Assembly (NCBI GenBank): GCA_017853715.1
Contig: JAFMIZ010000003.1
Coordinates: 20,611-84,610, forward strand
Source of the DNA: Pedosphaera sp.
Lineage (GTDB): Bacteria; Verrucomicrobiota; Verrucomicrobiia; Limisphaerales; DSYF01
Reading direction: 5' to 3'
Length of the DNA: 64,000 nucleotides
The translations under genes were made by a program, and so were the position numbers. Shown here in pieces: positions 1 through 64,000 of the stretch. Position 1 is the stretch's first letter, and the number at the start of each line of letters is the position of its first letter. Below the pieces are notes generated by a model. That model saw only the letters and a list, made by a program, of their open reading frames with translations, ran no database searches and was not told the DNA's origin.

Positions 1-81
1 TATGTCGGCGCCGGCGTGGGTTACTTCTACCTCAACCTCCGCTTCTGCTGCCGCCCTGAGATCGCGTTCGTGGAGATTTGA
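1..81 (+). CDS. 3' end of an unidentified CDS entering from upstream (partial)
   Basis: Frame 1 is open from base 1 to TGA at 79-81 (YVGAGVGYFYLNLRFCCRPEIAFVEI*). Too short to assign a family; absent from the ORF track because it is truncated. Confidence 0.25.
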   Translation, partial: YVGAGVGYFYLNLRFCCRPEIAFVEI

Positions 82-283
82 TCCGTCACCAGCCGCTTCA
101 TTGCACTGAAGAAAATGGAGGGAACACTGCTGAGGAGGAACGTTCACACGCGGCATCCTCAACGTTCTCTTCGTTGCCTCCGTTTGCTTCCGTGAAACTG
201 AGCAGCGACAACTCGTCCGGGCACATCGCTTAAAAACCTTCAACCTGCAACCTGTAACCAAGCTTCCGCCGCTTGCTGCTGCC

Positions 284-2428
284 GTGACGCATTTGTATCG
301 TCCTGCCGTGCCTGCGCGGGATGCCAAACCCACCCCAGACCCCTCCACGGAGGGGAACGCGTCGCCTTGGCAACAGCCCGTGACCACGCTGTGGGGTGTC
401 GGGCCGGAGCGCGCACAACAACTGGCCCGCTTGGGCATTCGCACCGTCGAAGATTTGCTCCTGCACCGTCCGCGCCGTTACGAAGACCGCCGGAAATTCC
501 TGCCCATTCGCCAGCTTGAAAAGGGCGTCGCGGCCACCGTGCGCGGCACCGTCGTCGCCGCAGGCATGAAGCGCTGGAGGCAGGGCACGCGCTCCATGTT
601 TGAATGTATTCTGGAGGATGGCTCCGGCCGGCTGCATTGCCGCTGGTGGCAGGGCTATCCGTGGATGGAGGAGTATTACACCGTGGGCCGCGAGTTCATG
701 GTGTTTGGCAAAGTGGAACCACTGAAGCCGCGCACCGTGGATCATCCCGAGGTCGAGCCCATCGAGGCCGGCGAGGACGAATTCATCCACGTCAATCGTA
801 TCGTTCCCATCCATCCGTTGACCGAAGGCCTGACCGCACGAGTGATGCGCGGGCTGGTGTGGCGCGCGTTGGAGAAGCATGAGCGCGACATTGCTGAAAT
901 GTTTGGGGCCCCGCCTTCAGGTGGTCAGGGCGGGGGACCGGCTGCAGCCGGAACTCCAAACCTGCCGACGCGGGCCCAGGCGATGCGACTGCTCCACTTC
1001 CCGAATGAGCTGATGGAAGCCGAAGTCGCCCGCCGCCGCCTGGCTTTGGATGAGTTCATTGAGCTCCAACGTGGAGTGTTGGAGCGGCGAAAGAAGTTTG
1101 AGGCCAACGCCAAATCACTTCCCTGCGGCGGCGACAATCGCCTCATCAAGCCGCTGCTCAGCCAACTGGGCTTCAAGCTTACCGCCGCGCAGACTCGAGT
1201 GCTGCGGGAGATTCGCGAAGATCTGCGCGCCGCGCATCCGATGCGCCGCTTGCTGCAAGGCGACGTGGGCTCTGGCAAAACGGCGGTTGCGGCGTGCGCG
1301 GCCCTGATGACCATCGAAAGCGGCTACAGTGTCGCGCTCATGGCCCCGACGGAGATTCTCGCCGAACAACACTTTCAAAACTTCCAGCGCTGGCTGGAGT
1401 CGCTGGGAGTTGCCGTTCAACTTCAAACCGGGGCGAAGAAAACATTCAACATTGAACATTCAACGTCCGACACCCAAGGGAGGCGCGCGACTCAACCTGA
1501 AACCCGAAACCGAAAACCTGCAACCCTCACCATCGGCACGCACGCTTTGCTCACCGGCGGCTTCGAGCTGCCCAACCTCGGCTTGGTCATCATTGACGAG
1601 CAACACAAGTTCGGCACCGCGCAGCGTGAGACCCTCGTGCGCAAGGGTAGTTATCCGCATTTGCTGGTCATGACGGCCACGCCGATTCCGCGCACGCTGG
1701 GCCTGACGTTGTATGGCGACCTCGATATCTCGACCATTGACGCCATGCCGGCTGGACGCGGTCGCGTCCGGACGTTTGTGCGCCTGGCGAATGCCTTGCC
1801 CAAGGTGTGGGACTTCATCCGCCAGAAACTGGAGCAGGGGAGGCAGGCGTATGTGGTGTATCCGCGTGTGGATGATGACGCGGGCAACGTGAAGGCCGTG
1901 GTGCAGGAACTGGAACGCGTGCAGCGGGTCTTGCAGCCGTATCGCGTTGGGTTGTTGCATGGCCGCCTCGCTCCGCGGGAAAAGGAGGCGGCGATGGCCG
2001 ACTTCCGCGCCAATCGCACGCAGGTGCTGCTCGCCACGTCCCTCATCGAAGTGGGCGTGGACGTGCCGAACGCGACGGTGATGCTGATCGAGAATGCGGA
2101 GCTGTTCGGCCTCGCGCAATTGCATCAGTTGCGCGGCCGCATCGGGCGCGGCGCGCATGAATCGTTCTGCGTGCTGGTCTCGAATGCCGACGGCCCCGAG
2201 GCGCGCACCCGGCTCAAGGTGCTGGAGGATACGAATGACGGATTCAAGATTGCCGAGGCGGACTTGAAGCTGCGCGGCCCGGGCGAACTGCTCGGCCAGC
2301 AGCAAAGCGGAGCCGCGCGCTTCCGCTTCGGCGACCTCGCCAACGATTTGGACTTGATCCAACTCTCCCGCGAACTGGTGAGGGAGAATGGTTTGACGCT
2401 CGCTGCCGAATTGTCGAAGCCGACGTGA
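284..2428 (+). CDS. recG: ATP-dependent DNA helicase RecG
   Basis: 714-aa ORF with Walker A GDVGSGKT, DEQH box (IIDEQHKFG), TATPIPRTL and QLRGRIGRG helicase motifs, and an N-terminal HhH-like LWGVGPERAQQLARLGIRTVEDLL. GTG start, exact start uncertain. Confidence 0.93.
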   Translation: MTHLYRPAVPARDAKPTPDPSTEGNASPWQQPVTTLWGVGPERAQQLARLGIRTVEDLLLHRPRRYEDRRKFLPIRQLEKGVAATVRGTVVAAGMKRWRQGTRSMFECILEDGSGRLHCRWWQGYPWMEEYYTVGREFMVFGKVEPLKPRTVDHPEVEPIEAGEDEFIHVNRIVPIHPLTEGLTARVMRGLVWRALEKHERDIAEMFGAPPSGGQGGGPAAAGTPNLPTRAQAMRLLHFPNELMEAEVARRRLALDEFIELQRGVLERRKKFEANAKSLPCGGDNRLIKPLLSQLGFKLTAAQTRVLREIREDLRAAHPMRRLLQGDVGSGKTAVAACAALMTIESGYSVALMAPTEILAEQHFQNFQRWLESLGVAVQLQTGAKKTFNIEHSTSDTQGRRATQPETRNRKPATLTIGTHALLTGGFELPNLGLVIIDEQHKFGTAQRETLVRKGSYPHLLVMTATPIPRTLGLTLYGDLDISTIDAMPAGRGRVRTFVRLANALPKVWDFIRQKLEQGRQAYVVYPRVDDDAGNVKAVVQELERVQRVLQPYRVGLLHGRLAPREKEAAMADFRANRTQVLLATSLIEVGVDVPNATVMLIENAELFGLAQLHQLRGRIGRGAHESFCVLVSNADGPEARTRLKVLEDTNDGFKIAEADLKLRGPGELLGQQQSGAARFRFGDLANDLDLIQLSRELVRENGLTLAAELSKPT

Positions 2429-2477
2429 GGAGCTCACGTTGACGAGGCTTCAGAGGCAGCCTCCTCACGTCGGCTCC
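2419..2477. repeat. Inverted repeat/hairpin built from the GGAGCCGACGTGAGGAGG repeat family, overlapping the recG stop codon
   Basis: gccgacgtgaggag at 2419-2432 pairs with ctcctcacgtcggc at 2461-2474. The same 18-mer occurs at 17048-17065. Confidence 0.7.
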
Positions 2478-2524
2478 TACGGTTCGCGGGTTGAAATCCG
2501 CACCGCATCTGCTAGCGTCCACTC

Positions 2525-2872
2525 ATGAAGGCAATTCTCTCACTCTCCCTGCTCCCCAGTTTGCTGCTAGTTGGTTGTGGCGACGGCGGCAGCAGATCCA
2601 ATTCGACCACCAACGAATCCTCCAGCGTGATTACCGCGCCGGTGGATTATCTGGGCGCGATTGGCAAGGGACAGCAGCATGCCATCAAGACGGTGGACAC
2701 TGCCGCGTTGACCCAGGCCATTCAACTGTTCCAGGTTCAGGAGGACCGCCTGCCGAAAGATTTGAACGAACTCGTCGAACTGAAATACATCGGCGCCATT
2801 CCCCAAGCCCCGCAGGGCAAGAAGATCCTTTACGACGCCAGCACGGGGACGGTGAAGGTGGTTGCGCAGTAG
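2525..2872 (+). CDS. Small lipoprotein, unknown function
   Basis: 115-aa ORF. Signal peptide plus lipobox (LLPSLLLVGC). Confidence 0.65.
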   Translation: MKAILSLSLLPSLLLVGCGDGGSRSNSTTNESSSVITAPVDYLGAIGKGQQHAIKTVDTAALTQAIQLFQVQEDRLPKDLNELVELKYIGAIPQAPQGKKILYDASTGTVKVVAQ

Positions 2873-2978
2873 AAATTCGTTGGTAGTGATCACCCGCATG
2901 AAACGCCTGACGCCTTGGGTGTTACCAGGCGCAGCTCCGTTGCTGAAAACTGCTGAAACCCGACTTGGAAACTTAGGC

Positions 2979-3218
2979 TCAGCCCAACTTGCTGTGAGAA
3001 CCGTCGCAGTAGGGGGGATTCTTGGAGTGCTTGCACCCGCACCAAGCAACGGTCCGGGGTTCAGCTAGGTCCACCTTAAGCGGGGCGAAGCCGGTGCCTT
3101 TGTGGGAGCCGTCGCAGAAGGGTTGTCCTTTCGAGTGCCCGCACGTGCAGAAGTAGCGCGTGCCGACGCCCTCTTTCAGGACGAACGGCGCGCGTTGGGC
3201 AATCTTGGGCTCGGACAT
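2979..3218 (-). CDS. CDGSH iron-sulfur domain-containing protein
   Basis: 79 aa with two CDGSH-type motifs (CTCGHSKGQPFCDGSH and CGCKHSKNPPYCDGSH). Confidence 0.85.
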   Translation of the reverse strand: MSEPKIAQRAPFVLKEGVGTRYFCTCGHSKGQPFCDGSHKGTGFAPLKVDLAEPRTVAWCGCKHSKNPPYCDGSHSKLG

Positions 3219-3224
3219 GGCGGA

Positions 3225-3344
3225 TTACTTCTTGGCATCGGGACCGGGGTTCTTGCGGTCCACCACCCACCAGACAATGGCTGCGGGAGTGGCAACGAGG
3301 GCGACGCCAATCGGCATGGCTAGAATGCTCCAGAAAATATCCAT
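3225..3344 (-). CDS. Possible tiny membrane protein (39 aa)
   Basis: Internal ATG at 3344 gives MDIFWSILAMPIGVALVATPAAIVWWVVDRKNPGPDAKK, one hydrophobic helix, ending 6 nt upstream of the CDGSH gene. The N-terminal part of the 87-aa track ORF does not look coding. Confidence 0.35.
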   Translation of the reverse strand: MDIFWSILAMPIGVALVATPAAIVWWVVDRKNPGPDAKK

Positions 3345-3602
3345 AACGAGGCGTGAGGATGCGCAAGCCGACCGGGATGTAAAGTTCATTTCCCCGGGGG
3401 CTAATTGCAGTCGGACAGCGGCTTGGGAAAGGCCTTTACACGAATTGCGCGAATTAACACGAACTGCTCCAGCCTGAATTGGTGTCAATTTGTGTAAACC
3501 CTGCTTTGGCCGTGGCCAAATCCTTCTGCCTGAGGATTGAAAAACCAGCGGTGTGGCTTACGATAGCGGCGCGGATCGCCAACCCGGTTCCGCAGATCAA
3601 CG

Positions 3603-6600
3603 ATGATTCCCATGCCTGTGACCCTGTTTAAGTCCCTCTCCGCCAAGCAACGCAAGTGGCTCAAGGGGTCCGCCTTTGCGGTAGTGAGCTACACGCTGCT
3701 CGGGTTCCTGATTCTGCCGCCCATCATCAAGGCCGTTGCGGAAAGCACGTTGCAGAAGGAACTGAACCGTAAGGTGGAGATTAAATCGTTCCGCCTGAAT
3801 CCCTACGCCATGTCTGTAACGATTCGCGGGTTGAACATTCAGGACCCGGACACAAGGACGTTGCTGTCTTGGGATGAGGTTCACGTGAACTTCCGGCTGC
3901 TTTCGGTGTTCACCCGCGCGTGGGGCTTCGACAATGTCCGCGTGATCAATCCCTATGTGCGCGTGCAGATGAACAAGGATCGCACGTTCAACTTCACGGA
4001 TATACTCGAAGCGCACGCCACGACGAATGCCGCTCCCAGATCCGCCGCCCCCAAGAAAGCCGTGGCGGTTGCCTTGCGCCATCTCCTTGTCGACGGCGCA
4101 AAGCTTGAAGTGACTGACTTTACGCCAAGCAAACCCTTTCATCGTGTCATCGGTCCGGTGAGAGTGGAGTTGAATGACTTCCACACCGATCCGAACAATC
4201 GCAACCCGCACGTGTTCACCGGCACCACGGAGACAGGGGAAACCTTCGCTTGGGGCGGTAGTTTCTCGCTCGAACCCGTCCGCGCCCTCGGCGAGTTCTC
4301 GGTGGAGAATATCGCGTTGAAGGAGCTGGGGCCGCTCTATCAGGACTTGGTGAACGTCGAGATTCGCGACGGGTTGGCGGCGTTCAGCGTGAACTATGCC
4401 TTCGAGATGAGTGCGACGGCGACCAATGCCTCTGTCTCCAATCTCAACGTCAGCTTGAAGTCCTTCAAGCTCGCCCAGCCCGGCGCGGAGGCGAACTTGC
4501 TTGAATTGCCTGAGCTCGCGGTCAGGGGCGTTCGCGGCGATTTGCTTTCGCGCGAAGTGGAAGTGGGTTCCGTGGCGGTCCGTGGGGCGGAGTTGAATGT
4601 ATTTCGCGACTCCAGCGCGCAGTTCAACGTCGTTCAGGCTGCCACGCCGAACAGCAATGCCCCTGCGCCTGCTGGCATTGTGCTGCTGATGCAATCGGCA
4701 ACGAGCGTCATCACCCAATTGCTCTCGAGCACCAATCTCGGCACGGCCACGCTGCGTGAATTGTCCGTGGCGGATTGCGTGGTGAACTATCGCGACGATG
4801 CCTGTTTGCCCCCGGCGCATTTGCCCGTGGACCAGATCAATGTCACGGCGCGAAACATTTCCAACCGGCCCGACACGAACATGACCGCTGAGGTGTCGCT
4901 GCGCTGGAACACCAATGGCACAATTGCGGTCGGGGTGGACGCCACGTTGCATCCCCTGACGGTGGATGTGGACTTGGATGTGCAGCAGCTTCAGCTCGCG
5001 CCCCTGGATCCGTATCTGCGCCCGCATGTGAATGCTTATATCCTCGGTAGCAAGGTTGGGCTTGAGGGGCGCGTGCGTTTGCAGGCTCATCCGGGCGGGT
5101 TGCCCGAGGTGGCCTTCGCGGGCAACGCTGGCTTGGATGACTTGAACGTGCTCGGTAACACGAGCGAAGATTTGCTGCGCTGGGGCTCACTGCGATTCAA
5201 CGGCATCGCTGCCAACCTGCAGCCGCCCGCCGTAACGGTTTCCAATGTCACACTCAAAGACCTCGCGGCGCGGGTGGTGGTGGAAACCAATGGCCAAATC
5301 AACGTGCTCGCGGTGTTGCCCCCGGCTGACACCAACGCACCAGTCACAGTGGCCAAACCTGAACCCGAAGCGTCAGGCGCGGTGAAGAGCGGCGGCATCA
5401 AGGGAGTGTTCGCGCAAGTGAAGACGGTGTTGGGTATGGATGCCAACGCCGCGGCGGCGCTGGATTTGCCCAGAGTGGAAGTCGGCGAAGTGCGCGTGGA
5501 GAATTCGGAGATTCAGTTCAATGACCGGTCAGTGACGCCGCACGCTCATGCGTCGCTGCAGAAGATTGACGCCACGCTTGCCAACATTTCCACGGAAGCC
5601 ATGCAGCGCGCGAAGATTCATGTGCAGACCCTCGTGGGCGGCATTGGCCCGGTCGAAGTCACGGCGGAGTTGAACCCGTTGTACGCCAAGGAGGCCACGC
5701 ACGCGAAGCTTTCGTTGAGGAATGTTCCGCTCACGCCTGCCGATCCTTACGCGGGCAAGTTCCTCGGCTACCGGCTGACGAAGGGCAAGTTGAACGTGGA
5801 TGTGGAATACACCATCACCGACAGCGCGGTGAAGGGCAAGAATGTCATCATGCTCGACCAGTTGACGCTTGGCGGCAAAGTGCAAAGTCCCGATGCCATC
5901 AGCCTGCCGGTGAAGCTTGGCATCGCACTCATGAAGGACACCGAGGGGAAGATCAACATCGATGTGCCCATTGAAGGCAGCCTCGATGACCCGAAGTTCC
6001 GGCTGGGCAAAGTCATTTGGGGTGTGGTGGCCAACGTGTTCGTGAAGGCCGTTACGTCACCGTTTTCACTGCTCGGTGGTCTGGTCGGCGGCGGTGCGGG
6101 TGAGGACATGCAGTATCAGGTGTTTGCCCCGGGTTCAACGGAACTCACACCGCAAGCGCAGGACAAACTGGCCAGCCTTGCCAAGGCGCTGGCAGCCCGA
6201 CCCGAGTTGCAGGTGGTTGCGGTGGGCAACGTGGACATGGAAGCCGACGGTTGGGTGTTGAAGGAGGGCAAGGTGGACCAGCTGCTGCGCCAGGTGCGTT
6301 GGAATTCGTTGCGCGCTGCCGCCCGGGCGACCACCAAACCCGAGGATCTTTCCTTGCCACCGGATATTCGCGGTAGCCTTGTGGAGCAGGCATATCGCGA
6401 TCTGATCGTGACCAATCCCCAGCTGGCCTTCGTGGCCGTGCCCGAGTTGGTGGTGCAGAGCCGCACGAACCAAACTGCCACTGCGACCACCCGCCCTGAG
6501 TTTCAGAAGGGCGCGAGCCGGTTGATTGCAGGCGGCTGGTCACCAACACCAGCAACGCAGTGGCAGACCAAGACCAATGTGACAGCCGCCGTGGTCGCGC

Positions 6601-6821
6601 CCATGGGCAAGCCCACACAACAACAGATGGAAGACAGTCTGGCCGCGGCGCAGAAGTTGGTGGCTGCCGATTACGTCGCGTTGGCCCGGGCACGCGCCGA
6701 ACGTGTGCGTGCTCATTTGGTAGGGCAATTGCAAATCGCGGCCGATCGCGTGCTCTTCGGTGACCCGGAGTCTGGCCCCTATGGCACCAGCGGTAATCGG
6801 GTGACGTTGCAGCTTCAGTGA
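3603..6821 (+). CDS. Large envelope protein, DUF748/AsmA-like
   Basis: 1072 aa. N-terminal TM helix (FAVVSYTLLGFLILPPII), a long beta-rich body, and a C-terminal OmpA-like-looking segment (QYQVFAPGSTELTPQAQDKLASLAKALAARPELQV). Family call is from recalled architecture. Confidence 0.8.
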   Translation: MIPMPVTLFKSLSAKQRKWLKGSAFAVVSYTLLGFLILPPIIKAVAESTLQKELNRKVEIKSFRLNPYAMSVTIRGLNIQDPDTRTLLSWDEVHVNFRLLSVFTRAWGFDNVRVINPYVRVQMNKDRTFNFTDILEAHATTNAAPRSAAPKKAVAVALRHLLVDGAKLEVTDFTPSKPFHRVIGPVRVELNDFHTDPNNRNPHVFTGTTETGETFAWGGSFSLEPVRALGEFSVENIALKELGPLYQDLVNVEIRDGLAAFSVNYAFEMSATATNASVSNLNVSLKSFKLAQPGAEANLLELPELAVRGVRGDLLSREVEVGSVAVRGAELNVFRDSSAQFNVVQAATPNSNAPAPAGIVLLMQSATSVITQLLSSTNLGTATLRELSVADCVVNYRDDACLPPAHLPVDQINVTARNISNRPDTNMTAEVSLRWNTNGTIAVGVDATLHPLTVDVDLDVQQLQLAPLDPYLRPHVNAYILGSKVGLEGRVRLQAHPGGLPEVAFAGNAGLDDLNVLGNTSEDLLRWGSLRFNGIAANLQPPAVTVSNVTLKDLAARVVVETNGQINVLAVLPPADTNAPVTVAKPEPEASGAVKSGGIKGVFAQVKTVLGMDANAAAALDLPRVEVGEVRVENSEIQFNDRSVTPHAHASLQKIDATLANISTEAMQRAKIHVQTLVGGIGPVEVTAELNPLYAKEATHAKLSLRNVPLTPADPYAGKFLGYRLTKGKLNVDVEYTITDSAVKGKNVIMLDQLTLGGKVQSPDAISLPVKLGIALMKDTEGKINIDVPIEGSLDDPKFRLGKVIWGVVANVFVKAVTSPFSLLGGLVGGGAGEDMQYQVFAPGSTELTPQAQDKLASLAKALAARPELQVVAVGNVDMEADGWVLKEGKVDQLLRQVRWNSLRAAARATTKPEDLSLPPDIRGSLVEQAYRDLIVTNPQLAFVAVPELVVQSRTNQTATATTRPEFQKGASRLIAGGWSPTPATQWQTKTNVTAAVVAPMGKPTQQQMEDSLAAAQKLVAADYVALARARAERVRAHLVGQLQIAADRVLFGDPESGPYGTSGNRVTLQLQ

Positions 6822-7230
6822 CCTTTGGCGTCAAACGCGGGAAGCCCATCAATGCTGCGTTGATTCTTGCGCACTCCATACTCCGCCACCTTGGCCGGTC
6901 CCTGCGCCACAGCCCACTTGTCGAGCACGTCGCGGTCGCTGACGTATTGATAGTATGGCACGGAAAAGCCGCAGGAATCCGAGACCCGAGTCGCTGTGAT
7001 GTGGATGAAGGCGCGCGTGCCCGGGTTGGCGGGGAATTGTTGCAGTAGTTCTTCAAAGCGCTCGTGGTCGGGCGTGATCAATGTTCCCCGGCCGTGCAGT
7101 CGGACGATCTTTGGCGTCCCTCGAACGTGCAGTACATGATGACGATGCGGCCATTCTCACTTTGTTCGCCGATCCACTCCGCCATTTCCGGTGTGATACT
7201 TTGACGCACGCTGCTCATGGACGGGAACAT
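6815..7230 (-). pseudogene. Degraded pyridoxamine 5'-phosphate oxidase (PPOX)-family gene: 1-nt frameshift plus an apparent internal deletion
   Basis: The N-terminal frame reads MSSVRQSITPEMAEWIGEQSENGRIVIMYCTFEGR and then stops. The family sequence continues in another frame as PKIVRLHGRGTLITPDHERFEELLQQFPANPGTRAFIHITATRVSDSCGFSVPYY. The frame switch lies near 7113-7117. The rejoined length of about 138 codons is well below the roughly 200 aa I recall for this family. Confidence 0.6.
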
Positions 7231-7297
7231 TCCGCAGGAACCCTCGCAGCTTGCAAACTGAACTCGCGCGGGCTGACATCTGTTTGTATGTTCCACC

Positions 7298-9637
7298 GTG
7301 GTGAATGCGACTTCCAGCAGTGAGGCCTCAAAACAACGAGCAGCCACGCAACTCGCCGTGAGCGGGCTGAATTGCAACAACTGCGCCCGCAAGGTGACCG
7401 GCATCGTGCAGGGATTTACTTCAGTGGCCAGCGTGGCGGTGGATTTGGACCGGCAACGCGCCACGCTGCGATGGAAGCCGGAGGCCGCGGATGAATTGCC
7501 CGCGGTGCTGAGCGCGTTGGATAAGGCCGGATACAGTGCACGCGTCATCGCCGCTGCGGAGGAATCTGTCGTGGGCATGATGGGTGGGTGGACGTTGAAT
7601 CTGGCCGTGGGCATTCCCATAACAGCGGTGCTCATGTTAGGAGAATGGGTGCTGTCACTGCATCATCACCGCTGGTATGGGTGGGTGTCGTTCGCGTTGG
7701 CTGCCGTCGTTCAAGTTGTGGCGGGCGGAAAGTTCTATCGCGGCGCGTGGGCGCAGCTCAAGGCGGGCAGTTCCAACATGGACACGCTGGTGGCGCTGGG
7801 CTCATCCACCGCATTTGGTTACAGCACATGGGCGCTGCTCGCGGGCTGGCCGGGGCATCTCTACTTCATGGAGGCAGCGGCGATCATCACGTTGATCAGC
7901 CTGGGCCATTGGATCGAGGCGCGCGTCGGCGAAAAGGCAGCGGGTTCACTCAAGGCTCTGATGACGCTCGCGCCGCAAACAGCGCGCCGCTTGTCGGCTC
8001 CTACCAGTCAGTCAACGAGCAACGCCTCTTCATCGTTGATGAAACTGAACTTTCGTGCGGTTGCTCCAGCGGCTTCAGTTCCGGCCGAGTCGGAGGTTCC
8101 TGTTGCTGATCTGCGGGTGGGTGATCGTGTCGTGTTGCGCCCGGGAGACCGGGTGCCGGTGGATGGCGAGGTGATCGAGGGCGACTCCACGCTGGATGAG
8201 TCCATGCTCACCGGCGAATCCACCCCAGTGGACAAATCTATTGAAAGCCCCCTTTTCACGGGCACCACCAACATCAATGGCCGGTTGGTCATGCGCGTGA
8301 CGGCCACTGGCGAAGCCACTGCGTTGGCCCACATCATCGCCGCAGTGGAGCGTGCGCAGTCCAGTCGTGCGAACATCCAGCGGCTGGGGGACAAGGTCAG
8401 CAATGTGTTCGTGCCCGTTGTGTGCGCGCTCGCCTTGGGGACTGCCTTGTGGTGGGGCTTTGGTTTTGAGAGTGCTAGGGCGGCTCATGATTTTTTCGGG
8501 CGATGGTTGTGGACTGCGACGCTGGCGGATACTGCGCTGGCGGCGGCGTTCATCGGTGCGGCGGCGGTGCTCATCATTGCCTGTCCCTGTGCCATGGGAC
8601 TTGCTACCCCTGCGGCCATCATGGCGGCAGCCAACAGTGCGGCGTGCCGTGGCATCTTGATTCGTGACGGCGTGGCGCTGGAAAAGGCCGGCGCAGTGAC
8701 TGCCGTGCTGTTTGATAAGACGGGAACGTTGACAGAAGGGAAGCCTGCCTTGGCGAAGGCATGGTTTCGGACTGGTGCCGATGCAACTGAGCTTAGGGGG
8801 GTTGCCGTCGCCTTGGCCAAGAACTCAAGCCACCCCATCAGCCAGGCAGTGGCAAGAGGTGGAAATGCCAACATTCCGCTCACTAATTGGCGCGAGGTGC
8901 GTGGCTCGGGCATCGAGGCTCGCAGCAACACCGCCCAAGGTTTGCGTCTGGGTTCACAGCGTTGGTTGGCCGAGTGTGGCGTGGCGATGGACGCAGGTGA
9001 AAGTTTTGCCAAGGAATGGTCGGATAAGGGGGCAACGGTCATTGGTCTGGCTGCCGAGAATGAGCTGCTCGCGCTGTTTGCGGTGCTGGACGCTCTGAAG
9101 CCCGGTGCCGCAAACGTGATCAGCGAATTACAAGCTGCTGGCCTCAGGACCTATCTAATAACTGGCGACAACCCGCGAACCGCTCGGGGGATCGCTGCCG
9201 AAGTGGGCATCGCCGAAGAGAATGTCTTCGCCGAAGTGCGGCCGGAGCAGAAGGCCGAGTTCGTTAAAAAACTTCAGGCTCAAGGCGGGCAGGTGGCGTT
9301 CGTGGGCGATGGCATCAATGACGCGCCAGCACTCGAGCAGGCGGATTTGGGCGTGGCGGTCAGCCGGGCCAGCCATGTGGCCCGTGAAGCGGCGGATATC
9401 ATTCTGTTGAAGTCGGACATTCAGGCGGTGCCGGAAAGTCTTGGGCTCGCACGGGCTGCCCTCCGCACCATCAAACAGAATTTGTTCTGGGCGTTTTTCT
9501 ACAATGCGGCGGCCGTTCCGTTGGCAGTGCTTGGCTTTATGAGTCCGGTGCTGTGTGCTGCCGCCATGGGCCTCTCGGACATAGTCGTTATTGGCAACGC
9601 GCTACGGCTGCGGAACTGGCGGGCAGCGCGGCGTTGA
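7298..9637 (+). CDS. copA: Heavy-metal (Cu+-type) translocating P1B-type ATPase
   Basis: 779 aa. N-terminal HMA domain with CxxC (GLNCNNCARKV), a CPC transmembrane motif (IACPCAMGLATP), the DKTGTLT phosphorylation site and the GDGINDAP hinge. Confidence 0.92.
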   Translation: MVNATSSSEASKQRAATQLAVSGLNCNNCARKVTGIVQGFTSVASVAVDLDRQRATLRWKPEAADELPAVLSALDKAGYSARVIAAAEESVVGMMGGWTLNLAVGIPITAVLMLGEWVLSLHHHRWYGWVSFALAAVVQVVAGGKFYRGAWAQLKAGSSNMDTLVALGSSTAFGYSTWALLAGWPGHLYFMEAAAIITLISLGHWIEARVGEKAAGSLKALMTLAPQTARRLSAPTSQSTSNASSSLMKLNFRAVAPAASVPAESEVPVADLRVGDRVVLRPGDRVPVDGEVIEGDSTLDESMLTGESTPVDKSIESPLFTGTTNINGRLVMRVTATGEATALAHIIAAVERAQSSRANIQRLGDKVSNVFVPVVCALALGTALWWGFGFESARAAHDFFGRWLWTATLADTALAAAFIGAAAVLIIACPCAMGLATPAAIMAAANSAACRGILIRDGVALEKAGAVTAVLFDKTGTLTEGKPALAKAWFRTGADATELRGVAVALAKNSSHPISQAVARGGNANIPLTNWREVRGSGIEARSNTAQGLRLGSQRWLAECGVAMDAGESFAKEWSDKGATVIGLAAENELLALFAVLDALKPGAANVISELQAAGLRTYLITGDNPRTARGIAAEVGIAEENVFAEVRPEQKAEFVKKLQAQGGQVAFVGDGINDAPALEQADLGVAVSRASHVAREAADIILLKSDIQAVPESLGLARAALRTIKQNLFWAFFYNAAAVPLAVLGFMSPVLCAAAMGLSDIVVIGNALRLRNWRAARR

Positions 9638-9647
9638 CCAAGGCGAT

Positions 9648-11111
9648 CTACTGTTTTGGCTCTGCCTTGTTTGTGCTCGGCTTGTAGTCCGGGTTGGGGG
9701 TGGGCATCTGGGCTTTGACAGACTTGCGCCAGTTGTGCAGCCGCTGGGCCAATTCTTTCGCCCTCTTCGGTTGGGATTTGGCGAGGTTGTGTTGCTCGCC
9801 GATGTCATCCTTCAGGTTGAACAGTTCCACGCTCATGTCCTCATACCATTCGATCAGCTTGTAGTTGCCCCGGCGCACCGCGCCATGAGGCGGGCCGCCT
9901 TGATTGCTGTAATGCGGGTAGTGCCAGAACAACGGGCGCTCGGGCAATGGTTCGCCTTTCAACGCGGGCACGATGTTGACGCCATCCATGTGCTGTTGCG
10001 GGCGAGCCGCAAGACCAGCCATCGCGAGGATGGTGGGATAGAAGTCAGTCGAGATCACGGGCTCGTGGCTGACGCTGCCGGGTTGGGTGACGCCAGGCCA
10101 CTTGATGAGCAGCGGCTCGCGCACGCCGCCTTCAAAGGCCCAACCCTTGCCTGCGCGTAGCGGCAGATTCGATGTGGGCGTGCCTTCGGCAGTGGACAGC
10201 CCGCCATTGTCCGAGGTGAAGATGATGATGGTGTTCGATTCGAGGCCGAGTTCCTTCAACTTGTCCATGACGCGGCCGACGCTGTCGTCGAGGCCTTCCA
10301 TCATCGCCCCGTAAATTGGGTGGTTTTGGATCTGACGAACGTTGCGTCCGCGGTCGGGCAGGAATTCAGGTCCAGCTGCGGGAAATTTCGCGGCCTTGGC
10401 TTTGTATTTCTCAATGACTTCGGGCTTGGCCTGCAGCGGCGTGTGCACGGCGTAATGCGAAAAGTAGAGCAGGAAGGGCTTGTCCTTGGCTTGCTCCATG
10501 AACTTCACCGCCTCCTCTGTCAGGCGTTCGTTCAAGTATTCGCCTTTGGGGCCATCCTTCAGAGTGGGGATTCCATACGGACTGAAGTAAGAGGGCGGAT
10601 GGCCTTTGCCACAGCCGCCGATGTTGAGGTCGAAGCCTTGGTGTTCGGGAAAGTGATTCGTTTCTTCGCCAAGATGCCACTTGCCGATGAAGGCGGTCGC
10701 GTAGCCGCCTTCCTTCAATGCCTCCGCCAGCGTGACTTCGCTGAGCGGCAGAAATTTCTGGAAGTCGGGGCGCTTCAGCTTTTGGTCCGGTCGATCTGGG
10801 CGGCCCAGCAGCCAATCTGTGATGCGCAGGCGCGCCGGATACTTGCCCGTCATGATCGCAGCGCGGGTGGGGGAGCAAACATTACAGGCCGCGTACCCAT
10901 CCGTGAACCGCATGCCTTCCCCCGCCAGGCGATCCAGGTTCGGGGTCTCGTAAAATTGGCTTCCGTAGCAGCCCAGATCCGCCCAGCCCAGGTCGTCGAT
11001 CAGGAAGAAGACGACATTGGGCCGAATTGTTTCACCGCGGGTGGCGGTGGCAGCCAGCGACACGACGGTGACGAGCAAACAGAATCGCTTGAGGGAATTG
11101 AGCGTGAGCAT
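9648..11111 (-). CDS. Secreted sulfatase (arylsulfatase A family)
   Basis: 487 aa. Signal peptide and the formylglycine motif CSPTRAAIMTG following NVVFFLIDDLGW. Confidence 0.9.
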   Translation of the reverse strand: MLTLNSLKRFCLLVTVVSLAATATRGETIRPNVVFFLIDDLGWADLGCYGSQFYETPNLDRLAGEGMRFTDGYAACNVCSPTRAAIMTGKYPARLRITDWLLGRPDRPDQKLKRPDFQKFLPLSEVTLAEALKEGGYATAFIGKWHLGEETNHFPEHQGFDLNIGGCGKGHPPSYFSPYGIPTLKDGPKGEYLNERLTEEAVKFMEQAKDKPFLLYFSHYAVHTPLQAKPEVIEKYKAKAAKFPAAGPEFLPDRGRNVRQIQNHPIYGAMMEGLDDSVGRVMDKLKELGLESNTIIIFTSDNGGLSTAEGTPTSNLPLRAGKGWAFEGGVREPLLIKWPGVTQPGSVSHEPVISTDFYPTILAMAGLAARPQQHMDGVNIVPALKGEPLPERPLFWHYPHYSNQGGPPHGAVRRGNYKLIEWYEDMSVELFNLKDDIGEQHNLAKSQPKRAKELAQRLHNWRKSVKAQMPTPNPDYKPSTNKAEPKQ

Positions 11112-11163
11112 GAGCGTTTGTAGAACCTCACGCTCTGCCTGTCAATTCACGTCACCGCCGCAG

Positions 11164-14100
11164 TCACTTCGCCGGAACCGCCGCCAGTGAGTCGTCTGCA
11201 TGATCCGCGTAATCGCTGGCTAGGGCTTCAGACGCCTCGCCTTGATGTTGCTTCGCGATCAGCACGTAAAGCGCCGGAATCACCAGCAGCGTGAAGATCG
11301 TTCCCAGTGTCATGCCGGAGACGACAATGATGCCGATGGAGTTGCGCGCCTCCGCACCAGCGCCGCTCACCAGTGTCAGCGGGAAGTGACCGCACACCGT
11401 CGCCACGCTGGTCATCAGCACCGGGCGCAGCCGCACCAACGCCGCTTCGCGGGCCGCCTTCAGTTTGCTCAGGCCCGAGCGTTGAAGTTGGTTGGCGAAC
11501 TCGACGATGAGAATGCCGTTCTTGGAAACGAGTCCAACGAGCGTCACCAGTCCGACCTGTGAGTAGATGTTGAAGGTGGTGGTCCAGCCGTCCGTCCAGA
11601 ACGCCATGTTCGGATTCGGCATCTTGAGGAACATGAAGATGCTGGCTCCGAACAATGCCAGCGGCACGGAGCCGAGGATGATGATCCACGGGTCACGGAA
11701 GCTGTTGAACTGCGCGGCAAGCACGAGGAAAATCAGCACAACCGACAGCATCATCATGGGCCAGAACTTGTCGCCCTCGGTGCGCAGCTGGCGCGATTCA
11801 CCGGTGTAATCAACCTTGTAGCCCGCGGGCAGAATCTTCGCCGCCTCGCCCTCAAGATACTTCAAGGCCTCGTTCAAAGGGCGGATGGCCACACCGCTGA
11901 TCTTGACGGAATTGAACTGTTGGAAACGGTTCAGCGTGCGCGGCTGCGTGGAATGCTCAAAGTGCGCGAAGGTGCTTAGCGGCACGAGCTGGCCGTTTGG
12001 GCCCTTCACGTAAATGTCTTCCATTTGCTCCGGATTGAGCCGCCCGGTGCGCGCAACTTGGGGAATCACTTTGTAGCTGCGCCCGCCGTAACTGAAGCGG
12101 TTCACGAAGTTGCCGCCAACCAGCGCGGCTAGGTCTGCGCCTACGCTTTGCATGTCGAGACCGAGCGCCGCCACCTTGTCACGGTCGAGCACGAGTTCCG
12201 CCTGGGGTTGGTCGATCTTGGTGTCCACGATGGGCGGGAATGCAAAGATGTTGGTGCGGGCCGCGTTGCGGGCGATCTGGTCGGCGTATTTCAAGATCTC
12301 CGATTGCTCATCCGTGGAGCTGATGATGAATTCCACCGGGAACTCGCCGCCGCCGGGCAGGGCAGGGGGCGTCACCGGCAGCACGCGAATGCCGGGAATG
12401 CCACTGACCATCGGTTGAACTTCTTGCACGACCTCGAACACGGTTCGCTTGCGTTCACCCCATGGCTTCAAGACGAGTCCGCCGATCCCGTTGTCGGGGA
12501 ACGTGAGTTGGAATGTGCGGTCGAACTCCGGCACCTTCATCCAGCGCTCGTTTTGTGCGTCCGTGTAAAAACTCGTCTGATCGACCGTCGCATCCGCACC
12601 GGCACCGACGATGCCCAGAATGAAACCCTGGTCTTCCGTGGGGGCCAATTCGGCGGGCAGGAACTTGAAGATCGGAACCGTGAGCAAGCTCAACCCCAGC
12701 CACACCACGTAAACTGCCGGCCGGGCGCTCAACGTCACATCGAGCACGCGACTGTATTGGCGGCGCAACCAGTCGAAGCCGTGGTTGATGCGTCCGACAA
12801 GCCCTTCTTCCTCGTGACCACCCTGGATGAGCTTCGCGGACATGACGGGTGAGAGCGTCAGCGCCACGATCCCCGAGATGAACACGGCGCCCGCCAGCGT
12901 GAAGGCGAATTCCCGGAAGAGCGAACCGGTCAAGCCACCTTGCAGGCCGATGGGCGCATAGACGGCGGCTAGCGTGATGGTCATCGCGATCACCGGACCC
13001 ACCAGTTCGCGCGCGCCCAGCACGGCGGCGCGAATGGGCGCTTTGCCCTCGCGGATGTGACGTTCCACGTTCTCCACGATCACGATAGCGTCGTCCACGA
13101 CCAGCCCGACCGACAGCACGATCGCCAGCAACGTCAGCAGGTTGAGGGTGAACCCAAAGATTTGCATGAGGAACACCGCACCGATCAACGACACGGGTAT
13201 TGCCACCAGCGGCACCAGCACTGAACGGATTGAACCGAGGAACAGGAAAATGACGATGGAGACGATGATGAGCGTCTCCGTCAGCGTCTTGATCACTTCA
13301 TGAATGGCGTCATCAATGTATTTGGTCGCATCATAAGCGATGCGCCCGCTGAGGCCGGAGGGCAGATCCTTCTGGATGGATTCGACCTCGGCGCGCACCA
13401 GCTTGATGACATCGAGTGTGTTCGCATTGGGCAATGGCCAGACGCCCATGAACACGGCTTTTTCGCCGCTGAAGCGCACCTCGGAGTTGTAATCCTCCGC
13501 CCCCAGCACCACATCGGCGACGTCGCTGAGGCGGATGAGCTGGTCACCGGTGTTGCGCACAACGAGGTTGCGGAATTCGTCCACCGATTTGAGGTCAGTA
13601 TTGGCGGTCAGGTTGATTTGAACGAGCGAACCCTTCGTCTGGCCCACGGCGGAGAGGAAATTGTTCTTGCGCAGGACGTTTCGGATTTCGTCGGGGTTGA
13701 TGTTGAGCGATGCCATGCGGTCGGGCTTGAGCCAGATGCGCATGGCGAAGGTGCGTCCGCCCAGAATATCCGCGCGTTGCACGCCTGCGAGTGCTGAAAG
13801 ACGCGGCTGCACTTTGCGCACGAGGTAATCCGTGACCTGATTCGGCTCGAGGATGTCTGACGTAAAACTGAGGTAGGCAGAAGCGAACCGCGAGTCCGCC
13901 GATTCGATGTTGATGATCGGCACTTCGGCTTCCGGCGGCAGGTCGCCGCGCACCTGGTCCACTTTGGCGCTGATCTCGGAGAGCGCCTTGGTCGCGTCGT
14001 AGTTGAGCTTGAGGCGGATGGTGATGGTGGAGACGCCCAGCTTGCTCGAGGAATCGATGTATTCGATGCCGTCAGCCGCCGCGATGGCGCGCTCCAATGG

Positions 14101-14298
14101 TTGCGTGATGAAGCCGCGCACGAGTTCCGCGCTGGCGCCGACGTAAACCGTCGTCACGGTGACCGCGGCGTTCTCGCTGCGGGGATACTGCCGGACGTTG
14201 AGCGTCTTGATGGCCTGAAAGCCGGCGATCAAGACGATCAGATTGACGACCAGCGCGAGCACTGGCCGGCGGATGAAGATATCCGTGAAGCTTTTCAT
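11164..14298 (-). CDS. RND efflux transporter permease subunit (AcrB/HAE1-like)
   Basis: 1044 aa, 12-TM RND architecture, with a typical N-terminus (FIRRPVLALVVNLIVLIAG) and VVDDAIVIVENVERH. Confidence 0.93.
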   Translation of the reverse strand: MKSFTDIFIRRPVLALVVNLIVLIAGFQAIKTLNVRQYPRSENAAVTVTTVYVGASAELVRGFITQPLERAIAAADGIEYIDSSSKLGVSTITIRLKLNYDATKALSEISAKVDQVRGDLPPEAEVPIINIESADSRFASAYLSFTSDILEPNQVTDYLVRKVQPRLSALAGVQRADILGGRTFAMRIWLKPDRMASLNINPDEIRNVLRKNNFLSAVGQTKGSLVQINLTANTDLKSVDEFRNLVVRNTGDQLIRLSDVADVVLGAEDYNSEVRFSGEKAVFMGVWPLPNANTLDVIKLVRAEVESIQKDLPSGLSGRIAYDATKYIDDAIHEVIKTLTETLIIVSIVIFLFLGSIRSVLVPLVAIPVSLIGAVFLMQIFGFTLNLLTLLAIVLSVGLVVDDAIVIVENVERHIREGKAPIRAAVLGARELVGPVIAMTITLAAVYAPIGLQGGLTGSLFREFAFTLAGAVFISGIVALTLSPVMSAKLIQGGHEEEGLVGRINHGFDWLRRQYSRVLDVTLSARPAVYVVWLGLSLLTVPIFKFLPAELAPTEDQGFILGIVGAGADATVDQTSFYTDAQNERWMKVPEFDRTFQLTFPDNGIGGLVLKPWGERKRTVFEVVQEVQPMVSGIPGIRVLPVTPPALPGGGEFPVEFIISSTDEQSEILKYADQIARNAARTNIFAFPPIVDTKIDQPQAELVLDRDKVAALGLDMQSVGADLAALVGGNFVNRFSYGGRSYKVIPQVARTGRLNPEQMEDIYVKGPNGQLVPLSTFAHFEHSTQPRTLNRFQQFNSVKISGVAIRPLNEALKYLEGEAAKILPAGYKVDYTGESRQLRTEGDKFWPMMMLSVVLIFLVLAAQFNSFRDPWIIILGSVPLALFGASIFMFLKMPNPNMAFWTDGWTTTFNIYSQVGLVTLVGLVSKNGILIVEFANQLQRSGLSKLKAAREAALVRLRPVLMTSVATVCGHFPLTLVSGAGAEARNSIGIIVVSGMTLGTIFTLLVIPALYVLIAKQHQGEASEALASDYADHADDSLAAVPAK

Positions 14299-14309
14299 GG
14301 CGGCGGGGC

Positions 14310-15434
14310 TCAGCTGTTGGACGGCTTCGGAGCCAGCTTCGTGTCCGGCACGATTTCGTTGTTGATGACGATGTTCTTGCCGTTCCGGAGCTTGAACATG
14401 CCGACGCTCACGATGCGGTCGCCTGCTTTGAGGCCGCTTTGCACGCTGACGAAATCTCCCTGTCGGCGACCGGTGCGGATGAATTGTTGTTGCACCACCA
14501 GTTCGTTGGGCGCGTTGGTGGATTCGTTGATCACATAGACCAGGCTGCCGAACGGAGCGCTGAAGATGGCCGTCGCCGGGATGACGAGCACTTCCTGATT
14601 GTCCGGCAACAGCACCTCCACGCGGGCGAACATGCCGGGACGCAGCAACTCACCCGGGTTGTCCAGCGTGGCCTGTACGCGCACGCTGCGGGTCGTGATA
14701 TCCAGATCAGGGTTTAACGAGGTCAGCTTGCCGCTGAATTGCTGGCTAGGATACGCATCGGTGGTGATGCGCACTTCAAGCCCCTCGTTGATCCGCGAGA
14801 GCTCCTGCTGCGGCAGTGAAAAATCCGCATAGACCCGGTCGAGTGCCTGCAAGGAAACAATCACCGTGCGGCCCGCCTCCACGAATTCGCCCAGGTTGAT
14901 CTGGCGGATGCCGAGGCGGCCCGTGAAGGGCGCGCGAATGGTCTTCTTGGCGATGGTCGCGCGAATGGCGTCGGCATTGCCTTGAAACTGCGCCAGCAAG
15001 GCCTCGGCGTTGTCGAGTTCGGACTGGGATACGGCTTTCTCGGCGCGCAGGTCGCGGATGCGTTTGGCGTTCAACTGTGCCAGTTCCGTTTGCGCCTCGA
15101 GCGCACGCAACTGCGCCTCCTCGGAAGAAGTGTCGAGTTTCACCAGCAGGTCGCCCTGTTTGACAAGCGCTCCCGACTCGAAGGCGATTTGGACGGCGGT
15201 GCCGGAAATTTCGGCGGTGACATTCACGCCTTGCACGGGCGTAATGGAGCCGACGGCCTTGATGGTTTCTTGCCACTTGGCTGATTGCACTTCCACGGAT
15301 GACACCGTCTCCGGCGGCTCCTTGAACGTCTTGCCCGCTTTGATCATCGCGCGGATCTGCATGACCTTCACGGCTCCCAAGCCGCCCAACACCGCCACCA
15401 CGATGGTCGCCGCGATTAGAACTTTGTATTTCAT
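14310..15434 (-). CDS. RND efflux periplasmic adaptor (MFP) subunit
   Basis: 374 aa. N-terminal anchor, coiled-coil hairpin and beta-barrel segments. Lies 11 nt upstream of the RND pump. Confidence 0.9.
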   Translation of the reverse strand: MKYKVLIAATIVVAVLGGLGAVKVMQIRAMIKAGKTFKEPPETVSSVEVQSAKWQETIKAVGSITPVQGVNVTAEISGTAVQIAFESGALVKQGDLLVKLDTSSEEAQLRALEAQTELAQLNAKRIRDLRAEKAVSQSELDNAEALLAQFQGNADAIRATIAKKTIRAPFTGRLGIRQINLGEFVEAGRTVIVSLQALDRVYADFSLPQQELSRINEGLEVRITTDAYPSQQFSGKLTSLNPDLDITTRSVRVQATLDNPGELLRPGMFARVEVLLPDNQEVLVIPATAIFSAPFGSLVYVINESTNAPNELVVQQQFIRTGRRQGDFVSVQSGLKAGDRIVSVGMFKLRNGKNIVINNEIVPDTKLAPKPSNS

Positions 15435-15457
15435 ATGGATTCGATTCGCTGGGTAGA

Positions 15458-16102
15458 TTATCCGGCACGTCGGGGCTTCCCCTGCTTCCGAAGTTTGCCC
15501 TCGGGCGCGCCACCCGAGAGGAACAGCTTCACGATGCGCTCAGCCAGCGTCCGGTTGAGTTCGATCTCCGGCAGCACCAGACTGAGCATCACGTTGAAAT
15601 TCATGACTCCATAAACGGCCATCGTCAGTTCCTGCGCGGAAAACTCCCTCTTCAGGACGCCGTCGCGCCGCGCATCTTCCGCCAAGTTCATCATCATGTC
15701 AAAAACCTGACGGCCCTTGGTCATGCAATGGCTTTGGTTCGGCACTTCGCCCTTGGCCGCAAACGCCGTGGCCATGCTCAGGCGCGTCAGTTCCCGGTTC
15801 TCGCGCACGAAGTCGAACGTGGCAGCGAGGATCTCGGTGTATTTCTCGGCGAGCGTTCGCCCCCGCGCCGCCGCCTCCCGGGAACGCCGCAGTCGCTCGT
15901 CCGCCGCCCATTCGATCAGCGCGGAGTAAAGCCCCTCCTTGCTGCCGAAATGGTAATACAGCACCGGCTTGGTGACCTGGGCGGTATCCACGATGGCCTG
16001 CACCGACGCCCCGGCGTAACCGCTATGGGCAAATACGCGCAGCGCCGCCTGCAACATCTGCTGGCGGGTGTCGGGACTGGAATGCTCCGAAGGTCTGGCC
16101 AT
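15458..16102 (-). CDS. TetR/AcrR family transcriptional regulator
   Basis: 214 aa. N-terminal HTH (AALRVFAHSGYAGASVQAIVDTAQVTKPVLYYHFGSKEGL). First gene of the efflux operon. Confidence 0.9.
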   Translation of the reverse strand: MARPSEHSSPDTRQQMLQAALRVFAHSGYAGASVQAIVDTAQVTKPVLYYHFGSKEGLYSALIEWAADERLRRSREAAARGRTLAEKYTEILAATFDFVRENRELTRLSMATAFAAKGEVPNQSHCMTKGRQVFDMMMNLAEDARRDGVLKREFSAQELTMAVYGVMNFNVMLSLVLPEIELNRTLAERIVKLFLSGGAPEGKLRKQGKPRRAG

Positions 16103-16107
16103 TAAAA

Positions 16108-16123
16108 CTTACCGAACGGTAGG
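16108..16123. promoter_or_regulatory. Candidate TetR operator (imperfect palindrome CTTACCG-AA-CGGTAGG)
   Basis: 7-bp inverted arms with 1 mismatch, starting 6 nt upstream of the tetR start codon. Confidence 0.4.
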
Positions 16124-16171
16124 TAATCTGGGGCAAGGTGTCAAATACGGGAACGTTACAGACGTGTTGAG

Positions 16172-17026
16172 ATGGTCGTTCTCGTCCTCGAAACGTTGGG
16201 GCAAGGACGACGACGGGAACGGGGAGGATTGACTGGCTTTCTCAAAGCGCTCGACACCGGCTGCCTACCCCTGAACAATTCGTCCGTGGCCAGTGTGGTC
16301 GTCCAAAGACTCACCAGATCGTTCCCCGCAAAGAATGGGACCGTGCCCGCTCTGCCTGCCGTGGACGCCCTGAGCCTGTCGGTTGCGGACGGCGAACTTC
16401 TGACGCTGCTGGGTCCGTCGGGTTCGGGCAAGACGACCCTGCTGCGCTTGATCGCGGGGTTGGAGACGCCCGATGGCGGGACCATTCGCATCGGCGAACA
16501 AGATCAGGTTGGTATTGCTCCGGGGGATCGTGAGGTTGCGCTGGTGTTTCAGACCTTGGCGCTCTATCCGCACCTGACCGCCGAGGAGAACTTGTCCTTT
16601 GGGCTGCGCTTGCGCGGGACGAACCAAAGCGAGATGACTGCAAGGACCCGCGAGATGGCGGAAAGATTGGGCATTGCGGATTGCCTCGCGCGCCGACCAG
16701 CGGAGCTTTCGAGCGGCCAGCGGCAGCGTGTGGCGCTCGGGCGGGCGCTCATGCGGCAACCGGAGGTGTTGTTGCTGGATGAACTGTTCGCGAACTTGGA
16801 CGCCCCGCTGCGGCGGGAATTGCGCCGCGAGTTACTGTGCTTGCATCAGGTATACCAGCTGACCGTCATCCTCGTAACGCACGATCAAGCCGAGGCGATG
16901 GCCTTGGGGCAACGCGTCACCGTCATGAACATGGGACGAATTGAGCAGTTGGCGACGCCCGCCCAACTGCGCAGCGCTCCCGCCAATGACTTCGTGAAGA
17001 GTTTTCTGGATGTGACCGTCGTGTGA
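16172..17026 (+). CDS. Orphan ABC transporter ATP-binding protein
   Basis: Walker A GPSGSGKTT, signature LSSGQRQR, Walker B LLLDE. No adjacent permease or binding protein. The true start is probably GTG at 16286 or 16295, because the N-terminal 38 aa of the track ORF look non-coding. Confidence 0.85.
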   Translation: MVVLVLETLGQGRRRERGGLTGFLKALDTGCLPLNNSSVASVVVQRLTRSFPAKNGTVPALPAVDALSLSVADGELLTLLGPSGSGKTTLLRLIAGLETPDGGTIRIGEQDQVGIAPGDREVALVFQTLALYPHLTAEENLSFGLRLRGTNQSEMTARTREMAERLGIADCLARRPAELSSGQRQRVALGRALMRQPEVLLLDELFANLDAPLRRELRRELLCLHQVYQLTVILVTHDQAEAMALGQRVTVMNMGRIEQLATPAQLRSAPANDFVKSFLDVTVV

Positions 17027-17035
17027 ATGCAGCGC

Positions 17036-17165
17036 CTCCCACCTGCAGGAGCCGACGTGAGGAGGCTCAAACTTTAAGTATCGCGAAGCGTTTGGACTGC
17101 GGTGTCTTCCAGCACCGCTCTCGACATGCAGCTGGAATGGAGTCTCCTCACGTAGTCTCCTGCGA
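17036..17165. repeat. Composite REP/MITE-like intergenic element
   Basis: Outer inverted arms ggagccgacgtgaggagg (17048-17065) and agtctcctcacgtagtctcc (17141-17160) flank the core gcgaagcgtttggactgcggtgtcttccagcaccgct (17083-17119). That core recurs at 37879-37915. Confidence 0.75.
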
Positions 17166-17171
17166 TCTAAT

Positions 17172-17894
17172 ATGTCGTCAGTGAAATCGAATGCTCACCT
17201 TGCCCGCGAATTGCGCCGGGCCTACCGGCTGATGTTCGCGCGCTTCGGCCATCAAAACTGGTGGCCGGGGGAAACGCCCTTCGAAGTTTGTGTCGGTGCG
17301 ATTCTCGTGCAGAACACGAGCTGGACGAATGTGGGGCGGGCTATCGTTAATCTCAAGGCAGCCCAGGTGCTGGAGCCGAGAGCGCTGTTTGCATTGTCCG
17401 AGACGAAACTCGCCCGCCTCATCCGTCCCGCGGGTTACTTCAACGTCAAGGCTCGCCGCCTGCGTGCGTTTCTCCGTGTGCTGGTTGCGGAATTTGATGC
17501 GTCCTTGCCGAAGCTGATGGCGGGCGAAACGGCCGCAGTGCGCGAGCGATTGCTGGCCATCCATGGCATCGGACCTGAGACGGCCGACAGCCTGTTGCTC
17601 TATGCGGGCGGGCATCACAGCTTCGTGATTGATGCCTACACCAAGCGCATCTTTGAACGGCATGGGTGGGGCCAGTTAAAAGTTAAAAGTGTAAAGGGCA
17701 AAAAGCCTGAAGCCGAATACGAGGCATTGAAGGCATTGTGCGAAAAAGCGCTCGATCACAAGCGTGGCGGGGCAAAGCTGGATTATTGGCAGGACTATCA
17801 CGCCCAACTGGTGCTGGTGGGAAAGCATTATTGTCGCCCGCGCGAACCGCGTTGCGAGCAATGCCCGCTGAAGTTGTTGCTTCCGCCGAGCTAA
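17172..17894 (+). CDS. Endonuclease III-related HhH-GPD base-excision repair protein
   Basis: 240 aa with HhH-GPD features (LLAIHGIGPETADSLLLY) and a C-terminal Cys cluster (CRPREPRCEQCPL). Confidence 0.8.
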   Translation: MSSVKSNAHLARELRRAYRLMFARFGHQNWWPGETPFEVCVGAILVQNTSWTNVGRAIVNLKAAQVLEPRALFALSETKLARLIRPAGYFNVKARRLRAFLRVLVAEFDASLPKLMAGETAAVRERLLAIHGIGPETADSLLLYAGGHHSFVIDAYTKRIFERHGWGQLKVKSVKGKKPEAEYEALKALCEKALDHKRGGAKLDYWQDYHAQLVLVGKHYCRPREPRCEQCPLKLLLPPS

Positions 17895-17964
17895 GGTGAC
17901 TGGGGAGATTTGTCAGGACATCCATGTTAGGCATCAAGTAAGTCGATTCCACTCACGGCTGAAG

Positions 17965-17986
17965 CTGTCACACAATTGTAACAATT
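17965..17986 (+). promoter_or_regulatory. Pho-box-like tandem 11-bp repeat (CTGTCACACAA TTGTAACAATT)
   Basis: Two 11-bp-phased TGT-containing half sites, 68 bp upstream of the porin-pst operon ATG. They resemble the enterobacterial Pho box CTGTCATA(A/T)A(A/T). Confidence 0.45.
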
Positions 17987-18053
17987 CCGCCTTTGCCGCG
18001 TAACAGGCCCGCCACAATGTGTCCGTGTCACGTAAACATTGCACAGACACATC

Positions 18054-19400
18054 ATGAAAAAATCCTCCAAACTCACCCTGGTCGCCGCTGCGGTGGCCGC
18101 GACCCTGGCTGGTGCCTGTCCCTCCGCACTGGCTCAATCGGCTGATGCGCTCATCGACAAACTCGTGGACAAGGGCGTCCTCAGCGTCAAAGAAGCGAAC
18201 GAACTCCGCGAGGAAGCGGACAAAAATTTCACCCAGGCCTACTCGGTGAAGAGCGGCATGCCGGAATGGGTGCAGGCGCTGAAGCTCAACGGCGATTTTC
18301 GCGGGCGTTACGAAGCGTTCTTTGCCGACAACCCTCTTTTCGAAGACCGGAACCGTTTCCGCTATCGTGCCCGCTTCGGTGTCACGGCTGTGATGAGCGA
18401 CAATTTCGAGGTCGGCTTTCGGCTGGGTTCCGGCGACATTGATAGCGCATCCGGGCTGAATTCAGGCGTTGATCCCATCTCGCTCAACCAATCTTTCCAG
18501 AACAACGGCTCCAAGAAGGGCGTGTTCATCGACCTCGCTTACGGCAAGTGGACACCCCTTAACAATGCCGATTGGTCGGTGGCGACCACGGTTGGTAAGA
18601 TGGAGAACCCGTTCGTGTTCTCCGACATGGTTTTCGATGCTGATTACACCCCTGAGGGTGCCGCGCTGCAAATCGGCCGCAACCTAGGCGAAAAGCATGC
18701 GGTGAAGTTGAATGGTGGGGCCTTCGTGTTGGACGAGGTTGGAGGTTCAACTCAGGACTCGTTCCTGTTTGGTGGTCAGTTGCGACTAGACTCCACGTGG
18801 ACGCCTGAGTTCAGCACGTCTCTCGGCGCTTCCTATCTGGCGGTGATGAACCCCGAACAGCTTGCCAACGGCGCTGTGCCGAACATCAACGTCGGTAACA
18901 CACGCGCCGGTGCGGCGGGCAATCTGGTTTATGACTATGCGCCCGTGATCGTGGATGCAAGTGCGACCTACAAATTGGAGTCGTTCCCGATGTATGCGGG
19001 TGCGTTCCCCATCAAGGTGGGCGGCGACTACATCTACAACGAAGCGGCCTCCAGCGCGGCAGACAATGATGGATGGAGCGCGGGCATCACGTTCGGCAAG
19101 GCGGGTAAGCGCAAGACGTGGGAAGTTTCCTACACCTACAAGTGGTTGGGTGCCGACGCTTGGTGGGAGGAGTTGGTTGACTCAGATTCCGGTGCATTCT
19201 ATGACCCTGCGTATCCTAACAGCGGCCAAGGCACCGGCTATCGCTCTGGCACCAACGTCAAGGGGCATGTCATGAAGGTGGCCTATTCGCCGTATGACAC
19301 CATCACCCTCTCGGCCAAGGCGTTCTTGATGGAACGCATCGATGTGCCGGCCGACAGCGAGATGACTCGCCTGCAGGTGGATGCGCAATGGAAGTTCTAA
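18054..19400 (+). CDS. Outer-membrane porin (putative), first gene of the pst cluster
   Basis: Signal peptide MKKSSKLTLVAAAVAATLAGACPSALAQ, an N-terminal helical segment, alternating beta-strand pattern, and a C-terminal WKF. Start taken at the ATG at 18054 inside the track ORF. Confidence 0.75.
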   Translation: MKKSSKLTLVAAAVAATLAGACPSALAQSADALIDKLVDKGVLSVKEANELREEADKNFTQAYSVKSGMPEWVQALKLNGDFRGRYEAFFADNPLFEDRNRFRYRARFGVTAVMSDNFEVGFRLGSGDIDSASGLNSGVDPISLNQSFQNNGSKKGVFIDLAYGKWTPLNNADWSVATTVGKMENPFVFSDMVFDADYTPEGAALQIGRNLGEKHAVKLNGGAFVLDEVGGSTQDSFLFGGQLRLDSTWTPEFSTSLGASYLAVMNPEQLANGAVPNINVGNTRAGAAGNLVYDYAPVIVDASATYKLESFPMYAGAFPIKVGGDYIYNEAASSAADNDGWSAGITFGKAGKRKTWEVSYTYKWLGADAWWEELVDSDSGAFYDPAYPNSGQGTGYRSGTNVKGHVMKVAYSPYDTITLSAKAFLMERIDVPADSEMTRLQVDAQWKF

Positions 19401-19465
19401 AGTCACTGAACTGTAACCTAAATTCCCAATCGTTTGTGGTCTAATCAACGAACAATTACAGCAAA

Positions 19466-20308
19466 ATGAAAAAGACAATTCTCTCTCTCTCCCTCGCCGC
19501 GCTCGCGGCTCTCTCGGCCAGTGCGGGCAGCATCACCGTCAAGGGTTCCGACACCATGGTCATCCTCGCCCAGAAGTGGGCGGAGGTTTATATGGGCAGA
19601 CATCCCGAGACCAAGATCCAAGTCACGGGTGGTGGCTCGGGCACGGGCTTTGCCGCGCTGCTCACGGGCGCAACCGACCTGTGCAACGCCTCCCGCAAGA
19701 TCAAGGCCAAGGAAGTCGGCACGTTTGCCGAGAAGTTCAAGATCCGGCCCACCGAGTATAAGGTCGCTGTGGACGGCTTGAGTGTTTACGTGAGCGCCGA
19801 CAACAAGGTCGAGGAACTCACACTCGAGCAGCTGGAGCTTATCTTCACCGGCAAGATCAAGAACTGGAAGGAAGTGGGCGGAGCGGATTTGCCCATCACG
19901 GTTTACAGCCGCGAGAACAGTTCCGGCACCTACGAGTTCTTCAAGGAGCACGTGCTCAAGGGCAAGGACTTCGTGGCCAGCGCGCAGACGATGCCCGGCA
20001 CGGCGGCGGTATTGCAGGCGGTGGCGAAGGATTCTAAGGGTATCGGCTACGGTGGCGCGGCCTACGGTGCGGGTGCGAAACACCTGAGGGTCAAGAAAGA
20101 CGATGCCAGTCCAGCCGTAGAGCCCAATGAAGAAACGGTTCTCTCCCAGAAGTATCCCATTTGGCGCTATCTCTACGTGTATGTGAACCCTGCGCAGGAC
20201 AAGGGCGAAATCGCGTCCTACCTGAACTGGATTCGCAGCGACGAAGGTCAGGCCATTGTGAAGGACATCGGCTACTATCCTATTCCGGCCAATCTGCGCG
20301 AGAAGTGA
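19466..20308 (+). CDS. pstS: Phosphate ABC transporter substrate-binding protein PstS
   Basis: 280 aa. Signal peptide, GSDTM...GGGSGTG motif, and context with pstCAB-phoU. Confidence 0.92.
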   Translation: MKKTILSLSLAALAALSASAGSITVKGSDTMVILAQKWAEVYMGRHPETKIQVTGGGSGTGFAALLTGATDLCNASRKIKAKEVGTFAEKFKIRPTEYKVAVDGLSVYVSADNKVEELTLEQLELIFTGKIKNWKEVGGADLPITVYSRENSSGTYEFFKEHVLKGKDFVASAQTMPGTAAVLQAVAKDSKGIGYGGAAYGAGAKHLRVKKDDASPAVEPNEETVLSQKYPIWRYLYVYVNPAQDKGEIASYLNWIRSDEGQAIVKDIGYYPIPANLREK

Positions 20309-20315
20309 TTCGGGC

Positions 20316-20346
20316 GGCGCGCCCCGTATTGCGCGCCCTGCTTTTC
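20316..20346 (+). terminator. Intrinsic terminator/attenuator after pstS
   Basis: GGCGCGC-cccgtatt-GCGCGCC stem-loop followed by CTGCTTTTC, between pstS and pstC. Confidence 0.55.
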
Positions 20347-20397
20347 ACCACGGTTCCTCCGGTGAATCTGGCGGGCGATGTGTGACAGAATTGAAAA

Positions 20398-21621
20398 TTG
20401 TCAGGCATCGCCCGCCTCTTTAATCTCCGCCCGCCAGTGCCGAACCCAACTCAATCAAAACGTTCCGCCGGATGGATGGGTATCCATCGTGGCCACCGCG
20501 CGCATCCGTTCGAGCGGCTGGCGGAATGGCTGATCTTTGGCGTGTCGTTCTCCACCATCGGCGTGGTGTTCCTTATTTTTCTTTTCGTCGGCAAGGAGGC
20601 TTTGCCGGTGGCGCTGGAACGGCAGAACTCGGCCTTGATCAGGGAGGTTATCCCGCCATCAGACATCGATAAGCTTTCGTCCGCGGAGCTGCAGCAATAC
20701 CTGGAGCTGACGCCGAAACAGTTTGCGGAGATGGACCGTGAGACGCTGCAGATGCTCATGGAGATCCGCGTCGAGGCCAACGACGAGATCCCCGCCCACA
20801 TTCGCGAGGATAAAGATGCTACGTTGAACACGGCCACGTGGCGCCACATGGTGTTGCCGCATCAATGGTCGGGTTACGAGCAACCGGAATACATCTGGCA
20901 GCCCGTCGGCAGCATCCACAAATACAACATCGTCCCGCTGATTGTCGGCACGCTCAAGACTACCGTGGTGGGATTGCTGTTCGCGGTGCCGCTGGCGCTG
21001 GGCGCGGCCATCTACGTTTCCCAGCTTGCCTCGCAGCGGGTGAAGGAATGGGTGAAGCCCGGCATTGAATTGCTCTCCGGTATTCCCTCCGTGGTGATGG
21101 GTATGTTCGCTCTCGTCGTGATGGCGACGTTCCTGCAAAAGGTTTTTGGCTATGAAGTGCGTCTCAATGCATTCGTAGCAGGCATTGCTTTGGGGATGGC
21201 GGTGATTCCGCTGGTGTTTTCCATCGCTGAAGATGCGTTGACCAGCGTGCCGCGGAGTTATTCGCAGGCGGCGCTCGCGCTGGGGGCTTCCAAGTGGCAG
21301 GCCACGTATCAAGTGGTGCTGCCTTCGGCGCTGCCCGGCGTGTTCGCCGCGGTGGTTCTCGGTTTCGGCCGGGCGATCGGTGAAACGATGATCGTCCTGC
21401 TGGTCTGTTCGGCGAGTGTGATGTCATGGAGCCTCTTCGACTCGGCGCGCAGCATCACGACGACCATTGCCGCTGAAATGGCTGAAGCCGTCGCGGGTGG
21501 CACGCATTATCGCATCCTGTTCCTGTTGGGGGCGCTGTTGTTCGCGGCCACCTTCATCACCAATCTGATCGGCGACTTGGTCATTCACCACTTTAAAGGC
21601 AGGCTGGAGGGGAAGAAGTGA
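20398..21621 (+). CDS. pstC: Phosphate ABC transporter permease PstC
   Basis: 407-aa track ORF with a TTG start; an in-frame ATG at 20476 is an alternative. Multi-TM, with EAA-like region SIAEDALTSVPRSYSQAALALGASKWQ. Long loop between TM1 and TM2. Confidence 0.9.
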   Translation: MSGIARLFNLRPPVPNPTQSKRSAGWMGIHRGHRAHPFERLAEWLIFGVSFSTIGVVFLIFLFVGKEALPVALERQNSALIREVIPPSDIDKLSSAELQQYLELTPKQFAEMDRETLQMLMEIRVEANDEIPAHIREDKDATLNTATWRHMVLPHQWSGYEQPEYIWQPVGSIHKYNIVPLIVGTLKTTVVGLLFAVPLALGAAIYVSQLASQRVKEWVKPGIELLSGIPSVVMGMFALVVMATFLQKVFGYEVRLNAFVAGIALGMAVIPLVFSIAEDALTSVPRSYSQAALALGASKWQATYQVVLPSALPGVFAAVVLGFGRAIGETMIVLLVCSASVMSWSLFDSARSITTTIAAEMAEAVAGGTHYRILFLLGALLFAATFITNLIGDLVIHHFKGRLEGKK

Positions 21622-21622
21622 C

Positions 21623-22555
21623 ATGAAGCACCGCTTTCAATCGCAGGGGTTCGATTACGGCTCCGCCTTGTTCACCGGCATCACGGGGCTGGCCACGGCC
21701 TTGATCCTGGTGCTGCTGTTCATTGTGCTGGGCAATATCTTCCTCAACGGCTGGGAAGGCTTGTCGTGGCGCTTCATCTCCACCATCCCCAAGAAGGACT
21801 TCTTCGAGCCGGGATCGGCGGCGGTGCTGCCCATGATTGTGGGCACCACCATCCGCGTCTTTTTGATGACGTTGTTCGTGCTGCCCGTGGGCGTGATCAC
21901 TGCGGTCTATCTCACGGAATACGCGAGCACGACCTCCATCTACACCCGCGTCATCCGCGCCGCCGTCAACAATCTGGCGGGCGTGCCCTCGATTGTGTTC
22001 GGCCTGTTCGGTCTGGGCTTCTTCATCAACTTCGTGGGCAAGCATCTCGATGATTGGACGGGGCAGACGGGACCCCATTTTGGTCAGCCCGCCTTGATCT
22101 GGGCTTCGCTCACTCTGGCGGTGATGACACTTCCAGTCGTGATTGTGGCTACCGAGGAATCGTTGAAGGCCATACCGCCCGGACTCCGGGAGGCGAGCCT
22201 CGCGCTGGGAGCGAGCAAGCTCGAAACGGTTTGGAAGATTGTTCTGCCCAACGCGCTGCCCGGGATCCTGACGGGTGCGATCCTTGCCATCAGCCGCGCG
22301 GCGGGTGAGGTGGCGCCCATCCTGTTCACCGGGGCGGCCTACTACATGGCGGACCTGCCGAAATCCATGACCGACCAGTTCATGGACCTGGGCTATCACG
22401 TGTATGTGCTCTCGACCCAATCACCGGACATCGAGAAGACCCGTCCCATCCTGTATGCGACGGTGTTGGTGTTGCTCCTGTTGACCTTTTCGCTCAACCT
22501 CGTGGCCATCATCGTGCGTTCACGGATGCGCAAGGCCATGCGGGCGATGCATTGA
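21623..22555 (+). CDS. pstA: Phosphate ABC transporter permease PstA
   Basis: 310 aa. Motif ATEESLKAIPPGLREASLALGASKLETVWKIVLP. Follows pstC after 1 nt. Confidence 0.92.
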   Translation: MKHRFQSQGFDYGSALFTGITGLATALILVLLFIVLGNIFLNGWEGLSWRFISTIPKKDFFEPGSAAVLPMIVGTTIRVFLMTLFVLPVGVITAVYLTEYASTTSIYTRVIRAAVNNLAGVPSIVFGLFGLGFFINFVGKHLDDWTGQTGPHFGQPALIWASLTLAVMTLPVVIVATEESLKAIPPGLREASLALGASKLETVWKIVLPNALPGILTGAILAISRAAGEVAPILFTGAAYYMADLPKSMTDQFMDLGYHVYVLSTQSPDIEKTRPILYATVLVLLLLTFSLNLVAIIVRSRMRKAMRAMH

Positions 22556-22561
22556 TTTGTT

Positions 22562-23380
22562 ATGGCAGAACCCATTCTCCAGAAAATTGCGATGACCCAG
22601 CGGACCGATGAAGCGGCCCGGGCGAGCGCGCCGTTGATCCAAACGGAGAAGCTGTCGCTGTTCTACGGTCAGGCCAAGGCGCTGAAGGAAATCGACATCA
22701 CCATCCCGGAGAAGTTGGTGACGGCATTCATTGGGCCCTCTGGCTGCGGCAAGTCCACTTTCTTGCGTTGCTTCAACCGCATGAACGACCTCATCGACTC
22801 GGTGCGCATCGAAGGGTCGGTCAAGATCGGCGGGCACGACATCTACGCCAGGGACGTGGACGTGATCGAGCTGCGCAAGCGCGTGGGCATGGTGTTCCAG
22901 AAGTCGAATCCCTTTCCCAAGAGCATCTACGACAACATCGCCTATGGTTTGAAGCTGCACGGCATCAAGGCGAAGTCCGAACTGGATGGCATCATCGAGC
23001 AGAGCCTGAAAGGGGCCGCCTTGTGGGAAGAGGTGAAAGACCGGCTGCAATCGAGCGCGCTCGGTTTGTCCGGCGGCCAGCAGCAACGCCTCTGCATCGC
23101 GCGCGCCATCGCGATCAAGCCGGAGATCATTCTCATGGATGAACCGGCAAGCGCGCTGGACCCGATCGCCACCGCACGCATCGAGGAGTTGATCCTCGAG
23201 TTGAAGAAGGATTTCACGATCGTCATCGTGACCCACAACATGCAGCAGGCGGCGCGCATCTCGGATTACACGGCGTTCTTTTATCTGGGCTCGCTCATCG
23301 AGTTCGGCAGCACCACCAAGATTTTCACCAATCCGAAACAGCGGCAGACGGAAGACTATGTCACGGGCCGCTTCGGTTGA
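22562..23380 (+). CDS. pstB: Phosphate ABC transporter ATP-binding protein PstB
   Basis: Walker [10 protein letters not shown], signature LSGGQQQR, Walker B ILMDEP, and the PstB-typical C-terminus ([10 protein letters not shown]). Confidence 0.95.
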
Positions 23381-23394
23381 TTTGACCTCTCTTC

Positions 23395-24069
23395 ATGCAA
23401 ACGCATCACGACAAGGAATTATCAGAGCTGAACAACAAGCTGCTCATCATGGCCAGCCATGCGGAGTCGTCCGTCACGCGCGCCGTGCAGGCCGTGGTCA
23501 ACCGTGATGAAGCGCTGGCCCGGCAGGTGCGGGCCGACGATGAAGTGCTTGACCGGTTGGAAGTGGAGCTGGACGAGATGGGCGTGGCGCTGCTGGCCAA
23601 GGCGCCGCTCGCGCGCGATCTGCGATTGGTGCTGATGGTGATGAAGATTTCGCAAAACCTCGAACGCATCGGCGACGAGGCTTCGAAGATTGCCAATCGC
23701 GCGCGCGATCTGGCGCAGGAAGCGCCGCTCAAGATCAACCTGGACATCGCCCACATGGCCCGGCTCGTGATTGATATGTTGAAGGGCGCGCTGGATGCCT
23801 TCGTGAAGCGTGATGCCATCGCTGCCCGAGTGCTGATTCCGCGCGACAAGGATGTGGATGCGCTCAACAAGCAGTTCCAAGCGGAACTCGTTGCGCTCAT
23901 GACGCAAGACGGCGGGAATGTCCGCCGCGCCCTCTGGCTCACGGTGGTTTCCAAGAGCTTGGAGCGTATCGCCGACCATGCGACGAATGTCGCTGAAGAT
24001 GTGGTTTACCTCTGCGAGGCGCTCGACATCCGCCACACGGGCAAGAACCCGCCTTCGCCGACCACCTGA
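23395..24069 (+). CDS. phoU: Phosphate signalling complex protein PhoU
   Basis: 224 aa with two PhoU repeats (NLERIGDEASKIA and SLERIADHATNVAE). Confidence 0.93.
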   Translation: MQTHHDKELSELNNKLLIMASHAESSVTRAVQAVVNRDEALARQVRADDEVLDRLEVELDEMGVALLAKAPLARDLRLVLMVMKISQNLERIGDEASKIANRARDLAQEAPLKINLDIAHMARLVIDMLKGALDAFVKRDAIAARVLIPRDKDVDALNKQFQAELVALMTQDGGNVRRALWLTVVSKSLERIADHATNVAEDVVYLCEALDIRHTGKNPPSPTT

Positions 24070-24085
24070 GCTTCTTCTCGCGGGT

Positions 24086-25333
24086 CTAAAAATCCAACCC
24101 CAGTCCGACGATCAGCCGGAGGTCGTCCGGCTTGGGTTCGATACCATCGGCGCCTATTTTCGGATTACTGATGCGGTCCCAAGTGAGTGAAACGTCGAGG
24201 TCTAGTTGCTTGGTGACGTCCACTGAGAAGGTGGCCACGGCGTGGTGCGTGGTTTCGCCCACGGTCTTGCTGGTGTATTGACCACGATATTCGAGGATGA
24301 ATTCCAAACGGCTGGTGATGTCCCAATCGAGCTTGGAGCCGAAGGTCAGGGCACCGTTGCTTTTTTCAATGGGCTCGCCGGGTTGGGCGGAATCGAAACG
24401 GACGACCTGATAGCCGGGGCCGGTGGTCACGTTCCATTCAACCGTCGGCGTGTAAAGGATGTCGTAACCCACGCCCACGCCGCCGGTGATCCGAGAGTCG
24501 AGATTTTGGAACGGGTCACGGTAGTATTCGAGGTAGGGCACCACGAGGTAGAGGCGGCGCGAGAGCCAAAGGTCGAACTCCGAATTGACGCGGTGATTGT
24601 TGGCGCTCTCCACGTTGTCGAGGCTGCTGACATTGCCGATGTAATCGAGGCTCAAGCGTGTGCCAGCCGTGCGACGTTGCAAACGTGCTTGGGCGCTGTA
24701 TTCCACCTGTTCGGTGTTGCCCGCCCGCAGGGTCAACCCGACCGACGCCTTGCCCGACCAGTAGTTTCGGCGCGAGCCGCCGGGGGTCATGCTGAACAGC
24801 AGCGCACGGGGATAGGCTTCAGTTTCTTCATTCTGCACCTTGACCAAATCGGGCGTGATGGTGACCGGGCCGTGGGCGGCGGTGCCATCGTCGAACAACA
24901 CATCAAGATACTTGGGCGAGCGCAGTTGCCGAACATCCGCCCAGTCAAAGGACTGATCATTTAGCTCGTCGCTTTCAAACTCCAGCTTTTGGTCCTGCAT
25001 GGCCTTGATGCGACCCTTGAGCCACTCGCCGGACTTGAGTTGCACCCAGTCAAATTTGTCGTCGGGTGGAATCCAGTTCAACGGCGGCAAATCCGTCGGC
25101 TTCCGGTCCGGCTCTGGAGTGGAAACAATCAGGCTGAAATTGGTGGTCAGGATCTCGTTGGTGACGGTGACTACCGCGTAATTGGTTATGGTCACGACAT
25201 TCGTCAGCGTCACCGTATTGGTGACGGTCGCGGGTTCGGCGGCGGCAAGATGGGTCAACATCACCCCTGCCAGCAGGGTTGCTCCCAAGGTTCGCAGGGG
25301 GGGCAGGGGCGTTGTCTTTTTCGTCATCTCCAT
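24086..25333 (-). CDS. Outer-membrane beta-barrel protein, DUF481-like C-terminal domain
   Basis: Start taken at ATG 25333 (MEMTKKTT..., signal peptide). T/V/N low-complexity stretch, then a soluble domain, then a beta-barrel ending in LIVGLGLDF. Last gene of a three-gene operon. Confidence 0.75.
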   Translation of the reverse strand: MEMTKKTTPLPPLRTLGATLLAGVMLTHLAAAEPATVTNTVTLTNVVTITNYAVVTVTNEILTTNFSLIVSTPEPDRKPTDLPPLNWIPPDDKFDWVQLKSGEWLKGRIKAMQDQKLEFESDELNDQSFDWADVRQLRSPKYLDVLFDDGTAAHGPVTITPDLVKVQNEETEAYPRALLFSMTPGGSRRNYWSGKASVGLTLRAGNTEQVEYSAQARLQRRTAGTRLSLDYIGNVSSLDNVESANNHRVNSEFDLWLSRRLYLVVPYLEYYRDPFQNLDSRITGGVGVGYDILYTPTVEWNVTTGPGYQVVRFDSAQPGEPIEKSNGALTFGSKLDWDITSRLEFILEYRGQYTSKTVGETTHHAVATFSVDVTKQLDLDVSLTWDRISNPKIGADGIEPKPDDLRLIVGLGLDF

Positions 25334-25344
25334 CGTTCGAGTGC

Positions 25345-26427
25345 CTACTGGGCGGGAATTGTAATTAACGGGATTTTGCCAGTGTCGGCAGTGTCGGCCA
25401 ATGAGAAGAAAAACATGACGGCCGTGAGCGCTCGTTTCGTCTGCCAGTCGCCATCCTCGATCCAGAACCAATGGTCGCGATATGGCACGGCAACAAATGC
25501 ATGGGCGGGCTTCTCCTTGCCGCTGCGGATGCGCACCCCGCCCGACTGGATTTCCGGGGACGAAACTTTGGGTGTGGGTGTTGCGCTGTGGTCTTTCACG
25601 TGCGCTTCTGGCACCTCCGCATAGCTGGCAAAGGCCTGCATGATTTGCAGCATCGAGCGGCTGTTCACTCCCAGCTCACCCTCGGCTCCACGAATGGGTG
25701 AGTAGGTGAGCGTGTATTTTTGGCCTTCGGCGGGCAGCTTAAGCAGGCGGCGGATCTCCGCAATTTTCTGCTTGGTGTCGTCAAAAATGTCCTCTCCCCG
25801 AAAGAAGAGGACCGCCGTTGCATTCTTGGCCTTGTCCTCCTCAACTCGCATCCCGACCGCGCCCTCGATCTGCACCTCACGCAACAGCCGTAGCGCTTGA
25901 GTGAATTCTGGGTCTGCATCACGTATGGCTCCGGCGGATGCCGACCGGTTGCGCACGCCGTTCAAGGACTCCACGGTCAGGCCCAGCAGGAAGTCGGCGG
26001 GATAACCCGCTTGCAGCATGAAGAAGATGTTCTTTGGATCAATGGGGGTGACCAAGCCGCGCAGGAATTTTTCACCCGTCATCGGCACATAGGTAATGGT
26101 GGGCCGGTCGGTGAACTTTGCCGAACCTTCCAGCGTGGCCGTATTGCCACCGAAGGAGGTGGTCTCGGGGAAGCTGCCGCCAACCGTCATGCCCGTCTCC
26201 AGGGAATAGCCGCTCACCACGGAGGACACATCCACAAACACGGGCAAATCCATGTAACGCAGCTTGACGATGTTGAGCAGCGTCTGTTGCTTCCAAGAAT
26301 CCGCGATGGCCGAACTGTAATCAAACCGATCCACCGCCACGGTCTTTGGCCCCACGTGTGTGCAGCCGGCGAGCAGACCAGCGAGACCGAGCGCCACCAA
26401 TCGAGTGGGAGGAAGGTTGAATTTCAT
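25345..26427 (-). CDS. Lipoprotein, unknown function
   Basis: 360 aa. Lipobox GLLAGC. No motif I recognise. 11 nt upstream of the DUF481-like gene. Confidence 0.8.
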   Translation of the reverse strand: MKFNLPPTRLVALGLAGLLAGCTHVGPKTVAVDRFDYSSAIADSWKQQTLLNIVKLRYMDLPVFVDVSSVVSGYSLETGMTVGGSFPETTSFGGNTATLEGSAKFTDRPTITYVPMTGEKFLRGLVTPIDPKNIFFMLQAGYPADFLLGLTVESLNGVRNRSASAGAIRDADPEFTQALRLLREVQIEGAVGMRVEEDKAKNATAVLFFRGEDIFDDTKQKIAEIRRLLKLPAEGQKYTLTYSPIRGAEGELGVNSRSMLQIMQAFASYAEVPEAHVKDHSATPTPKVSSPEIQSGGVRIRSGKEKPAHAFVAVPYRDHWFWIEDGDWQTKRALTAVMFFFSLADTADTGKIPLITIPAQ

Positions 26428-26466
26428 GGGGATATGTGCGTTCCGGTCTCAGCATTCATCAGCAAG

Positions 26467-27837
26467 TCAAGGTCGCTCGCGTCGACAGACGCGGGCTGTC
26501 GCAAACCGGTAAACCAGCGCTGCTACTAACGCGATGATCACCAGCAGGACACCCTTCCAGAAGGCGTAGTCCACCACGGCCTTGCCGCTGGCTTCGGCCT
26601 TGTCAACAGCGGGGGAAACCTTGTCGGACAAGGCAGCGATATTGGTTGAGCCCAGCGTCCGATCGAGTGTGGTGAGCAGCTCGGTGAGTCTTTGTGCGGT
26701 CGCGCTCAACTGCGTGGCGGTTTCCGCGTAGTCCAGAATGCGGAAAGGCTCCGCGTTGGTGTCGGACGACGAGGTTTTGTTCGTTTCACCCACCCCCAAG
26801 CGTTTCATCAGCGCGTCAAACGTCGTCAGCGTCGTGTTCAACGAATCGGACATGTCGGTGCCGGCGTTCATCAGGGCTGAGAGGTCTTTCTCCTGCGACT
26901 TGAGGGCTTTCAGAATTTCCTCCCGTTCGGAGCTGACCTGATCGGGAAGTTTTTCCGCCACGGTGGCAAAGCGTTCCAGGGAGGCCGAGATCGCCGTGGA
27001 ATTGGAAACGATCTGTTGCACCGCCGGCGTCTCGGTGGCGTTGATGCTCAGCAGTTCGGTCTGCCAGCGCAGCATCGAGGGCATTTTCTGAGCGACGTAA
27101 AGCGCGCGCTCGGCAAATAAACGAGTTTGGGCGATTTCACGCACGGCCGGGTCCATGCCCGCAAACGGGTCCAGCATGAGCAGGCCCAGCACGTTGCCTC
27201 CTCCTCCGGCCTCCGGCTTCTTCTTTTTGAATATTTCCTTGGATAATTCCAGGGTGCGCGCTCCCAGCATCCGGTCAGAAATCGGATTCATGGCCCGCCA
27301 TGTTTGAATGGCATCGCGCAATTGGACCTGTTGGTCATTGCTGAACGCCCGGCTGACCAGATGCCAGACGTTCGTCTCGCCGTTCTGACAGCTCACCAGC
27401 ATTGGCCGGGCAGAATCACCGAACACATTGGGGACCCAATGTTCCTCCAGCGCCATCCGTGTCACCGTCACGAATGCTGCCATGTCGATCAGGTTGGCAA
27501 ACGCGTTGGGGCCGGCGGCGATCGAGGTGGTTTCCGTGGTGAAGCCGATCTTTATCCGCAACAAATCCCGGGCATCGAGCGTGTTCGTGCCACTCTGCAG
27601 CTGGTCCGCTGCGGCAATCATCTGGGCGGAGAAGCCATCCGCGAAACGTTGCAACGTCTGTTGCACATCGACCGGATCCACCGTCTGCTTTTCCCTCTGT
27701 CCTGACGTGACGCTATTGACGGCGCGGGCGGGCAGTTCAGCGGTGGACTTCACGACATGACAGCCAACTCCAGCAATTGCCAGCATCAATAATAACGCTG
27801 CAAGTCCCGGAAGACGAGTTGTCTGGTGGCGTTGCAT
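26467..27837 (-). CDS. Envelope protein with an N-terminal lipobox and a C-terminal TM helix, unknown function
   Basis: 456 aa. LAIAGVGC lipobox, KKKKPEAGGGG linker, a helical Ser/Thr/Leu-rich second half, and the C-terminal hydrophobic helix VLLVIIALVAALVY. Confidence 0.8.
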   Translation of the reverse strand: MQRHQTTRLPGLAALLLMLAIAGVGCHVVKSTAELPARAVNSVTSGQREKQTVDPVDVQQTLQRFADGFSAQMIAAADQLQSGTNTLDARDLLRIKIGFTTETTSIAAGPNAFANLIDMAAFVTVTRMALEEHWVPNVFGDSARPMLVSCQNGETNVWHLVSRAFSNDQQVQLRDAIQTWRAMNPISDRMLGARTLELSKEIFKKKKPEAGGGGNVLGLLMLDPFAGMDPAVREIAQTRLFAERALYVAQKMPSMLRWQTELLSINATETPAVQQIVSNSTAISASLERFATVAEKLPDQVSSEREEILKALKSQEKDLSALMNAGTDMSDSLNTTLTTFDALMKRLGVGETNKTSSSDTNAEPFRILDYAETATQLSATAQRLTELLTTLDRTLGSTNIAALSDKVSPAVDKAEASGKAVVDYAFWKGVLLVIIALVAALVYRFATARVCRRERP

Positions 27838-27875
27838 GGTTCAAGGAAACAGTCGATGGACAGCGTCGAACAAGA

Positions 27876-28439
27876 TCAATGCGCCACCTTCAAGTCCTTC
27901 ATCACTTCAAACACGGCCTCGCGGATGTTCGCCTCGCGCGCGCTGTCGGATGCGTTGCGTAGCACGGGACGCGTCGCGTAGTGACGTTGCAGCAGTTTGC
28001 CAGTCTTGGAGTCAAGGATGTCCACGAGCAGGGTGCCCGCTTCGAAATAATTCGGCGTCTTGTTGCCGGTGTAAGCCTTGTGCGCCTTGTCCTGTAACTC
28101 CCACGCGTCGCGGCCATGGCCGAAGTAGGTGTTGACGCTTTCAGTGGAGACATTGTTGCCGAGGATGACGAGGTAGGCAACCGTCACCTCGCCGCCCGTG
28201 GTCACCTTGGTCAGGCCCTTGTCGGTCAGGTAATCCGTGAGCGCCTGCTGGATCAGTGCGTGCGCCTGCTCGCGATTGTCGGCGAACTCCGCTTTCGCAG
28301 GCACGCCGCCGTTCACAAAGCTGAATGACTTCGCATGGACGGCGCCGGTGTCCACGCGGATGGGGGTGGAGGAGCAGCCGGCGAGAAAGAACGCGGCCGC
28401 CATCGTCAGAAGTGAGTTTGTCCAGGTGAGGTTTTTCAT
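27876..28439 (-). CDS. DUF4136-like lipoprotein
   Basis: 187 aa. Lipobox FFLAGCSS, and GTLLVDILDSKTGKLLQR resembling the DUF4136 hallmark strand. Confidence 0.75.
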   Translation of the reverse strand: MKNLTWTNSLLTMAAAFFLAGCSSTPIRVDTGAVHAKSFSFVNGGVPAKAEFADNREQAHALIQQALTDYLTDKGLTKVTTGGEVTVAYLVILGNNVSTESVNTYFGHGRDAWELQDKAHKAYTGNKTPNYFEAGTLLVDILDSKTGKLLQRHYATRPVLRNASDSAREANIREAVFEVMKDLKVAH

Positions 28440-28484
28440 GATGGAGAAGTGGGTTCGAGTGCTTGCTAAAAATGGCCGAAAAGT

Positions 28485-29246
28485 TTACTCGCCCGCGGCC
28501 GTCCAGCGGCGGAGCGCCCTGGCGAGTGTGCCGTCCTGCACACTGGTCTCGATGAACTCGTTGGCCTGCGCCAGCAATGCATCGTCATTTTTCCGCACGG
28601 CCCAAGCCAGATGTTCCTCGCTCAATGCCATCGGGACCACGGTGAGCCCATCGGCGGCGTGCTTGCCGGCGAGGTGCCACACCAGCGTGGAATCGCTGAC
28701 AAACAGCCCGATCTTCTTCCTGATGAGGGCTTGGGCGGCATCCTCGCCGCTTTCGAAGGCCTTGAATCTTGATTTGGGGAAGTCACGTTGCACGAGGAAC
28801 TCACCGGTGGTAGCGCGCATCACGCCGATGGTGCCCGCGGGCCGGGGCGGAAAACCAAAGGAGTATTCATGGCTGCTTTCACGCCGCACCAGCGCCATCT
28901 GGCCCACCGTGGCGTAGGGTTTGGTGAAATTGACCATGTAACGGCGCGCCATCGTGACAGACATGGAAGACATGATGATGTCCGTCTTGCCGTCATTGAG
29001 ATGATCGATCTGGTCTTTCCACGGCACCTGCACGAATTGGACTGTGCGTCCCAACTTTTCGCCGAGTGCCCGGGCGAGATCAATTTCAACCCCCGCCAGT
29101 TCCTTGCCCTGCTTGAAGACCATCGGCGGAAACACGGGGGAGATGCCCACGCGAAGGGCGGGCTTGGCAGCAGTGCCTGATTCGTCCGCGCCAAACGCAG
29201 CGCCAGTAAAGATAAGGCCGACGAGCAGGGGGAAAAATGATTTCAT
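28485..29246 (-). CDS. Solute-binding protein, family 3 (amino-acid type), orphan
   Basis: Start at ATG 29246 (MKSFFPLLVGLIFTGAAFG, signal peptide). SBP_bac_3-like GISPVFPPMVFKQGKELAGVEIDLARALGEKLG. No permease or ATPase adjacent. Confidence 0.8.
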   Translation of the reverse strand: MKSFFPLLVGLIFTGAAFGADESGTAAKPALRVGISPVFPPMVFKQGKELAGVEIDLARALGEKLGRTVQFVQVPWKDQIDHLNDGKTDIIMSSMSVTMARRYMVNFTKPYATVGQMALVRRESSHEYSFGFPPRPAGTIGVMRATTGEFLVQRDFPKSRFKAFESGEDAAQALIRKKIGLFVSDSTLVWHLAGKHAADGLTVVPMALSEEHLAWAVRKNDDALLAQANEFIETSVQDGTLARALRRWTAAGE

Positions 29247-29263
29247 AGGCCGGAGTGTATGGA

Positions 29264-29623
29264 TCAGGCCCTTGCCCAAGCTTTGGCATCGGCCAGTTTT
29301 TCCGGGGGAAAGAATTCGATGGCGACGCGCCGCACGCCCTTGCCGGTGAAGACTTCAGCAGTCTCCTTCCACTTGGTGTCGCCCACGACGGCGATCTTGC
29401 GAAGGTGATCGTCGAATTCCATCTGGAAGGAGATGTCACCCCAATCACCGGCCTTTGCGAGTCCTTGGAAGTCTTCCAGCACCGTCAACAGGCTGATGGG
29501 GCCATGTTCGCGGATCAATCCGCCCGCGCGCTTTTGGATGGCGGCCATTTCCTCGAATTTCAGGAGTCCAGAGACCCGCGAGGTCAGGACGCCACCAGAA
29601 TACTCAATGATTTCTGCGCTCAT
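29264..29623 (-). CDS. STAS/SpoIIAA-like (DUF3478-type) small protein
   Basis: 119 aa. The pattern LLTVLEDFQG...WGD...DHLRKIAVVGDTKW resembles STAS/SEC14-like proteins. Recalled similarity only. Confidence 0.55.
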   Translation of the reverse strand: MSAEIIEYSGGVLTSRVSGLLKFEEMAAIQKRAGGLIREHGPISLLTVLEDFQGLAKAGDWGDISFQMEFDDHLRKIAVVGDTKWKETAEVFTGKGVRRVAIEFFPPEKLADAKAWARA

Positions 29624-29651
29624 GGTCCAATGTTTGGTGCGGGAGTGTAGT

Positions 29652-30299
29652 CTAACGGATGAGCTGGTCCTTGGCCATCGCTTCCACCACCATCTTGGTC
29701 AGCCTGTCGGCTTCCACCAGCGGATCGGTGGTGCCGTCTTTGATGACGGTTTCCGTGAGGGCGGACCAGATGCGTTTCTCGGACGCCAAATCATACAAGC
29801 TGCTGTCGAGGTAGAGGGTCTTCTTGTCGCTCGACCACACGGTGCTCATGTCGGTGAAGGCCACCGTGTAGTAATCATACCAGCCGTAATAGCTGCCAAC
29901 TCCCGTGGTGGTGCCGACGTAACGCTCGGATCCGGCGCGCACAGAACGATTAAAGGTCTCACTGTCCGCGAGGCGCACGATCAGCACGGCGTCCGCGCCT
30001 GCTGCGCGCAGTTTTACCGCCGCTGCCTCCTTGTCCGCTTTGATGTCGGGCAAGGTCATCAGTTCGTGGGTCGCCGTGGCGGTTTGTCCGCGGGCTTTCA
30101 TGTCGCGCACGAAGCGATTCTCAAAGCCGATGCGCATAAGCCCGCGCTCGTCCACGCCGATGACGGCAACCTTCTTCACGGGAGAGGCTGGCGCGGTCGG
30201 GGCTTTCCAGGTTTGCTCCAGCTTGGTCGAGGCGCAACCGCTCGCGAACAGGGCGGTTAAGACAGTGAGGGCGGTTGTGACGTTTAGAACATTTTTCAT
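29652..30299 (-). CDS. Lipoprotein, possibly DUF4136-related
   Basis: 215 aa. Lipobox LFASGCAS. Tyr/Trp-rich segment and KKTLYLDSSLYDLASEKRIW, similar in style to the 27876-28439 protein. Confidence 0.7.
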   Translation of the reverse strand: MKNVLNVTTALTVLTALFASGCASTKLEQTWKAPTAPASPVKKVAVIGVDERGLMRIGFENRFVRDMKARGQTATATHELMTLPDIKADKEAAAVKLRAAGADAVLIVRLADSETFNRSVRAGSERYVGTTTGVGSYYGWYDYYTVAFTDMSTVWSSDKKTLYLDSSLYDLASEKRIWSALTETVIKDGTTDPLVEADRLTKMVVEAMAKDQLIR

Positions 30300-30371
30300 T
30301 TCGATCGGATTTATAAGAGTTTACCCGGCCCGCGTCACAGCGGGGAGAAAAATAATCCAGTTCCCCGGCGC

Positions 30372-31160
30372 TTAAAAATGAAACCCAAATCCAGCAATGA
30401 AACCCTGGATGTCAGTGTTCAACGTGAATCGATTTCGGCTGTATTCCTCATGCAGGTAGCGGTATCCCACTGCGCCAGAGCAACGTTTGCCGAAGCGGCA
30501 GCTCAAGCCGCCCATGGCCTCCCAGCTCAGGTCGGCGGGGCCTTCCAGTCCACCCAGCGTTCCTTTGGCAACAATCGACCACTTCGGAGTCAGATTGTAG
30601 GAGAGGTCCGCGCCCGCGATCGGGTCCACCCATGCGTTGTCGCTATCGGCGCTGAACGAGGGCAGCAGATTACCATTGGCGACCACTTCCTCTTTCACAT
30701 GCCACACCCTTGCTCCCGCAAGCAGTGTGGCGTGCAGCTTTCCCTCGATCGGCAATCGGTAGCTGAAGGCGGTGGTGCTGTGGATGAAATCGGATTCGAG
30801 ATTCACGCTTTGAAACGCGGGGCCGGGGTTCGCCGCATCCGTGTCCAAGCGCAGCCAGGCGAAATCCCACCATAGGCCGATGTCCTTGTAGCGCGCCTCG
30901 GCGATGAACATCGCGCCGCCGCTAATGCGTGTGTCAAACCGCGATGCTTCCGGCGGAGTGGAAGGGGGCGTGTCTGGCAGCGTGGTCTCCACTTCGATGC
31001 CCGCCACCCAAAGATAGGGGGTGAAGCTGAAGGCCCAATCGGACTTCCTGCTGGGCTCCACGGCAGCCTCTGCGGTCCGCTCGGCTGCTTGTTCCGCGGC
31101 GGCCCCATTGGCTGCCGCCAGTGCCAGCGCACTGACCAGCCTTGAAATTGAAATTCTCAT
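30372..31160 (-). CDS. Outer-membrane beta-barrel protein
   Basis: Start at ATG 31160 (MRISISRLVSALALAAANGAAAEQ). Alternating strands. C-terminal GFIAGFGFHF. Confidence 0.7.
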   Translation of the reverse strand: MRISISRLVSALALAAANGAAAEQAAERTAEAAVEPSRKSDWAFSFTPYLWVAGIEVETTLPDTPPSTPPEASRFDTRISGGAMFIAEARYKDIGLWWDFAWLRLDTDAANPGPAFQSVNLESDFIHSTTAFSYRLPIEGKLHATLLAGARVWHVKEEVVANGNLLPSFSADSDNAWVDPIAGADLSYNLTPKWSIVAKGTLGGLEGPADLSWEAMGGLSCRFGKRCSGAVGYRYLHEEYSRNRFTLNTDIQGFIAGFGFHF

Positions 31161-31358
31161 CAATGTTTTTTGCTTTCGACTGAAGCAACCAGCTTTGCCC
31201 GTGTTGTTCACTATTGCAAGGTGATCGCGTCAACCATGTCATCGGCCCAAACGCCGTCGCGGTGGACACCCAAGCTTCAACTCTGGCGGAGGGGCGCGCC
31301 CTTGCCGCCAAGGTCACGCGCTTGGACGCGGACCTGACTTGCTCATGGCGGACTGCAC

Positions 31359-31751
31359 CTAGTTCGCGGCCTCCGCCATGGCTGTGGCCCAGCCGGGTGG
31401 GGCGATCCTGGCGCCTTTGATCTCGTCGTGGATCTGGCTGAACTCGCCCGCATCGAGCCAGACGCCGTCGCACTTGGGGCATTGGTCGATCTCCACCTTC
31501 TTCGTGTCGGAAAACCATTTCCTTTCCAGGACGGTGTCGGGACAACGCGGACATTTGCGTGGTTCGGTCAGCTTGACGTTGCTGACCGGCACCGACCAGA
31601 TCGAGTGCAAGGTGTTGGCGGCGCTGGCGCTGACGCGCTCGACTTCGCGGGCGTCGAGCTAAATCCCCCCGCAACCGCCGTAGCAGAGGTCGAGGGTCAG
31701 ATCACTTGCTCCTTTTTCGCGCAATGGATTCTTGCAAGCTGGACAGATCAT
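31359..31751 (-). pseudogene. Double TFIIB-type zinc-ribbon protein interrupted by an in-frame TAG
   Basis: Translating the minus strand from ATG 31751 gives MICPACKNPLREKGASDLTLDLCYGGCGGI*LDAREVERV..., continuing in frame into the 83-aa track ORF (...CPRCPDTVL...CPKCDGVWLDAGEF). The TAG at 31659-31661 sits where the second domain has Trp (CGGI*LD versus CDGVWLD). Confidence 0.65.
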
Positions 31752-31863
31752 CGTGATTCCTTTTGTTCGAGCTAGGGTCTCTGTTCAACACCGGGCAACG
31801 TGATTCAATATGAGCGCTTCCGGTGGCATGGCGGCGGCAGTTTGCGCCCAATCCTGCCGCGCT

Positions 31864-32100
31864 TCAAGCGTTGGCGTCACTTCTGCCCGCCGTGAAGGCC
31901 GCCGCCATTTCATCCGCCTGCACGGTGAGGCCCGCCGGATCGTAACCTTTCTGCATCACCACATGCGGCCCGCCGTGGTCGCGCGGTTCGAACTACTTCG
32001 CCAGCGGTCACGCTTTGAGGCTGATTTGGCGGACTTCCTGATAGTTGTTGGTGATGTTGCGGAGATTGGGGGTGGCCACAGATGTTTTCGCACCAACAAA
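31864..32100 (-). pseudogene. Possible gene remnant (VOC/glyoxalase-like C-terminus?) with two in-frame stops
   Basis: The minus-strand frame reads FVGAKTSVATPNLRNITNNYQEVRQISLKA*PLAK*FEPRDHGGPHVVMQKGYDPAGLTVQADEMAAAFTAGRSDANA*, with TGA at 32008-32010 and TAG at 31993-31995. Third codon positions are mostly G/C, as expected for coding sequence here. No start codon identified. Confidence 0.3.
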
Positions 32101-32136
32101 TCATGTGCGAAAGCGGAAGGTTCGGGCCCCTCAGGG

Positions 32137-32697
32137 TTATTCCAATTCAACCACGCGAAACAATTTCTGGCCGGGACTGACGGTGTTCGTGATGGTCATC
32201 GAACTGGCGCTGCCAATGTTGGTGCTGACGGCGCTCCATTGCACGAGGTTGGTGGAAGATTGCACCACGTTGGTCTGGCCGGGCGTGAGACCGCTCACGT
32301 CGAAGAGGAATTGGCTGCCAACAATGCGCGGCACTTGCAGCACGATCGCCTGCGGCCCGGTGACGATGATGGTGCCGGTGTTGTTGGGGTCCACGTCATC
32401 GCGATAGGTGAACGTGCCGGGATTGCTGAAAGTATTCGTGCCCGAAGCTCCAGTAAAGAAAAGCTCGGTTAACCAATAATCCGGATCTGAGACCTGCAGG
32501 TCGCTTGTAGCGGTGTGCGTAAAGTTTTCGTCGATGTTCACCCAGATCACCGTGTCGCCGACGTTGATGCTGAGTGTTGCTGGCGAGAAGCCGGTGTCAT
32601 CCACGGAAACGGAAAAAGTGGCGGCGCCGGTTTGCGCGGCGAGGCAAACCGAAATCATTCCCGCCAGCGCCAGTTTGCAAACGTCTCTTGTGTGCAC
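32137..32697 (-). CDS. Secreted cupredoxin-like domain protein with a C-terminal beta-sandwich tail
   Basis: 186 aa. Signal peptide, FSPATLSINVGDTVIWVNIDENFTHTATS (cupredoxin-like strand pattern, full Cu ligand set not evident), and a tail ending QKLFRVVELE. Confidence 0.7.
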   Translation of the reverse strand: MHTRDVCKLALAGMISVCLAAQTGAATFSVSVDDTGFSPATLSINVGDTVIWVNIDENFTHTATSDLQVSDPDYWLTELFFTGASGTNTFSNPGTFTYRDDVDPNNTGTIIVTGPQAIVLQVPRIVGSQFLFDVSGLTPGQTNVVQSSTNLVQWSAVSTNIGSASSMTITNTVSPGQKLFRVVELE

Positions 32698-32790
32698 CTT
32701 CCATGAATGCTTTCAGGGGCGGTAGGCTGTCAAACCAATTCCCATACCTAGCTGCCTCCCCATCGCAACTGTAGTTACGCTGGGCCGAAA

Positions 32791-34095
32791 TCAATACACC
32801 CATTGAATGCGCGTTAAGAAGCTGTCCGTGTTTCCAGTGGTGCCAAAGCGATCCAGCCAGGTGTGGCCCCAGCCGATGCCAAACTTCCAGCGACGCGTGG
32901 CCCACCAGTTGATGCCGAGGTAAGTCTTGTCAAAGCTTCCGCCTTGCACGGCGCCATCGTCCAGATCCACGTGCGAGAAGCGAGCCACGAGTTCTGGCGC
33001 GCCCCAATGACCCTTGGGCATGACCCGCCGTGCATAACCCACCGTGCGATCGTAAGGGCGCGTCTCGCCCGTGATCACCCAACTGGCCGTGAGGTAGTAG
33101 CCCGAAAAGCTCGGATCACCGGAAGCCGATGAATCCACCCACGCGCGATTGTATTCCGCCAGCACGGAGAACGGTCCTTCGTTCCACAACGCTTCCAAGC
33201 CGAGGTGCCAGGCGTGGTCGGCCGTGAGGTTGCCAGTGTCCACGTAGTTGTCCGCCACGTTGGATTCCGGTCGGCCCTTGTAACGAAGCGTGTCATTGTC
33301 CGCGCCGACGTAGCGACCGGCGACGCCCAAGTGCATAAAACTTTTACCCTCGCGTTCGTCCCACAGCAGCCCGGTGAGTCGCGTTGAAACATCCGTGCCG
33401 TTGTCCGCCAGCGAGTCACCGCTAAACCAAGCATCGTTGAACACCCCGGCGGATGCGGTCATGCGTTGGGTGTCGCCGATCACTTGCACGAACTTGAGGC
33501 CGACATTGCGGGAAACGAAGAAGGGGCTCAATACCCGCTCTGAGTGCGGGAGATTCGCTGCATCGCCCACCATTTCATAACCGAACGTCTCCTTGGTCTT
33601 GCCGACGGTCAGTTTGGTTGCCGGTCCGGCGAGCGGAAACGCGAGCGACAAATCGGTCAGGCTCCACAAGTCTTCGGGTTCGGTCTCGAAGCCCTTGTAT
33701 TCCGCCGCGAGCAGGTAGCTGACCTTGTAGCCTGTTCCCACGGTGCCGCGGAACATGGCGCGAGCGGCACGTGCCTCCCATTGGTCTTGTTGTTTGCCGA
33801 CCTGCCCGATGCTCGTGTTGTCCTGATCAAAGTCCGTGTAATCCGCGAGCAGGACCAGGCCGGGTTTCAACGTGAACCATCGCTCCCGCAATTGCGTCTC
33901 TTCAACCAATGACTGCGGCACGTCGGGCATCAGAAATGACTGCTCGGGGTCAGGCAACGGTGCTGGCTCGAATTCGCCCACGACGGGTGGCATGTCGGAT
34001 TCTTCGGATTGCGCATGGACGGAGAGTTCCATTGCCAGACAAACGATCAGCGAGGCACTTGCTGAATGAAACAAACGCGCAACACGCCTTGCCAT
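32791..34095 (-). CDS. Phosphate-selective porin O/P (OprO/OprP)-like porin
   Basis: Start at ATG 34095 (MARRVARLFHSASASLIVCLAMELSVHAQ). Long beta-barrel ending in FLTRIQWVY. Family call is from recalled similarity and the phosphate-related context. Confidence 0.65.
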   Translation of the reverse strand: MARRVARLFHSASASLIVCLAMELSVHAQSEESDMPPVVGEFEPAPLPDPEQSFLMPDVPQSLVEETQLRERWFTLKPGLVLLADYTDFDQDNTSIGQVGKQQDQWEARAARAMFRGTVGTGYKVSYLLAAEYKGFETEPEDLWSLTDLSLAFPLAGPATKLTVGKTKETFGYEMVGDAANLPHSERVLSPFFVSRNVGLKFVQVIGDTQRMTASAGVFNDAWFSGDSLADNGTDVSTRLTGLLWDEREGKSFMHLGVAGRYVGADNDTLRYKGRPESNVADNYVDTGNLTADHAWHLGLEALWNEGPFSVLAEYNRAWVDSSASGDPSFSGYYLTASWVITGETRPYDRTVGYARRVMPKGHWGAPELVARFSHVDLDDGAVQGGSFDKTYLGINWWATRRWKFGIGWGHTWLDRFGTTGNTDSFLTRIQWVY

Positions 34096-34184
34096 GTGAC
34101 TGGAGAGTGCCGCCCGACCATGCGTCATAATTGGGTCCATGCGTTGAATGCCGGGGGGATAAATCCAGTGGACCCAGCGCGTCG

Positions 34185-35162
34185 TCAACGCATTTCAGAT
34201 GGATAGATCCGTTTCCAGTCGCTCTTCATGTCCACGATGATCCAGCCACGCTGGGGTCCTTCATCGAGACCGCGATTCAGCTGGCCGATGTGGGATTTGC
34301 GGTCGTAGGCCCATTCGCGCTCGGCGTCGGTGTGGTGAATGATTCCGGCAAGGCGCGGGCCGCTGCCGCGGGTCGTCCATTCGAGCATCTGGAAATCCCC
34401 ATCCGAATTGCCGAAGGCCATGATCGGGCGGCGACCGATGTGCTGCTGGATGCCGACGGGCTTGCCCGCTTTGTCGTCAATGAAGTTCAACTCGGGCAGG
34501 CGCACGATGACGGGCTTGCCGTCGCGCACTTCGTATTTCGTCTTGATGCTGCTGCCGATGACCTGCTCGGGCGGGATCCCGTAAACGCGTTCCGCCCAGG
34601 GACGCATGAACTCGATGCCGCCGCCCGAGACGATGAACGTCTTGAAACCGTTCGCGCGCAAATAGGCGAGCAGTTCCAGCATGGGCTGATACACCATCTC
34701 GGTATAGAGCTTGCCGGTCTTCGGATGTTTAGCGGTGGTGATCCAGTCGGTGACGATCTTCTCGAACTCCTCCGTGGTGGTGCCTGCATGAGTGGCCATC
34801 GCCATTTCAATCAAAGCATGCTCGCCACCCGCGAGCGCCGCATTCGCGTCGCCTTTCAGCACCGAGGCGAAGGGTTCCTTGGTTTTCCACTCGGGATGTT
34901 GCGGCGCGAGCTGTTTGATGCGGTCGAAGATGAAGAACGCCTGAAAATACATCGGCTGTTCGCTCCAAAGCGTGCCGTCGTTGTCGAACACAGCAATGCG
35001 CTCGGCGGGCGGGACGAAGTCAGCCGAACCGTCGGATGTGGTTTTCTCCACGAAGGCGGTGATGGCTTTCTTGGGTGCGGTGTCGTTCCAAGACGGTAGC
35101 GGGTCGGCGGCGTGTGCGATGAAGACGAGCAACAGAAGCGTGAAGGAAATGAGCGGTTTCAT
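34185..35162 (-). CDS. Secreted HAD-superfamily hydrolase (putative phosphatase)
   Basis: 325 aa. Signal peptide, HAD motif I VFDNDGTLW, later FIVSGGG and GNSDGD motifs. Confidence 0.8.
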   Translation of the reverse strand: MKPLISFTLLLLVFIAHAADPLPSWNDTAPKKAITAFVEKTTSDGSADFVPPAERIAVFDNDGTLWSEQPMYFQAFFIFDRIKQLAPQHPEWKTKEPFASVLKGDANAALAGGEHALIEMAMATHAGTTTEEFEKIVTDWITTAKHPKTGKLYTEMVYQPMLELLAYLRANGFKTFIVSGGGIEFMRPWAERVYGIPPEQVIGSSIKTKYEVRDGKPVIVRLPELNFIDDKAGKPVGIQQHIGRRPIMAFGNSDGDFQMLEWTTRGSGPRLAGIIHHTDAEREWAYDRKSHIGQLNRGLDEGPQRGWIIVDMKSDWKRIYPSEMR

Positions 35163-35164
35163 GG

Positions 35165-35200
35165 CAGAAAAGAAAAGGGGCGCCTCTCGCGAGGCGCCCC
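35165..35200 (-). terminator. Intrinsic terminator downstream of the sulfatase gene
   Basis: Minus strand reads GGGGCGCCTC-GCGA-GAGGCGCCCC (perfect 10-bp stem, GNRA loop) followed by TTTTCTTTTC. It ends 3 nt before the HAD start codon. Confidence 0.8.
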
Positions 35201-35216
35201 GCGGGGAATGGGGCGA

Positions 35217-36770
35217 TTACTTGCCGCTCGCTCCGTTGCTCAAGTTTTCCATCACCGTGTCCAAGCTGAAGCTGCCGGGCCTCTGGCTAGGCGGGAATTC
35301 CTTGAACGTGGCGAGGAACTGCCCGACGAATTCTTGTGCCGGCACCAGCACGAAGGCGTGCTCTACGCGCCAGCGCGGATAGTCAATGCTCTCGTGATCG
35401 GCTTCTTCAAACGGGTCGGAGCGCAGGTTGAAGAGCTTTGGGAAACGCAGCGGTACAAAGGGATCCTGCCAGACATCGAGGCTGTGTGCGCGTTGTTCGG
35501 CAAAGACGATCTTCCACTGGTTGTAGCGCAAGCCAACGAGTGAGCCGTCGTCGTTGAAGTAAAAGAACTCCTTGCGCGGGCTGGGCGTCTTGCCCGCCAG
35601 TGCGTCGGTAAGATTGTAGCCGTCCAGATGCACCTTGAAGGTTTTGTTGCCGACCTTCATGCCCTTGAGCAGTTTCTCCTTCACATCGGGGTCGCCGGCG
35701 GCGGCGAGCAGCGTGGGCAGCATGTCTTCATGCGAGAAGATGTCGTTGAGCACCGTGCCGGGCTTGATCACGCCCGGCCAGCGGATCGCGCAGGGGACGC
35801 GGTAGGCGCCTTCCCAGTTGCTGGCCTTCTCGTTGCGGAAGGGCGAGGTGCCGCCGTCGGGCCAGGAGAATTTCTCCGCGCCGTTGTCGGTGGAATACAT
35901 CACGATGGTGTTTTCATCGAGGCCCAGCGCCTTGAGCTTGTCGAGCAACTGGCCCACATGCCCGTCGTGTTCCACCATGCCATCGGGATAAATCCCCAGC
36001 CCGGTCTTGCCTGCGCTCTCCTTCTTGAGGTGTGTCCAGATGTGCATGCGCGTCGAGTTGAACCAGAGGAAGAACGGCTTGCCGTCTGCCTTGCGCTTGT
36101 CGAGGTAATCGAGTGAGGCTTGGAGAAACTCTTCGTCCACCGTCTCCATGCGCTTCTTGCCGAGCGGACCGGTGCTCTCGATTTTCTGGGTGCCATCGGG
36201 GTTCGCCCAAGTGTGGATCACGCCGCGCGTCTGATACTTCTTCACCATTGCGGGGTCTTTGAAGTAATCTGGATGCTCAAATTCCTCTTCGGCATTCAGG
36301 TGGTAAAGCGAGCCGAAGAATTCATCGAAGCCGTGCGCCGTGGGCAGATGTTCATCGCGGTCGCCCAGATGGTTCTTGCCGAATTGGGCGGTCGCATAGC
36401 CCTGACCCTTGAGCAGTTCGGCGATCGTGACGTCGCGGGCCTGCAAACCTTCCTTCGCACCCGGCAGACCGACCTTCAACATGCCCGTGCGGAAGCCACT
36501 CTGGCCGGTGATGAAGCACGAGCGTCCGGCGGTGCAACTTTGCTGGCCATACCAGTCGGTGAACAGGGCCCCTTCCTTGGCGATGCGGTCGATGTTGGGC
36601 GTCTTGTAGCCCATCATGCCTTGGTTGTAGGCGCTGACATTCCAGTAACCAACGTCATCGCCCCAAATGACGAGGATGTTGGGCTTTTTGACGGCGGCGT
36701 TGGATTGCAACGGTGCCCAGAGGGCCGCCGCACACGCCAGCATGAGCAGGATGGATTTCTTGGTCTTCAT
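35217..36770 (-). CDS. Secreted arylsulfatase
   Basis: 517 aa. Signal peptide, NILVIWGDDVGYWN, and the formylglycine-type motif CTAGRSCFITG. Confidence 0.9.
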   Translation of the reverse strand: MKTKKSILLMLACAAALWAPLQSNAAVKKPNILVIWGDDVGYWNVSAYNQGMMGYKTPNIDRIAKEGALFTDWYGQQSCTAGRSCFITGQSGFRTGMLKVGLPGAKEGLQARDVTIAELLKGQGYATAQFGKNHLGDRDEHLPTAHGFDEFFGSLYHLNAEEEFEHPDYFKDPAMVKKYQTRGVIHTWANPDGTQKIESTGPLGKKRMETVDEEFLQASLDYLDKRKADGKPFFLWFNSTRMHIWTHLKKESAGKTGLGIYPDGMVEHDGHVGQLLDKLKALGLDENTIVMYSTDNGAEKFSWPDGGTSPFRNEKASNWEGAYRVPCAIRWPGVIKPGTVLNDIFSHEDMLPTLLAAAGDPDVKEKLLKGMKVGNKTFKVHLDGYNLTDALAGKTPSPRKEFFYFNDDGSLVGLRYNQWKIVFAEQRAHSLDVWQDPFVPLRFPKLFNLRSDPFEEADHESIDYPRWRVEHAFVLVPAQEFVGQFLATFKEFPPSQRPGSFSLDTVMENLSNGASGK

Positions 36771-37023
36771 AGTTTTTAGAATTCTCCCTTCGCTGTGTTA
36801 TTATCCTCTCCCCGGCACGGCGCCTTTTCCATCTCCTGAGATGGGTGCCTTCAACTACTGGGGCACAGGCAGTCGTATTGCTTGCTAGGTTCGGATTGTG
36901 AGACCGTAACCCAATGTCCGAATTTGTAAAGTGTTGGGTTGTGGCAGTCTGGTTACCACGGTTTGAATGGTCCAGGCGACAGGTTTTCTGAAGCTTGACT
37001 GTGCCGCCCTCCGGCCTACCTTT

Positions 37024-37043
37024 ATTTCGTTGTTTGGCGAAAT
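37024..37043. promoter_or_regulatory. Candidate ArsR operator (ATTTCG-N8-CGAAAT)
   Basis: 6-bp perfect inverted repeat ending 7 nt upstream of the arsR ATG. Confidence 0.35.
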
Positions 37044-37049
37044 GAGAAA

Positions 37050-37415
37050 ATGAACGAGTTTTTCCAACTCACCAAGGCGCTGGCGGATGAAAGCCGCGTG
37101 CGGCTGCTGCTGGCTCTGCGCGGTGGCGAACTGTGCGCCTGCCAGCTCACCGAGTTGATTCAACTCGCACCCTCCACGGTGTCCAAGCACCTGTTTCTGC
37201 TTAAACACGCCGGGTTGCTGGAATCCCGCAAGGAGGGTCGTTGGATTTACTTCAAGCTCGTGGGCAAGGACGCCCCGGGGGTGGTGCGGGAAGCGATGGC
37301 CTGGGTGAAGAAATCCCTCGGTCGCTCGCCGTCCGCACAGGCCGACGCCAAGCGGCTCAAAGAGATTCTGCAGAAAGACCCCGCTGAACTTTGCAAACGC
37401 CAATGCTGCCGATGA
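37050..37415 (+). CDS. arsR: ArsR/SmtB family metalloregulator
   Basis: 121 aa. The ELCACQL metal-binding motif within the wHTH. Heads the ars cluster. Confidence 0.9.
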
Positions 37416-37855
37416 ACGACACCAAGCCGACCATTCTCATTCTCTGCACCGGCAATTCCTGCCGCAGCCATCTCGCCGAGGGCATCCTGCGCGCCGCGGC
37501 TGGTGATCTGCTCGATGTGCAAAGCGCCGGATCCAAGCCCGCTGGCTATGTGCATCCGCTCGCGATTCAGGCGATGCGGGAGATCGGCATTGATATCGCC
37601 GCGCATCGCTCCAAGCACATGGATGAATTTCTGGCGCAGCCCGTGGAGACGGTGATCACGGTGTGTGGCAACGCCGACCAAGCGTGTCCGACGTTTCCGG
37701 GGCAGTTGAACCGCCATCATTGGGCCTTTGAGGACCCGGCGCACGCTCCCGGGACCGAGGAGGAGAAACTCGCCGTGTTCCGCGAGGTGCGCGATCAAAT
37801 AAAGCTGGTTTTTGAAGCCTATGCTGCGGGGCGCCGCGACCAGTTGAAGGGATAG
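37412..37855 (+). CDS. arsC: Arsenate reductase, LMW-PTPase (thioredoxin-coupled) type
   Basis: ATGA overlap with the arsR stop. P-loop [15 protein letters not shown]. Confidence 0.9.
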
Positions 37856-37878
37856 TTGCGGGTGAACGCTACTAAGTC

Positions 37879-37995
37879 GCGAAGCGTCTGGACTGCGGTG
37901 TCTTCCAGCACCGCTTTTGAGTTGTTTTGGATAAGGTGATGTTGAGCATGGGAAAGCGGCGCTCAAGCCGCACGCAGTCCAAACGCTGACACGCG
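37879..37995. repeat. Inverted pair of the GCGAAGCGTYTGGACTGCGGTG...CAGCACCGCT repeat unit (REP/MITE-like) between arsC and arsM
   Basis: The forward unit at 37879-37915 matches 17083-17119 apart from a 1-nt difference. A diverged inverted copy lies at about 37950-37995 (gggaaagcggcgctcaagccgcacgcagtccaaacgctgacacgc). Confidence 0.75.
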
Positions 37996-38034
37996 ATGTG
38001 AAGTCAGTGTGAGCATTCGTGACCGATTTATTTT

Positions 38035-38952
38035 ATGAGCACAATTCTAACCCGAGATAGTGACCACGCCGTTCGCGACTTGGTGCGCAGTGGCTACGGC
38101 AAAATTGCAACCGACACTTCCAGCGGCGCGTGTGGTGAAGGTGTTTCGTGCTGTGGCTCCGCGCCGCAGGACGCCGACAAACTCGCAGCCAAACTCGGCT
38201 ACTCTGTCGCCGAACTTCAGTCATTGCCTGAGGGGGCGAACATGGGCCTGTCCTGCGGCAATCCCGCTGCGTTGGCCGCGTTGAAGCCGGGCGAAACAGT
38301 GCTCGATCTCGGTGCGGGGGGCGGCTTTGACGTCTTCATCGCCGGCCGCAAAGTGGGCGCTACAGGCCGCGCCATCGGCGTGGACATGACGCCGCAGATG
38401 CTGGTCAAGGCGCGTAAGAACATCGCGCAATACCGCGCGAGCACAGGCCTAGACAACGTGGAGTTTCGACTCGGCGAGATTGAACACCTTCCCGTGGCAG
38501 ATAATTCCGTGGATGTCATCATCTCGAACTGCGTGATTAATCTCTCGCCCGACAAACCGCAGGTGTGGCGCGAGATGGCGCGGGTGTTGAAACCGGGCGG
38601 ACGCGTGGCCGTATCGGACATGGCATTGTTGAAGCCGCTGCCTACGGAAGTATTGAAGCTTGTTGAAGCATTGGTTGGCTGCGTGGCGGGTGCGGTGCTG
38701 GTGACGGACACGGAGCGTCACGCTCAAGCGGCGGGACTGGAGAACGTCGCGGTGCGTGTGAAGCCGGAATACGTCGTGGCGATGGAGCATTTTGAAGATC
38801 CGCTTTACCAAAGAATCATCGCCATGCTGCCGTCGGGCGCAAAACCGGACGACTACATCGCCAGCGTGGAGATCACCGCGCGCAAGCCGGGCGGGAAGGA
38901 ATGCTGCGGCACCGAGTGCTGCGAAGATCCCAACATCGAACATTCAAAATGA
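38035..38952 (+). CDS. arsM: Arsenite S-adenosylmethionine methyltransferase
   Basis: 305 aa. SAM motif VLDLGAGGGFDVF, conserved Cys pairs (SCCG, GLSCGNP), and context. Confidence 0.88.
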   Translation: MSTILTRDSDHAVRDLVRSGYGKIATDTSSGACGEGVSCCGSAPQDADKLAAKLGYSVAELQSLPEGANMGLSCGNPAALAALKPGETVLDLGAGGGFDVFIAGRKVGATGRAIGVDMTPQMLVKARKNIAQYRASTGLDNVEFRLGEIEHLPVADNSVDVIISNCVINLSPDKPQVWREMARVLKPGGRVAVSDMALLKPLPTEVLKLVEALVGCVAGAVLVTDTERHAQAAGLENVAVRVKPEYVVAMEHFEDPLYQRIIAMLPSGAKPDDYIASVEITARKPGGKECCGTECCEDPNIEHSK

Positions 38953-38981
38953 AGGCCGGGTGAGGGGTTGGTTGGAGAAGA

Positions 38982-40085
38982 ATGCAACTCAATATGTCTG
39001 AAGTCGTAAATCATAAATCCGGGATCGCAGATCCCAAGCGTCTCGCTTTCTTTGAGCGCTATCTAACCGTCTGGGTGTTTGTCTGCATGATCGTCGGTGT
39101 GGCGCTCGGCAAACTTGCGCCGGGACTCATCACCAGCCTGAGCAAGTTGGAGTTTGGCGAAGGCTCGCAGGTCAACGTGGCCATTGCGGTGCTCATCTGG
39201 CTGATGATCTATCCGATGATGCTCAAGGTGGATTTCGGGGCGATCGGCGATGTGGCCCGCCGACCGAAGGGGCTCGGGGTGACGTTGTTCGTGAACTGGC
39301 TGGTGAAGCCCTTCAGCATGGCGGTGCTCGGCTGGGTGTTCATGCAACATCTCTTCGCGGCCTGGGTCACGCCGGAGGTGGCCAGGGAATACACCGCCGG
39401 ACTGATCATCCTTGCTGCCGCGCCCTGCACAGCCATGGTGTTCGTCTGGAGTTACCTCACCGACGGGGACCCGGCTTACACGCTGGTGCAGGTCGCAGTG
39501 AACGATCTCATCATGTTGGTCGCCTTTGCACCGATCGTAATGTTCCTCTGCGGGGTGGCGAACGTGGTGGTGCCCTCCAAGGTGCTCATCACTTCCGTGG
39601 TGGTCTTTATCGTGATCCCACTGGCGGCGGGCTGGCTAACGCGGATGATTCTGCTGAAGTCGCATGGGAAAGATTGGTTCGAGCAGAAATTTCTACCAAA
39701 GTTCCATCCGGTGACTATCGGTGCGCTGTTGTTGACACTCGTGCTGATCTTCGCGTTTCAGGCGGAGAATCTGACGTCGCGCTGGTTCGCCGTGCTGCTG
39801 CTCGCCGTGCCCATCACGTTGCAGGTGTATTTCAATTCTTCGCTGGCCTATTTGCTCATGCGCTGGCTCAAGGTGCCACACAACGTGGCCTCGCCCGGCG
39901 CGCTTATCGGCGCGAGCAATTTCTTTGAACTGGCCGTGGCTGTGGCTATCACGCTGTTCGGACCCGGCTCAGGCGCCGCCTTGGCCACGGTGGTCGGCGT
40001 GCTGGTCGAGGTGCCGGTGATGCTGTCGGTCTGCAAGATCTGCAACCAATCCCGCGGCTGGTATGAGCGGCGGGCTGAAGCGTAA
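38982..40085 (+). CDS. acr3: ACR3-family arsenite efflux transporter
   Basis: 367 aa, 10-TM. Typical ACR3 segments (FERYLTVWVFVCMIVGVALG, AAPCTAMVFVWS). An alternative ATG lies at 38994. Confidence 0.9.
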   Translation: MQLNMSEVVNHKSGIADPKRLAFFERYLTVWVFVCMIVGVALGKLAPGLITSLSKLEFGEGSQVNVAIAVLIWLMIYPMMLKVDFGAIGDVARRPKGLGVTLFVNWLVKPFSMAVLGWVFMQHLFAAWVTPEVAREYTAGLIILAAAPCTAMVFVWSYLTDGDPAYTLVQVAVNDLIMLVAFAPIVMFLCGVANVVVPSKVLITSVVVFIVIPLAAGWLTRMILLKSHGKDWFEQKFLPKFHPVTIGALLLTLVLIFAFQAENLTSRWFAVLLLAVPITLQVYFNSSLAYLLMRWLKVPHNVASPGALIGASNFFELAVAVAITLFGPGSGAALATVVGVLVEVPVMLSVCKICNQSRGWYERRAEA

Positions 40086-40102
40086 CCTCCGCCTTCCCTG
40101 CT

Positions 40103-41938
40103 TCAGCCGTGGTGGCGGGAGATGTCTTCCGCCATCTCCCGGGCGCTGGCGTAGCGATTGTCGGCGTAGCCGGGGACATCCTTCCGCGAACGAATGGCAC
40201 GGGCGATGACCGGGGCCGCCCATTTCCAGAGCGGACGCAACCTGGGTTCCAGTTCCGCCGCCAGCGGCATGCGGCCATGCTTGAGAAAATAATCAATCAG
40301 GAAGCGGGGATGCTGGTTCAGGTCCCAGTCACTGGCCAGTTGGAGGAGCATGACGCCCACGGCATACAAATCCTGGTGAATGGCAGCGCTGGTTTGCACA
40401 TCCATATCCGCCCGCTCCGGCGCGGCGTGGAGCCAGGAAATGCTTCGGCGATCGTCGGCGAGGGGCTCGTCGATTTTGCGGGCCACGCCCCAGTCGATCA
40501 GAACCGCCTCAGGCGAATCCGGCCGCAGAAAAACATGTCCAGGTTTGAGATCAAGGTGCACCAGTCCTTGGTCGTGAACGATTGCCAGTGAGTTCAAAAC
40601 CATTCGCACCAGGTCCAGCGACTTCCCGATCTCCGCAGGACTCTCATGGTGCCGCTGCCGACGGTTGTGTTGCTGGATCAAGTAGTCGCTCAGGGCGCGG
40701 CTCGGCTCATGCTCGACGACGATGGCATACCAGCCCGTGACCGGATCGTATCCGTGGGCCACGTGCTGGGGAATGAAACGGAGCCCCTTCAACAGCCTGA
40801 GCGCCTGATTCTCGCGCTTCAACGTTTTGCTCTTGCGCAGTTTGTTCCACTCCAAGGGATCGTCAGGGATGTCACCTTCGAATGGTTTCGTGATCTTGAG
40901 CACGACGTCCGGACAGTCTTGGACCCGGAAGACATACATGCCGGTGTGGCTGTTAAATTGCAGCAGCGTTCCGAGCGTCAGGTTGCCAAACGGATCGCCC
41001 GCCTCGGGTGTCCAATCCATCGCCGGACGGCGAACCACCGGTTTGGTGATCAGAAAATTCCACGGGGCCGCGTTGGGTTCGCCTCGCCCGTCCTCGACGC
41101 GCGGCACGAACGGAGTCGCGACCGAAGCGCCATCCTCAGCGCCGGTTCCGTGGCCGATCAAGGCCAGGCCCCGCTTCCACCATGCACGCAACGTCTCTTC
41201 TTCCGCCAGCGTGACGGGTGCTGCGGGCGAACGCTTGAGGTGAAATACCGGCCGGGGCAGCGCATCGGAATAGCGGGCCCGCGTGAGGTGTTCCGGCTCA
41301 ACCGGAATGCGAACGAGGCTCAGGGGAATCACCCCGTCTGTCCACCGAATCGTCTCCCCGGCGGAGTAGAACAGCCCGCCAAGCTTGAGGGTAAAGCTGA
41401 TTTGCCGCGCGGCATCCTGCCGGAACAATTTATCCGACTTGGGGTCAACGACGTTCACCTCCACCGCGAGTCCGCAGCGACCCTTCAGCTCTTCGGGCAG
41501 ATGAGCGAGGTCCGTCACATAGCCCGCCAGTTCGGGCAGCTCGCGGTTTCCCACCTCCCGCTGCAGCTCGGAACGAATGGCGTCAACATTCGCCTCGCAG
41601 GACTCGACAAGGTGCAAACACTTGAGCCGAGGAAAACGCATGATGAGTTCCAGCACCTCGACTGCGTTTGGGCCCGGATAGAGCAGCAGCACCTCTTCGC
41701 CGGAGAAATCCGGTTCCACGCTCAATGCATCGGGCAGCAACACGCCCGGCTGAAAGACCGCGGTGAGCCCATGCAGATAGTAGGCCTTGAGGAGCTTGGC
41801 CTGCATGACGCCGCGTTGGGCTTCGGTTCTGACTGCGTTGGCCGGATCCCGACGGAAACGAACCGGCAGGCGCGGCGCCGGTTCTGCCGCCGTCGGCAAT
41901 TCATTCGTTTCTCCGCCGCTGTCCGGTTGAATATCCAT
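40103..41938 (-). CDS. Atypical Ser/Thr protein kinase with a long uncharacterised N-terminal region
   Basis: The C-terminal half has the catalytic loop HLDLKPGH, DWG in place of DFG, and AAPE. No canonical GxGxxG loop. The N-terminal roughly 300 aa is weakly Rossmann/methyltransferase-like (LLLYPGPNAVEVLELI..., LKLGGLFYS). Start taken at ATG 41938. Confidence 0.75.
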   Translation of the reverse strand: MDIQPDSGGETNELPTAAEPAPRLPVRFRRDPANAVRTEAQRGVMQAKLLKAYYLHGLTAVFQPGVLLPDALSVEPDFSGEEVLLLYPGPNAVEVLELIMRFPRLKCLHLVESCEANVDAIRSELQREVGNRELPELAGYVTDLAHLPEELKGRCGLAVEVNVVDPKSDKLFRQDAARQISFTLKLGGLFYSAGETIRWTDGVIPLSLVRIPVEPEHLTRARYSDALPRPVFHLKRSPAAPVTLAEEETLRAWWKRGLALIGHGTGAEDGASVATPFVPRVEDGRGEPNAAPWNFLITKPVVRRPAMDWTPEAGDPFGNLTLGTLLQFNSHTGMYVFRVQDCPDVVLKITKPFEGDIPDDPLEWNKLRKSKTLKRENQALRLLKGLRFIPQHVAHGYDPVTGWYAIVVEHEPSRALSDYLIQQHNRRQRHHESPAEIGKSLDLVRMVLNSLAIVHDQGLVHLDLKPGHVFLRPDSPEAVLIDWGVARKIDEPLADDRRSISWLHAAPERADMDVQTSAAIHQDLYAVGVMLLQLASDWDLNQHPRFLIDYFLKHGRMPLAAELEPRLRPLWKWAAPVIARAIRSRKDVPGYADNRYASAREMAEDISRHHG

Positions 41939-42096
41939 TGCGCTGTTTTCGATTGAACCCCGAGGGGGTAACATCGTTGTAGTTGAAGCAACCGGGAAGA
42001 TTCAAGCTTTGCCGCCCGGACGCCGTCACCCAATCGTCACGCAGTCGTTGCCTATGTGCCCGGGAGTTGTAACTCGCCTCTCGCAACCTGCGTGGC

Positions 42097-42951
42097 GTGA
42101 GTCAATGCTGGCCGCTATTGCTGACCGAGGAGACGCTTCCCGCGGGAGAGGAGCGTGCCTGTTCGTGTCCGGGTGACAGTTGGCAGTTCTGCCTGAACGC
42201 CGAAGGCGTGGTCTATTGGCTTGGCCGACCGGAGTCACGCGAGTTGAAAATCGGCGAGTTGCTGGTCTGTGGTCCGGGAGTGCACGGTGAACTGCGCGCA
42301 AGCCGGGTTGGCGACGCCAAGTTGCGCCGCTTCTGTTTCAATCCCGCTTCGCTCATCGGAGTTTTCAGTCTTACAGAGCGGGTGGATCTTTCGCGCGTCA
42401 GCGAAGGAGGGATTGAAGTTTTCCCGGCGGACCATCGCGCCAGTCAACTCGTTGCCGGTGCTGCTTTGCCTGAATCCGAAGAGCAACAACTGCCCAGCCG
42501 TGCGGATTTGCTACACGCAGCCTTGCTGGCCTTGGCTGGCCACCTGCCGCATCGAAATGGAGTCACCCGTCCGGCGACGAATTCGGATCAGCGATTGCAT
42601 CAACTCCTTTCGCGCACTCCCGATGGTGAATTACTTTCGCGTGGGGCCGGCGAAATTGCTGAGTTGTGCGGCTGCAGCGTGCGCCATCTCAACCGCCTCA
42701 TTCGCGCGGAACTCGATTGCAACCTGCGCTCGATCCAGGAGGAGGCCCGGCTGCGGCGTGCGCGTGAATTGATCGAGCAGACGGGTGCGCGCGTTTCCGA
42801 CATCGCCCGCGAGGTGGGCTACGGTCACGTGGGCCAGTTCAACGCCGCTTTCAAAAAATTGTTCGGCCTCACGCCCTCGCAATGTCGTGAGGCCTGTTTC
42901 CGAATCGTAACAAGCGCGTCATCGAAACGACACGGCCCTGCCGCAAAGTAA
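42097..42951 (+). CDS. AraC family transcriptional regulator
   Basis: 284 aa. C-terminal double HTH (ARELIEQTGARVSDIAREVGYGHVGQFNAAFKKLFGLTPSQCR). N-terminal cupin-like sensor region. Confidence 0.88.
   Translation: MSQCWPLLLTEETLPAGEERACSCPGDSWQFCLNAEGVVYWLGRPESRELKIGELLVCGPGVHGELRASRVGDAKLRRFCFNPASLIGVFSLTERVDLSRVSEGGIEVFPADHRASQLVAGAALPESEEQQLPSRADLLHAALLALAGHLPHRNGVTRPATNSDQRLHQLLSRTPDGELLSRGAGEIAELCGCSVRHLNRLIRAELDCNLRSIQEEARLRRARELIEQTGARVSDIAREVGYGHVGQFNAAFKKLFGLTPSQCREACFRIVTSASSKRHGPAAK
42894..42915 (+). promoter_or_regulatory. Pho-box-like motif CTGTTTCCGAA TCGTAACAAGC inside the 3' end of the araC-family gene
   Basis: 41 bp upstream of the DUF3450 gene ATG. The 19-nt core CCTGTTTCCGAATCGTAAC (42893-42911) is identical to 52110-52128. 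Confidence 0.4.
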
Positions 42952-42955
42952 CATC

Positions 42956-43717
42956 ATGAGATTGAACCCAGCTCATAGCCTCGTCCTCTTTAGTGCGTTG
43001 GCGGTCTTTTCCGCCACGGCTGAGGACACTTTGAACGACACCCGCTCCACCCTCGAAAAATGGGTGGAGACGCGGCAGTTGATTTCCAAGACCCGTGCCG
43101 ACTGGCAGGCGGACAAGGAGTCGCTTGAGCAGACCATCGCGCTCTACGAGCGAGAGCTGAAATCCATCGACGAGCAGATGGCGAAGGTCTCCACCAACAA
43201 CACCCAAGTAGCGAAGGAAATGGCCGAGGCGGAGGCGCTGAAGCGATCGTCGGGCGAGGCCAATGACGCGGCGCGCATCTTCGCGGGAAAGTTGGAGGCG
43301 AAGTTGCAGCAAGTCGCACCCAAGTTGCCCGCGCCATTGCAGGAGATGATCAAGAAAGACCTGGCCCGCATCCCGGCTGATCCGGCGAACAGCAAGATGC
43401 TCCCGGCGGAGCGCATGCAGGTGTGCGTCAACCTTCTCAACGAACTCGATAAGTTCAACAACAGCGTGAATCTCTTCAGTGACAAACGGAAGAACGCCGC
43501 TGGCGAGGAGGTGGCGGTGGAGACGATGTATGTGGGTTTGGGAGCGGCTTACTTTGTGAATGACGCGGGCGACTTTGCCGGTATCGGTGCGTTCGGTCCT
43601 GACGGCTGGACCTGGACAACGAAGCCGGAGATCGCGCCGGCGGTGCGCATGGCGGTGAAAGTCTATCGCAGCGAGCACCCGCCTGCGTTCGTAAAACTAC
43701 CCGCCACCATTCAATGA
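42956..43717 (+). CDS. DUF3450 (TtpB-like) periplasmic coiled-coil protein
   Basis: 253 aa. Signal peptide, long coiled-coil. Position directly upstream of the large MotA/ExbB-family gene, as in Vibrio TonB2-type clusters. Confidence 0.8.
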   Translation: MRLNPAHSLVLFSALAVFSATAEDTLNDTRSTLEKWVETRQLISKTRADWQADKESLEQTIALYERELKSIDEQMAKVSTNNTQVAKEMAEAEALKRSSGEANDAARIFAGKLEAKLQQVAPKLPAPLQEMIKKDLARIPADPANSKMLPAERMQVCVNLLNELDKFNNSVNLFSDKRKNAAGEEVAVETMYVGLGAAYFVNDAGDFAGIGAFGPDGWTWTTKPEIAPAVRMAVKVYRSEHPPAFVKLPATIQ

Positions 43718-45135
43718 AATCTTTCCCCATGAAGCTTGTTCGCAATTGTCTCGTTCTCTTCGCCGCCGCCGTTCCGTTCCTGAGCCCGGCCCAAGGCATG
43801 GATGCCCTGGTCAATGGCGCCGCCACGGACCTGCAAAAGGCCAGCGCTGAGTTGACCGCTGCACGCGCAGAGGTGGAAGCCGCCCGCCTGCCGATCGCCC
43901 GTCGCATCACCGAGCTGGAGCAGCAACTGATCTCCCGCCGGGCCGAACTGGCGAAGGCCCAGCGCTTCCAGGAAAACCAGTTGGTCGAGCTGAACGCTCT
44001 CAAAGCCGAGGCACGCCGCGCCTCGGAGGAAGTGAAGTTCACCGATTCTTTGATCACCGAATACGCCCGCGCATTTCGGTCGCGCTTGAGCTTTGTGGAA
44101 GAGCCGCGTTACGCGGCGATGTTTGACGCGGTGGATCATGCGGGTGCGGCTGCTGATCTGAGCATGGTGGCTCGTTTCACGCAGCGCACGGTTTTGCTCG
44201 AGACGGCGCTGGAACGCATCACCACGGCGCAGGGCGGTGAGTTGCTGGCAGGCAAGGCGATCGACAATCGCGGTCTCGTGCAATCCGGCAAGGTGGCGCT
44301 CATCGGTCCGGTGGCTTTGTTCGCCGCTGACTCCGGTGGCGCTGCCGGCTTATTGCAACAGGAGTTGAACAAGGCGGACCCCACGGTCGCCAAGCTGGAT
44401 GAGTCCCTCGTGGCGGCGAGCCAGCAACTGGCCACCACCGGCCAGGGTGAACTGGTGCTGGACCCGACGCTGGGCAGCGCGTTGAAGATGTCGGCGATGC
44501 ACAAGAGTCTTTACGAACAGCTCAAAGAAGGTGGCGTAGCCATGATTCCGCTGCTGGGCATGGGCATCGCGGCGATTTTGCTGGGCCTCTACAAATGGTG
44601 GCAGTTGAGCCGGGTGCGTGTGGCCACGGACAAGGACTTGCAACAAGTGCTCACCCATTTGACTTCTGGAGAGCAGGAGAAGGCGCTCAAGCACGCACAC
44701 AGCATCACGGGTTTTGCCGGCGACATGCTGGCCACGGCGATCCAGCACGTGGACGAAAAGAAGGAATACATCGAGGAGGTGCTTTACGAAAAGATGCTGG
44801 GCGCACGCACCAAGCTGGAGCGCGGCCTCCCCTTTCTCGCGCTGGCGGCCACGACGGGTCCGTTGCTCGGGCTGCTTGGCACGGTGACGGGCATGATCGC
44901 GACGTTCAAGGCCATCTCCAGTTTTGGCAGTGGCGATCCGAAGATGCTGGCGGCGGGCATTTCCGAGGCGCTGATCTGCACCGCCACCGGCATGGCCGTG
45001 GCCATTCCGTCCCTGCTGTTCCACGCGTTCCTCAGCCGCCGCGCCAAGGGTCTGATCGGTAGCATGGAGCAGACCGCGGTTGGCTTCGTCAATGGCGTGC
45101 CGGAGGGCGAATTCAAATCTCCGTTCGCGCAGTGA
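43714..45135 (+). CDS. Large MotA/TolQ/ExbB proton-channel family protein (TtpC-like)
   Basis: 473 aa. Long periplasmic N-terminal domain, then an ExbB-type channel core (GPLLGLLGTVTGMIATF, ISEALICTATGMAVAIP). ATGA overlap with the upstream gene. Confidence 0.88.
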   Translation: MKSFPMKLVRNCLVLFAAAVPFLSPAQGMDALVNGAATDLQKASAELTAARAEVEAARLPIARRITELEQQLISRRAELAKAQRFQENQLVELNALKAEARRASEEVKFTDSLITEYARAFRSRLSFVEEPRYAAMFDAVDHAGAAADLSMVARFTQRTVLLETALERITTAQGGELLAGKAIDNRGLVQSGKVALIGPVALFAADSGGAAGLLQQELNKADPTVAKLDESLVAASQQLATTGQGELVLDPTLGSALKMSAMHKSLYEQLKEGGVAMIPLLGMGIAAILLGLYKWWQLSRVRVATDKDLQQVLTHLTSGEQEKALKHAHSITGFAGDMLATAIQHVDEKKEYIEEVLYEKMLGARTKLERGLPFLALAATTGPLLGLLGTVTGMIATFKAISSFGSGDPKMLAAGISEALICTATGMAVAIPSLLFHAFLSRRAKGLIGSMEQTAVGFVNGVPEGEFKSPFAQ

Positions 45136-45155
45136 ACTTTAATTCCTGAAATCCC

Positions 45156-45833
45156 ATGAACGATCTGCTTCAACACATGTGGCATGCCTGGGCCGAGGGC
45201 GGCGTGGTGATGGGAGCGATGGCGCTGGTGGCGGTGATCACGTATGCCTGCGCGATCACGTTGCTGAATCACCTGCAGTATCGTGGGCTGACGAAGGCCT
45301 CTGACACCGTTCTGCGTGGCTGGGTCGCGCGTCCCGAGGCCGCGCCGCAGCGCATCCGCGAATTGATCCGCTACACGCAGGATGAACTCCACTCCGTGCG
45401 TGACATCGAGGGGCGTTTCCGTGAGATCGAAGCCACCAAGGTCACGGACGTGGACCGTCGTCTGGCGTTCTTGAACGTGCTCGTCATTTCCGCGCCGTTG
45501 TTCGGATTGCTGGGCACCGTGCTGGGAATGCTGTTGACCTTCAAAGCCATTGGCGTGGGCGGTAGTTCGGGCTCCGAGATCATCGCGCGCGGCATCAGCG
45601 AGGCGCTCGTCTGCACGCAGACCGGCATGATGGTCGCCATCCCCGGACTCGTCATGGCCATGATCGCCAAACGTCGCCGGCACGAGTATGTGGCGTTTCT
45701 GGCGCGGCTGGAGGGGATCACGTTGCGCCATTTCCGTCCCGAGTTCCACGGCATGACGCGTGTCTTCCGTAAGAACAGCGTGCCTGGATTGCAAGCTGGA
45801 GCGTTGGTCGACGCGCGGCCCAACCTGTCATGA
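45156..45833 (+). CDS. exbB: MotA/TolQ/ExbB proton-channel protein
   Basis: 225 aa. APLFGLLGTVLGMLLTF and ISEALVCTQTGMMVAIP. Confidence 0.9.
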   Translation: MNDLLQHMWHAWAEGGVVMGAMALVAVITYACAITLLNHLQYRGLTKASDTVLRGWVARPEAAPQRIRELIRYTQDELHSVRDIEGRFREIEATKVTDVDRRLAFLNVLVISAPLFGLLGTVLGMLLTFKAIGVGGSSGSEIIARGISEALVCTQTGMMVAIPGLVMAMIAKRRRHEYVAFLARLEGITLRHFRPEFHGMTRVFRKNSVPGLQAGALVDARPNLS

Positions 45834-46234
45834 AGCTGCGTCGTTCACTGTCCCAGCCGGAGGAGCCGATCGAGCTGAACCTGATTCCGCTCATCGATAT
45901 CATCATGTTCCTCCTGATCTTCTTCGTCTCCACGACGAGTTTCATGGAGGAGAAGGGCGTCAAAATAGATAAACCGGCCTCGGGCGGTGCGAGCACTTCC
46001 GAGAACACCACCATCGTCTTCATCGTGACGGCGGACGGCAAGATCACTTTCGACGGCAAAGAGGTCGGGTTGCAAGGCGTGCGCCCCACCGTGAAGCGGC
46101 TTTGCTCCAGCGAGCCATTGCCGGTGGTGGTGCAGACGCACGAGAACTCCCGGTCGGGGGTGATGGTCCGCATCCTCGACGAGGCGATGATGGGTGGCGC
46201 AAAAGACGTCAGCGTCGCCGCCAATCGAGGTTGA
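45830..46234 (+). CDS. exbD: ExbD/TolR biopolymer transport protein (copy 1)
   Basis: 134 aa. PIELNLIPLIDIIMFLLIFFV. 4-nt overlap with exbB. Confidence 0.9.
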   Translation: MKLRRSLSQPEEPIELNLIPLIDIIMFLLIFFVSTTSFMEEKGVKIDKPASGGASTSENTTIVFIVTADGKITFDGKEVGLQGVRPTVKRLCSSEPLPVVVQTHENSRSGVMVRILDEAMMGGAKDVSVAANRG

Positions 46235-46261
46235 ACGTGACTGATTGAGACGAGTTGAAAC

Positions 46262-46666
46262 ATGAGATTTCGCCGCACATTAGAAGAGCCGGAAGAGCCG
46301 ATCGAGCTGAACCTGATTCCGCTGATCGACATCATCATGTTCCTGCTCATCTTCTTCGTTTCGACGACGAGCTTCATCGAGGAGCCCGGGGTGGATGTGT
46401 CGAAGCCGAAGTCAGCGAATGCGCGGTTGCTCGACAAGAACAGCATCATTTTTGCCGTGACGCCGGATGGAAAGATCGCCTACGGAGGCAAGGAGGTGGG
46501 TTTGGGTGGAGTTCGTCCGGTGGTCAAGCGGCTGTGCGCCAAGGAGGCGTTGCCGGTGGTGATCCAGGCTGATGACGGGGCCCGCTCAGGCATCGTTATC
46601 CGGGTCATTGATGAAGCGAAGCTCGGGGGAGCGAAAGTGGTGAACATCGCCACGGAAAAGAGTTAG
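46262..46666 (+). CDS. exbD: ExbD/TolR biopolymer transport protein (copy 2)
   Basis: 134 aa. The N-terminal third is nearly identical to copy 1 (PEEPIELNLIPLIDIIMFLLIFFVSTTSF). Confidence 0.9.
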   Translation: MRFRRTLEEPEEPIELNLIPLIDIIMFLLIFFVSTTSFIEEPGVDVSKPKSANARLLDKNSIIFAVTPDGKIAYGGKEVGLGGVRPVVKRLCAKEALPVVIQADDGARSGIVIRVIDEAKLGGAKVVNIATEKS

Positions 46667-46673
46667 CGGGCCC

Positions 46674-47339
46674 ATGCGCAAGGTCTATCAGCAGGAGAGA
46701 AACCCGCTCGGCTTCGCCGTGGCGGTGTCGGCCGCAGTGGCGTTGACAGCGCTGCTGTTTGCCATCATTCCGTTCGCGCACCGACTCAACAAGCCGAGCA
46801 AGACGCTCGAACTGATCAAGACCACCACGATCGAGGCCAAGGAAGAAATCGAAGAGGAAGCACCTCCAGAAGTCGAGCCGGAGAACAAGCCGCCGGAAGC
46901 CGCTGCGGAACCTGAGCTGACTGAGACCGAGCAGGCGATTCCGCTGAGCGCTGATTTGGAAGTGGCCACCGGCACGGGCGGAGCGCTGGCAGGATTTGGT
47001 GCAGACATCAAATCGCTGACCGCCGCAACGGACGTGGCGCAGGATGCCTTTGACGTGAGCGACCTGGAGAAGCGTCCGGAGCCGACCTCGCAAGTGGTGC
47101 CCGCCTACCCGGCGGAACTGCGCAAGGCGAAGGTGGAGGGCGTGGTGACGCTCGTTTTCGTCCTGGATGAGACCGGTCGGGTGGAAGATCCGCGCGTGGA
47201 GAACTCCTCGCGTCCGGAATTTGAAAAGCCCGCGTTGGACGCCATCCGCAAATGGCGCTTCAGCCCTGGCATGAAAGACGGTCAGCCCGTGCGCACCTAC
47301 ATCCGCGTGCCGATGCGATTCCGCGTGGCAACGGGTTAA
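46674..47339 (+). CDS. tonB: Energy transducer TonB
   Basis: 221 aa. N-terminal anchor, Glu/Pro-rich spacer (EEEAPPEVEPENKPPEAAAEPE), and a TonB_C domain (PAYPAELRKAKVEGVVTLVFVLDETGRV...RFSPG). Confidence 0.88.
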   Translation: MRKVYQQERNPLGFAVAVSAAVALTALLFAIIPFAHRLNKPSKTLELIKTTTIEAKEEIEEEAPPEVEPENKPPEAAAEPELTETEQAIPLSADLEVATGTGGALAGFGADIKSLTAATDVAQDAFDVSDLEKRPEPTSQVVPAYPAELRKAKVEGVVTLVFVLDETGRVEDPRVENSSRPEFEKPALDAIRKWRFSPGMKDGQPVRTYIRVPMRFRVATG

Positions 47340-47385
47340 GCGTGTGCGACAGGCAGAATGCCCGTCCCCCTACGGAAAATTTTTT

Positions 47386-48954
47386 ATGAACCGACAATTA
47401 ATGAAAACCCTGGCCTGCGTGGCGATTCTTGCTGTTGGCGCCACCGCGGCGATTGCCGCCGATCCGAAGTTTTCCGATGTCCCCGGCATTGTTGATCCCG
47501 CCAAGAAGGCGGAGGCCACGCCTGAGACCAAGCAGCCGACCGCCCCTGCAAAAGAGAGCGCACCGAAGCCCGTTGCCAAAGCGTCTCCCGCAGCCGCACC
47601 TGTCGTCACTAATTCGCAGCCTGTCGCCGCCAGCACGGTCAACAAAGGCGCCGTCAAGGAGGGTTTGGACGCGCTGTGGAGCGATGCTGACTTCAAGAAG
47701 CGTTTGATCGGCAGCTACGGATTCGCCTCGGACGTTGAGCCGCGTTTGAATCCGGAAGAGCTGGCGACTTACCGCGACAAGGTGGTTCCGCTTTTGCGCG
47801 ACGACCCCAAGAAGGCGATGAGCGAACTCAAGTCGCTTGCCAAACCGGGTGCGAGCGCGGTGTTCGATTTCACGCTGGGCAACCTGTATTTCCAGCAGGA
47901 AGACCTGACGAACGCGGTGAAGTGTTTCGAGGCGGCCATCGCCAAGTATCCGGACTATCGCCGCGCCCACAAGAACCTTGGGTTCGCGCTCGTGCGTGAC
48001 GGCAAGCTCGCCGCCGCGATCAAGCCTTTGACGCAGACCATCGAACTTGGCGGCTCCGATGGCAAAGTGTTCGGCCTGCTCGGTTACACTTACGCGACGC
48101 TCGGTCGCAACGTCTCCGCCGAGGCAGCGTATCGGCAGGCGTTGGTGTTCGAGCCGGAGAATCTCGAATTCAAGCTCGGCCTCGTGAAGAGCGCGATTGC
48201 CACGGCGAACTACGACTACGCACTGGCGCTGCTGGATGAACTCATCAAGGAATATCCCGAGCGTGACACGTTGTGGACGTTGCAGGCGAATCTCTTCATC
48301 CAGAAAGATCAGCCCGCCAAGGCGGTCATCAGTCTCGAAATGTTGCGCCGTGCCGGCAAGGCCAGTCCCCAGACGCTTTATCTGTTGGGCGATCTTTACA
48401 TGTCCCAGGAGTCGCGCGATCTGGCGCTCGAGGCCTATCTGGCGGCGCTCGATCAGGATGGTGGTGCAAATCCCACGAAGGCCTTGCGGGCGGCGCAGAT
48501 TCTGGTCAGCCGGGGCGCTTGGACTGAGGCGGAACAGTTGTTCGCCAAAATTCACGCCGCCTCCACGCAGTTGGAAGAAAAAGATGAACTCAAGTTGTTG
48601 AAGCTCGAATCCAAGGTGGCGATGTCCACCGGCGCGGGCGAAAAGGCGATTGTGACGCTGGAACAGATTGTGCAGAAAGATCCGCTCGATGGCGAAGCGT
48701 TGCTCCTCACGGGCGACTACTATTCCAAGAATGGCCAGAAGGAGAAGGCTGAGCTGCGCTACGAAGCGGCGGCGGCGATTCAGGGATTCGAGGCGGATGC
48801 CTTCGTGAAGCACGCCCAACTGCTCGTGCAATCGCAGAAATACGTTCAGGCCACCGACCTCTTGAAGAAGGCTCAGAAAGTCAAACCGCGCGACAACGTG
48901 CAACGCTACTTGGATAAGGTGGAGCAGCTCGCCCGTAACAGCGGACGCTCGTAA
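47386..48954 (+). CDS. Periplasmic TPR-repeat protein (TtpD-like position)
   Basis: Start at ATG 47386 (MNRQLMKTLACVAILAVGATAAIA). Multiple TPR-like repeats. Follows tonB as in TonB2-type clusters. Confidence 0.82.
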   Translation: MNRQLMKTLACVAILAVGATAAIAADPKFSDVPGIVDPAKKAEATPETKQPTAPAKESAPKPVAKASPAAAPVVTNSQPVAASTVNKGAVKEGLDALWSDADFKKRLIGSYGFASDVEPRLNPEELATYRDKVVPLLRDDPKKAMSELKSLAKPGASAVFDFTLGNLYFQQEDLTNAVKCFEAAIAKYPDYRRAHKNLGFALVRDGKLAAAIKPLTQTIELGGSDGKVFGLLGYTYATLGRNVSAEAAYRQALVFEPENLEFKLGLVKSAIATANYDYALALLDELIKEYPERDTLWTLQANLFIQKDQPAKAVISLEMLRRAGKASPQTLYLLGDLYMSQESRDLALEAYLAALDQDGGANPTKALRAAQILVSRGAWTEAEQLFAKIHAASTQLEEKDELKLLKLESKVAMSTGAGEKAIVTLEQIVQKDPLDGEALLLTGDYYSKNGQKEKAELRYEAAAAIQGFEADAFVKHAQLLVQSQKYVQATDLLKKAQKVKPRDNVQRYLDKVEQLARNSGRS

Positions 48955-48972
48955 TCAATCGCTCCACGCTTC

Positions 48973-51798
48973 ATGGAATTTATCTCCATTCCCGCACGTG
49001 TATCGCGATGGCTCGTCGCGACTGGCTGCCTGCTGTCGTGCCTGCTCGTGCCTGCGGCCCAGGCGCAGGACAACGGTGCCGTGGCGGGTGTGGTGATCAG
49101 CACGTGGGACGGCACGCCTTTGTCCGGCGCAACCATCACCGTGCGCGGGACCACACTGGCAGCGCAGACCGGCGCGAATGGCCAGTTCGAATTGAAGAAC
49201 GTTCCGCCGGGCGATCAAGTGTTGCGCTTCTCCAAGTCCGGTTTTGCTGCGGCCACGGTGACGGATGTGCGGGTGTTGCCTGGTCAAACCACGACGGTGA
49301 ACGGCAACCTGCGCCCCGAATTCTACGAGATGGAGGAATACGAGGTGACGGCGGAGGAGTTTCAGGAGCAGACGGAGGCGATCATTTTTGAACGGCAACA
49401 ATCTGCCGGCATGCTTGACGGCATCGGCTCGGAGCAGTTCGCCAAGCTCGGTGCGGGTGACGCAGCGGAGGCATTGGGCAAAGTTGCCGGGGCCAGCATT
49501 TCCGATGGCAAGTTCGCGGTCATCCGTGGCTTGGCAGATCGTTACACCACCACCACGCTCAACGGCAACGAGCTGCCCAGCGCTGATCCGGATCGTAAGG
49601 CGGCGCAACTGGACCTTTTACCGGCGCAGTTCATCGAGCGCATGGACGTCAGCAAAACCTTCAGTCCGGACATGGCCGGTGGATTCGCGGGAGGTTCCAT
49701 TGATATCATCACGAAGAGTTACCCGAAGGACGGCATGTTCAGCTTCAGTGTTGGAACTTCCTACAATACGCAGGCCAGCTTGAACGACGAGTTCCCGATG
49801 ACGGATCGTGGCGGCACCGACTGGTTGGCGATGGACGACGGCACGCGCGAATTGCCCGCCGTGGCAGTCGCGTCATCACCAGCGGGCTCGGGTGGTCCGG
49901 TGCAGAATGAAACAGCCGTGCAGAACAGTTTCAATTCCACGCAACTCTCGCCGATTGCAGACAAGTCGCCCTTGAACTCCAGCCTGTCGCTCGCGTTCGG
50001 GGACAGCAAACAGATGGGCGACGTCAAGGTGGGTTTCATCGGCTCGCTGTCCTACAAGAATGATTACACCTATTACGACAAGGTGACCGTGCGCGAGTAT
50101 GAGGGCCCGCAGAATGTGGTGAAGGACAAGGTCGGCAAGGTCGGAAAGATCGAGTATAACTGGGGCGCTTCTGGTGGTCTGACGCTCGGTCTGGGCGAGC
50201 ACCACGAAGTGAAGTTCAATTACCTCAACGTTCAGGCGGCCGAAGATGAGGCGGCGCGTTTTCAGGGGCAGGATTTGAACGTGGGCACCGAGCCCGGCGA
50301 GACTTACCTCGACCAGTCGGTGCTGCATTGGACCGAGCGCAATCTATCGTATTACCAGCTCGTGGGCTCGCATGACTTGCCTGACTTGAATGACCTGAAA
50401 TTCGACTGGGCGAGTGCTTACTCGATCGCAACTCAGGAGGAGCCGGACTATCGCATCTTTCAATTCGTCGCCAACACCAACAACTCGGTGTATCTGCCCC
50501 AAGCGGCGACGGATCCTGCGTTTCCTACCCGTTATTGGCGAGATTTGGAGGAGAACAATATCAATCTACGTGGCGACTTCACCGTGCCACTGCCGTCCTA
50601 TAATTCGGGTGACAATGCCTTCAAGACGGGGGTGGCCTTGAGCGATTCCTCGCGCGAGTTTTTCCAGCGTGGTTGGGAAATGCGCTACACCAGTCTGGGG
50701 CATCCCTTCATCCGGAATGGCGATCCACAAAGCTATCTGGACCCGACCAATGCGGCGTTCATCGAATATCGGAATTTTCCCGCGAACATCACCTATGACG
50801 GCGCGCAAACCATCGAAGCGGTCTATGCGATGGGTGATTGGTCGGCGCTCGAATGGCTGCGAGTGGTCGGTGGTGCGCGTCTGGAGAAGACGGACCTCTC
50901 CATCGAGGGCGTGAATCAAACCTTGAACGATCGTCCGCTGCCGTCTGGGGAGATCAAGCGCGACGACTGGCTGCCCTCCTTGAGCGGAACGATCTCTTTG
51001 CGTGAGAATCTGCAATTACGCGCGGCATGGTCCCAAACCGTGGTGCGCCCCGCCTATCGCGAGATTGCGCCCGTGATCATCTACGACATCGCCCAAGGCC
51101 GCACCATCAGTGGCAATCCGGACCTGACCTTCGCCGAGAGCGCCAATTACGACCTGCGGCTCGAATGGTTTCCTCGCGCGGGCGAATTGGTGTCCGCGTC
51201 CTTGTTCTACAAGCAGGTGGACAGCCCCATTGAACTCTCGGCTGAAGACTTCTCCGGCGACTCGCTGACTTATCGCAACTTCGACAAGGCCGATGTCATG
51301 GGGGTGGAGGCGGAATATCGCTCGCGCCTTGACCGCTTCTGGGAGCCGCTTAGTCCCTTCACGCTCGGATTCAACGCCGCCTACATTTACTCCGAGGTTC
51401 CACTCACGCCGGACCAAATTACCATCCGGCAGGGAGCCTTTGGCAGCACGGACACTACGCGTCCGCTCTACGAACAGCCTGAATACGTGGCCAATGCCGA
51501 CCTAACTTGGGAGCTTGAAGCCACGCGCACGTCCATCACTCTTTCCGGCGGCATCGTGGGTCCGCGACTCGTGGTGGTGGGGTTGGCCCAGCCCGACGAA
51601 TACGAGCAGCCCGCGCCGCAGCTGGATTTGTTCATCAGTCAGAAGCTCGGCAAGCATTGGAAGCTGAAGTTCTCCGCCAAGAACCTCCTCGACCCTGAAT
51701 ACGAGACTATCCAGACCTATCCCAATGGTGATGAAGTCACCATCGAAAGTTACAAGAGGGGGATGACCTTCGGGCTCTCGCTGGGTTGCGAGTTTTGA
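48973..51798 (+). CDS. TonB-dependent receptor with an N-terminal carboxypeptidase-regulatory-like domain
   Basis: 941 aa. Signal peptide, CarboxypepD_reg-like segment (GVVISTWDGTPLSGATITVRGT...NGQFELKNVPPG), plug (FAVIRGLADRYTTTTLNGNELPS), and a barrel ending in GLSLGCEF. Confidence 0.9.
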   Translation: MEFISIPARVSRWLVATGCLLSCLLVPAAQAQDNGAVAGVVISTWDGTPLSGATITVRGTTLAAQTGANGQFELKNVPPGDQVLRFSKSGFAAATVTDVRVLPGQTTTVNGNLRPEFYEMEEYEVTAEEFQEQTEAIIFERQQSAGMLDGIGSEQFAKLGAGDAAEALGKVAGASISDGKFAVIRGLADRYTTTTLNGNELPSADPDRKAAQLDLLPAQFIERMDVSKTFSPDMAGGFAGGSIDIITKSYPKDGMFSFSVGTSYNTQASLNDEFPMTDRGGTDWLAMDDGTRELPAVAVASSPAGSGGPVQNETAVQNSFNSTQLSPIADKSPLNSSLSLAFGDSKQMGDVKVGFIGSLSYKNDYTYYDKVTVREYEGPQNVVKDKVGKVGKIEYNWGASGGLTLGLGEHHEVKFNYLNVQAAEDEAARFQGQDLNVGTEPGETYLDQSVLHWTERNLSYYQLVGSHDLPDLNDLKFDWASAYSIATQEEPDYRIFQFVANTNNSVYLPQAATDPAFPTRYWRDLEENNINLRGDFTVPLPSYNSGDNAFKTGVALSDSSREFFQRGWEMRYTSLGHPFIRNGDPQSYLDPTNAAFIEYRNFPANITYDGAQTIEAVYAMGDWSALEWLRVVGGARLEKTDLSIEGVNQTLNDRPLPSGEIKRDDWLPSLSGTISLRENLQLRAAWSQTVVRPAYREIAPVIIYDIAQGRTISGNPDLTFAESANYDLRLEWFPRAGELVSASLFYKQVDSPIELSAEDFSGDSLTYRNFDKADVMGVEAEYRSRLDRFWEPLSPFTLGFNAAYIYSEVPLTPDQITIRQGAFGSTDTTRPLYEQPEYVANADLTWELEATRTSITLSGGIVGPRLVVVGLAQPDEYEQPAPQLDLFISQKLGKHWKLKFSAKNLLDPEYETIQTYPNGDEVTIESYKRGMTFGLSLGCEF

Positions 51799-52110
51799 GT
51801 TTGCAGCCTCAGCCAAACGCGCTGGATGGCGTCTCTTATCCCAAGAGCAGACGATTGCCGTTGCTGGGAGTTCCGGCTCTAGCCGTAACTATGCGGCCAC
51901 GCGGCGACGCCCCGTCGCAGCTATTTAGCAGAAAGCCAACTGTATCGTTACAGCTGTCGCCGGTTCCTTAAGCCACACCCCGCCTTCGCCGGACCGGCTA
52001 AAGCCGGGACTCCAAGCAATAGTTCATGGTGCAGGAGAGCCACACGCGACCGCCAGCTTCCCGATGGCCCTAATCACTCCGTCGCCTGTTTGCTTTGTGC
52101 CCTTCGTTCC

Positions 52111-52132
52111 CTGTTTCCGAATCGTAACCCCG
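52111..52132 (+). promoter_or_regulatory. Pho-box-like motif CTGTTTCCGAA TCGTAACCCCG
   Basis: 111 bp upstream of ATG 52243. The 19-nt core (52110-52128) is identical to 42893-42911. Confidence 0.4.
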
Positions 52133-52242
52133 CCGACTTCGTTCCTTCACATCAGCCCTCCATTGTTCCAACGGATTTCCTGATCCGTCCCAGCGGGCCA
52201 GGTTCCTCAATCCCTAAACAGACAAAGCAACTCAACAAGCAA

Positions 52243-55197
52243 ATGAAGAAACTTAAGAACCTCCTCGGCTCACTCGCCATCGCGGGCCTCCTCGGCTCGA
52301 CGACGGCTCAGGGTGCCTTGGTGATCGTCACTAACGACATCGCCGCTGGCACCACCAATACGTGGGTATCCACAAACGAATACCTGCTGAACACGATGGT
52401 GTATGTGCAAAGCAACGCGGTATTGAACATTGAACCCGGCACGGTGGTGAAAGGCGGGACGAACGCGGCGAACCTGATTGCGCGTAATGGGTTGCAGAAC
52501 CTAGTGGCGGGCTTGTGGGTGACACGAGGCGGCAAGCTGTATGCGACGGGCACGGTGAGCGCGCCGATCATCTTCACGATGGAAGGTGACGACGTGAACA
52601 ACCCGAGCGATGTGCCGCCGACCACGACGGGCAAGTGGGGTGGGATCGTGATGATGGGCCGTGCGAGCATCAACAGCGCGCAGTTTGCGGCGGGTCAGGC
52701 GGCGAGTCCGAAGTATGACGTGTATGAAGGCGTGGCGACGGTGCCGTCGCCGCAGACCGAACACATCTTTGGCGGTAATGATGACAGCGACAGCAGCGGT
52801 GCGTTGCGGTATGTGAGCATCCGGCACACGGGCAACACGTTTGCGCCGGGCAAGGAGCTGAACGGGTTGACGATGGGCGGAGTGGGCAGCGGGACGGACA
52901 TCTCGTATGTGGAAGTGCTGGCCAGCTCGGACGACGGGTTCGAGTGGTGGGGCGGCACGGTGAGCACGCACCATCTGATCGGCGCGTTCAACGAAGACGA
53001 CGACTTCGACACGGATCAGGGCTATCGCGGGACGAATCAGTTTTGGTTTGCGATCAAGCCGCCGTGGGCTGGGAGCAGCGACAGCCGCGCGATGGAGACG
53101 GACGGTGACCTGAACCAGACGGTGCTGGGCGATGCGACACCGTTCAGCCAGTGGACGGTTTACAACGCGACGTTGATTGGCCGCGGCAAGGGCGACATCC
53201 TGGACCTGGGTGGTAATCAGGGCTGGAACGCGCGTGATGAGGCGGCGCCGAACGTCTTCAACTCGGTGTTTGCGGAGTTCAACAACGGGTTGTTGCTGGA
53301 CGGGGATGGGCTGTATCACTGGACGAACACGACGGTGCGGGCGAGCACGAAGAACTGTGTGTGGGACAATGTGAATGCGGGGAATGCGAATGGCTTGTCG
53401 TTCATCACTAATGCGGCCAACAACCACTTCGTCGGGGCAGCTCTCCTCGGCGGTATCAGCTATACCAATACGTCAAAGCTCAACCCTCGTCCGCTTTCGA
53501 CCAGCCCGGCCTTAACGCAGCCTGCGTTGGCGGGCGCCCCGGTGACGGCTCCTTATCGTGGAGCATTCTCTGGCATCAACGACGACTGGGCGGACGACTG
53601 GAGCGCAGTTTCAACTGAGGGTTATTTGGCGGCGTCGGGCAGCAAACCCACGATCGTCATCACCAATGACATTGCCGCAGGCACGACCAACACCTGGTCC
53701 GGCAGCGCTGAATATCTGCTCAACACGATGGTGTATGTGCAAAGCAACGCGGTATTGAACATTGAACCCGGCACGGTGGTGAAAGGCGGGACGAACGCGG
53801 CGAACCTGATTGCGCGTAATGGGTTGCAGAACCTAGTGGCGGGCTTGTGGGTGACACGAGGCGGCAAGCTGTATGCGACGGGCACGGTGAGCGCGCCGAT
53901 CATCTTCACGATGGAAGGTGACGACGTGAACAACCCGAGCGATGTGCCGCCGACCACGACGGGCAAGTGGGGTGGGATCGTGATGATGGGCCGTGCGAGC
54001 ATCAACAGCGCGCAGTTTGCGGCGGGTCAGGCGGCGAGTCCGAAGTATGACGTGTATGAAGGCGTGGCGACGGTGCCGTCGCCGCAGACCGAACACATCT
54101 TTGGCGGTAATGATGACAGCGACAGCAGCGGTGCGTTGCGGTATGTGAGCATCCGGCACACGGGCAACACGTTTGCGCCGGGCAAGGAGCTGAACGGGTT
54201 GACGATGGGCGGAGTGGGCAGCGGGACGGACATCTCGTATGTGGAAGTGCTGGCCAGCTCGGACGACGGGTTCGAGTGGTGGGGCGGCACGGTGAGCACG
54301 CACCATCTGATCGGCGCGTTCAACGAAGACGACGACTTCGACACGGATCAGGGCTATCGCGGGACGAATCAGTTTTGGTTTGCGATCAAGCCGCCGTGGG
54401 CTGGGAGCAGCGACAGCCGCGCGATGGAGACGGACGGTGACCTGAACCAGACGGTGCTGGGCGATGCGACACCGTTCAGCCAGTGGACGGTTTACAACGC
54501 GACGTTGATTGGCCGCGGCAAGGGCGACATCCTGGACCTGGGTGGTAATCAGGGCTGGAACGCGCGTGATGAGGCGGCGCCGAACGTCTTCAACTCGGTG
54601 TTTGCGGAGTTCAACAACGGGTTGTTGCTGGACGGGGATGGGCTGTATCACTGGACGAACACGACGGTGCGGGCGAGCACGAAGAACTGTGTGTGGGACA
54701 ATGTGAATGCGGGGAATGCGAATGGCTTGTCGTTCATCACTAATGCGGCCAACAACCACTTCGTCGGGGCAGCGTTGCTGACCAGCATCAGTTACACGAA
54801 CACGATGGCGCTGGATCCGCGCCCGCAGGCGGGCAGTCCGGCGTTGACGGATGCGCTACCGGGCGCGCCGGTGGCCACCACCTACCGTGGTGCCTTCGGC
54901 CCTAACGACAATTGGGCGAGTGGCTGGACTGCACTTGCCACCGAAGGCTTTCTCAGCACGAACACCGTGATAGTGCCCCCGACGGCTCCGACCATCACCT
55001 CGGTGGCGGGCAGTGGCACGTTGTCGTTCTCGGTGAGTTCACAGAACGGTTACAGCTACATCCTACAAGCCACGCCGGTGTTGAGTCCCCCGGCTTGGAC
55101 CAACAAGGAAACTCTGCCGGGTAACGGTGGGACGTTGAACTTCGCGCCGGTCGTCACGACCAATGCGATGGAATACTTCCGTATCCTCGCCCAGTGA
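52243..55197 (+). CDS. Large secreted protein with two tandem ~444-aa units (beta-helix-like, unknown function) and a C-terminal beta-sandwich tail
   Basis: Start at ATG 52243 (MKKLKNLLGSLAIAGLLGSTTAQG). Each unit begins IVTNDIAAGTTNTW...YLLNTMVYVQSNAVLNIEPGTVVKGG and contains SSDDGFEWWGGTV and DDDFDTDQGYRG. The tail ends EYFRILAQ. Confidence 0.85.
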   Translation: MKKLKNLLGSLAIAGLLGSTTAQGALVIVTNDIAAGTTNTWVSTNEYLLNTMVYVQSNAVLNIEPGTVVKGGTNAANLIARNGLQNLVAGLWVTRGGKLYATGTVSAPIIFTMEGDDVNNPSDVPPTTTGKWGGIVMMGRASINSAQFAAGQAASPKYDVYEGVATVPSPQTEHIFGGNDDSDSSGALRYVSIRHTGNTFAPGKELNGLTMGGVGSGTDISYVEVLASSDDGFEWWGGTVSTHHLIGAFNEDDDFDTDQGYRGTNQFWFAIKPPWAGSSDSRAMETDGDLNQTVLGDATPFSQWTVYNATLIGRGKGDILDLGGNQGWNARDEAAPNVFNSVFAEFNNGLLLDGDGLYHWTNTTVRASTKNCVWDNVNAGNANGLSFITNAANNHFVGAALLGGISYTNTSKLNPRPLSTSPALTQPALAGAPVTAPYRGAFSGINDDWADDWSAVSTEGYLAASGSKPTIVITNDIAAGTTNTWSGSAEYLLNTMVYVQSNAVLNIEPGTVVKGGTNAANLIARNGLQNLVAGLWVTRGGKLYATGTVSAPIIFTMEGDDVNNPSDVPPTTTGKWGGIVMMGRASINSAQFAAGQAASPKYDVYEGVATVPSPQTEHIFGGNDDSDSSGALRYVSIRHTGNTFAPGKELNGLTMGGVGSGTDISYVEVLASSDDGFEWWGGTVSTHHLIGAFNEDDDFDTDQGYRGTNQFWFAIKPPWAGSSDSRAMETDGDLNQTVLGDATPFSQWTVYNATLIGRGKGDILDLGGNQGWNARDEAAPNVFNSVFAEFNNGLLLDGDGLYHWTNTTVRASTKNCVWDNVNAGNANGLSFITNAANNHFVGAALLTSISYTNTMALDPRPQAGSPALTDALPGAPVATTYRGAFGPNDNWASGWTALATEGFLSTNTVIVPPTAPTITSVAGSGTLSFSVSSQNGYSYILQATPVLSPPAWTNKETLPGNGGTLNFAPVVTTNAMEYFRILAQ
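52390..53441 (+). repeat. Copy 1 of the 1,052-bp identical core of the 1,332-bp tandem duplication
   Basis: Matches 53722-54773 at an offset of exactly 1,332 bp. Derived ORFs in both strands are identical in the track (52501-53427 = 53833-54759; 52695-53012 = 54027-54344; 53177-53374 = 54509-54706). Confidence 0.9.
53722..54773 (+). repeat. Copy 2 of the 1,052-bp identical core of the 1,332-bp tandem duplication
   Basis: See copy 1. Flanks of the units (52321-52389 versus 53650-53721, and 53442-53640 versus 54774-54960) are clearly diverged. Confidence 0.9.
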
Positions 55198-55221
55198 CCT
55201 GAAGCTGAACTTGAATCATGG

Positions 55222-55245
55222 GAGGGCTTGCGCAAGCAAGCCCTC
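55222..55245. terminator. Bidirectional stem-loop between convergent genes
   Basis: GAGGGCTTGC-gcaa-GCAAGCCCTC, a perfect 10-bp stem. The T-tract is weak. Confidence 0.55.
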
Positions 55246-55280
55246 TCGCGTTTGTCAGCACGGAGGACGGACTATTGAAG

Positions 55281-56072
55281 TCAATGCTCTGCGAGGTGTT
55301 TGGTCAGCCGAACAATTTCTTCCAAAGCCGCCCGCTGATTCAACTTCAACTCCCGGCGCAAGACCTGTTTGAGTCTCGTGACTTCACGGCTGCGACCACA
55401 TGACTTCAATTGCTGGAGAATCGCTTCAGTATCTTGGATCGCACCCAGGGATTCTTGGGTTGATACCAGCACTCTGACCATTCGGTCGCGGGCAACCGGT
55501 CGGGCAGTGGCTGCCAGCTCTCGCAGATATCGCCAGCGCCGGATGTCCCGGCGCAATTCGTGAAGGTCGGTCAGGGACAGTGGGTCCGCGCGCTGGATCG
55601 TTTCCAGGCACCGCGCTGAAGCGGCGCTGGTCCATTGATGAAAGCGGCGGTTCAGTTTTTCAGCATCTCCCCGCTTGATGAGCTTGAGTTTGATTGCCCG
55701 TAGTTTTGATTTCATTTGCTTCAACACCTTCTCCGAGCGGCGGCATTGTTTGGCGCGTTCGCGCAGCAACCGAGTCAACAGGGCAGGGGAGGCGTGCATG
55801 TGCTTCGCCCATTCCAGCGCTACATCGGCATCGCGTGGTGGTGCGAAGGTGTCCATCACTTTGCGGGCGGTGAGGCGGAAGCTCCTGATGCGCTCGCGGG
55901 CCTGCCGCTGGTTACTGAGTTGCAGCAGCAACCGGGTGCGGCGTAATGAAACCCGGAGATCATGCACCGCCGCGCTATTGAGTGGACCGCGTCTTCGCAG
56001 CAGGTGGCTGATGCGGGTCAGGTTCGCATCGAGCGCGCGCTGCCACTGTTTGCGGAGCTGCTTCGGGGACAT
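55281..56072 (-). CDS. Stand-alone CHAD domain protein (polyphosphate-granule associated family)
   Basis: 263 aa, all-helical, with His/Arg-rich CHAD signatures (VHDLRVSLRRTRLLLQL, LHELRRDIRRWRYL). Confidence 0.8.
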   Translation of the reverse strand: MSPKQLRKQWQRALDANLTRISHLLRRRGPLNSAAVHDLRVSLRRTRLLLQLSNQRQARERIRSFRLTARKVMDTFAPPRDADVALEWAKHMHASPALLTRLLRERAKQCRRSEKVLKQMKSKLRAIKLKLIKRGDAEKLNRRFHQWTSAASARCLETIQRADPLSLTDLHELRRDIRRWRYLRELAATARPVARDRMVRVLVSTQESLGAIQDTEAILQQLKSCGRSREVTRLKQVLRRELKLNQRAALEEIVRLTKHLAEH

Positions 56073-56152
56073 GCACAGATACGATTTCCTTTTCCGCGCG
56101 CGGGGGCAATTTTCAGTTGTTCACAATGTATTTCCGCAAGGCAGCAAGATTG

Positions 56153-56174
56153 CTGTGTCCTAATTGTAACAATC
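56153..56174 (+). promoter_or_regulatory. Pho-box-like tandem 11-bp repeat (CTGTGTCCTAA TTGTAACAATC)
   Basis: Near-copy of 17965-17986. Lies in the divergent region between the CHAD gene and the small-ORF operon, 41 bp upstream of ATG 56215. Confidence 0.4.
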
Positions 56175-56214
56175 CTTCCCCTGGCCTGACACATCCCCGG
56201 GGCACCTTGCGCGC

Positions 56215-56391
56215 ATGACTTTGAAGCTTGGACTCATGCACTCACCGCGATCTTCCAACCGCCTGCCGGTTGAGGCGATAGACTTTTACGCGCCGCGCCG
56301 GGTGACCTTGTCTGCCGCCAGTCCGATGGAATTTTTGGTGCGCTTGCGGGAAACCCGTCGGCGCATGCGACGAAGCTGGAAAGGAGATTGA
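56215..56391 (+). CDS. Possible small ORF (58 aa, Arg-rich)
   Basis: ATG at 56215 to TGA at 56389-56391 (MTLKLGLMHSPRSSNRLPVEAIDFYAPRRVTLSAASPMEFLVRLRETRRRMRRSWKGD). Below the ORF-track size cutoff. Its 3' end contains the AAGGAG Shine-Dalgarno (SD) sequence of the next ORF. Confidence 0.3.
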   Translation: MTLKLGLMHSPRSSNRLPVEAIDFYAPRRVTLSAASPMEFLVRLRETRRRMRRSWKGD

Positions 56392-56393
56392 CC

Positions 56394-56711
56394 ATGCGAT
56401 TCAACTACCGCCCTTCATGTCAGTTGTCGCCCGGGTTTGAACGCCTGAGCCCTTCATGTTCAATCAACCGGATCGACTTTGATGTTCCGCAGCCTTCCCG
56501 GGCCGAGCAATTGCTCGCGCGGCTGCTGGCCCGGGCTTTTGGGGCTTTTCCAGAATCCCATTTCAAGCGCCCCTTGGTGCGCGCCGCCAAGGAAGCCGCC
56601 CGCATGACTCAGGACACGGGTTACGCTGTCCCGTTGCTGCCCGAGTTGTTTGCCGAACTGGCCCTGCGGGAAATGCTTCGCGCTGAGTACCTGCGCATGG
56701 GCCGGATTTGA
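56394..56711 (+). CDS. Hypothetical protein (105 aa)
   Basis: ATG at 56394, preceded by AAGGAG at 56381-56386 (7-nt spacing). No recognisable motif. Lies 25 nt upstream of the acyltransferase gene. Confidence 0.5.
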   Translation: MRFNYRPSCQLSPGFERLSPSCSINRIDFDVPQPSRAEQLLARLLARAFGAFPESHFKRPLVRAAKEAARMTQDTGYAVPLLPELFAELALREMLRAEYLRMGRI

Positions 56712-56736
56712 AACACGTGACTTCATACGCACACCA

Positions 56737-57513
56737 ATGATCGTCGAATCCGTCAGCGCACCCACCATCAAAGCTTCACGACTAGCCTCAACCACCGAGG
56801 CTTACACCGTTCGCCTCGCATCTTCACTCGTGGAGATTCGAGCCACGCAAGCGCTGCGGTTCAACGTCTTCAATCTCGAACTCAATGAGGGCCTGGCCGA
56901 GTCCTACGTCACGGGTCTCGACGTGGATGCCTTTGACACGGTTTGCGATCACCTGCTGGTCGAGCACGTGGCGACGGGTTGTATTGTGGGAACCTATCGC
57001 CTGCAGACGGGCCCCATGGCGGCGGCGAATCTCGGTTACTACAGCGCACAGGAATTTGATTTCGCCCCGTTCGAGCCGCTGCGAAACGAAGTCGTTGAAC
57101 TGGGCCGCGCCTGCGTGGATCGGTTGCATCGCAATCTCATCGTGCTGGGGTTGCTGTGGAAGGGCATCGCGCAATATGCCAACGCGCGGGGCTGCCGATA
57201 CTTGATTGGGTGCAGTTCATTGCCCTCGGTGGATCCGAAGGCGGGTGCGCGTGTTTATTCTGATCTGTGCCGGCGGCATCTGGTGGAGCCATCGCTTCGC
57301 ACCAATCCACTGCCGCACTGCGAGTGTTCATTGCGTGAACTTGACGAGGACGCTCCCGAAGTGCCCAAGCTGCTGCGCGCCTACCTCGGCATGGGCGCGA
57401 AGATTTGCGGCGTGCCTGCGATAGACCGTCAGTTTGGCACCATTGATTTCCTGACGTTGTTGGACCTCGAGGCGCTGCCCGCCTTGGCGCGAGCCCGGTT
57501 TCTTGGGGTCTAG
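56737..57513 (+). CDS. GNAT-fold N-acyl amino acid synthase / OlsB-like acyltransferase (Acetyltransf_5 type)
   Basis: Start at ATG 56737. RATQALRFNVFNLEL, GTYRLQTG, VELGRACVDRLHRN and YLGMGAKICGVPAIDRQFGTIDFLTLLD match the hemolysin-like/OlsB family as I recall it. Confidence 0.8.
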   Translation: MIVESVSAPTIKASRLASTTEAYTVRLASSLVEIRATQALRFNVFNLELNEGLAESYVTGLDVDAFDTVCDHLLVEHVATGCIVGTYRLQTGPMAAANLGYYSAQEFDFAPFEPLRNEVVELGRACVDRLHRNLIVLGLLWKGIAQYANARGCRYLIGCSSLPSVDPKAGARVYSDLCRRHLVEPSLRTNPLPHCECSLRELDEDAPEVPKLLRAYLGMGAKICGVPAIDRQFGTIDFLTLLDLEALPALARARFLGV

Positions 57514-57596
57514 CCAAATGCTTTGACACCGGTTCTCGGTCACCTCCGAGCGATTGTTCTGGCGTGCAGTCGCCCCTGTTCGACTCGGTATCATGG

Positions 57597-57645
57597 GGCT
57601 GCTTCCTTGCGGGAGGAAGCGGCCCTCTCCTTTTTTGCTTTTTCC
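57597..57645 (+). terminator. Intrinsic terminator after the acyltransferase operon
   Basis: GGCTGCTTCCT-tgcggg-AGGAAGCGGCC (1 mismatch) followed by CTCTCCTTTTTTGCTTTTT. Confidence 0.7.
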
Positions 57646-57739
57646 GGAAAATGTAACAATTGGTTGCTTGTGCGGGGGGCGTCGCGCGTTACCCTGCGCA
57701 GTTGTAAACCAGCAACAGTTTGATTTGGGAGCACACGCT

Positions 57740-58051
57740 ATGAGCAAAGCCGTATCAAAGAAGAAAAGCAGTCCCACCTTGCCGCAAAAGATTGAAGCCG
57801 CCACCAAGCATGTGCGCGCGGCGGATCACCGTAAGACTCTGCTCGAAGCCCGTGCGCGCGGTGCGAAGGCCAGCGTGAAGGCCGCCAAGAAGGCGCTCAA
57901 GCTTCTCAAGAAGGCCGTGCGCAAGGCGAACAAAGTCGCGCGAAAAGCACACAAGCAACTCAGCACTTTGGTGAAGGAGGCGAACAAGCGGCCTGACAAA
58001 GTGAAGGCCAAAGTCACTCGCAAGCGCCCGGTGCGGGCTGCTTATCGTTAG
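57740..58051 (+). CDS. Lys/Ala/Arg-rich histone-H1-like basic protein
   Basis: ATG at 57740, preceded by GGGAG. 103 aa, with runs such as KAAKKALKLLKKAVRKANKVARKAHK. The longer track ORF (57554) starts in non-coding-looking sequence. Confidence 0.65.
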   Translation: MSKAVSKKKSSPTLPQKIEAATKHVRAADHRKTLLEARARGAKASVKAAKKALKLLKKAVRKANKVARKAHKQLSTLVKEANKRPDKVKAKVTRKRPVRAAYR

Positions 58052-58100
58052 GGCCAGACGGGTCAACCCTCCCAATTCCGGCCATTTTCGGGCGTCTGGC

Positions 58101-59315
58101 TCACTCGGCCCGGCCTACCGGCTTCGGCAGGCCGCGATACACCAACAGAAATAAGACACTGATGACTGCCACGAGCGCTGACAATGCACCCCAAAAGACC
58201 GGCCAACGGGTGATGCTACCGGTAGTGCACATTGCAAACCACCATCCCGTCCCCAAATACCCCAGCAGGTTGCCCACCCCGCCGTTCACGACGGACATCA
58301 ATGCTTGCGCGCGTGCCCGCCATTCCTTGTCTACTCGCTGGTCCAGATAGATCTGGGCTGTGATGAACACGAAGGTGAATGAAAACCCGTGCAACGCCAC
58401 ACCCGCCAGCAACCAGCTCCTGGTGTCCAGCGCGCTCAGAGCAAATCGGATGATGCCGAAACCAAGTCCCAGACAAAAAATCCACTTCAAGCGCCAGCGC
58501 AACAGCAGTCCGCCCAAGGTGAACATGGCGATGATTTCGGTCACTTGGCCCAAGCTCAGCCATGCGCTGGTGTGTTGTAGACCCAGCTCGCGCAGGTGCG
58601 CCGGCGCATAGGGGTAGAACGACGCGAGTGGAATGCAATACAACGCAACCGTGATGAAAACCATTCGATGATCTCGATCCTTGAGCAGCGTCAAGGCATC
58701 CAGTCCCAGCCGTTCATGCCACTTCAGGGCGACGTCGGACTTGGGCGGGTCGTCATCTGGCAGTATGAAAGTGTAAGCGACCAATAACAACCAGAGCGCC
58801 GTGCCGGTGTAGCCCGCGAGAGTGTTGGCGTCCGCGTCCAACAAGCTGACCAACCAGCACCCCGCCATCCAGCCGAGGGTTGCCAGGGCGCGCACCGGGC
58901 CGAACTGACTGCGCGAATCCGCCAGCCGCGAGAAGACAATGGTTGAAGTAATGCTCCAGCTCGGCGCCGCGCAGAGCGCGAATAATTGTATCAATCCCAG
59001 CACCACCCCCGCCGGCCAGTGCTGGCCAATGGCGGTGGTGGCCAGGGCCATGGCGCAGGCGGATGCGAGCGCCAGAAACCGCATGACTTTCACGGGCGAC
59101 GCGTGCCGGTCGGCCATCGCGCCAAAAAACAGCGGCGAAATGAACGCCGCCACGGCTGACGCGGCGAAGGCAAAAGGCTTGATGCCATGATACCCGTGCG
59201 CATCCAGCACCGGGCTTAACGGCACGAACCAAATGCCCAACGCCGCTCCTTGGATGAAAAACAATCCCAGCAGCTCGAGGTATTCCAGTTTGCGGATGGC
59301 CCGTAGCACCGGCAT
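58101..59315 (-). CDS. MFS transporter, nucleoside:H+ symporter-like (NupG/YegT family)
   Basis: Start at ATG 59315 (MPVLRAIRKLEYLELLGLFFIQGAALGIWFVPLSPVL). 12 predicted TM helices. ISPLFFGAMADRH resembles the YegT/NupG motif. Confidence 0.8.
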   Translation of the reverse strand: MPVLRAIRKLEYLELLGLFFIQGAALGIWFVPLSPVLDAHGYHGIKPFAFAASAVAAFISPLFFGAMADRHASPVKVMRFLALASACAMALATTAIGQHWPAGVVLGLIQLFALCAAPSWSITSTIVFSRLADSRSQFGPVRALATLGWMAGCWLVSLLDADANTLAGYTGTALWLLLVAYTFILPDDDPPKSDVALKWHERLGLDALTLLKDRDHRMVFITVALYCIPLASFYPYAPAHLRELGLQHTSAWLSLGQVTEIIAMFTLGGLLLRWRLKWIFCLGLGFGIIRFALSALDTRSWLLAGVALHGFSFTFVFITAQIYLDQRVDKEWRARAQALMSVVNGGVGNLLGYLGTGWWFAMCTTGSITRWPVFWGALSALVAVISVLFLLVYRGLPKPVGRAE

Positions 59316-59400
59316 AGGACACACGGGGGCGCACCAAAGCACAAGTCCTCGCTGCGCAGCCCAGACTTGCTGGCTTTCGTTTGAACATGCTGCTCCAGCC

Positions 59401-59910
59401 ATGTCCGAGTTGCAAATGATTCAAATTCTGCCCGCGCTGAAGCGGATTTGCCCGACCTCGACGCCCTGGCGAGGGTCATTTGGCACGCGCATTGCCCGGA
59501 AATCATTTCGCGAGAGCAGATCGAGTTCATGTTGAGCCGGATGTATTCGTTGCCGACCCTGCGGGATGACCCGTACGTGCGAAATATCTGCTTCGTTCGC
59601 CTGCTGGTCGGCGGCCGGATGGGTGGTTTTGCTGCTTACGGTCCCACGGACGGGCCTGCAACCTTCCTGTTGCATAAACTCCATCTGCTCCCGGAATTGC
59701 ACGGGCGCGTGCTGGCGTGCCTTTTGCCTGGGCACTGTGAAGCGGACGCAATGGAATTGGGTGCGCGTCAACTCAAGCTGCGCGTAAACAAACAGAATCT
59801 ACAGGCCATCACGTTCTAACAACGCCACGGCTACCGTTCTTTAGAATCTGTGCGCATTGCCATCGGCGGCGGTTTCGTGATGGATGACTTCGTGATGCTC
59901 AAAACGCTGG
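59401..59910 (+). pseudogene. GNAT N-acetyltransferase gene disrupted by a 1-nt frameshift and an in-frame TAA
   Basis: ATG 59401 gives MSELQMIQILPA, then the family sequence continues in another frame (AEADLPDLDALARVIWHAHCPEIISREQIEFML...). TAA at 59817-59819 falls where GNATs have FY (NLQAITF*QRHGY), and the frame continues as RIAIGGGFVMDDFVMLKTL. The 3' limit is uncertain. Confidence 0.6.
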
Positions 59911-60058
59911 GTGCCGTAAGCTGGTTGCCCACTTCGCGGAGCTGCGTCCACGGAGTGCTGTCAACCTGGAATTTGGGTGGCGCAGAATTTTGGCGTGTGT
60001 ATTTGAGTTTATGCCGGAGAGACGGTATGGTCCCACTTCATAAATTTTACGGGCAGCT

Positions 60059-60496
60059 ATGTTTCAAAGAATCGGCAGCATGTTTGGCAATGGCGGGAAC
60101 CAGCCCAAGAACGGGCAGCCTGGTCCCACGCCGGGGACGTCGTCTCCCGTGATGGGGCGGCCGATGGACCGCAAACCGACTTACTCGAAAGTTTTCCGTT
60201 GGACGTTGCCGGACGGTGAAACTGAGGAGCCGCGCAGCGTGGAGGTGGTGGGTTCATTCACGGACTGGCAACGCGTGCCTTTGTTGAAGGATCCCAAGGT
60301 CAAGACCTGGCACGCCACCGTGCAGAACATTCCCGGCAACAAGACGCATCATTACATGTTGCTCGTAAATGGCCAACCAACGGTGGACAAAGGCTGCGAT
60401 GGTTATGCCTTGCCGCAGGGATATCAAGAAGAGCGTTATGCCATCCAGACCGCCCGCGGTCCGCGCATGTTCATGCTGTTCGCGCAGACCAAGTAG
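60059..60496 (+). CDS. CBM48/AMPK-beta-like glycogen-binding domain protein
   Basis: 145 aa. VFRWTLPDG...VEVVGSFTDWQRVPL...WHATVQNIPGNKTHHYMLLVNGQ matches the AMPK1_CBM pattern. Confidence 0.7.
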   Translation: MFQRIGSMFGNGGNQPKNGQPGPTPGTSSPVMGRPMDRKPTYSKVFRWTLPDGETEEPRSVEVVGSFTDWQRVPLLKDPKVKTWHATVQNIPGNKTHHYMLLVNGQPTVDKGCDGYALPQGYQEERYAIQTARGPRMFMLFAQTK

Positions 60497-60500
60497 TTTC

Positions 60501-61253
60501 TCAGCCCAGCACAATTTCCACCGGGCAATGGTCTGAGCCCATGACGTGGGGCAGGATGCGGGCCTTCTTCAGCCGCGGACGCAGCGCCGGGCTGATCAGG
60601 AAGTAGTCGATGCGCCAGCCCACGTTCCGACCGCGGGCACCTGCCATCGGGCTCCACCAGGAATAGTGCCCCCCGCCTGGCTCGAATTCACGGAAAGTAT
60701 CCACGAACCCGGCTTTCACCAGTGCCCCAAAACCGTTGCGCTCCTCAATCGTGAACCCGTGGTTCCGCACGTTTGCCTTGGGGTTCGCGAGGTCAATCTC
60801 CCGGTGGGCCACGTTGAGGTCGCCACAGAAGATCACGGGTTTGGTGCGTTCCAGCTTCTTGAGATATTTTAGGAAGGCCACGTCCCACTCCTGACGATAC
60901 GGCAAGCGCTCCAGTTCACGCTTGGAGTTCGGCGTGTAAACATTGACGAGGTGGAACTCGGGATACTCAGCGGTCATGACGCGCCCCTCACGATCATGCT
61001 CGGCGAGGCCCATGCCGTTGGTGACGTTCAAGGGGCGGGTCCTCGTGAAGATGGCCGTGCCGCTATAACCCTTCTTCTCGGCGCAGTTCCAAAACGTGCT
61101 GTAGTGCGCGGGCCAAAGCTGTTCGACGTCGTCCGGCGTGCATTTGGTCTCCTGCAAGCACAGCATGTCGGGCTTTTCGTCGGCGAGGAATTCCAAAAAG
61201 TTCTTTTTCAGAACCGCTCGCAGCCCGTTGACGTTCCACGAAATCAATTTCAC
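60501..61253 (-). CDS. xthA: Exodeoxyribonuclease III
   Basis: 250 aa. [32 protein letters not shown]. Confidence 0.95.
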
Positions 61254-61388
61254 GCAGCGGAACGTAGCAGCGGACTCAGAACCGCTCCACCCGAAACCTC
61301 TATCCGGTCGGAGCCACCGTGTAGAGGTTCACACTGGATCGCTGGACTCTCAGCTGGAGCCTCCCGAGGGCGGCTCCAGCGGAATCTG

Positions 61389-62150
61389 CTACAGCAGTTC
61401 TTTCAGCTTCGGCTCGATGGCGTTGGCCCAGATCTCGTAGCCTTTCTCGGAGAGATGCAGGTGATCCGGCATGATGTCTTTGCTGATGGAACCGTCCGCT
61501 TCGACCAGCTGTGAGCCGAAGTCGAGATAGTGGATCATCTTGCCGTCCGCCTGCTTTGCGAGCGCCTGGTTGATCTGCAGCAGTCTGCCTCGTTGCGGAC
61601 TAAAGGTTGTGCTTCTGGGAAAGATGCCCAAGACCAGAAGTTTGGTTTGCGGCAGGCGCTCGCGGATTTGTTTCACGACCGTCTGCACGCCCTCCAGGAT
61701 TTGCCCGGTTGAATAGTGTTCGGAGCCGTCCTTGTTGGTGTTGGAGTTGTTCGTGCCGATCATGAGCACGGCGACCTTGGGATCGAGACCATCCAACTGG
61801 CCATTCTCAAAGCGCCACAGCACATGCTCCGTGCGGTCGCCGCCCACGCCGAGATTCAGGCATTTGCGATCCCCGTAAAACTTGGTCCAGACATTCGAGC
61901 CCGACCTCTCCCAACCCTGTGTGATCGAGTCCCCGATGAACACGATGTCGTAGGTGCCGGGGGCTGCCTTTGCGCGTTCCATGACGACATTTTGCCGCTC
62001 CAAACCTTTACCGCTGGGACGTGATACGGGCACGATGGCGGGGTTCACGGCTTGCGCCTCAGCAACCGTGGAAGTGGTCTGAGCAGGGGCAACAAGGTGG
62101 GTGGCCGCCAATGCGATGGCGATGAATCCGATGGAGAAGGAGTGCTTCAT
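61389..62150 (-). CDS. Secreted SGNH/GDSL hydrolase (PAF-acetylhydrolase Ib-like esterase)
   Basis: Start at ATG 62150 (signal peptide MKHSFSIGFIAIALAATHL). Block I FIGDSITQGW, then GVGGDRTEHVLWR, GTNN, and a DHLH-type block V. Confidence 0.85.
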   Translation of the reverse strand: MKHSFSIGFIAIALAATHLVAPAQTTSTVAEAQAVNPAIVPVSRPSGKGLERQNVVMERAKAAPGTYDIVFIGDSITQGWERSGSNVWTKFYGDRKCLNLGVGGDRTEHVLWRFENGQLDGLDPKVAVLMIGTNNSNTNKDGSEHYSTGQILEGVQTVVKQIRERLPQTKLLVLGIFPRSTTFSPQRGRLLQINQALAKQADGKMIHYLDFGSQLVEADGSISKDIMPDHLHLSEKGYEIWANAIEPKLKELL

Positions 62151-62203
62151 GGTGTGCTTCGTGTGTCGGCCGATAATTCGGACGCAGGGGCTTGATGCTT
62201 TGT

Positions 62204-63124
62204 TCAACTCATTTCTGCCCGGACAGTTTCGAGCAGTTTCTTGGTGGCGCGGATGCCGGCGTATTCGTCGATTGCGGTGCCTTCGTATTCGATGCCGACG
62301 TATCCGCGATAGCCGGCCGCTTTTACAATCTTGAGGATGCGGCGATAGTCCATCTTGGACTCGTTACCGGCTGCATCAAATTCGTAGGACTTGGCGCTGA
62401 CGCCCTTCGCGAACGGTATGAGTTCCTCGATGCCCTGATAGCGGTCATATTCCTCGCCTTTGGCGCGATCAATATAAAAGTTTCCGAAGTCCGGCAGCGT
62501 GCCCACGTAGGGCTTGTTCACCATGCGCATCACGCCCGACAACCAGGCGCCGTTTGATGACAACCCGCCATGGTTTTCCACGATCGTGTTGATGCCGAGA
62601 GAGTGCGTGTGTTCACCGAGCCGCGCCAGCCCGTCGGCCGCGCGCTTCTGCTGTTCCTCAAAGTTGCCGACGTTGCCGGTCGCGGCGTTTACGCGGATGC
62701 TGTGACAGCCAAGGAACTTCGCCGCTTCCGCCCACTTGTGATGATTCTCCACCGCTTTGGCCCGGCCTGTGTTACTTGGGTCGCCCAGATTGCCTTCGCC
62801 GTCGCACATGATGAGCACGCTCCGCACGCCTTCGCCATCGCAGATCGCTTTCAACTCGCGCAGATAGGCTTCGTCGCGGGCCTTATCCTTGAAGAACTGG
62901 TTCACATATTCCACGGCATGGATGTCAAAATCACGTCGGGCCACTTTGGGAAAATCCAGATTGGCTAGTTTCCCAGCTCGTAGCGCCTTGTGCAGTGACC
63001 ATTCGGCGAGGGAGATTTCAAACCATGGCTCGCGTGTGTCCAAGGTGGCGCAACCGGTGAGGGGGGTGGCGGCGATTCCGGCAGCAGCAACCCCGGAAAC
63101 TTGGAGGAACTGTCGACGATTCAT
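62204..63124 (-). CDS. Tat-exported sugar phosphate isomerase/epimerase (xylose isomerase-like TIM barrel)
   Basis: 306 aa. Twin-arginine signal MNRRQFLQVSGVAAAG. TIM-barrel pattern (VRSVLIMCDGEGN, IVENHGG). Confidence 0.85.
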   Translation of the reverse strand: MNRRQFLQVSGVAAAGIAATPLTGCATLDTREPWFEISLAEWSLHKALRAGKLANLDFPKVARRDFDIHAVEYVNQFFKDKARDEAYLRELKAICDGEGVRSVLIMCDGEGNLGDPSNTGRAKAVENHHKWAEAAKFLGCHSIRVNAATGNVGNFEEQQKRAADGLARLGEHTHSLGINTIVENHGGLSSNGAWLSGVMRMVNKPYVGTLPDFGNFYIDRAKGEEYDRYQGIEELIPFAKGVSAKSYEFDAAGNESKMDYRRILKIVKAAGYRGYVGIEYEGTAIDEYAGIRATKKLLETVRAEMS

Positions 63125-63369
63125 GGGGCGGATGGTTGTTAATGATCACGCCTTGGTCAATGGGAACTTTGCCGTCCCGGCTCTGCGCCGTCGCTCAACC
63201 GGCCTCGCCGCTGCAATGCCCGCGCCAGGTCGTGCTTGCCCGGGCAAAGGGAGGCTCCCGCAGCAGCCTGCGAACGTGCGGCTAAATTGATGGTGAAATT
63301 TGCTTACTCCGCCCGGCGGTTTTTGCCACGCTCGCGGCGGTGAAAGTTAACCCTAAAATCTGTTGCTTT

Positions 63370-64000
63370 ATGCCGGTCCCGAATCCATTTGCTTGCCGGC
63401 GCTGTCTGATGCCGTTTTTTGCGGTGGCCTGTCTTGCCGGGTATTTGCGCGCAGACAATCTTGCTCTCAAGCTGGATGGCCAGGGCAGCTACATGGAATT
63501 ACCGGCTGCGGGATACGAGGGTTTGACTCATGCAACGGTCGAAGCCTGGGTCAAATGGGATGCGTTGAACAATTACGCGAGGGTGTTCGAGTTCGGTTCA
63601 TCGTGGAAATCCATGGCTGTCATTAATAACGCCAAAACGGATGACCTGCGGTTTAATCTTGATCCGCATTTTGCTATAACTGACCCGGCAGCGAGCAACA
63701 TCATTTGGGTCACCAATGCCATTCGCGTAAGTGAGTGGATGCATTTGGCTGCCGTATCGGGGCCAGCCGGAATGCAGCTGTACCTCAACGGCCGATTGGT
63801 TGGCCAGCATACCAATACGACCAGCTTTGCGCCCTTGGCAAAAAATGCGCGTTTTGTCCTCGGTCATGGGCTGATCGAAAACTCCGCTGATCAGGATTTC
63901 CAGGGGGAGATGGACGAAATACGGATTTGGAACTACCGGCGGAGCGCCGCCCAGATTCGTGGAGACATGTTCAAGCAGCTCAAAGGAAATGAACCCGGTC
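63370..64000 (+). CDS. LamG/concanavalin-A-like lectin domain protein (5' partial, runs off the window)
   Basis: The frame from ATG 63370 is open to the window end and is not in the ORF track. Signal-like N-terminus, then LKLDGQGSYMELP...THATVEAWVKW...WMHLAAVSG...LYLNGRLVG...FQGEMDEIRIWNYRRSAAQI, the classic LamG pattern. Confidence 0.8.
   Translation, partial: MPVPNPFACRRCLMPFFAVACLAGYLRADNLALKLDGQGSYMELPAAGYEGLTHATVEAWVKWDALNNYARVFEFGSSWKSMAVINNAKTDDLRFNLDPHFAITDPAASNIIWVTNAIRVSEWMHLAAVSGPAGMQLYLNGRLVGQHTNTTSFAPLAKNARFVLGHGLIENSADQDFQGEMDEIRIWNYRRSAAQIRGDMFKQLKGNEPG

Follow-up and report, generated by a model that had tools for sequence, protein, structure and literature searches.

In Escherichia coli, the Pho box has the form CTGTCAT-N4-CTGTCAT, and what marks a site as a Pho box, as known from the Pho regulon of that organism, is a 7+4+7 direct repeat standing before pst as well as phoB. 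One search of the literature turned up no account of Pho boxes from Verrucomicrobia.

Several described systems share components with the locus reported here. The TonB2 operon of Vibrio (ttpB2-ttpC2-exbB2-exbD2-tonB2-ttpD2) carries a Fur box, is induced by iron limitation and serves siderophore uptake (PMC6957404). In P. aeruginosa, exbB2-exbD2-tonB4 belongs to the phosphate-starvation regulon of PhoB and sigma-VreI (PMC7035377, PMC4971064). Caulobacter crescentus produces ElpS (CC0170), a secreted lipoprotein of ~50 kDa, in response to phosphate starvation; the protein is exported by a type II system, and its gene lies beside that of the TonB receptor CC0171 (PMC2996285). Ornithine lipids, which are phosphorus-free, show PhoB-dependent induction in several bacteria (PMC12186959).

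Organization of the Locus

The DNA analyzed (the window) is a stretch of 64,000 nucleotides, C201:20611-84610, from a draft assembly of 3,018,859 bases in 203 contigs with 60% G+C (genome label G000). Positions are those of the window unless a contig is named. The principal genes, and the element that separates the two units, are as follows.

42097-42951, + strand: AraC-family regulator gene (Pfam)
42956-51798, + strand: unit 1 (Pfam; synteny), comprising a ttpB-like DUF3450 gene, a gene for a 473-aa MotA/ExbB-family protein (ttpC-like), exbB, exbD, exbD, tonB, a TPR gene (ttpD-like) and a receptor gene
51777-51802, + strand: terminator-like hairpin and T run, overlapping the end of the receptor gene and parting unit 1 from the secreted-protein gene
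52243-55197, + strand: unit 2, the gene for a 984-aa secreted protein with two near-identical modules of ~444 aa, each a predicted parallel beta-helix

The genome encodes three TonB systems, unit 1 among them. Unit 1 resembles the Vibrio TonB2 operon in its order of parts, with DUF3450, a large MotA/ExbB-family protein, ExbB, ExbD, TonB and, last, a TPR protein. By contrast with that operon, predicted Pho boxes fill the promoter, there are two exbD genes, and the set extends to a receptor and a beta-helix protein. The P. aeruginosa set likewise combines a private TonB energizer with secreted or surface proteins under phosphate starvation, a condition that is predicted for the present locus. 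However, no DUF3450, TtpC or TPR genes are described for the P. aeruginosa set, which involves an ECF sigma factor as well as PhoB and has a two-partner-secretion exoprotein as its partner. The TonB-dependent receptor of unit 1 has a CarboxypepD_reg N-domain, and its best NCBIfam match is TonB-Xanth-Caul (Xanthomonas/Caulobacter subfamily). The gene order ttpB-ttpC-exbB-exbD-tonB-TPR-receptor-beta-helix protein is conserved across loci. Within unit 1, the two exbD genes, which lie in tandem, are 91% identical over 98 nt (45855-45952 and 46287-46384), and this suggests a recent duplication or conversion between the paralogues.

The secreted protein belongs to a family tagged PF28492 in the protein database, with hundreds of relatives, most of them two-module proteins. 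A signal peptide is present; the N-terminus, MKKLKNLLGSLAIAGLLGSTTAQGA, contains no cysteine and hence no lipobox. The protein had no match in local Pfam and NCBIfam searches, or in the PDB when searched by sequence and by profile. AlphaFold modeling of a single module gave a pLDDT of 52 with 13 sequences and of 93.7 with 60 sequences, and the latter model is a predicted right-handed parallel beta-helix. When this model was used for a fold search, the matches to parallel beta-helix proteins, e.g. pectate lyases and tailspikes, were weak (E > 1e-3, TM ≤0.37), and therefore no function follows from them. Some homologues are fused to PF05787 (PhoX-type phosphatase) and Ig domains (P0089, P0092, P0095, P0097, P0104 and P0119), and the PF05787 fusions would provide an independent link of the beta-helix family to phosphorus scavenging. 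At ~50 kDa, ElpS has the size of one module and also has a TonB-receptor gene as neighbor; unlike ElpS, the protein encoded here has a signal peptide without a lipobox cysteine and has two modules.

A 19-nt Sequence Shared by Two Upstream Regions

An earlier reading of the window from its letters alone (the sequence-only reading) had pointed to an exact 19-nt match between the regions upstream of the Ttp/TonB cluster and of the secreted-protein gene, considered it unlikely to have arisen by chance, and proposed a shared site that co-regulates both. The match was confirmed by searches of the window and the assembly. CCTGTTTCCGAATCGTAAC occurs exactly at 42893-42911 (copy 1) and 52110-52128 (copy 2), in both cases on the + strand, and the window contains no third match at ≤3 mismatches. 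These two copies are the sole ones in the 3.02-Mb assembly, in which the nearest other sequences differ at 4 or more positions, and a match was obtained in 0 of 100 shuffled versions of the window. Copy 1 corresponds to codons 266-272 of the 284-codon AraC ORF, past the HTH domain, and so does lie within the last AraC codons as had been described; the spacing between its end and the DUF3450 ATG at 42956 is 44 nt rather than the 41 bp previously given, and the distance from CTGT to ATG is 62 nt. Copy 2 lies within the 444-bp gap, correctly recognized earlier, between the receptor stop at 51798 and the secreted-protein ATG at 52243. An Rfam scan of this gap returned zero families, and a scan of 51700-52300 for sigma-70 -35/-10 consensus promoters was likewise negative. 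A near-palindrome with inverted GTAAC-like half-sites, CAACTGTATCGTTACAGCTG, is present at 51937-51956 in the same gap.

The degenerate pattern of the sequence-only reading, CTGTNNCNNAATNGTAAC (below, the strict pattern), has exactly four matches genome-wide, at window positions 17965, 42894, 52111 and 56153. Each of the four is a + strand match that precedes a gene of that strand, and the reversed pattern has 0 matches genome-wide. The 11-bp phasing that the sequence-only reading had noticed at 17965 and 56153 is borne out. It had also reported a looser relative at 57641-57660. The quoted sequence is present there but is not a significant relative, because it scores 6.4 bits with the site matrix and ~200 matches of at least 9 bits occur in the genome; this loose site is noise.

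Evidence that the 19-mer Is Probably a Pho Box

The 19-mer reads CTGTTTC-CGAA-TCGTAAC. The Pho box consensus obtained here is yyGTCAC-nnAA-tyGTaAC, two 7-bp direct repeats one helical turn apart (7+4+7, with an A-rich spacer), and the first half-site of the 19-mer (CTGTTTC) deviates from its GTCAC element. Across 50 aligned sites, G3, T4, A6, C7, A10, A11, T12, G14, T15, A17 and C18 are nearly invariant. Two further promoters in the window contain sites of this kind.

17965-18020, + strand: pst promoter, CTGTCAC-acaa-TTGTAAC, two more in-phase half-sites and -10 CAATGT (18015-18020)
56153-56217, + strand: predicted Pho promoter, CTGTGTC-ctaa-TTGTAAC, -10 CACCTT (56203-56208), predicted start 56215

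The box at 17965 is situated 71 nt upstream of porin-pstS-pstC-pstA-pstB-phoU (18054-24069), with a predicted start at ~18027 and the ATG at 18054. Elsewhere in the genome, a matrix scan located the box CCGTCACCCAATCGTCAC at C186:13326, 58 nt upstream of a candidate phoB gene, where the half-sites CCGTCAC, TCGTCAC, CTGTCGC and CCGTCAT are in perfect 11-bp phase. Because the same 7+4+7 repeat precedes both pst and phoB, the 19-mer is very probably a Pho box, i.e. a binding site for a PhoB dimer that would confer phosphate-starvation control, and the probability of this reading is put at roughly 0.87. We infer from the sequences that PhoB binds the predicted sites and that they are induced at low phosphate.

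The candidate PhoB gene (C186:13402-14085) is followed by a gene for a PhoR/PnpS-like histidine kinase. The product of the candidate gene is the best match to TIGR02154 in the genome at 242.9 bits (next best, 155 bits), a score that falls below the NCBIfam equivalog cut-off of 296.2 bits, and among solved structures MtrA, BaeR and RegX3 are as close to it as PhoB is. The putative assignment as PhoB rests on context, namely on this best family match (below the curated cut-off), the gene's surroundings in relatives and the location of the sites.

The genome-wide distribution of the motif was established with two models. An 18-nt matrix, built from sites of this genome and phoB sites of relatives, identified seven sites of at least 20 bits genome-wide, and the reversed matrix identified 0; one of the seven is the 19-mer copy inside the AraC tail, and the other six fall in intergenic DNA. 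A second model, 56 nt long, was trained on promoters of other genomes only (36 in number) and recovered exactly six sites in the present genome of at least 20 bits (pst, phoB, secreted protein, ttp, 56153 and araC), with a next-best site of 17.5 bits and 0 sites with the reversed control. The window holds five of the six predicted PhoB promoters that are detectable by the 56-nt model in the whole genome. The motif does not occur at similar frequency inside genes genome-wide, in line with the sequence-only reading: the six or seven strong sites are all at promoter positions and the controls gave 0. When the strict pattern was relaxed by 1-3 mismatches genome-wide, the counts were no higher than those of reversed or column-permuted controls; the strict pattern was therefore overfitted, and a matrix was needed. 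Applied to 40 relatives, the strict pattern gave four matches, zero of them from the same genus or family, and conservation emerged after targeted footprinting with the matrix, not with the strict pattern.

A reading of GTAAC as an ECF-sigma or core-promoter element was dropped given the pst and phoB sites and the 11-bp phasing. Outside the window, at C110:8829-8846, a Pho-box-like direct repeat, GTGTCACAAAAATGTCAC, scores 21.3 bits with the 18-nt matrix. It lies ~370 nt upstream of dnaA in A/T-rich, origin-of-replication-like surroundings and was not recovered by the 56-nt promoter model.

Conservation of the Box in Relatives

Of 13 relatives, 10 have a box ~60-80 nt ahead of phoB, and the remaining three have phoB immediately after phoU. 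All six relatives compared at the pst or porin operon have a box before it, and a box also precedes the DUF3450 gene in G003, G004, G005 and G035. The ttp upstream regions were footprinted in a sample of 54 public loci encoding DUF3450 relatives, 25 of them from Verrucomicrobiota. Among these 25, a box of at least 13 bits lies within ~100 nt of the DUF3450 start in 22, and the chance expectation is 0.011 sites of at least 12 bits per ttp upstream region. Pho-box-like sites of 12 to 17 bits are present in the receptor-to-beta-helix gap in six cases (G003, G004, L039, L049, L053 and L054). The box is therefore conserved in orthologous upstream regions at phoB, pst, ttp and the secreted-protein gap, and the proposal of a shared site that co-regulates the Ttp/TonB cluster and the secreted-protein gene is supported by a motif that is promoter-restricted and conserved at orthologous loci. 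Since the box is also upstream of pst, phoB and araC-less ttp clusters, it would be the general Pho box of the genome and not a private operator of the ttp locus or of AraC.

The same-genus genomes G001 and G002 contain no DUF3450/Ttp cluster at E ≤ 1e-10, and both have phoB with a Pho box; the cassette is therefore patchy even among close relatives.

Promoter Layout and Predicted Transcription Starts

For analysis of the layout, 50 sites were aligned on box I alone, such that the remaining positions played no part in the alignment. Peaks at positions 25, 27, 29 and 36, 37, 39, 40 revealed a second box that keeps the 11-bp phase. Further downstream, 38 of the 50 sites have A at position 52 and 40 have T at position 56, the two key positions of a -10 element, with zero information between them. 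The predicted -10 element is a weak YAnnnT hexamer 10 bp past the fourth half-site, which would represent the classic PhoB promoter layout. In the two promoters that contain the 19-mer, the elements are as follows.

42893-42911, + strand: predicted ttp Pho box I (19-mer copy 1), half-sites CTGTTTC 42894-42900 and TCGTAAC 42905-42911
42916-42933, + strand: predicted ttp Pho box II, GCGTCAT 42916-42922 and ACGACAC 42927-42933, in 11-bp phase with box I
42944-42949, + strand: predicted ttp -10, CAAAGT (YAnnnT), 10 bp past the fourth half-site
52110-52128, + strand: predicted secreted-protein Pho box I (19-mer copy 2), CTGTTTC 52111-52117 and TCGTAAC 52122-52128
52133-52166, + strand: predicted secreted-protein box II and -10, CCGACTT 52133-52139, CCTTCAC 52144-52150 and CATTGT 52161-52166

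These promoters resemble the E. coli pstS, phoA and phoB promoters in their 7-bp direct repeats, 4-bp A/T-rich spacer and 11-bp period (CTGTCAT in E. coli compared with CyGTCAC here), in the tandem boxes that stand where a -35 element would be, with 10 bp between their end and the -10, and in the placement of boxes at pst and phoB. They differ in the preference of the second half-site for GTAAC and in a -10 reduced to a minimal YAnnnT; moreover, several units appear to be leaderless, and the lineage is one of uncultured Verrucomicrobiota.

The distance from box to ATG is exactly 62 nt in 14 ttp loci, including that of G000, and 63-65 nt in most others. No Shine-Dalgarno sequence was found before the ttp start codons in the loci compared. 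Given that the predicted ttp transcription start coincides with the A of the ATG at 42956, the ttp mRNA would be leaderless. At the secreted-protein promoter, the half-sites of box II are weak, and the predicted start at ~52173 would give a leader of ~70 nt to the ATG at 52243. The secreted-protein gene needs its own box because the terminator-like hairpin precedes it.

The promoter at 56153 precedes a 58-aa ORF whose ATG, at 56215, is exactly 62 nt from the start of the box. Downstream of this ORF are a 105-aa ORF and then a gene for an OlsB-like N-acyltransferase (56650-57513), and a CHAD gene is divergent from the unit on the opposite strand. The 58-aa ORF (56215-56391) is Arg-rich and begins at the predicted transcription start. 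The exact 62-nt spacing from the Pho box and the coincidence with the predicted transcription start support the view that it is a real, leaderless first gene of the small-ORF/OlsB-like operon. Among five relatives, the promoter of this GNAT operon (56153 type) is kept in G004 alone; G004 has a similar arrangement with an ATG at +63 (MFNLSL...), which is not seen in the other four.

A mechanism consistent with these features can be proposed. The four 7-bp half-sites at 11-bp spacing would constitute two tandem boxes occupying the -35 position. When phosphate is limiting, PhoB in its phosphorylated form would bind to the boxes and bring in RNA polymerase, such that two separate transcription units, the ttp/receptor unit and the gene for the secreted beta-helix protein, would be switched on together. 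Further predicted targets of this regulator are pst, araC, the small-ORF/OlsB-like operon and the phoB gene itself. Rather than a repressor operator, the site is most likely an activator site standing in for the -35 element. The genes of the predicted regulon fit phosphate sparing and scavenging: pst, phoB, the OlsB-like acyltransferase (phosphorus-free lipids) and the CHAD gene.

The araC Gene and Its Upstream Box

The AraC-family regulator gene has a predicted Pho promoter of its own.

42023-42089, + strand: predicted araC promoter, CCGTCAC, TCGTCAC, TCGTTGC, GTGCCCG and TTGTAAC in phase, -10 CAACCT (42084-42089)

The predicted araC transcription start at ~42096 adjoins the GTG start codon at 42097. 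The box at 42023-42040, CCGTCACCCAATCGTCAC, is identical over 18 nt to that of phoB at C186:13326-13343, and araC has its own upstream box in L040, L042 and L043 also. Since araC is itself preceded by a Pho box, it is likely a target rather than a binder of the box.

At its 3' end, the AraC ORF enters the ttp promoter by ~19 codons, and its tail (...CREACFRIVTSASSKRHGPAAK*) runs through the predicted PhoB sites. Where frames could be read cleanly (L040, L041, L045 and L046), the related AraC ORF ends 15-35 nt before the ttp box. Because the related ORFs end before the box, the tail in the present genome (42893-42951) looks like a read-through extension that overlaps the predicted PhoB sites.

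Alternative Regulators and the Identity of the Box Pairs

AraC regulators often control neighboring TonB uptake genes and are able to bind direct repeats. The 19-mer might on these grounds be an operator of the adjacent AraC protein, privately controlling the Ttp/TonB cluster and the secreted-protein gene, and araC does lie directly upstream of ttp both here and in six related loci (29-36% identity). Site and regulator do not consistently co-occur across genomes, however. The box is present at 22 of 25 Verrucomicrobiota ttp loci, whereas araC adjoins ttp in 6 loci only and most ttp loci have no araC nearby; conversely, L042 and L045 contain araC but lack a good ttp box. Against this reading, too, are the boxes that precede pst, phoB and araC itself, the last both here and in the three loci named above, and we regard an AraC operator as very improbable. 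PhoB, not the neighboring AraC, is most likely the regulator of the shared site. A different member of the OmpR/PhoB family responding to a signal other than phosphate, e.g. the second-best paralogue (C189:6795-7439), is also unlikely, though somewhat less so. Direct repeats with 11-bp phasing are the usual targets of winged-helix regulators in this family, the genome encodes receiver-domain proteins by the dozen and no fewer than two full-length regulators of the OmpR family, and the PhoB candidate scores below the curated cut-off, all of which would leave room for another binder. Yet the strongest sites precede pstSCAB-phoU and the PhoB candidate itself, the candidate lies directly after phoU in four relatives, and the half-site is nearly that of the E. 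coli Pho box.

The identity of the two copies requires separate consideration. The genome contains two identical box pairs, ttp with secreted protein and araC with phoB (18 nt). The ttp and secreted-protein boxes agree at every degenerate position. In same-genus relatives, several positions of the phoB box are different. Under the site matrix, independent 18-nt identity of two sites is expected at ~3e-4 per pair. Because shared specificity predicts identity in only ~3 in 10,000 pairs, something beyond recognition by PhoB appears to be involved. The 19-nt identity could accordingly be ascribed to DNA copying, by a short conversion tract or as the remnant of a repeat element, and not to the function of the sequence. 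The improbability of identity at all degenerate positions, the existence of the second pair and the signs of gene conversion nearby, in the secreted-protein modules and the exbD pair, all favor such copying. In opposition to this, the similarity ends abruptly at the edges of the 19-mer, both boxes sit in the conserved promoter layout, and orthologous positions in other genomes carry different functional-looking boxes (CTGTTTCCTGATTGTCAC at ttp in L036 and CTGTTGCTGAATCGTAAC at the secreted-protein gene in L039), from which it follows that both sites are old and that their identity here is secondary. Copying would explain at most the identity, not the existence of the sites, and as a substitute for function it is highly doubtful. 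For two functional Pho boxes, the identical pairs could stem from short-tract copying or from selection for matched promoter strength.

Two REP-like repeat pairs, both unrelated to the Pho boxes, were also observed in the window. One is a 21-nt perfect inverted pair (2458-2478 and 17047-17067), and the other is a 44-nt direct pair with 93% identity (17081-17124 and 37877-37920).

Discussion

With the 19-mer taken as a Pho box, the data provide a near-complete predicted Pho regulon and a concrete promoter layout for an uncultured verrucomicrobial lineage. Phosphate starvation becomes the predicted trigger for a widespread cassette that consists of a TonB2/Ttp energizer, a TonB-dependent receptor and a beta-helix protein of an uncharacterized family. 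The regulatory principle is textbook; what is new is the lineage-specific instance and a cassette tied to phosphate starvation. A broader interpretation, offered tentatively and with odds that we would place a little short of even, is that Verrucomicrobiota possess a conserved, self-powered machine for phosphorus capture. In such a machine, PhoB would fire together a private TonB2/Ttp motor, one receptor dedicated to it and a tandem beta-helix protein that is secreted or at the surface. The promoters would have a fixed layout, with several leaderless ones among them, and the identical box pairs would hint at selection for matched strength or at short-tract homogenization.

The predicted promoters also lead to corrected gene starts, namely those of ttpB, which we infer to be leaderless, of araC at GTG 42097 and of the 58-aa ORF at 56215.

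Follow-up and report, generated by a model that had tools for sequence, protein, structure and literature searches.

The beta-helix gene of the 64-kb window (the window being the whole stretch of DNA analysed) raised the question of how two tandem units within one gene came to be identical at their centres and clearly diverged at their edges. The sequence-only reading had described a 984-aa secreted protein with two in-frame units at an offset of 1,332 bp (444 codons), and both translation and self-alignment agreed with this description. From the N- to the C-terminus, the encoded protein consists of a signal peptide, two beta-helix units in tandem and a tail predicted to form a beta-sandwich; the parts of the gene, as predicted or aligned, are the following:

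52243..55197, + strand: beta-helix gene encoding the 984-aa secreted protein (open reading frame and translation)
52243..52314, + strand: predicted Sec signal peptide, MKKLKNLLGSLAIAGLLGSTTAQG (read from the sequence, with the cleavage site inferred)
52325..53621, + strand: unit A, whole homologous extent, approximately 432 aa (gapped DNA self-alignment; phmmer domain at residues 28-460)
52390..53441, + strand: core A, 1,052 bp and 350 codons, identical to core B (base-by-base comparison and blastn)
53442..53721, + strand: unique diverged junction, 280 bp, in frame (gapped alignment)
53657..54947, + strand: unit B, whole homologous extent (gapped DNA self-alignment and phmmer)
53722..54773, + strand: core B, identical to core A (base-by-base comparison and blastn)
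54958..55194, + strand: C-terminal tail of about 79 aa, predicted to form a beta-sandwich (modelled strands at residues 918-983)

Within the junction, a short linker (53622-53656) separates the right flank of unit A from the left flank of unit B, and this linker is homologous to those of the two-unit homologues. As read from its sequence, the signal peptide lacks the lipobox Cys, and the AlphaFold2 model placed a helix of low pLDDT at N-terminal residues 2-17, within the signal-peptide region.

Positions 52390-53441 and 53722-54773 matched in a single exact run of 1,052 bp at the offset of 1,332 bp, free of mismatches both base by base and in blastn. The perfect core reported earlier was right to the base, therefore, and pairwise alignment of the gene revealed no scattered mismatches across it. 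The offset corresponds to 444 codons, which keeps the two tandem units of the gene in frame. In the 50-bp bins next to this run identity was only 58-70%, and beyond them it reached background levels; in gapped alignments, 48 of 62 aligned bases were identical in the left flank, with an indel, and 114 of 174 in the right flank, with two 3-bp indels. Homologous flanks were only around 63-77% identical in DNA, in line with the divergence noted earlier, and the N-terminal and flank peptides quoted in the sequence-only reading coincided with the translation. The antisense open reading frames were also duplicated (52501-53427 with 53833-54759, and 52695-53012 with 54027-54344). An exact repeat of 1,052 bp within 64 kb cannot be of chance origin. 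Neither a third copy of the core nor any other long repeat was found by blastn in the 64-kb window, whose sequence contains no N. The GC content was 61.5% in the core and 60% in the linker, and this comparison gave no sign of GC-biased conversion.

The contrast between flanks and core was most evident at the level of codons. None of the 350 core codons differed between units A and B, as compared to 28 of 76 flank codons with synonymous-only differences and 22 of 76 with non-synonymous ones; neither protein selection nor relaxed constraint can explain this pattern. Synonymous differences are numerous in the flanks and absent from the core, and on this ground the duplication is taken to be old and its centre recently homogenised. 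We consider it very probable that the central 1,052 bp of an old in-frame tandem duplication were recently overwritten through recombination between the direct repeats. An old duplication with its centre erased by gene conversion or homogenisation had been proposed from the outset, and it was supported by the codon contrast as well as by the site patterns of the two closest two-unit relatives (see below).

Under this mechanism, a module some 432 aa long (1.3 kb), folded as a right-handed beta-helix, would have been duplicated in tandem long ago. Homologous recombination between the direct repeats, presumably of RecA type, would then have replaced the centre of one copy by that of the other across 1,052 bp, either by non-reciprocal gene conversion or because sister chromosomes underwent a double or unequal exchange. 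A conversion tract would require homology on both sides; the outer unit edges border non-homologous sequence (signal peptide and tail) and the inner ones the indel-bearing linker, so that unit edges would rarely or never be included in the tract. Edges excluded in this way would go on diverging and would turn into barriers, which would lead to the sharp boundaries at 52390 and 53441. When the same recombination is resolved as a crossover, a whole unit would be lost or gained, and this would account for relatives with one, two, and three units. The homogenisation event is presumably recent, and the two units of the window probably predate the conversion instead of having been rebuilt. Homogenisation of this kind is recombinational copy-correction, a known process, of which the locus would be a new example; in the classical model, tandem repeats within a gene evolve in concert through gene conversion or unequal crossing-over.

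The gene had 796 homologues, and those listed carry the Pfam family PF28492 (Beta_helix_4). Unit number, for which variation between strains had been suggested, was one, two or three per homologue: phmmer domains indicated one unit in 20, two in 72, and three in 29 of 121 relatives, the two-unit layout being the commonest (72/121), and the nearest species-representative genomes (L003, L007, and L010) presented one unit each. This variation, seen between lineages, fits with recombinational gain and loss. No relatives above approximately 72% identity were found in the protein database, the species-representative genomes or the metagenome contigs.

Within single proteins, the core was more alike than the flanks in 69 out of 69 two-unit homologues (median 0.92 vs. 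0.66), whereas between species the core of two-unit proteins was conserved no more than the flanks (0.50 vs. 0.47 identity). Identity between the units of one protein ranged from 61 to 99%, whereas cores taken from different two-unit proteins had a median identity of 50%, and quartet tests recovered the paralogue topology for the core in all 2,181 protein pairs whose cores were <65% identical. The closest two-unit relatives, P0004 and P0005, come from independent assemblies and each has an exact core of its own (1,029 or 902 bp), with tract edges nearly coincident with those of the window. Between their cores, 126 nucleotide sites followed the concerted pattern, each species having one base fixed in its two units (82 synonymous codons), and the homogenised tract contained 0 positional sites, whereas 40 positionally orthologous sites were obtained in the flanks. 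At the protein level, 13 close pairs mostly displayed the same trend, with concerted cores and positional flanks, and little core homogenisation occurred in the pairs P0100/P0102 and P0081/P0105; core homogenisation is therefore not universal across lineages. In other genomes, the DNA identity of tandem units varied from 73 to 100% (100% over 1,208 bp in L011; 98.6% in L001, 98.2% in L004, and 98.0% in L044, the latter on a 1.66-Mb contig), a spread expected under episodic conversion. These data showed concerted evolution with an edge effect across the family.

The idea that flanks are positionally orthologous throughout the family turned out to be wrong, since it holds only among close relatives, and deeper flanks group by protein; this suggests that homogenisation or unit turnover eventually reaches the flanks as well. 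When the flanks of the window were compared with those of other proteins, positional identity was higher than cross identity in 34 comparisons and lower in 31, and hence gave no signal of positional orthology. For the window itself, it is only the internal contrast between core and flanks that points to conversion.

Two other histories would also leave similar centres and dissimilar edges. A recent duplication of the whole unit might have been followed by fast divergence of the flanks, under positive selection or relaxed constraint, with the core unchanged. Flanks are module boundaries and linker, which often evolve quickly, and those of the window are slightly closer to each other (66-73% amino acid identity) than to the flanks of other proteins. 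Their differences are, however, largely synonymous, and the synonymous-site contrast in effect already refutes this history; mutation alone cannot spare around 1 kb beside some 30% divergence, flanks are as conserved as the core between species, and P0004 and P0005 combine concerted cores with positionally orthologous flanks. Taken together, we regard fast flanks as hardly credible. It is only slightly less improbable that the gene collapsed to one unit and was duplicated again, diverged flank or linker segments being later imported from other strains by homologous recombination, so that the gene would be a mosaic and not a product of intragenic conversion. Unit number clearly changes within the family, and the tail behaves differently from the rest of the protein, being 77% identical to that of P0008 (core 62% identical) and just 25% identical to that of P0004 (core 79%), so that, by these segment identities, tail and units appear to have had different histories. 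Nevertheless, a mosaic origin calls for two or more independent imports, each landing precisely on a unit edge, and no flank resembling a donor turned up, as the top matches to the flanks (0.68-0.74) did not exceed those to the core; one mechanism suffices for the pattern of diverged edges and identical core seen in every two-unit homologue compared, and it is observed vertically in P0004 and P0005.

An assembly artefact, already named as the alternative in the sequence-only reading, was considered unlikely, although less so than these two histories. It could consist of a false tandem expansion, of differing cores collapsed to one consensus, or of more than two units being under-called. The exact repeat of 1,052 bp is longer than short-read insert sizes, and both identity and copy number are read from the assembly alone; a graph assembler would output a shared node twice, yielding copies identical by construction, and the assembly would not reveal a third unit if its linker were identical. 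The routes proposed for a collapse were a de Bruijn loop traversed once, bubble popping and multi-mapped polishing. Tandem units in L001, L004, L005, L006, and L044 were 96.5-98.6% identical and not 100%, which suggests that about 98% is a common true state, and cores that are really some 98-99% identical could appear as 100% through graph collapse or polishing. However, the 280-bp junction is unique and links in frame the end of core A to the start of core B, so at least two units exist, and the two-unit layout recurs in independent assemblies, including the 1.66-Mb contig. False expansion was therefore the part of the objection that lost ground, whereas the caveat on collapse and polishing stands. 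Collapse would not be a full explanation either: even a core of 98% identity leaves the contrast with the flanks, and assemblies keep differences between copies where these are present (17-39 mismatches in the same five genomes).

If the central overwriting is correct, it makes this bacterial gene a very clean natural case of gene conversion showing an edge effect, with 1,052 identical bases sharply bounded by flanks rich in synonymous differences. Many lineages of the family present the pattern independently of one another. Phylogenies built from the core will mislead, and short-read assemblies may misreport both the number and the identity of the copies at this locus. Bacterial intragenic repeats identical in DNA have been described in Rib/alpha C, Esp, SasG/Aap and the SHIRT-domain "Periscope Proteins" (PMC8201768). 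The window gene and its family share with them tandem in-frame units identical in DNA, greater likeness within a gene than between orthologues, a varying number of units among relatives and diverged array edges, and in both cases the process is presumed to be driven by homologous recombination among the repeats. The known proteins form a stalk of many small Ig-like domains (80-130 aa), whereas the present family has one to three units of about 432 aa (1.3 kb) each; the two 432-aa units account for most of the protein of the window, unlike the long rod of small domains that projects a distal functional domain in the Periscope Proteins. The host is moreover an environmental Gram-negative of a Verrucomicrobia lineage, length variation is known between lineages, and the protein, which is not a known adhesin, is linked to a TonB-dependent transporter.

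Each unit was predicted to adopt a right-handed parallel beta-helix fold, with regular short beta-strands in the AlphaFold2 models (mean pLDDT of 90.3 for the full length and 80.9 for one unit). Foldseek neighbours were all beta-helix proteins, and all of them polysaccharide lyases, hydrolases, epimerases or tailspikes, with best values of E 5.9e-5 and TM 0.14-0.17 for the full length and E 9e-3 and TM around 0.3 for one unit; being weak and generic, these matches do not allow a specific enzyme family to be assigned. Searches of the PDB with the sequence of one unit and with a profile returned no meaningful match to a solved structure. The predicted fold is the same as that of beta-helix proteins active on carbohydrates (PL9 Pel9A 1ru4, PL6 alginate lyase 7dmk, chondroitinase B 1ofm, and phage tailspikes), but the structural similarity of the unit to them is weak and comes without sequence match to solved structures, and the protein was accordingly not placed in PL6 or PL9. 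Pfam and NCBIfam scans of the protein, of one unit and of the tail gave 0 matches with a local Pfam copy that predates PF28492. By homology, the protein would belong to PF28492, because this family is the precomputed annotation of homologues that reach 72% identity (E = 0), and the locus draws notice to the uncharacterised Beta_helix_4 family. Many acidic residues are invariant, for example in the motifs DDGFEWWGG and EDDDFDTDQGY.

The neighbourhood of the gene gave a further indication of function. Directly upstream lies the gene of a TonB-dependent transporter, preceded by a TonB2-type energising operon:

42097-42951: AraC-type regulator
42956..48954, + strand: TonB2-type energising operon (Pfam)
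42956-43717, + strand: DUF3450 (Pfam)
43714-45135, + strand: large MotA/ExbB, TtpC-like (Pfam)
45156-45833, + strand: ExbB (Pfam)
45830-46234, + strand: ExbD, first (Pfam)
46262-46666, + strand: ExbD, second (Pfam)
46674-47339, + strand: TonB (Pfam)
47344-48954, + strand: TPR protein (Pfam)
48973..51798, + strand: TonB-dependent transporter with CarboxypepD_reg, Plug and barrel domains (Pfam, NCBIfam)

Out of 44 loci, 24 have a transporter homologue as the immediate upstream neighbour of the beta-helix gene, and another 13 have one no more than a few kb away. The pairing spans several phyla, in assemblies of Verrucomicrobiota, Bacteroidota, Gemmatimonadota, Leptospira, Chitinivibrionales/Chitinispirillaceae, and Chlorobiales, and the transporter is a conserved partner of the beta-helix gene. 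The transporter of the window resembles the carbohydrate-type TonB-Xanth-Caul subfamily, with a score (254.9 bits) below the cut-off of 310 bits. Rfam yielded no hit anywhere in the 64-kb window, a scan that also covered the 444-bp gap preceding the beta-helix gene. The presence of a transporter homologue beside or near the gene across phyla makes the family a candidate accessory component of transporter-mediated uptake, possibly of polysaccharide. The protein is secreted, as judged from its predicted signal peptide, and would probably be exposed at the surface, binding or processing carbohydrate together with the adjacent transporter. HxuA, a beta-helical surface protein that partners the receptor HxuC (PMC4873976), is likewise a secreted beta-helix protein encoded beside its receptor, but the protein of the window is unrelated to it in sequence and does not belong to a two-partner secretion pair.

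A more speculative reading, which we hold to be improbable, is that the near-identity of the modules is more than a neutral side effect of recombination and is maintained, together with a tunable copy number of one to three, because this uncharacterised surface partner of TonB-dependent transporters, which is conserved across phyla, works best with identical modules, serving for instance the multivalent capture of a repetitive polymer. If true, the family would be an environmental Gram-negative counterpart of the variable-length surface proteins, and this trait would define a new family of accessory proteins serving such transporters.

The TonB2 system of Vibrio comprises TtpB/DUF3450, TtpC, ExbB2, ExbD2, TonB2, and TtpD/TPR (PMC6957404). 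The same protein families are present in the operon of the window, followed by the TonB-dependent transporter, and the co-linear arrangement of the DUF3450, large MotA/ExbB, ExbB, ExbD, TonB, and TPR genes points to a system of TonB2 type; it differs from that of Vibrio in having two ExbD genes. The same gene order was also found in the relatives L003, L007, L010, and L044.

The two tandem units lie within a single forward-strand ORF (52243-55197, ATG at 52243) whose 984-aa product has an N-terminus resembling a signal peptide. Gapped self-alignment gave their full homologous extents:

52325-53621, unit A
53657-54947, unit B

Base-by-base comparison at an offset of 1,332 showed that 52390-53441 and 53722-54773 (the core) form one unbroken identical run of 1,052 bp with 0 mismatches, as the sequence-only reading had claimed, and blastn agreed; no third core copy was found within the window by blastn. 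In the self-alignment the flanks were diverged, the left ones sharing 48 of 62 aligned bases and the right ones 114 of 174, with three small indels, each a multiple of three. In the offset comparison, identity was 58-70% in the 50-bp bins adjoining the core and then reached background. The right-hand core edge was sharp (from 100% identity to 47 identical bases out of 78), which suggests the end-point of one recent event. Translation of the ORF returned the flank peptides exactly as that reading had quoted them, and the ORF listing contained the duplicated antisense ORFs that it had described, which arise because the repeat sits in GC-rich DNA (61% GC in this gene).

Among the 76 alignable flank codons, 28 presented synonymous differences only and 22 non-synonymous ones, whereas the 350 core codons displayed 0 differences of any type. 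Such heavy synonymous divergence beside a kilobase without change ruled out both selection on the protein and faster evolution of the linker as causes of the contrast. Therefore, the units themselves must be old, with the centre recently copied from one to the other, in line with the earlier proposal of an old duplication with a homogenised centre; it is secure that the duplication long predates the identity of the cores.

The mechanism was examined in P0004 and P0005, the closest two-unit relatives of the protein, which come from two independent metagenome assemblies (loci L073 and L074). Both genes carry an exact DNA core of their own (1,029 and 902 bp, respectively, offset 1,320). When the four units were aligned by codon, 126 core nucleotide positions separated the two units of one species from the two of the other (82 synonymous and 25 non-synonymous concerted changes at codon level), and no positionally shared sites were found inside the homogenised tract. 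At 40 flank sites, unit 1 of one species agreed with unit 1 of the other and likewise unit 2 with unit 2; virtually no flank site grouped the units by species. This indicated that the duplication is older than the split of the two lineages and that the cores were homogenised separately afterwards. The tract edges of this pair (124 or 208 to 1194 or 1109 in gene coordinates) nearly coincide with those of the window gene (148 to 1199).

The same pattern extended across the family. The protein had 796 homologues at E <= 1e-3 in the protein database, and units were delineated in the best 120 of them. Among 121 proteins, 20 had one unit, 72 two and 29 three. Units inside one protein were 61-99% identical in every multi-unit protein examined, whereas core identity between different two-unit proteins had a median of 50%. 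Each of the 69 complete two-unit proteins had a higher within-protein identity in the core than in the flanks (median 0.92 vs. 0.66), and 11 of them had cores with a protein-level identity of 99.5% or more. Across species, core conservation did not exceed that of the flanks (0.50 vs. 0.47). Unit positions 289-360 were among the most variable between species (0.29-0.38) but reached 0.88-0.95 within proteins, and positions 409-432, conserved between species (0.53), showed only 0.58 within proteins. The likeness of cores within a protein is thus homogenisation, not constraint. At DNA level, identity between tandem units in other genomes ranged from 73% to 100% (1,208 bp at 100% in locus L011), a spread consistent with episodic conversion and later decay.

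The same core/flank split was seen at protein level in most of 13 pairs of close relatives, as in P0056/P0074 (24 concerted and 1 positional sites in the core, 0 and 8 in the C-terminal flank) and P0037/P0041; P0100/P0102 and P0081/P0105 showed almost no core conversion. One unit was present in L003, L007 and L010, which are the closest among the species-representative genomes that share the operon (operon proteins 55-89% identical), two in P0004, P0005 and P0006-P0009, and three in P0001 and P0003. Repeated changes in unit number have therefore occurred among fairly close lineages, bearing out at that level the variation in copy number that had been predicted. The positional signal weakened once core identity fell below about 65%, so that over long times the flanks were homogenised too, or units were lost and re-duplicated. 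No relatives above about 72% identity were found in the protein database, the GTDB one-genome-per-species set or metagenome contigs, and the window flanks carried no positional signal against flanks of other proteins (positional exceeding cross identity in 34 comparisons, the reverse in 31).

These patterns could be produced by homologous recombination between direct repeats 1.3 kb apart, inside one chromosome or between sister chromosomes, in which non-crossover resolution would lead to conversion and crossover resolution to loss or gain of a whole unit. A plain collapse to one unit with re-duplication was rejected as the last event, as the linker formed anew would then match the outer flanks exactly. 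In this gene the linker flanks differ from the outer ones, and the last homogenising event was therefore a conversion or double exchange limited to the core. Conversion would need homology on both sides of the tract, and the edges beside the signal peptide, the tail and the indel-bearing linker would be converted least, would diverge and would then stop heteroduplex extension. An identical centre with diverged edges throughout the family would be expected because the edges are rarely converted and become barriers.

The two-unit gene might instead be a false expansion of a one-unit gene by the assembler. The 280-bp stretch that separates the cores (53442-53721) is unique sequence, in which the diverged right flank of A, a short linker and the diverged left flank of B follow one another in frame, and similar linkers connect the units of two-unit homologues. 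As this core-to-core junction requires at least two units, false expansion is very unlikely; moreover, two units are the commonest form in the family (72/121 proteins), found in independent assemblies including a 1.66-Mb contig (L044). A graph assembler crossing a loop once outputs the shared node twice, and two cores about 98-99% identical may have been rendered exactly identical by the assembler or polisher. Other assemblies (L001, L004, L005, L006, L044) kept 17-39 differences between copies, so near-identity, not identity, is a common true state in the family. A three-unit array with identical linkers may also have been shrunk to two. The main conclusion, an old duplication with a homogenised centre, stands in either of these last two cases.

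The gene follows an operon on the forward strand (assignments by Pfam, and for the transporter and the downstream genes Pfam/NCBIfam) and precedes three neighbours:

42097-42951, +, AraC-type regulator, upstream
42956-43717, +, DUF3450
43714-45135, +, MotA/ExbB-family protein, 473 aa
45156-45833, +, ExbB
45830-46234, +, ExbD, first of two
46262-46666, +, ExbD, second of two
46674-47339, +, TonB
47344-48954, +, TPR protein
48973-51798, +, TonB-dependent transporter with CarboxypepD_reg N-domain
55281-56072, -, CHAD-domain protein, downstream
56650-57513, +, OlsB-like ornithine-lipid N-acyltransferase, downstream
58101-59402, -, nucleoside:H+ symporter, downstream

The operon has the same gene set as the Vibrio TonB2 system (TtpB, TtpC, ExbB, ExbD, TonB, TtpD; PMC6957404). 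The window belongs to a Verrucomicrobiota lineage; the best match of the operon was a 'subdivision 3' genome, other matches being Limisphaerales or Verrucomicrobiae, and its full order was kept in the Verrucomicrobia relatives L003, L007, L010, L012, L015, L017, L019, L021 and L044. Of the 44 loci fetched (L001-L044), 24 had a transporter homologue as the immediate upstream neighbour of the beta-helix gene and another 13 had one no more than a few kb away; these loci carry the labels Verrucomicrobiota, Chitinivibrionales/Chitinispirillaceae, Bacteroidota, Gemmatimonadota, Leptospira and Chlorobiales. In L036-L038, L040 and L042, all Leptospira loci, the match was downstream, not upstream. This suggests that the family is a widespread, undescribed transporter accessory protein. 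The three downstream genes were absent at the corresponding position in relatives, L044 having other genes there.

The protein had no match in the Pfam and NCBIfam copies scanned, which predate PF28492 (Beta_helix_4), the Pfam family borne by its homologues. A full-length AlphaFold2 model from an alignment of 54 two-unit proteins (mean pLDDT 90.3; pTM 0.63, leaving relative domain orientation uncertain) predicted a pair of beta-helix domains, a short helical region after each of them, and a beta-sandwich at the C-terminus (residues 918-983); a single-unit model reached pLDDT 80.9. Sequence searches of the PDB found nothing. Foldseek against the PDB matched exclusively right-handed beta-helix proteins (PL6 alginate lyase, PL9 pectate lyase Pel9A, chondroitinase B, alginate epimerases, GH28 and GH55 enzymes and phage tailspikes), with weak scores throughout (lowest E 5.9e-5 with the full-length model, and 9e-3 at a TM of about 0.3 with the single-unit one). 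A dozen acidic residues invariant in the two-unit alignment (e.g., D230, D231, E234, D252, D256, D258, E285) suggest a possible metal-dependent binding or catalytic site, and a T9SS sorting domain (PF18962) in a number of homologues, including two named as Bacteroidota and Zhuqueibacterota proteins, points to putative export to the cell surface. From fold and context, the protein is most likely a surface-exposed capture or processing protein serving the adjacent transporter, whose cargo is probably a polysaccharide. A loose functional analogy is HxuA, a beta-helical protein that acts together with the receptor HxuC (PMC4873976). The tail (54958-55194) was 77% identical to that of P0008, whose core is only 62% identical, whereas P0004 has the closest core (79%) but an unrelated tail (25%); tail and beta-helix units therefore differ in history, and the gene is a mosaic.

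Concerted evolution of intragenic tandem repeats is well established, with a textbook mechanism; the present locus adds an unusually clear new case. It differs from established cases in its very large unit (1.3 kb, a whole beta-helix domain), in the just one to three units of the family, in its environmental Verrucomicrobia host and in belonging to an uncharacterised family partnered with TonB-dependent transporters; its added value lies in how regular the pattern is across the family and in the conserved pairing with the transporter. DNA-identical repeats permitting copy-number change are known in bacterial surface proteins such as the 'Periscope Proteins' and the cases cited alongside them (PMC8201768); with two large beta-helix units in place of a long array of small domains, the protein described here does not belong to the Periscope class.

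Other repeats and a gap were observed nearby. The two ExbD genes were 67% identical in DNA overall and 91% over 98 bp (45855-45952 and 46287-46384) encoding the conserved sequence EEPIELNLIPLIDIIMFLLIFFVSTTSF, which could reflect strong constraint, or else a small tract of conversion between these adjacent paralogues. The 444-bp ORF-free gap between the transporter and beta-helix genes (51799-52242) gave no Rfam match and no convincing promoter; at the matching position L044 has a 294-aa gene without a recorded Pfam hit. A 39-bp sequence, TCGCGAAGCGTTTGGACTGCGGTGTCTTCCAGCACCGCT, occurred at 17081-17119 and 37877-37915 with one mismatch, 20.8 kb apart, and may be a short dispersed repeat element. 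The Gemmatimonadales loci L025, L030, L033 and L041 contained a different tandem segment pair (~0.8-0.9 kb, 77-80% identical) ~5-7 kb upstream of the beta-helix gene, at about 3.1-5.3 kb in the locus (0.6-2.6 kb in L033).
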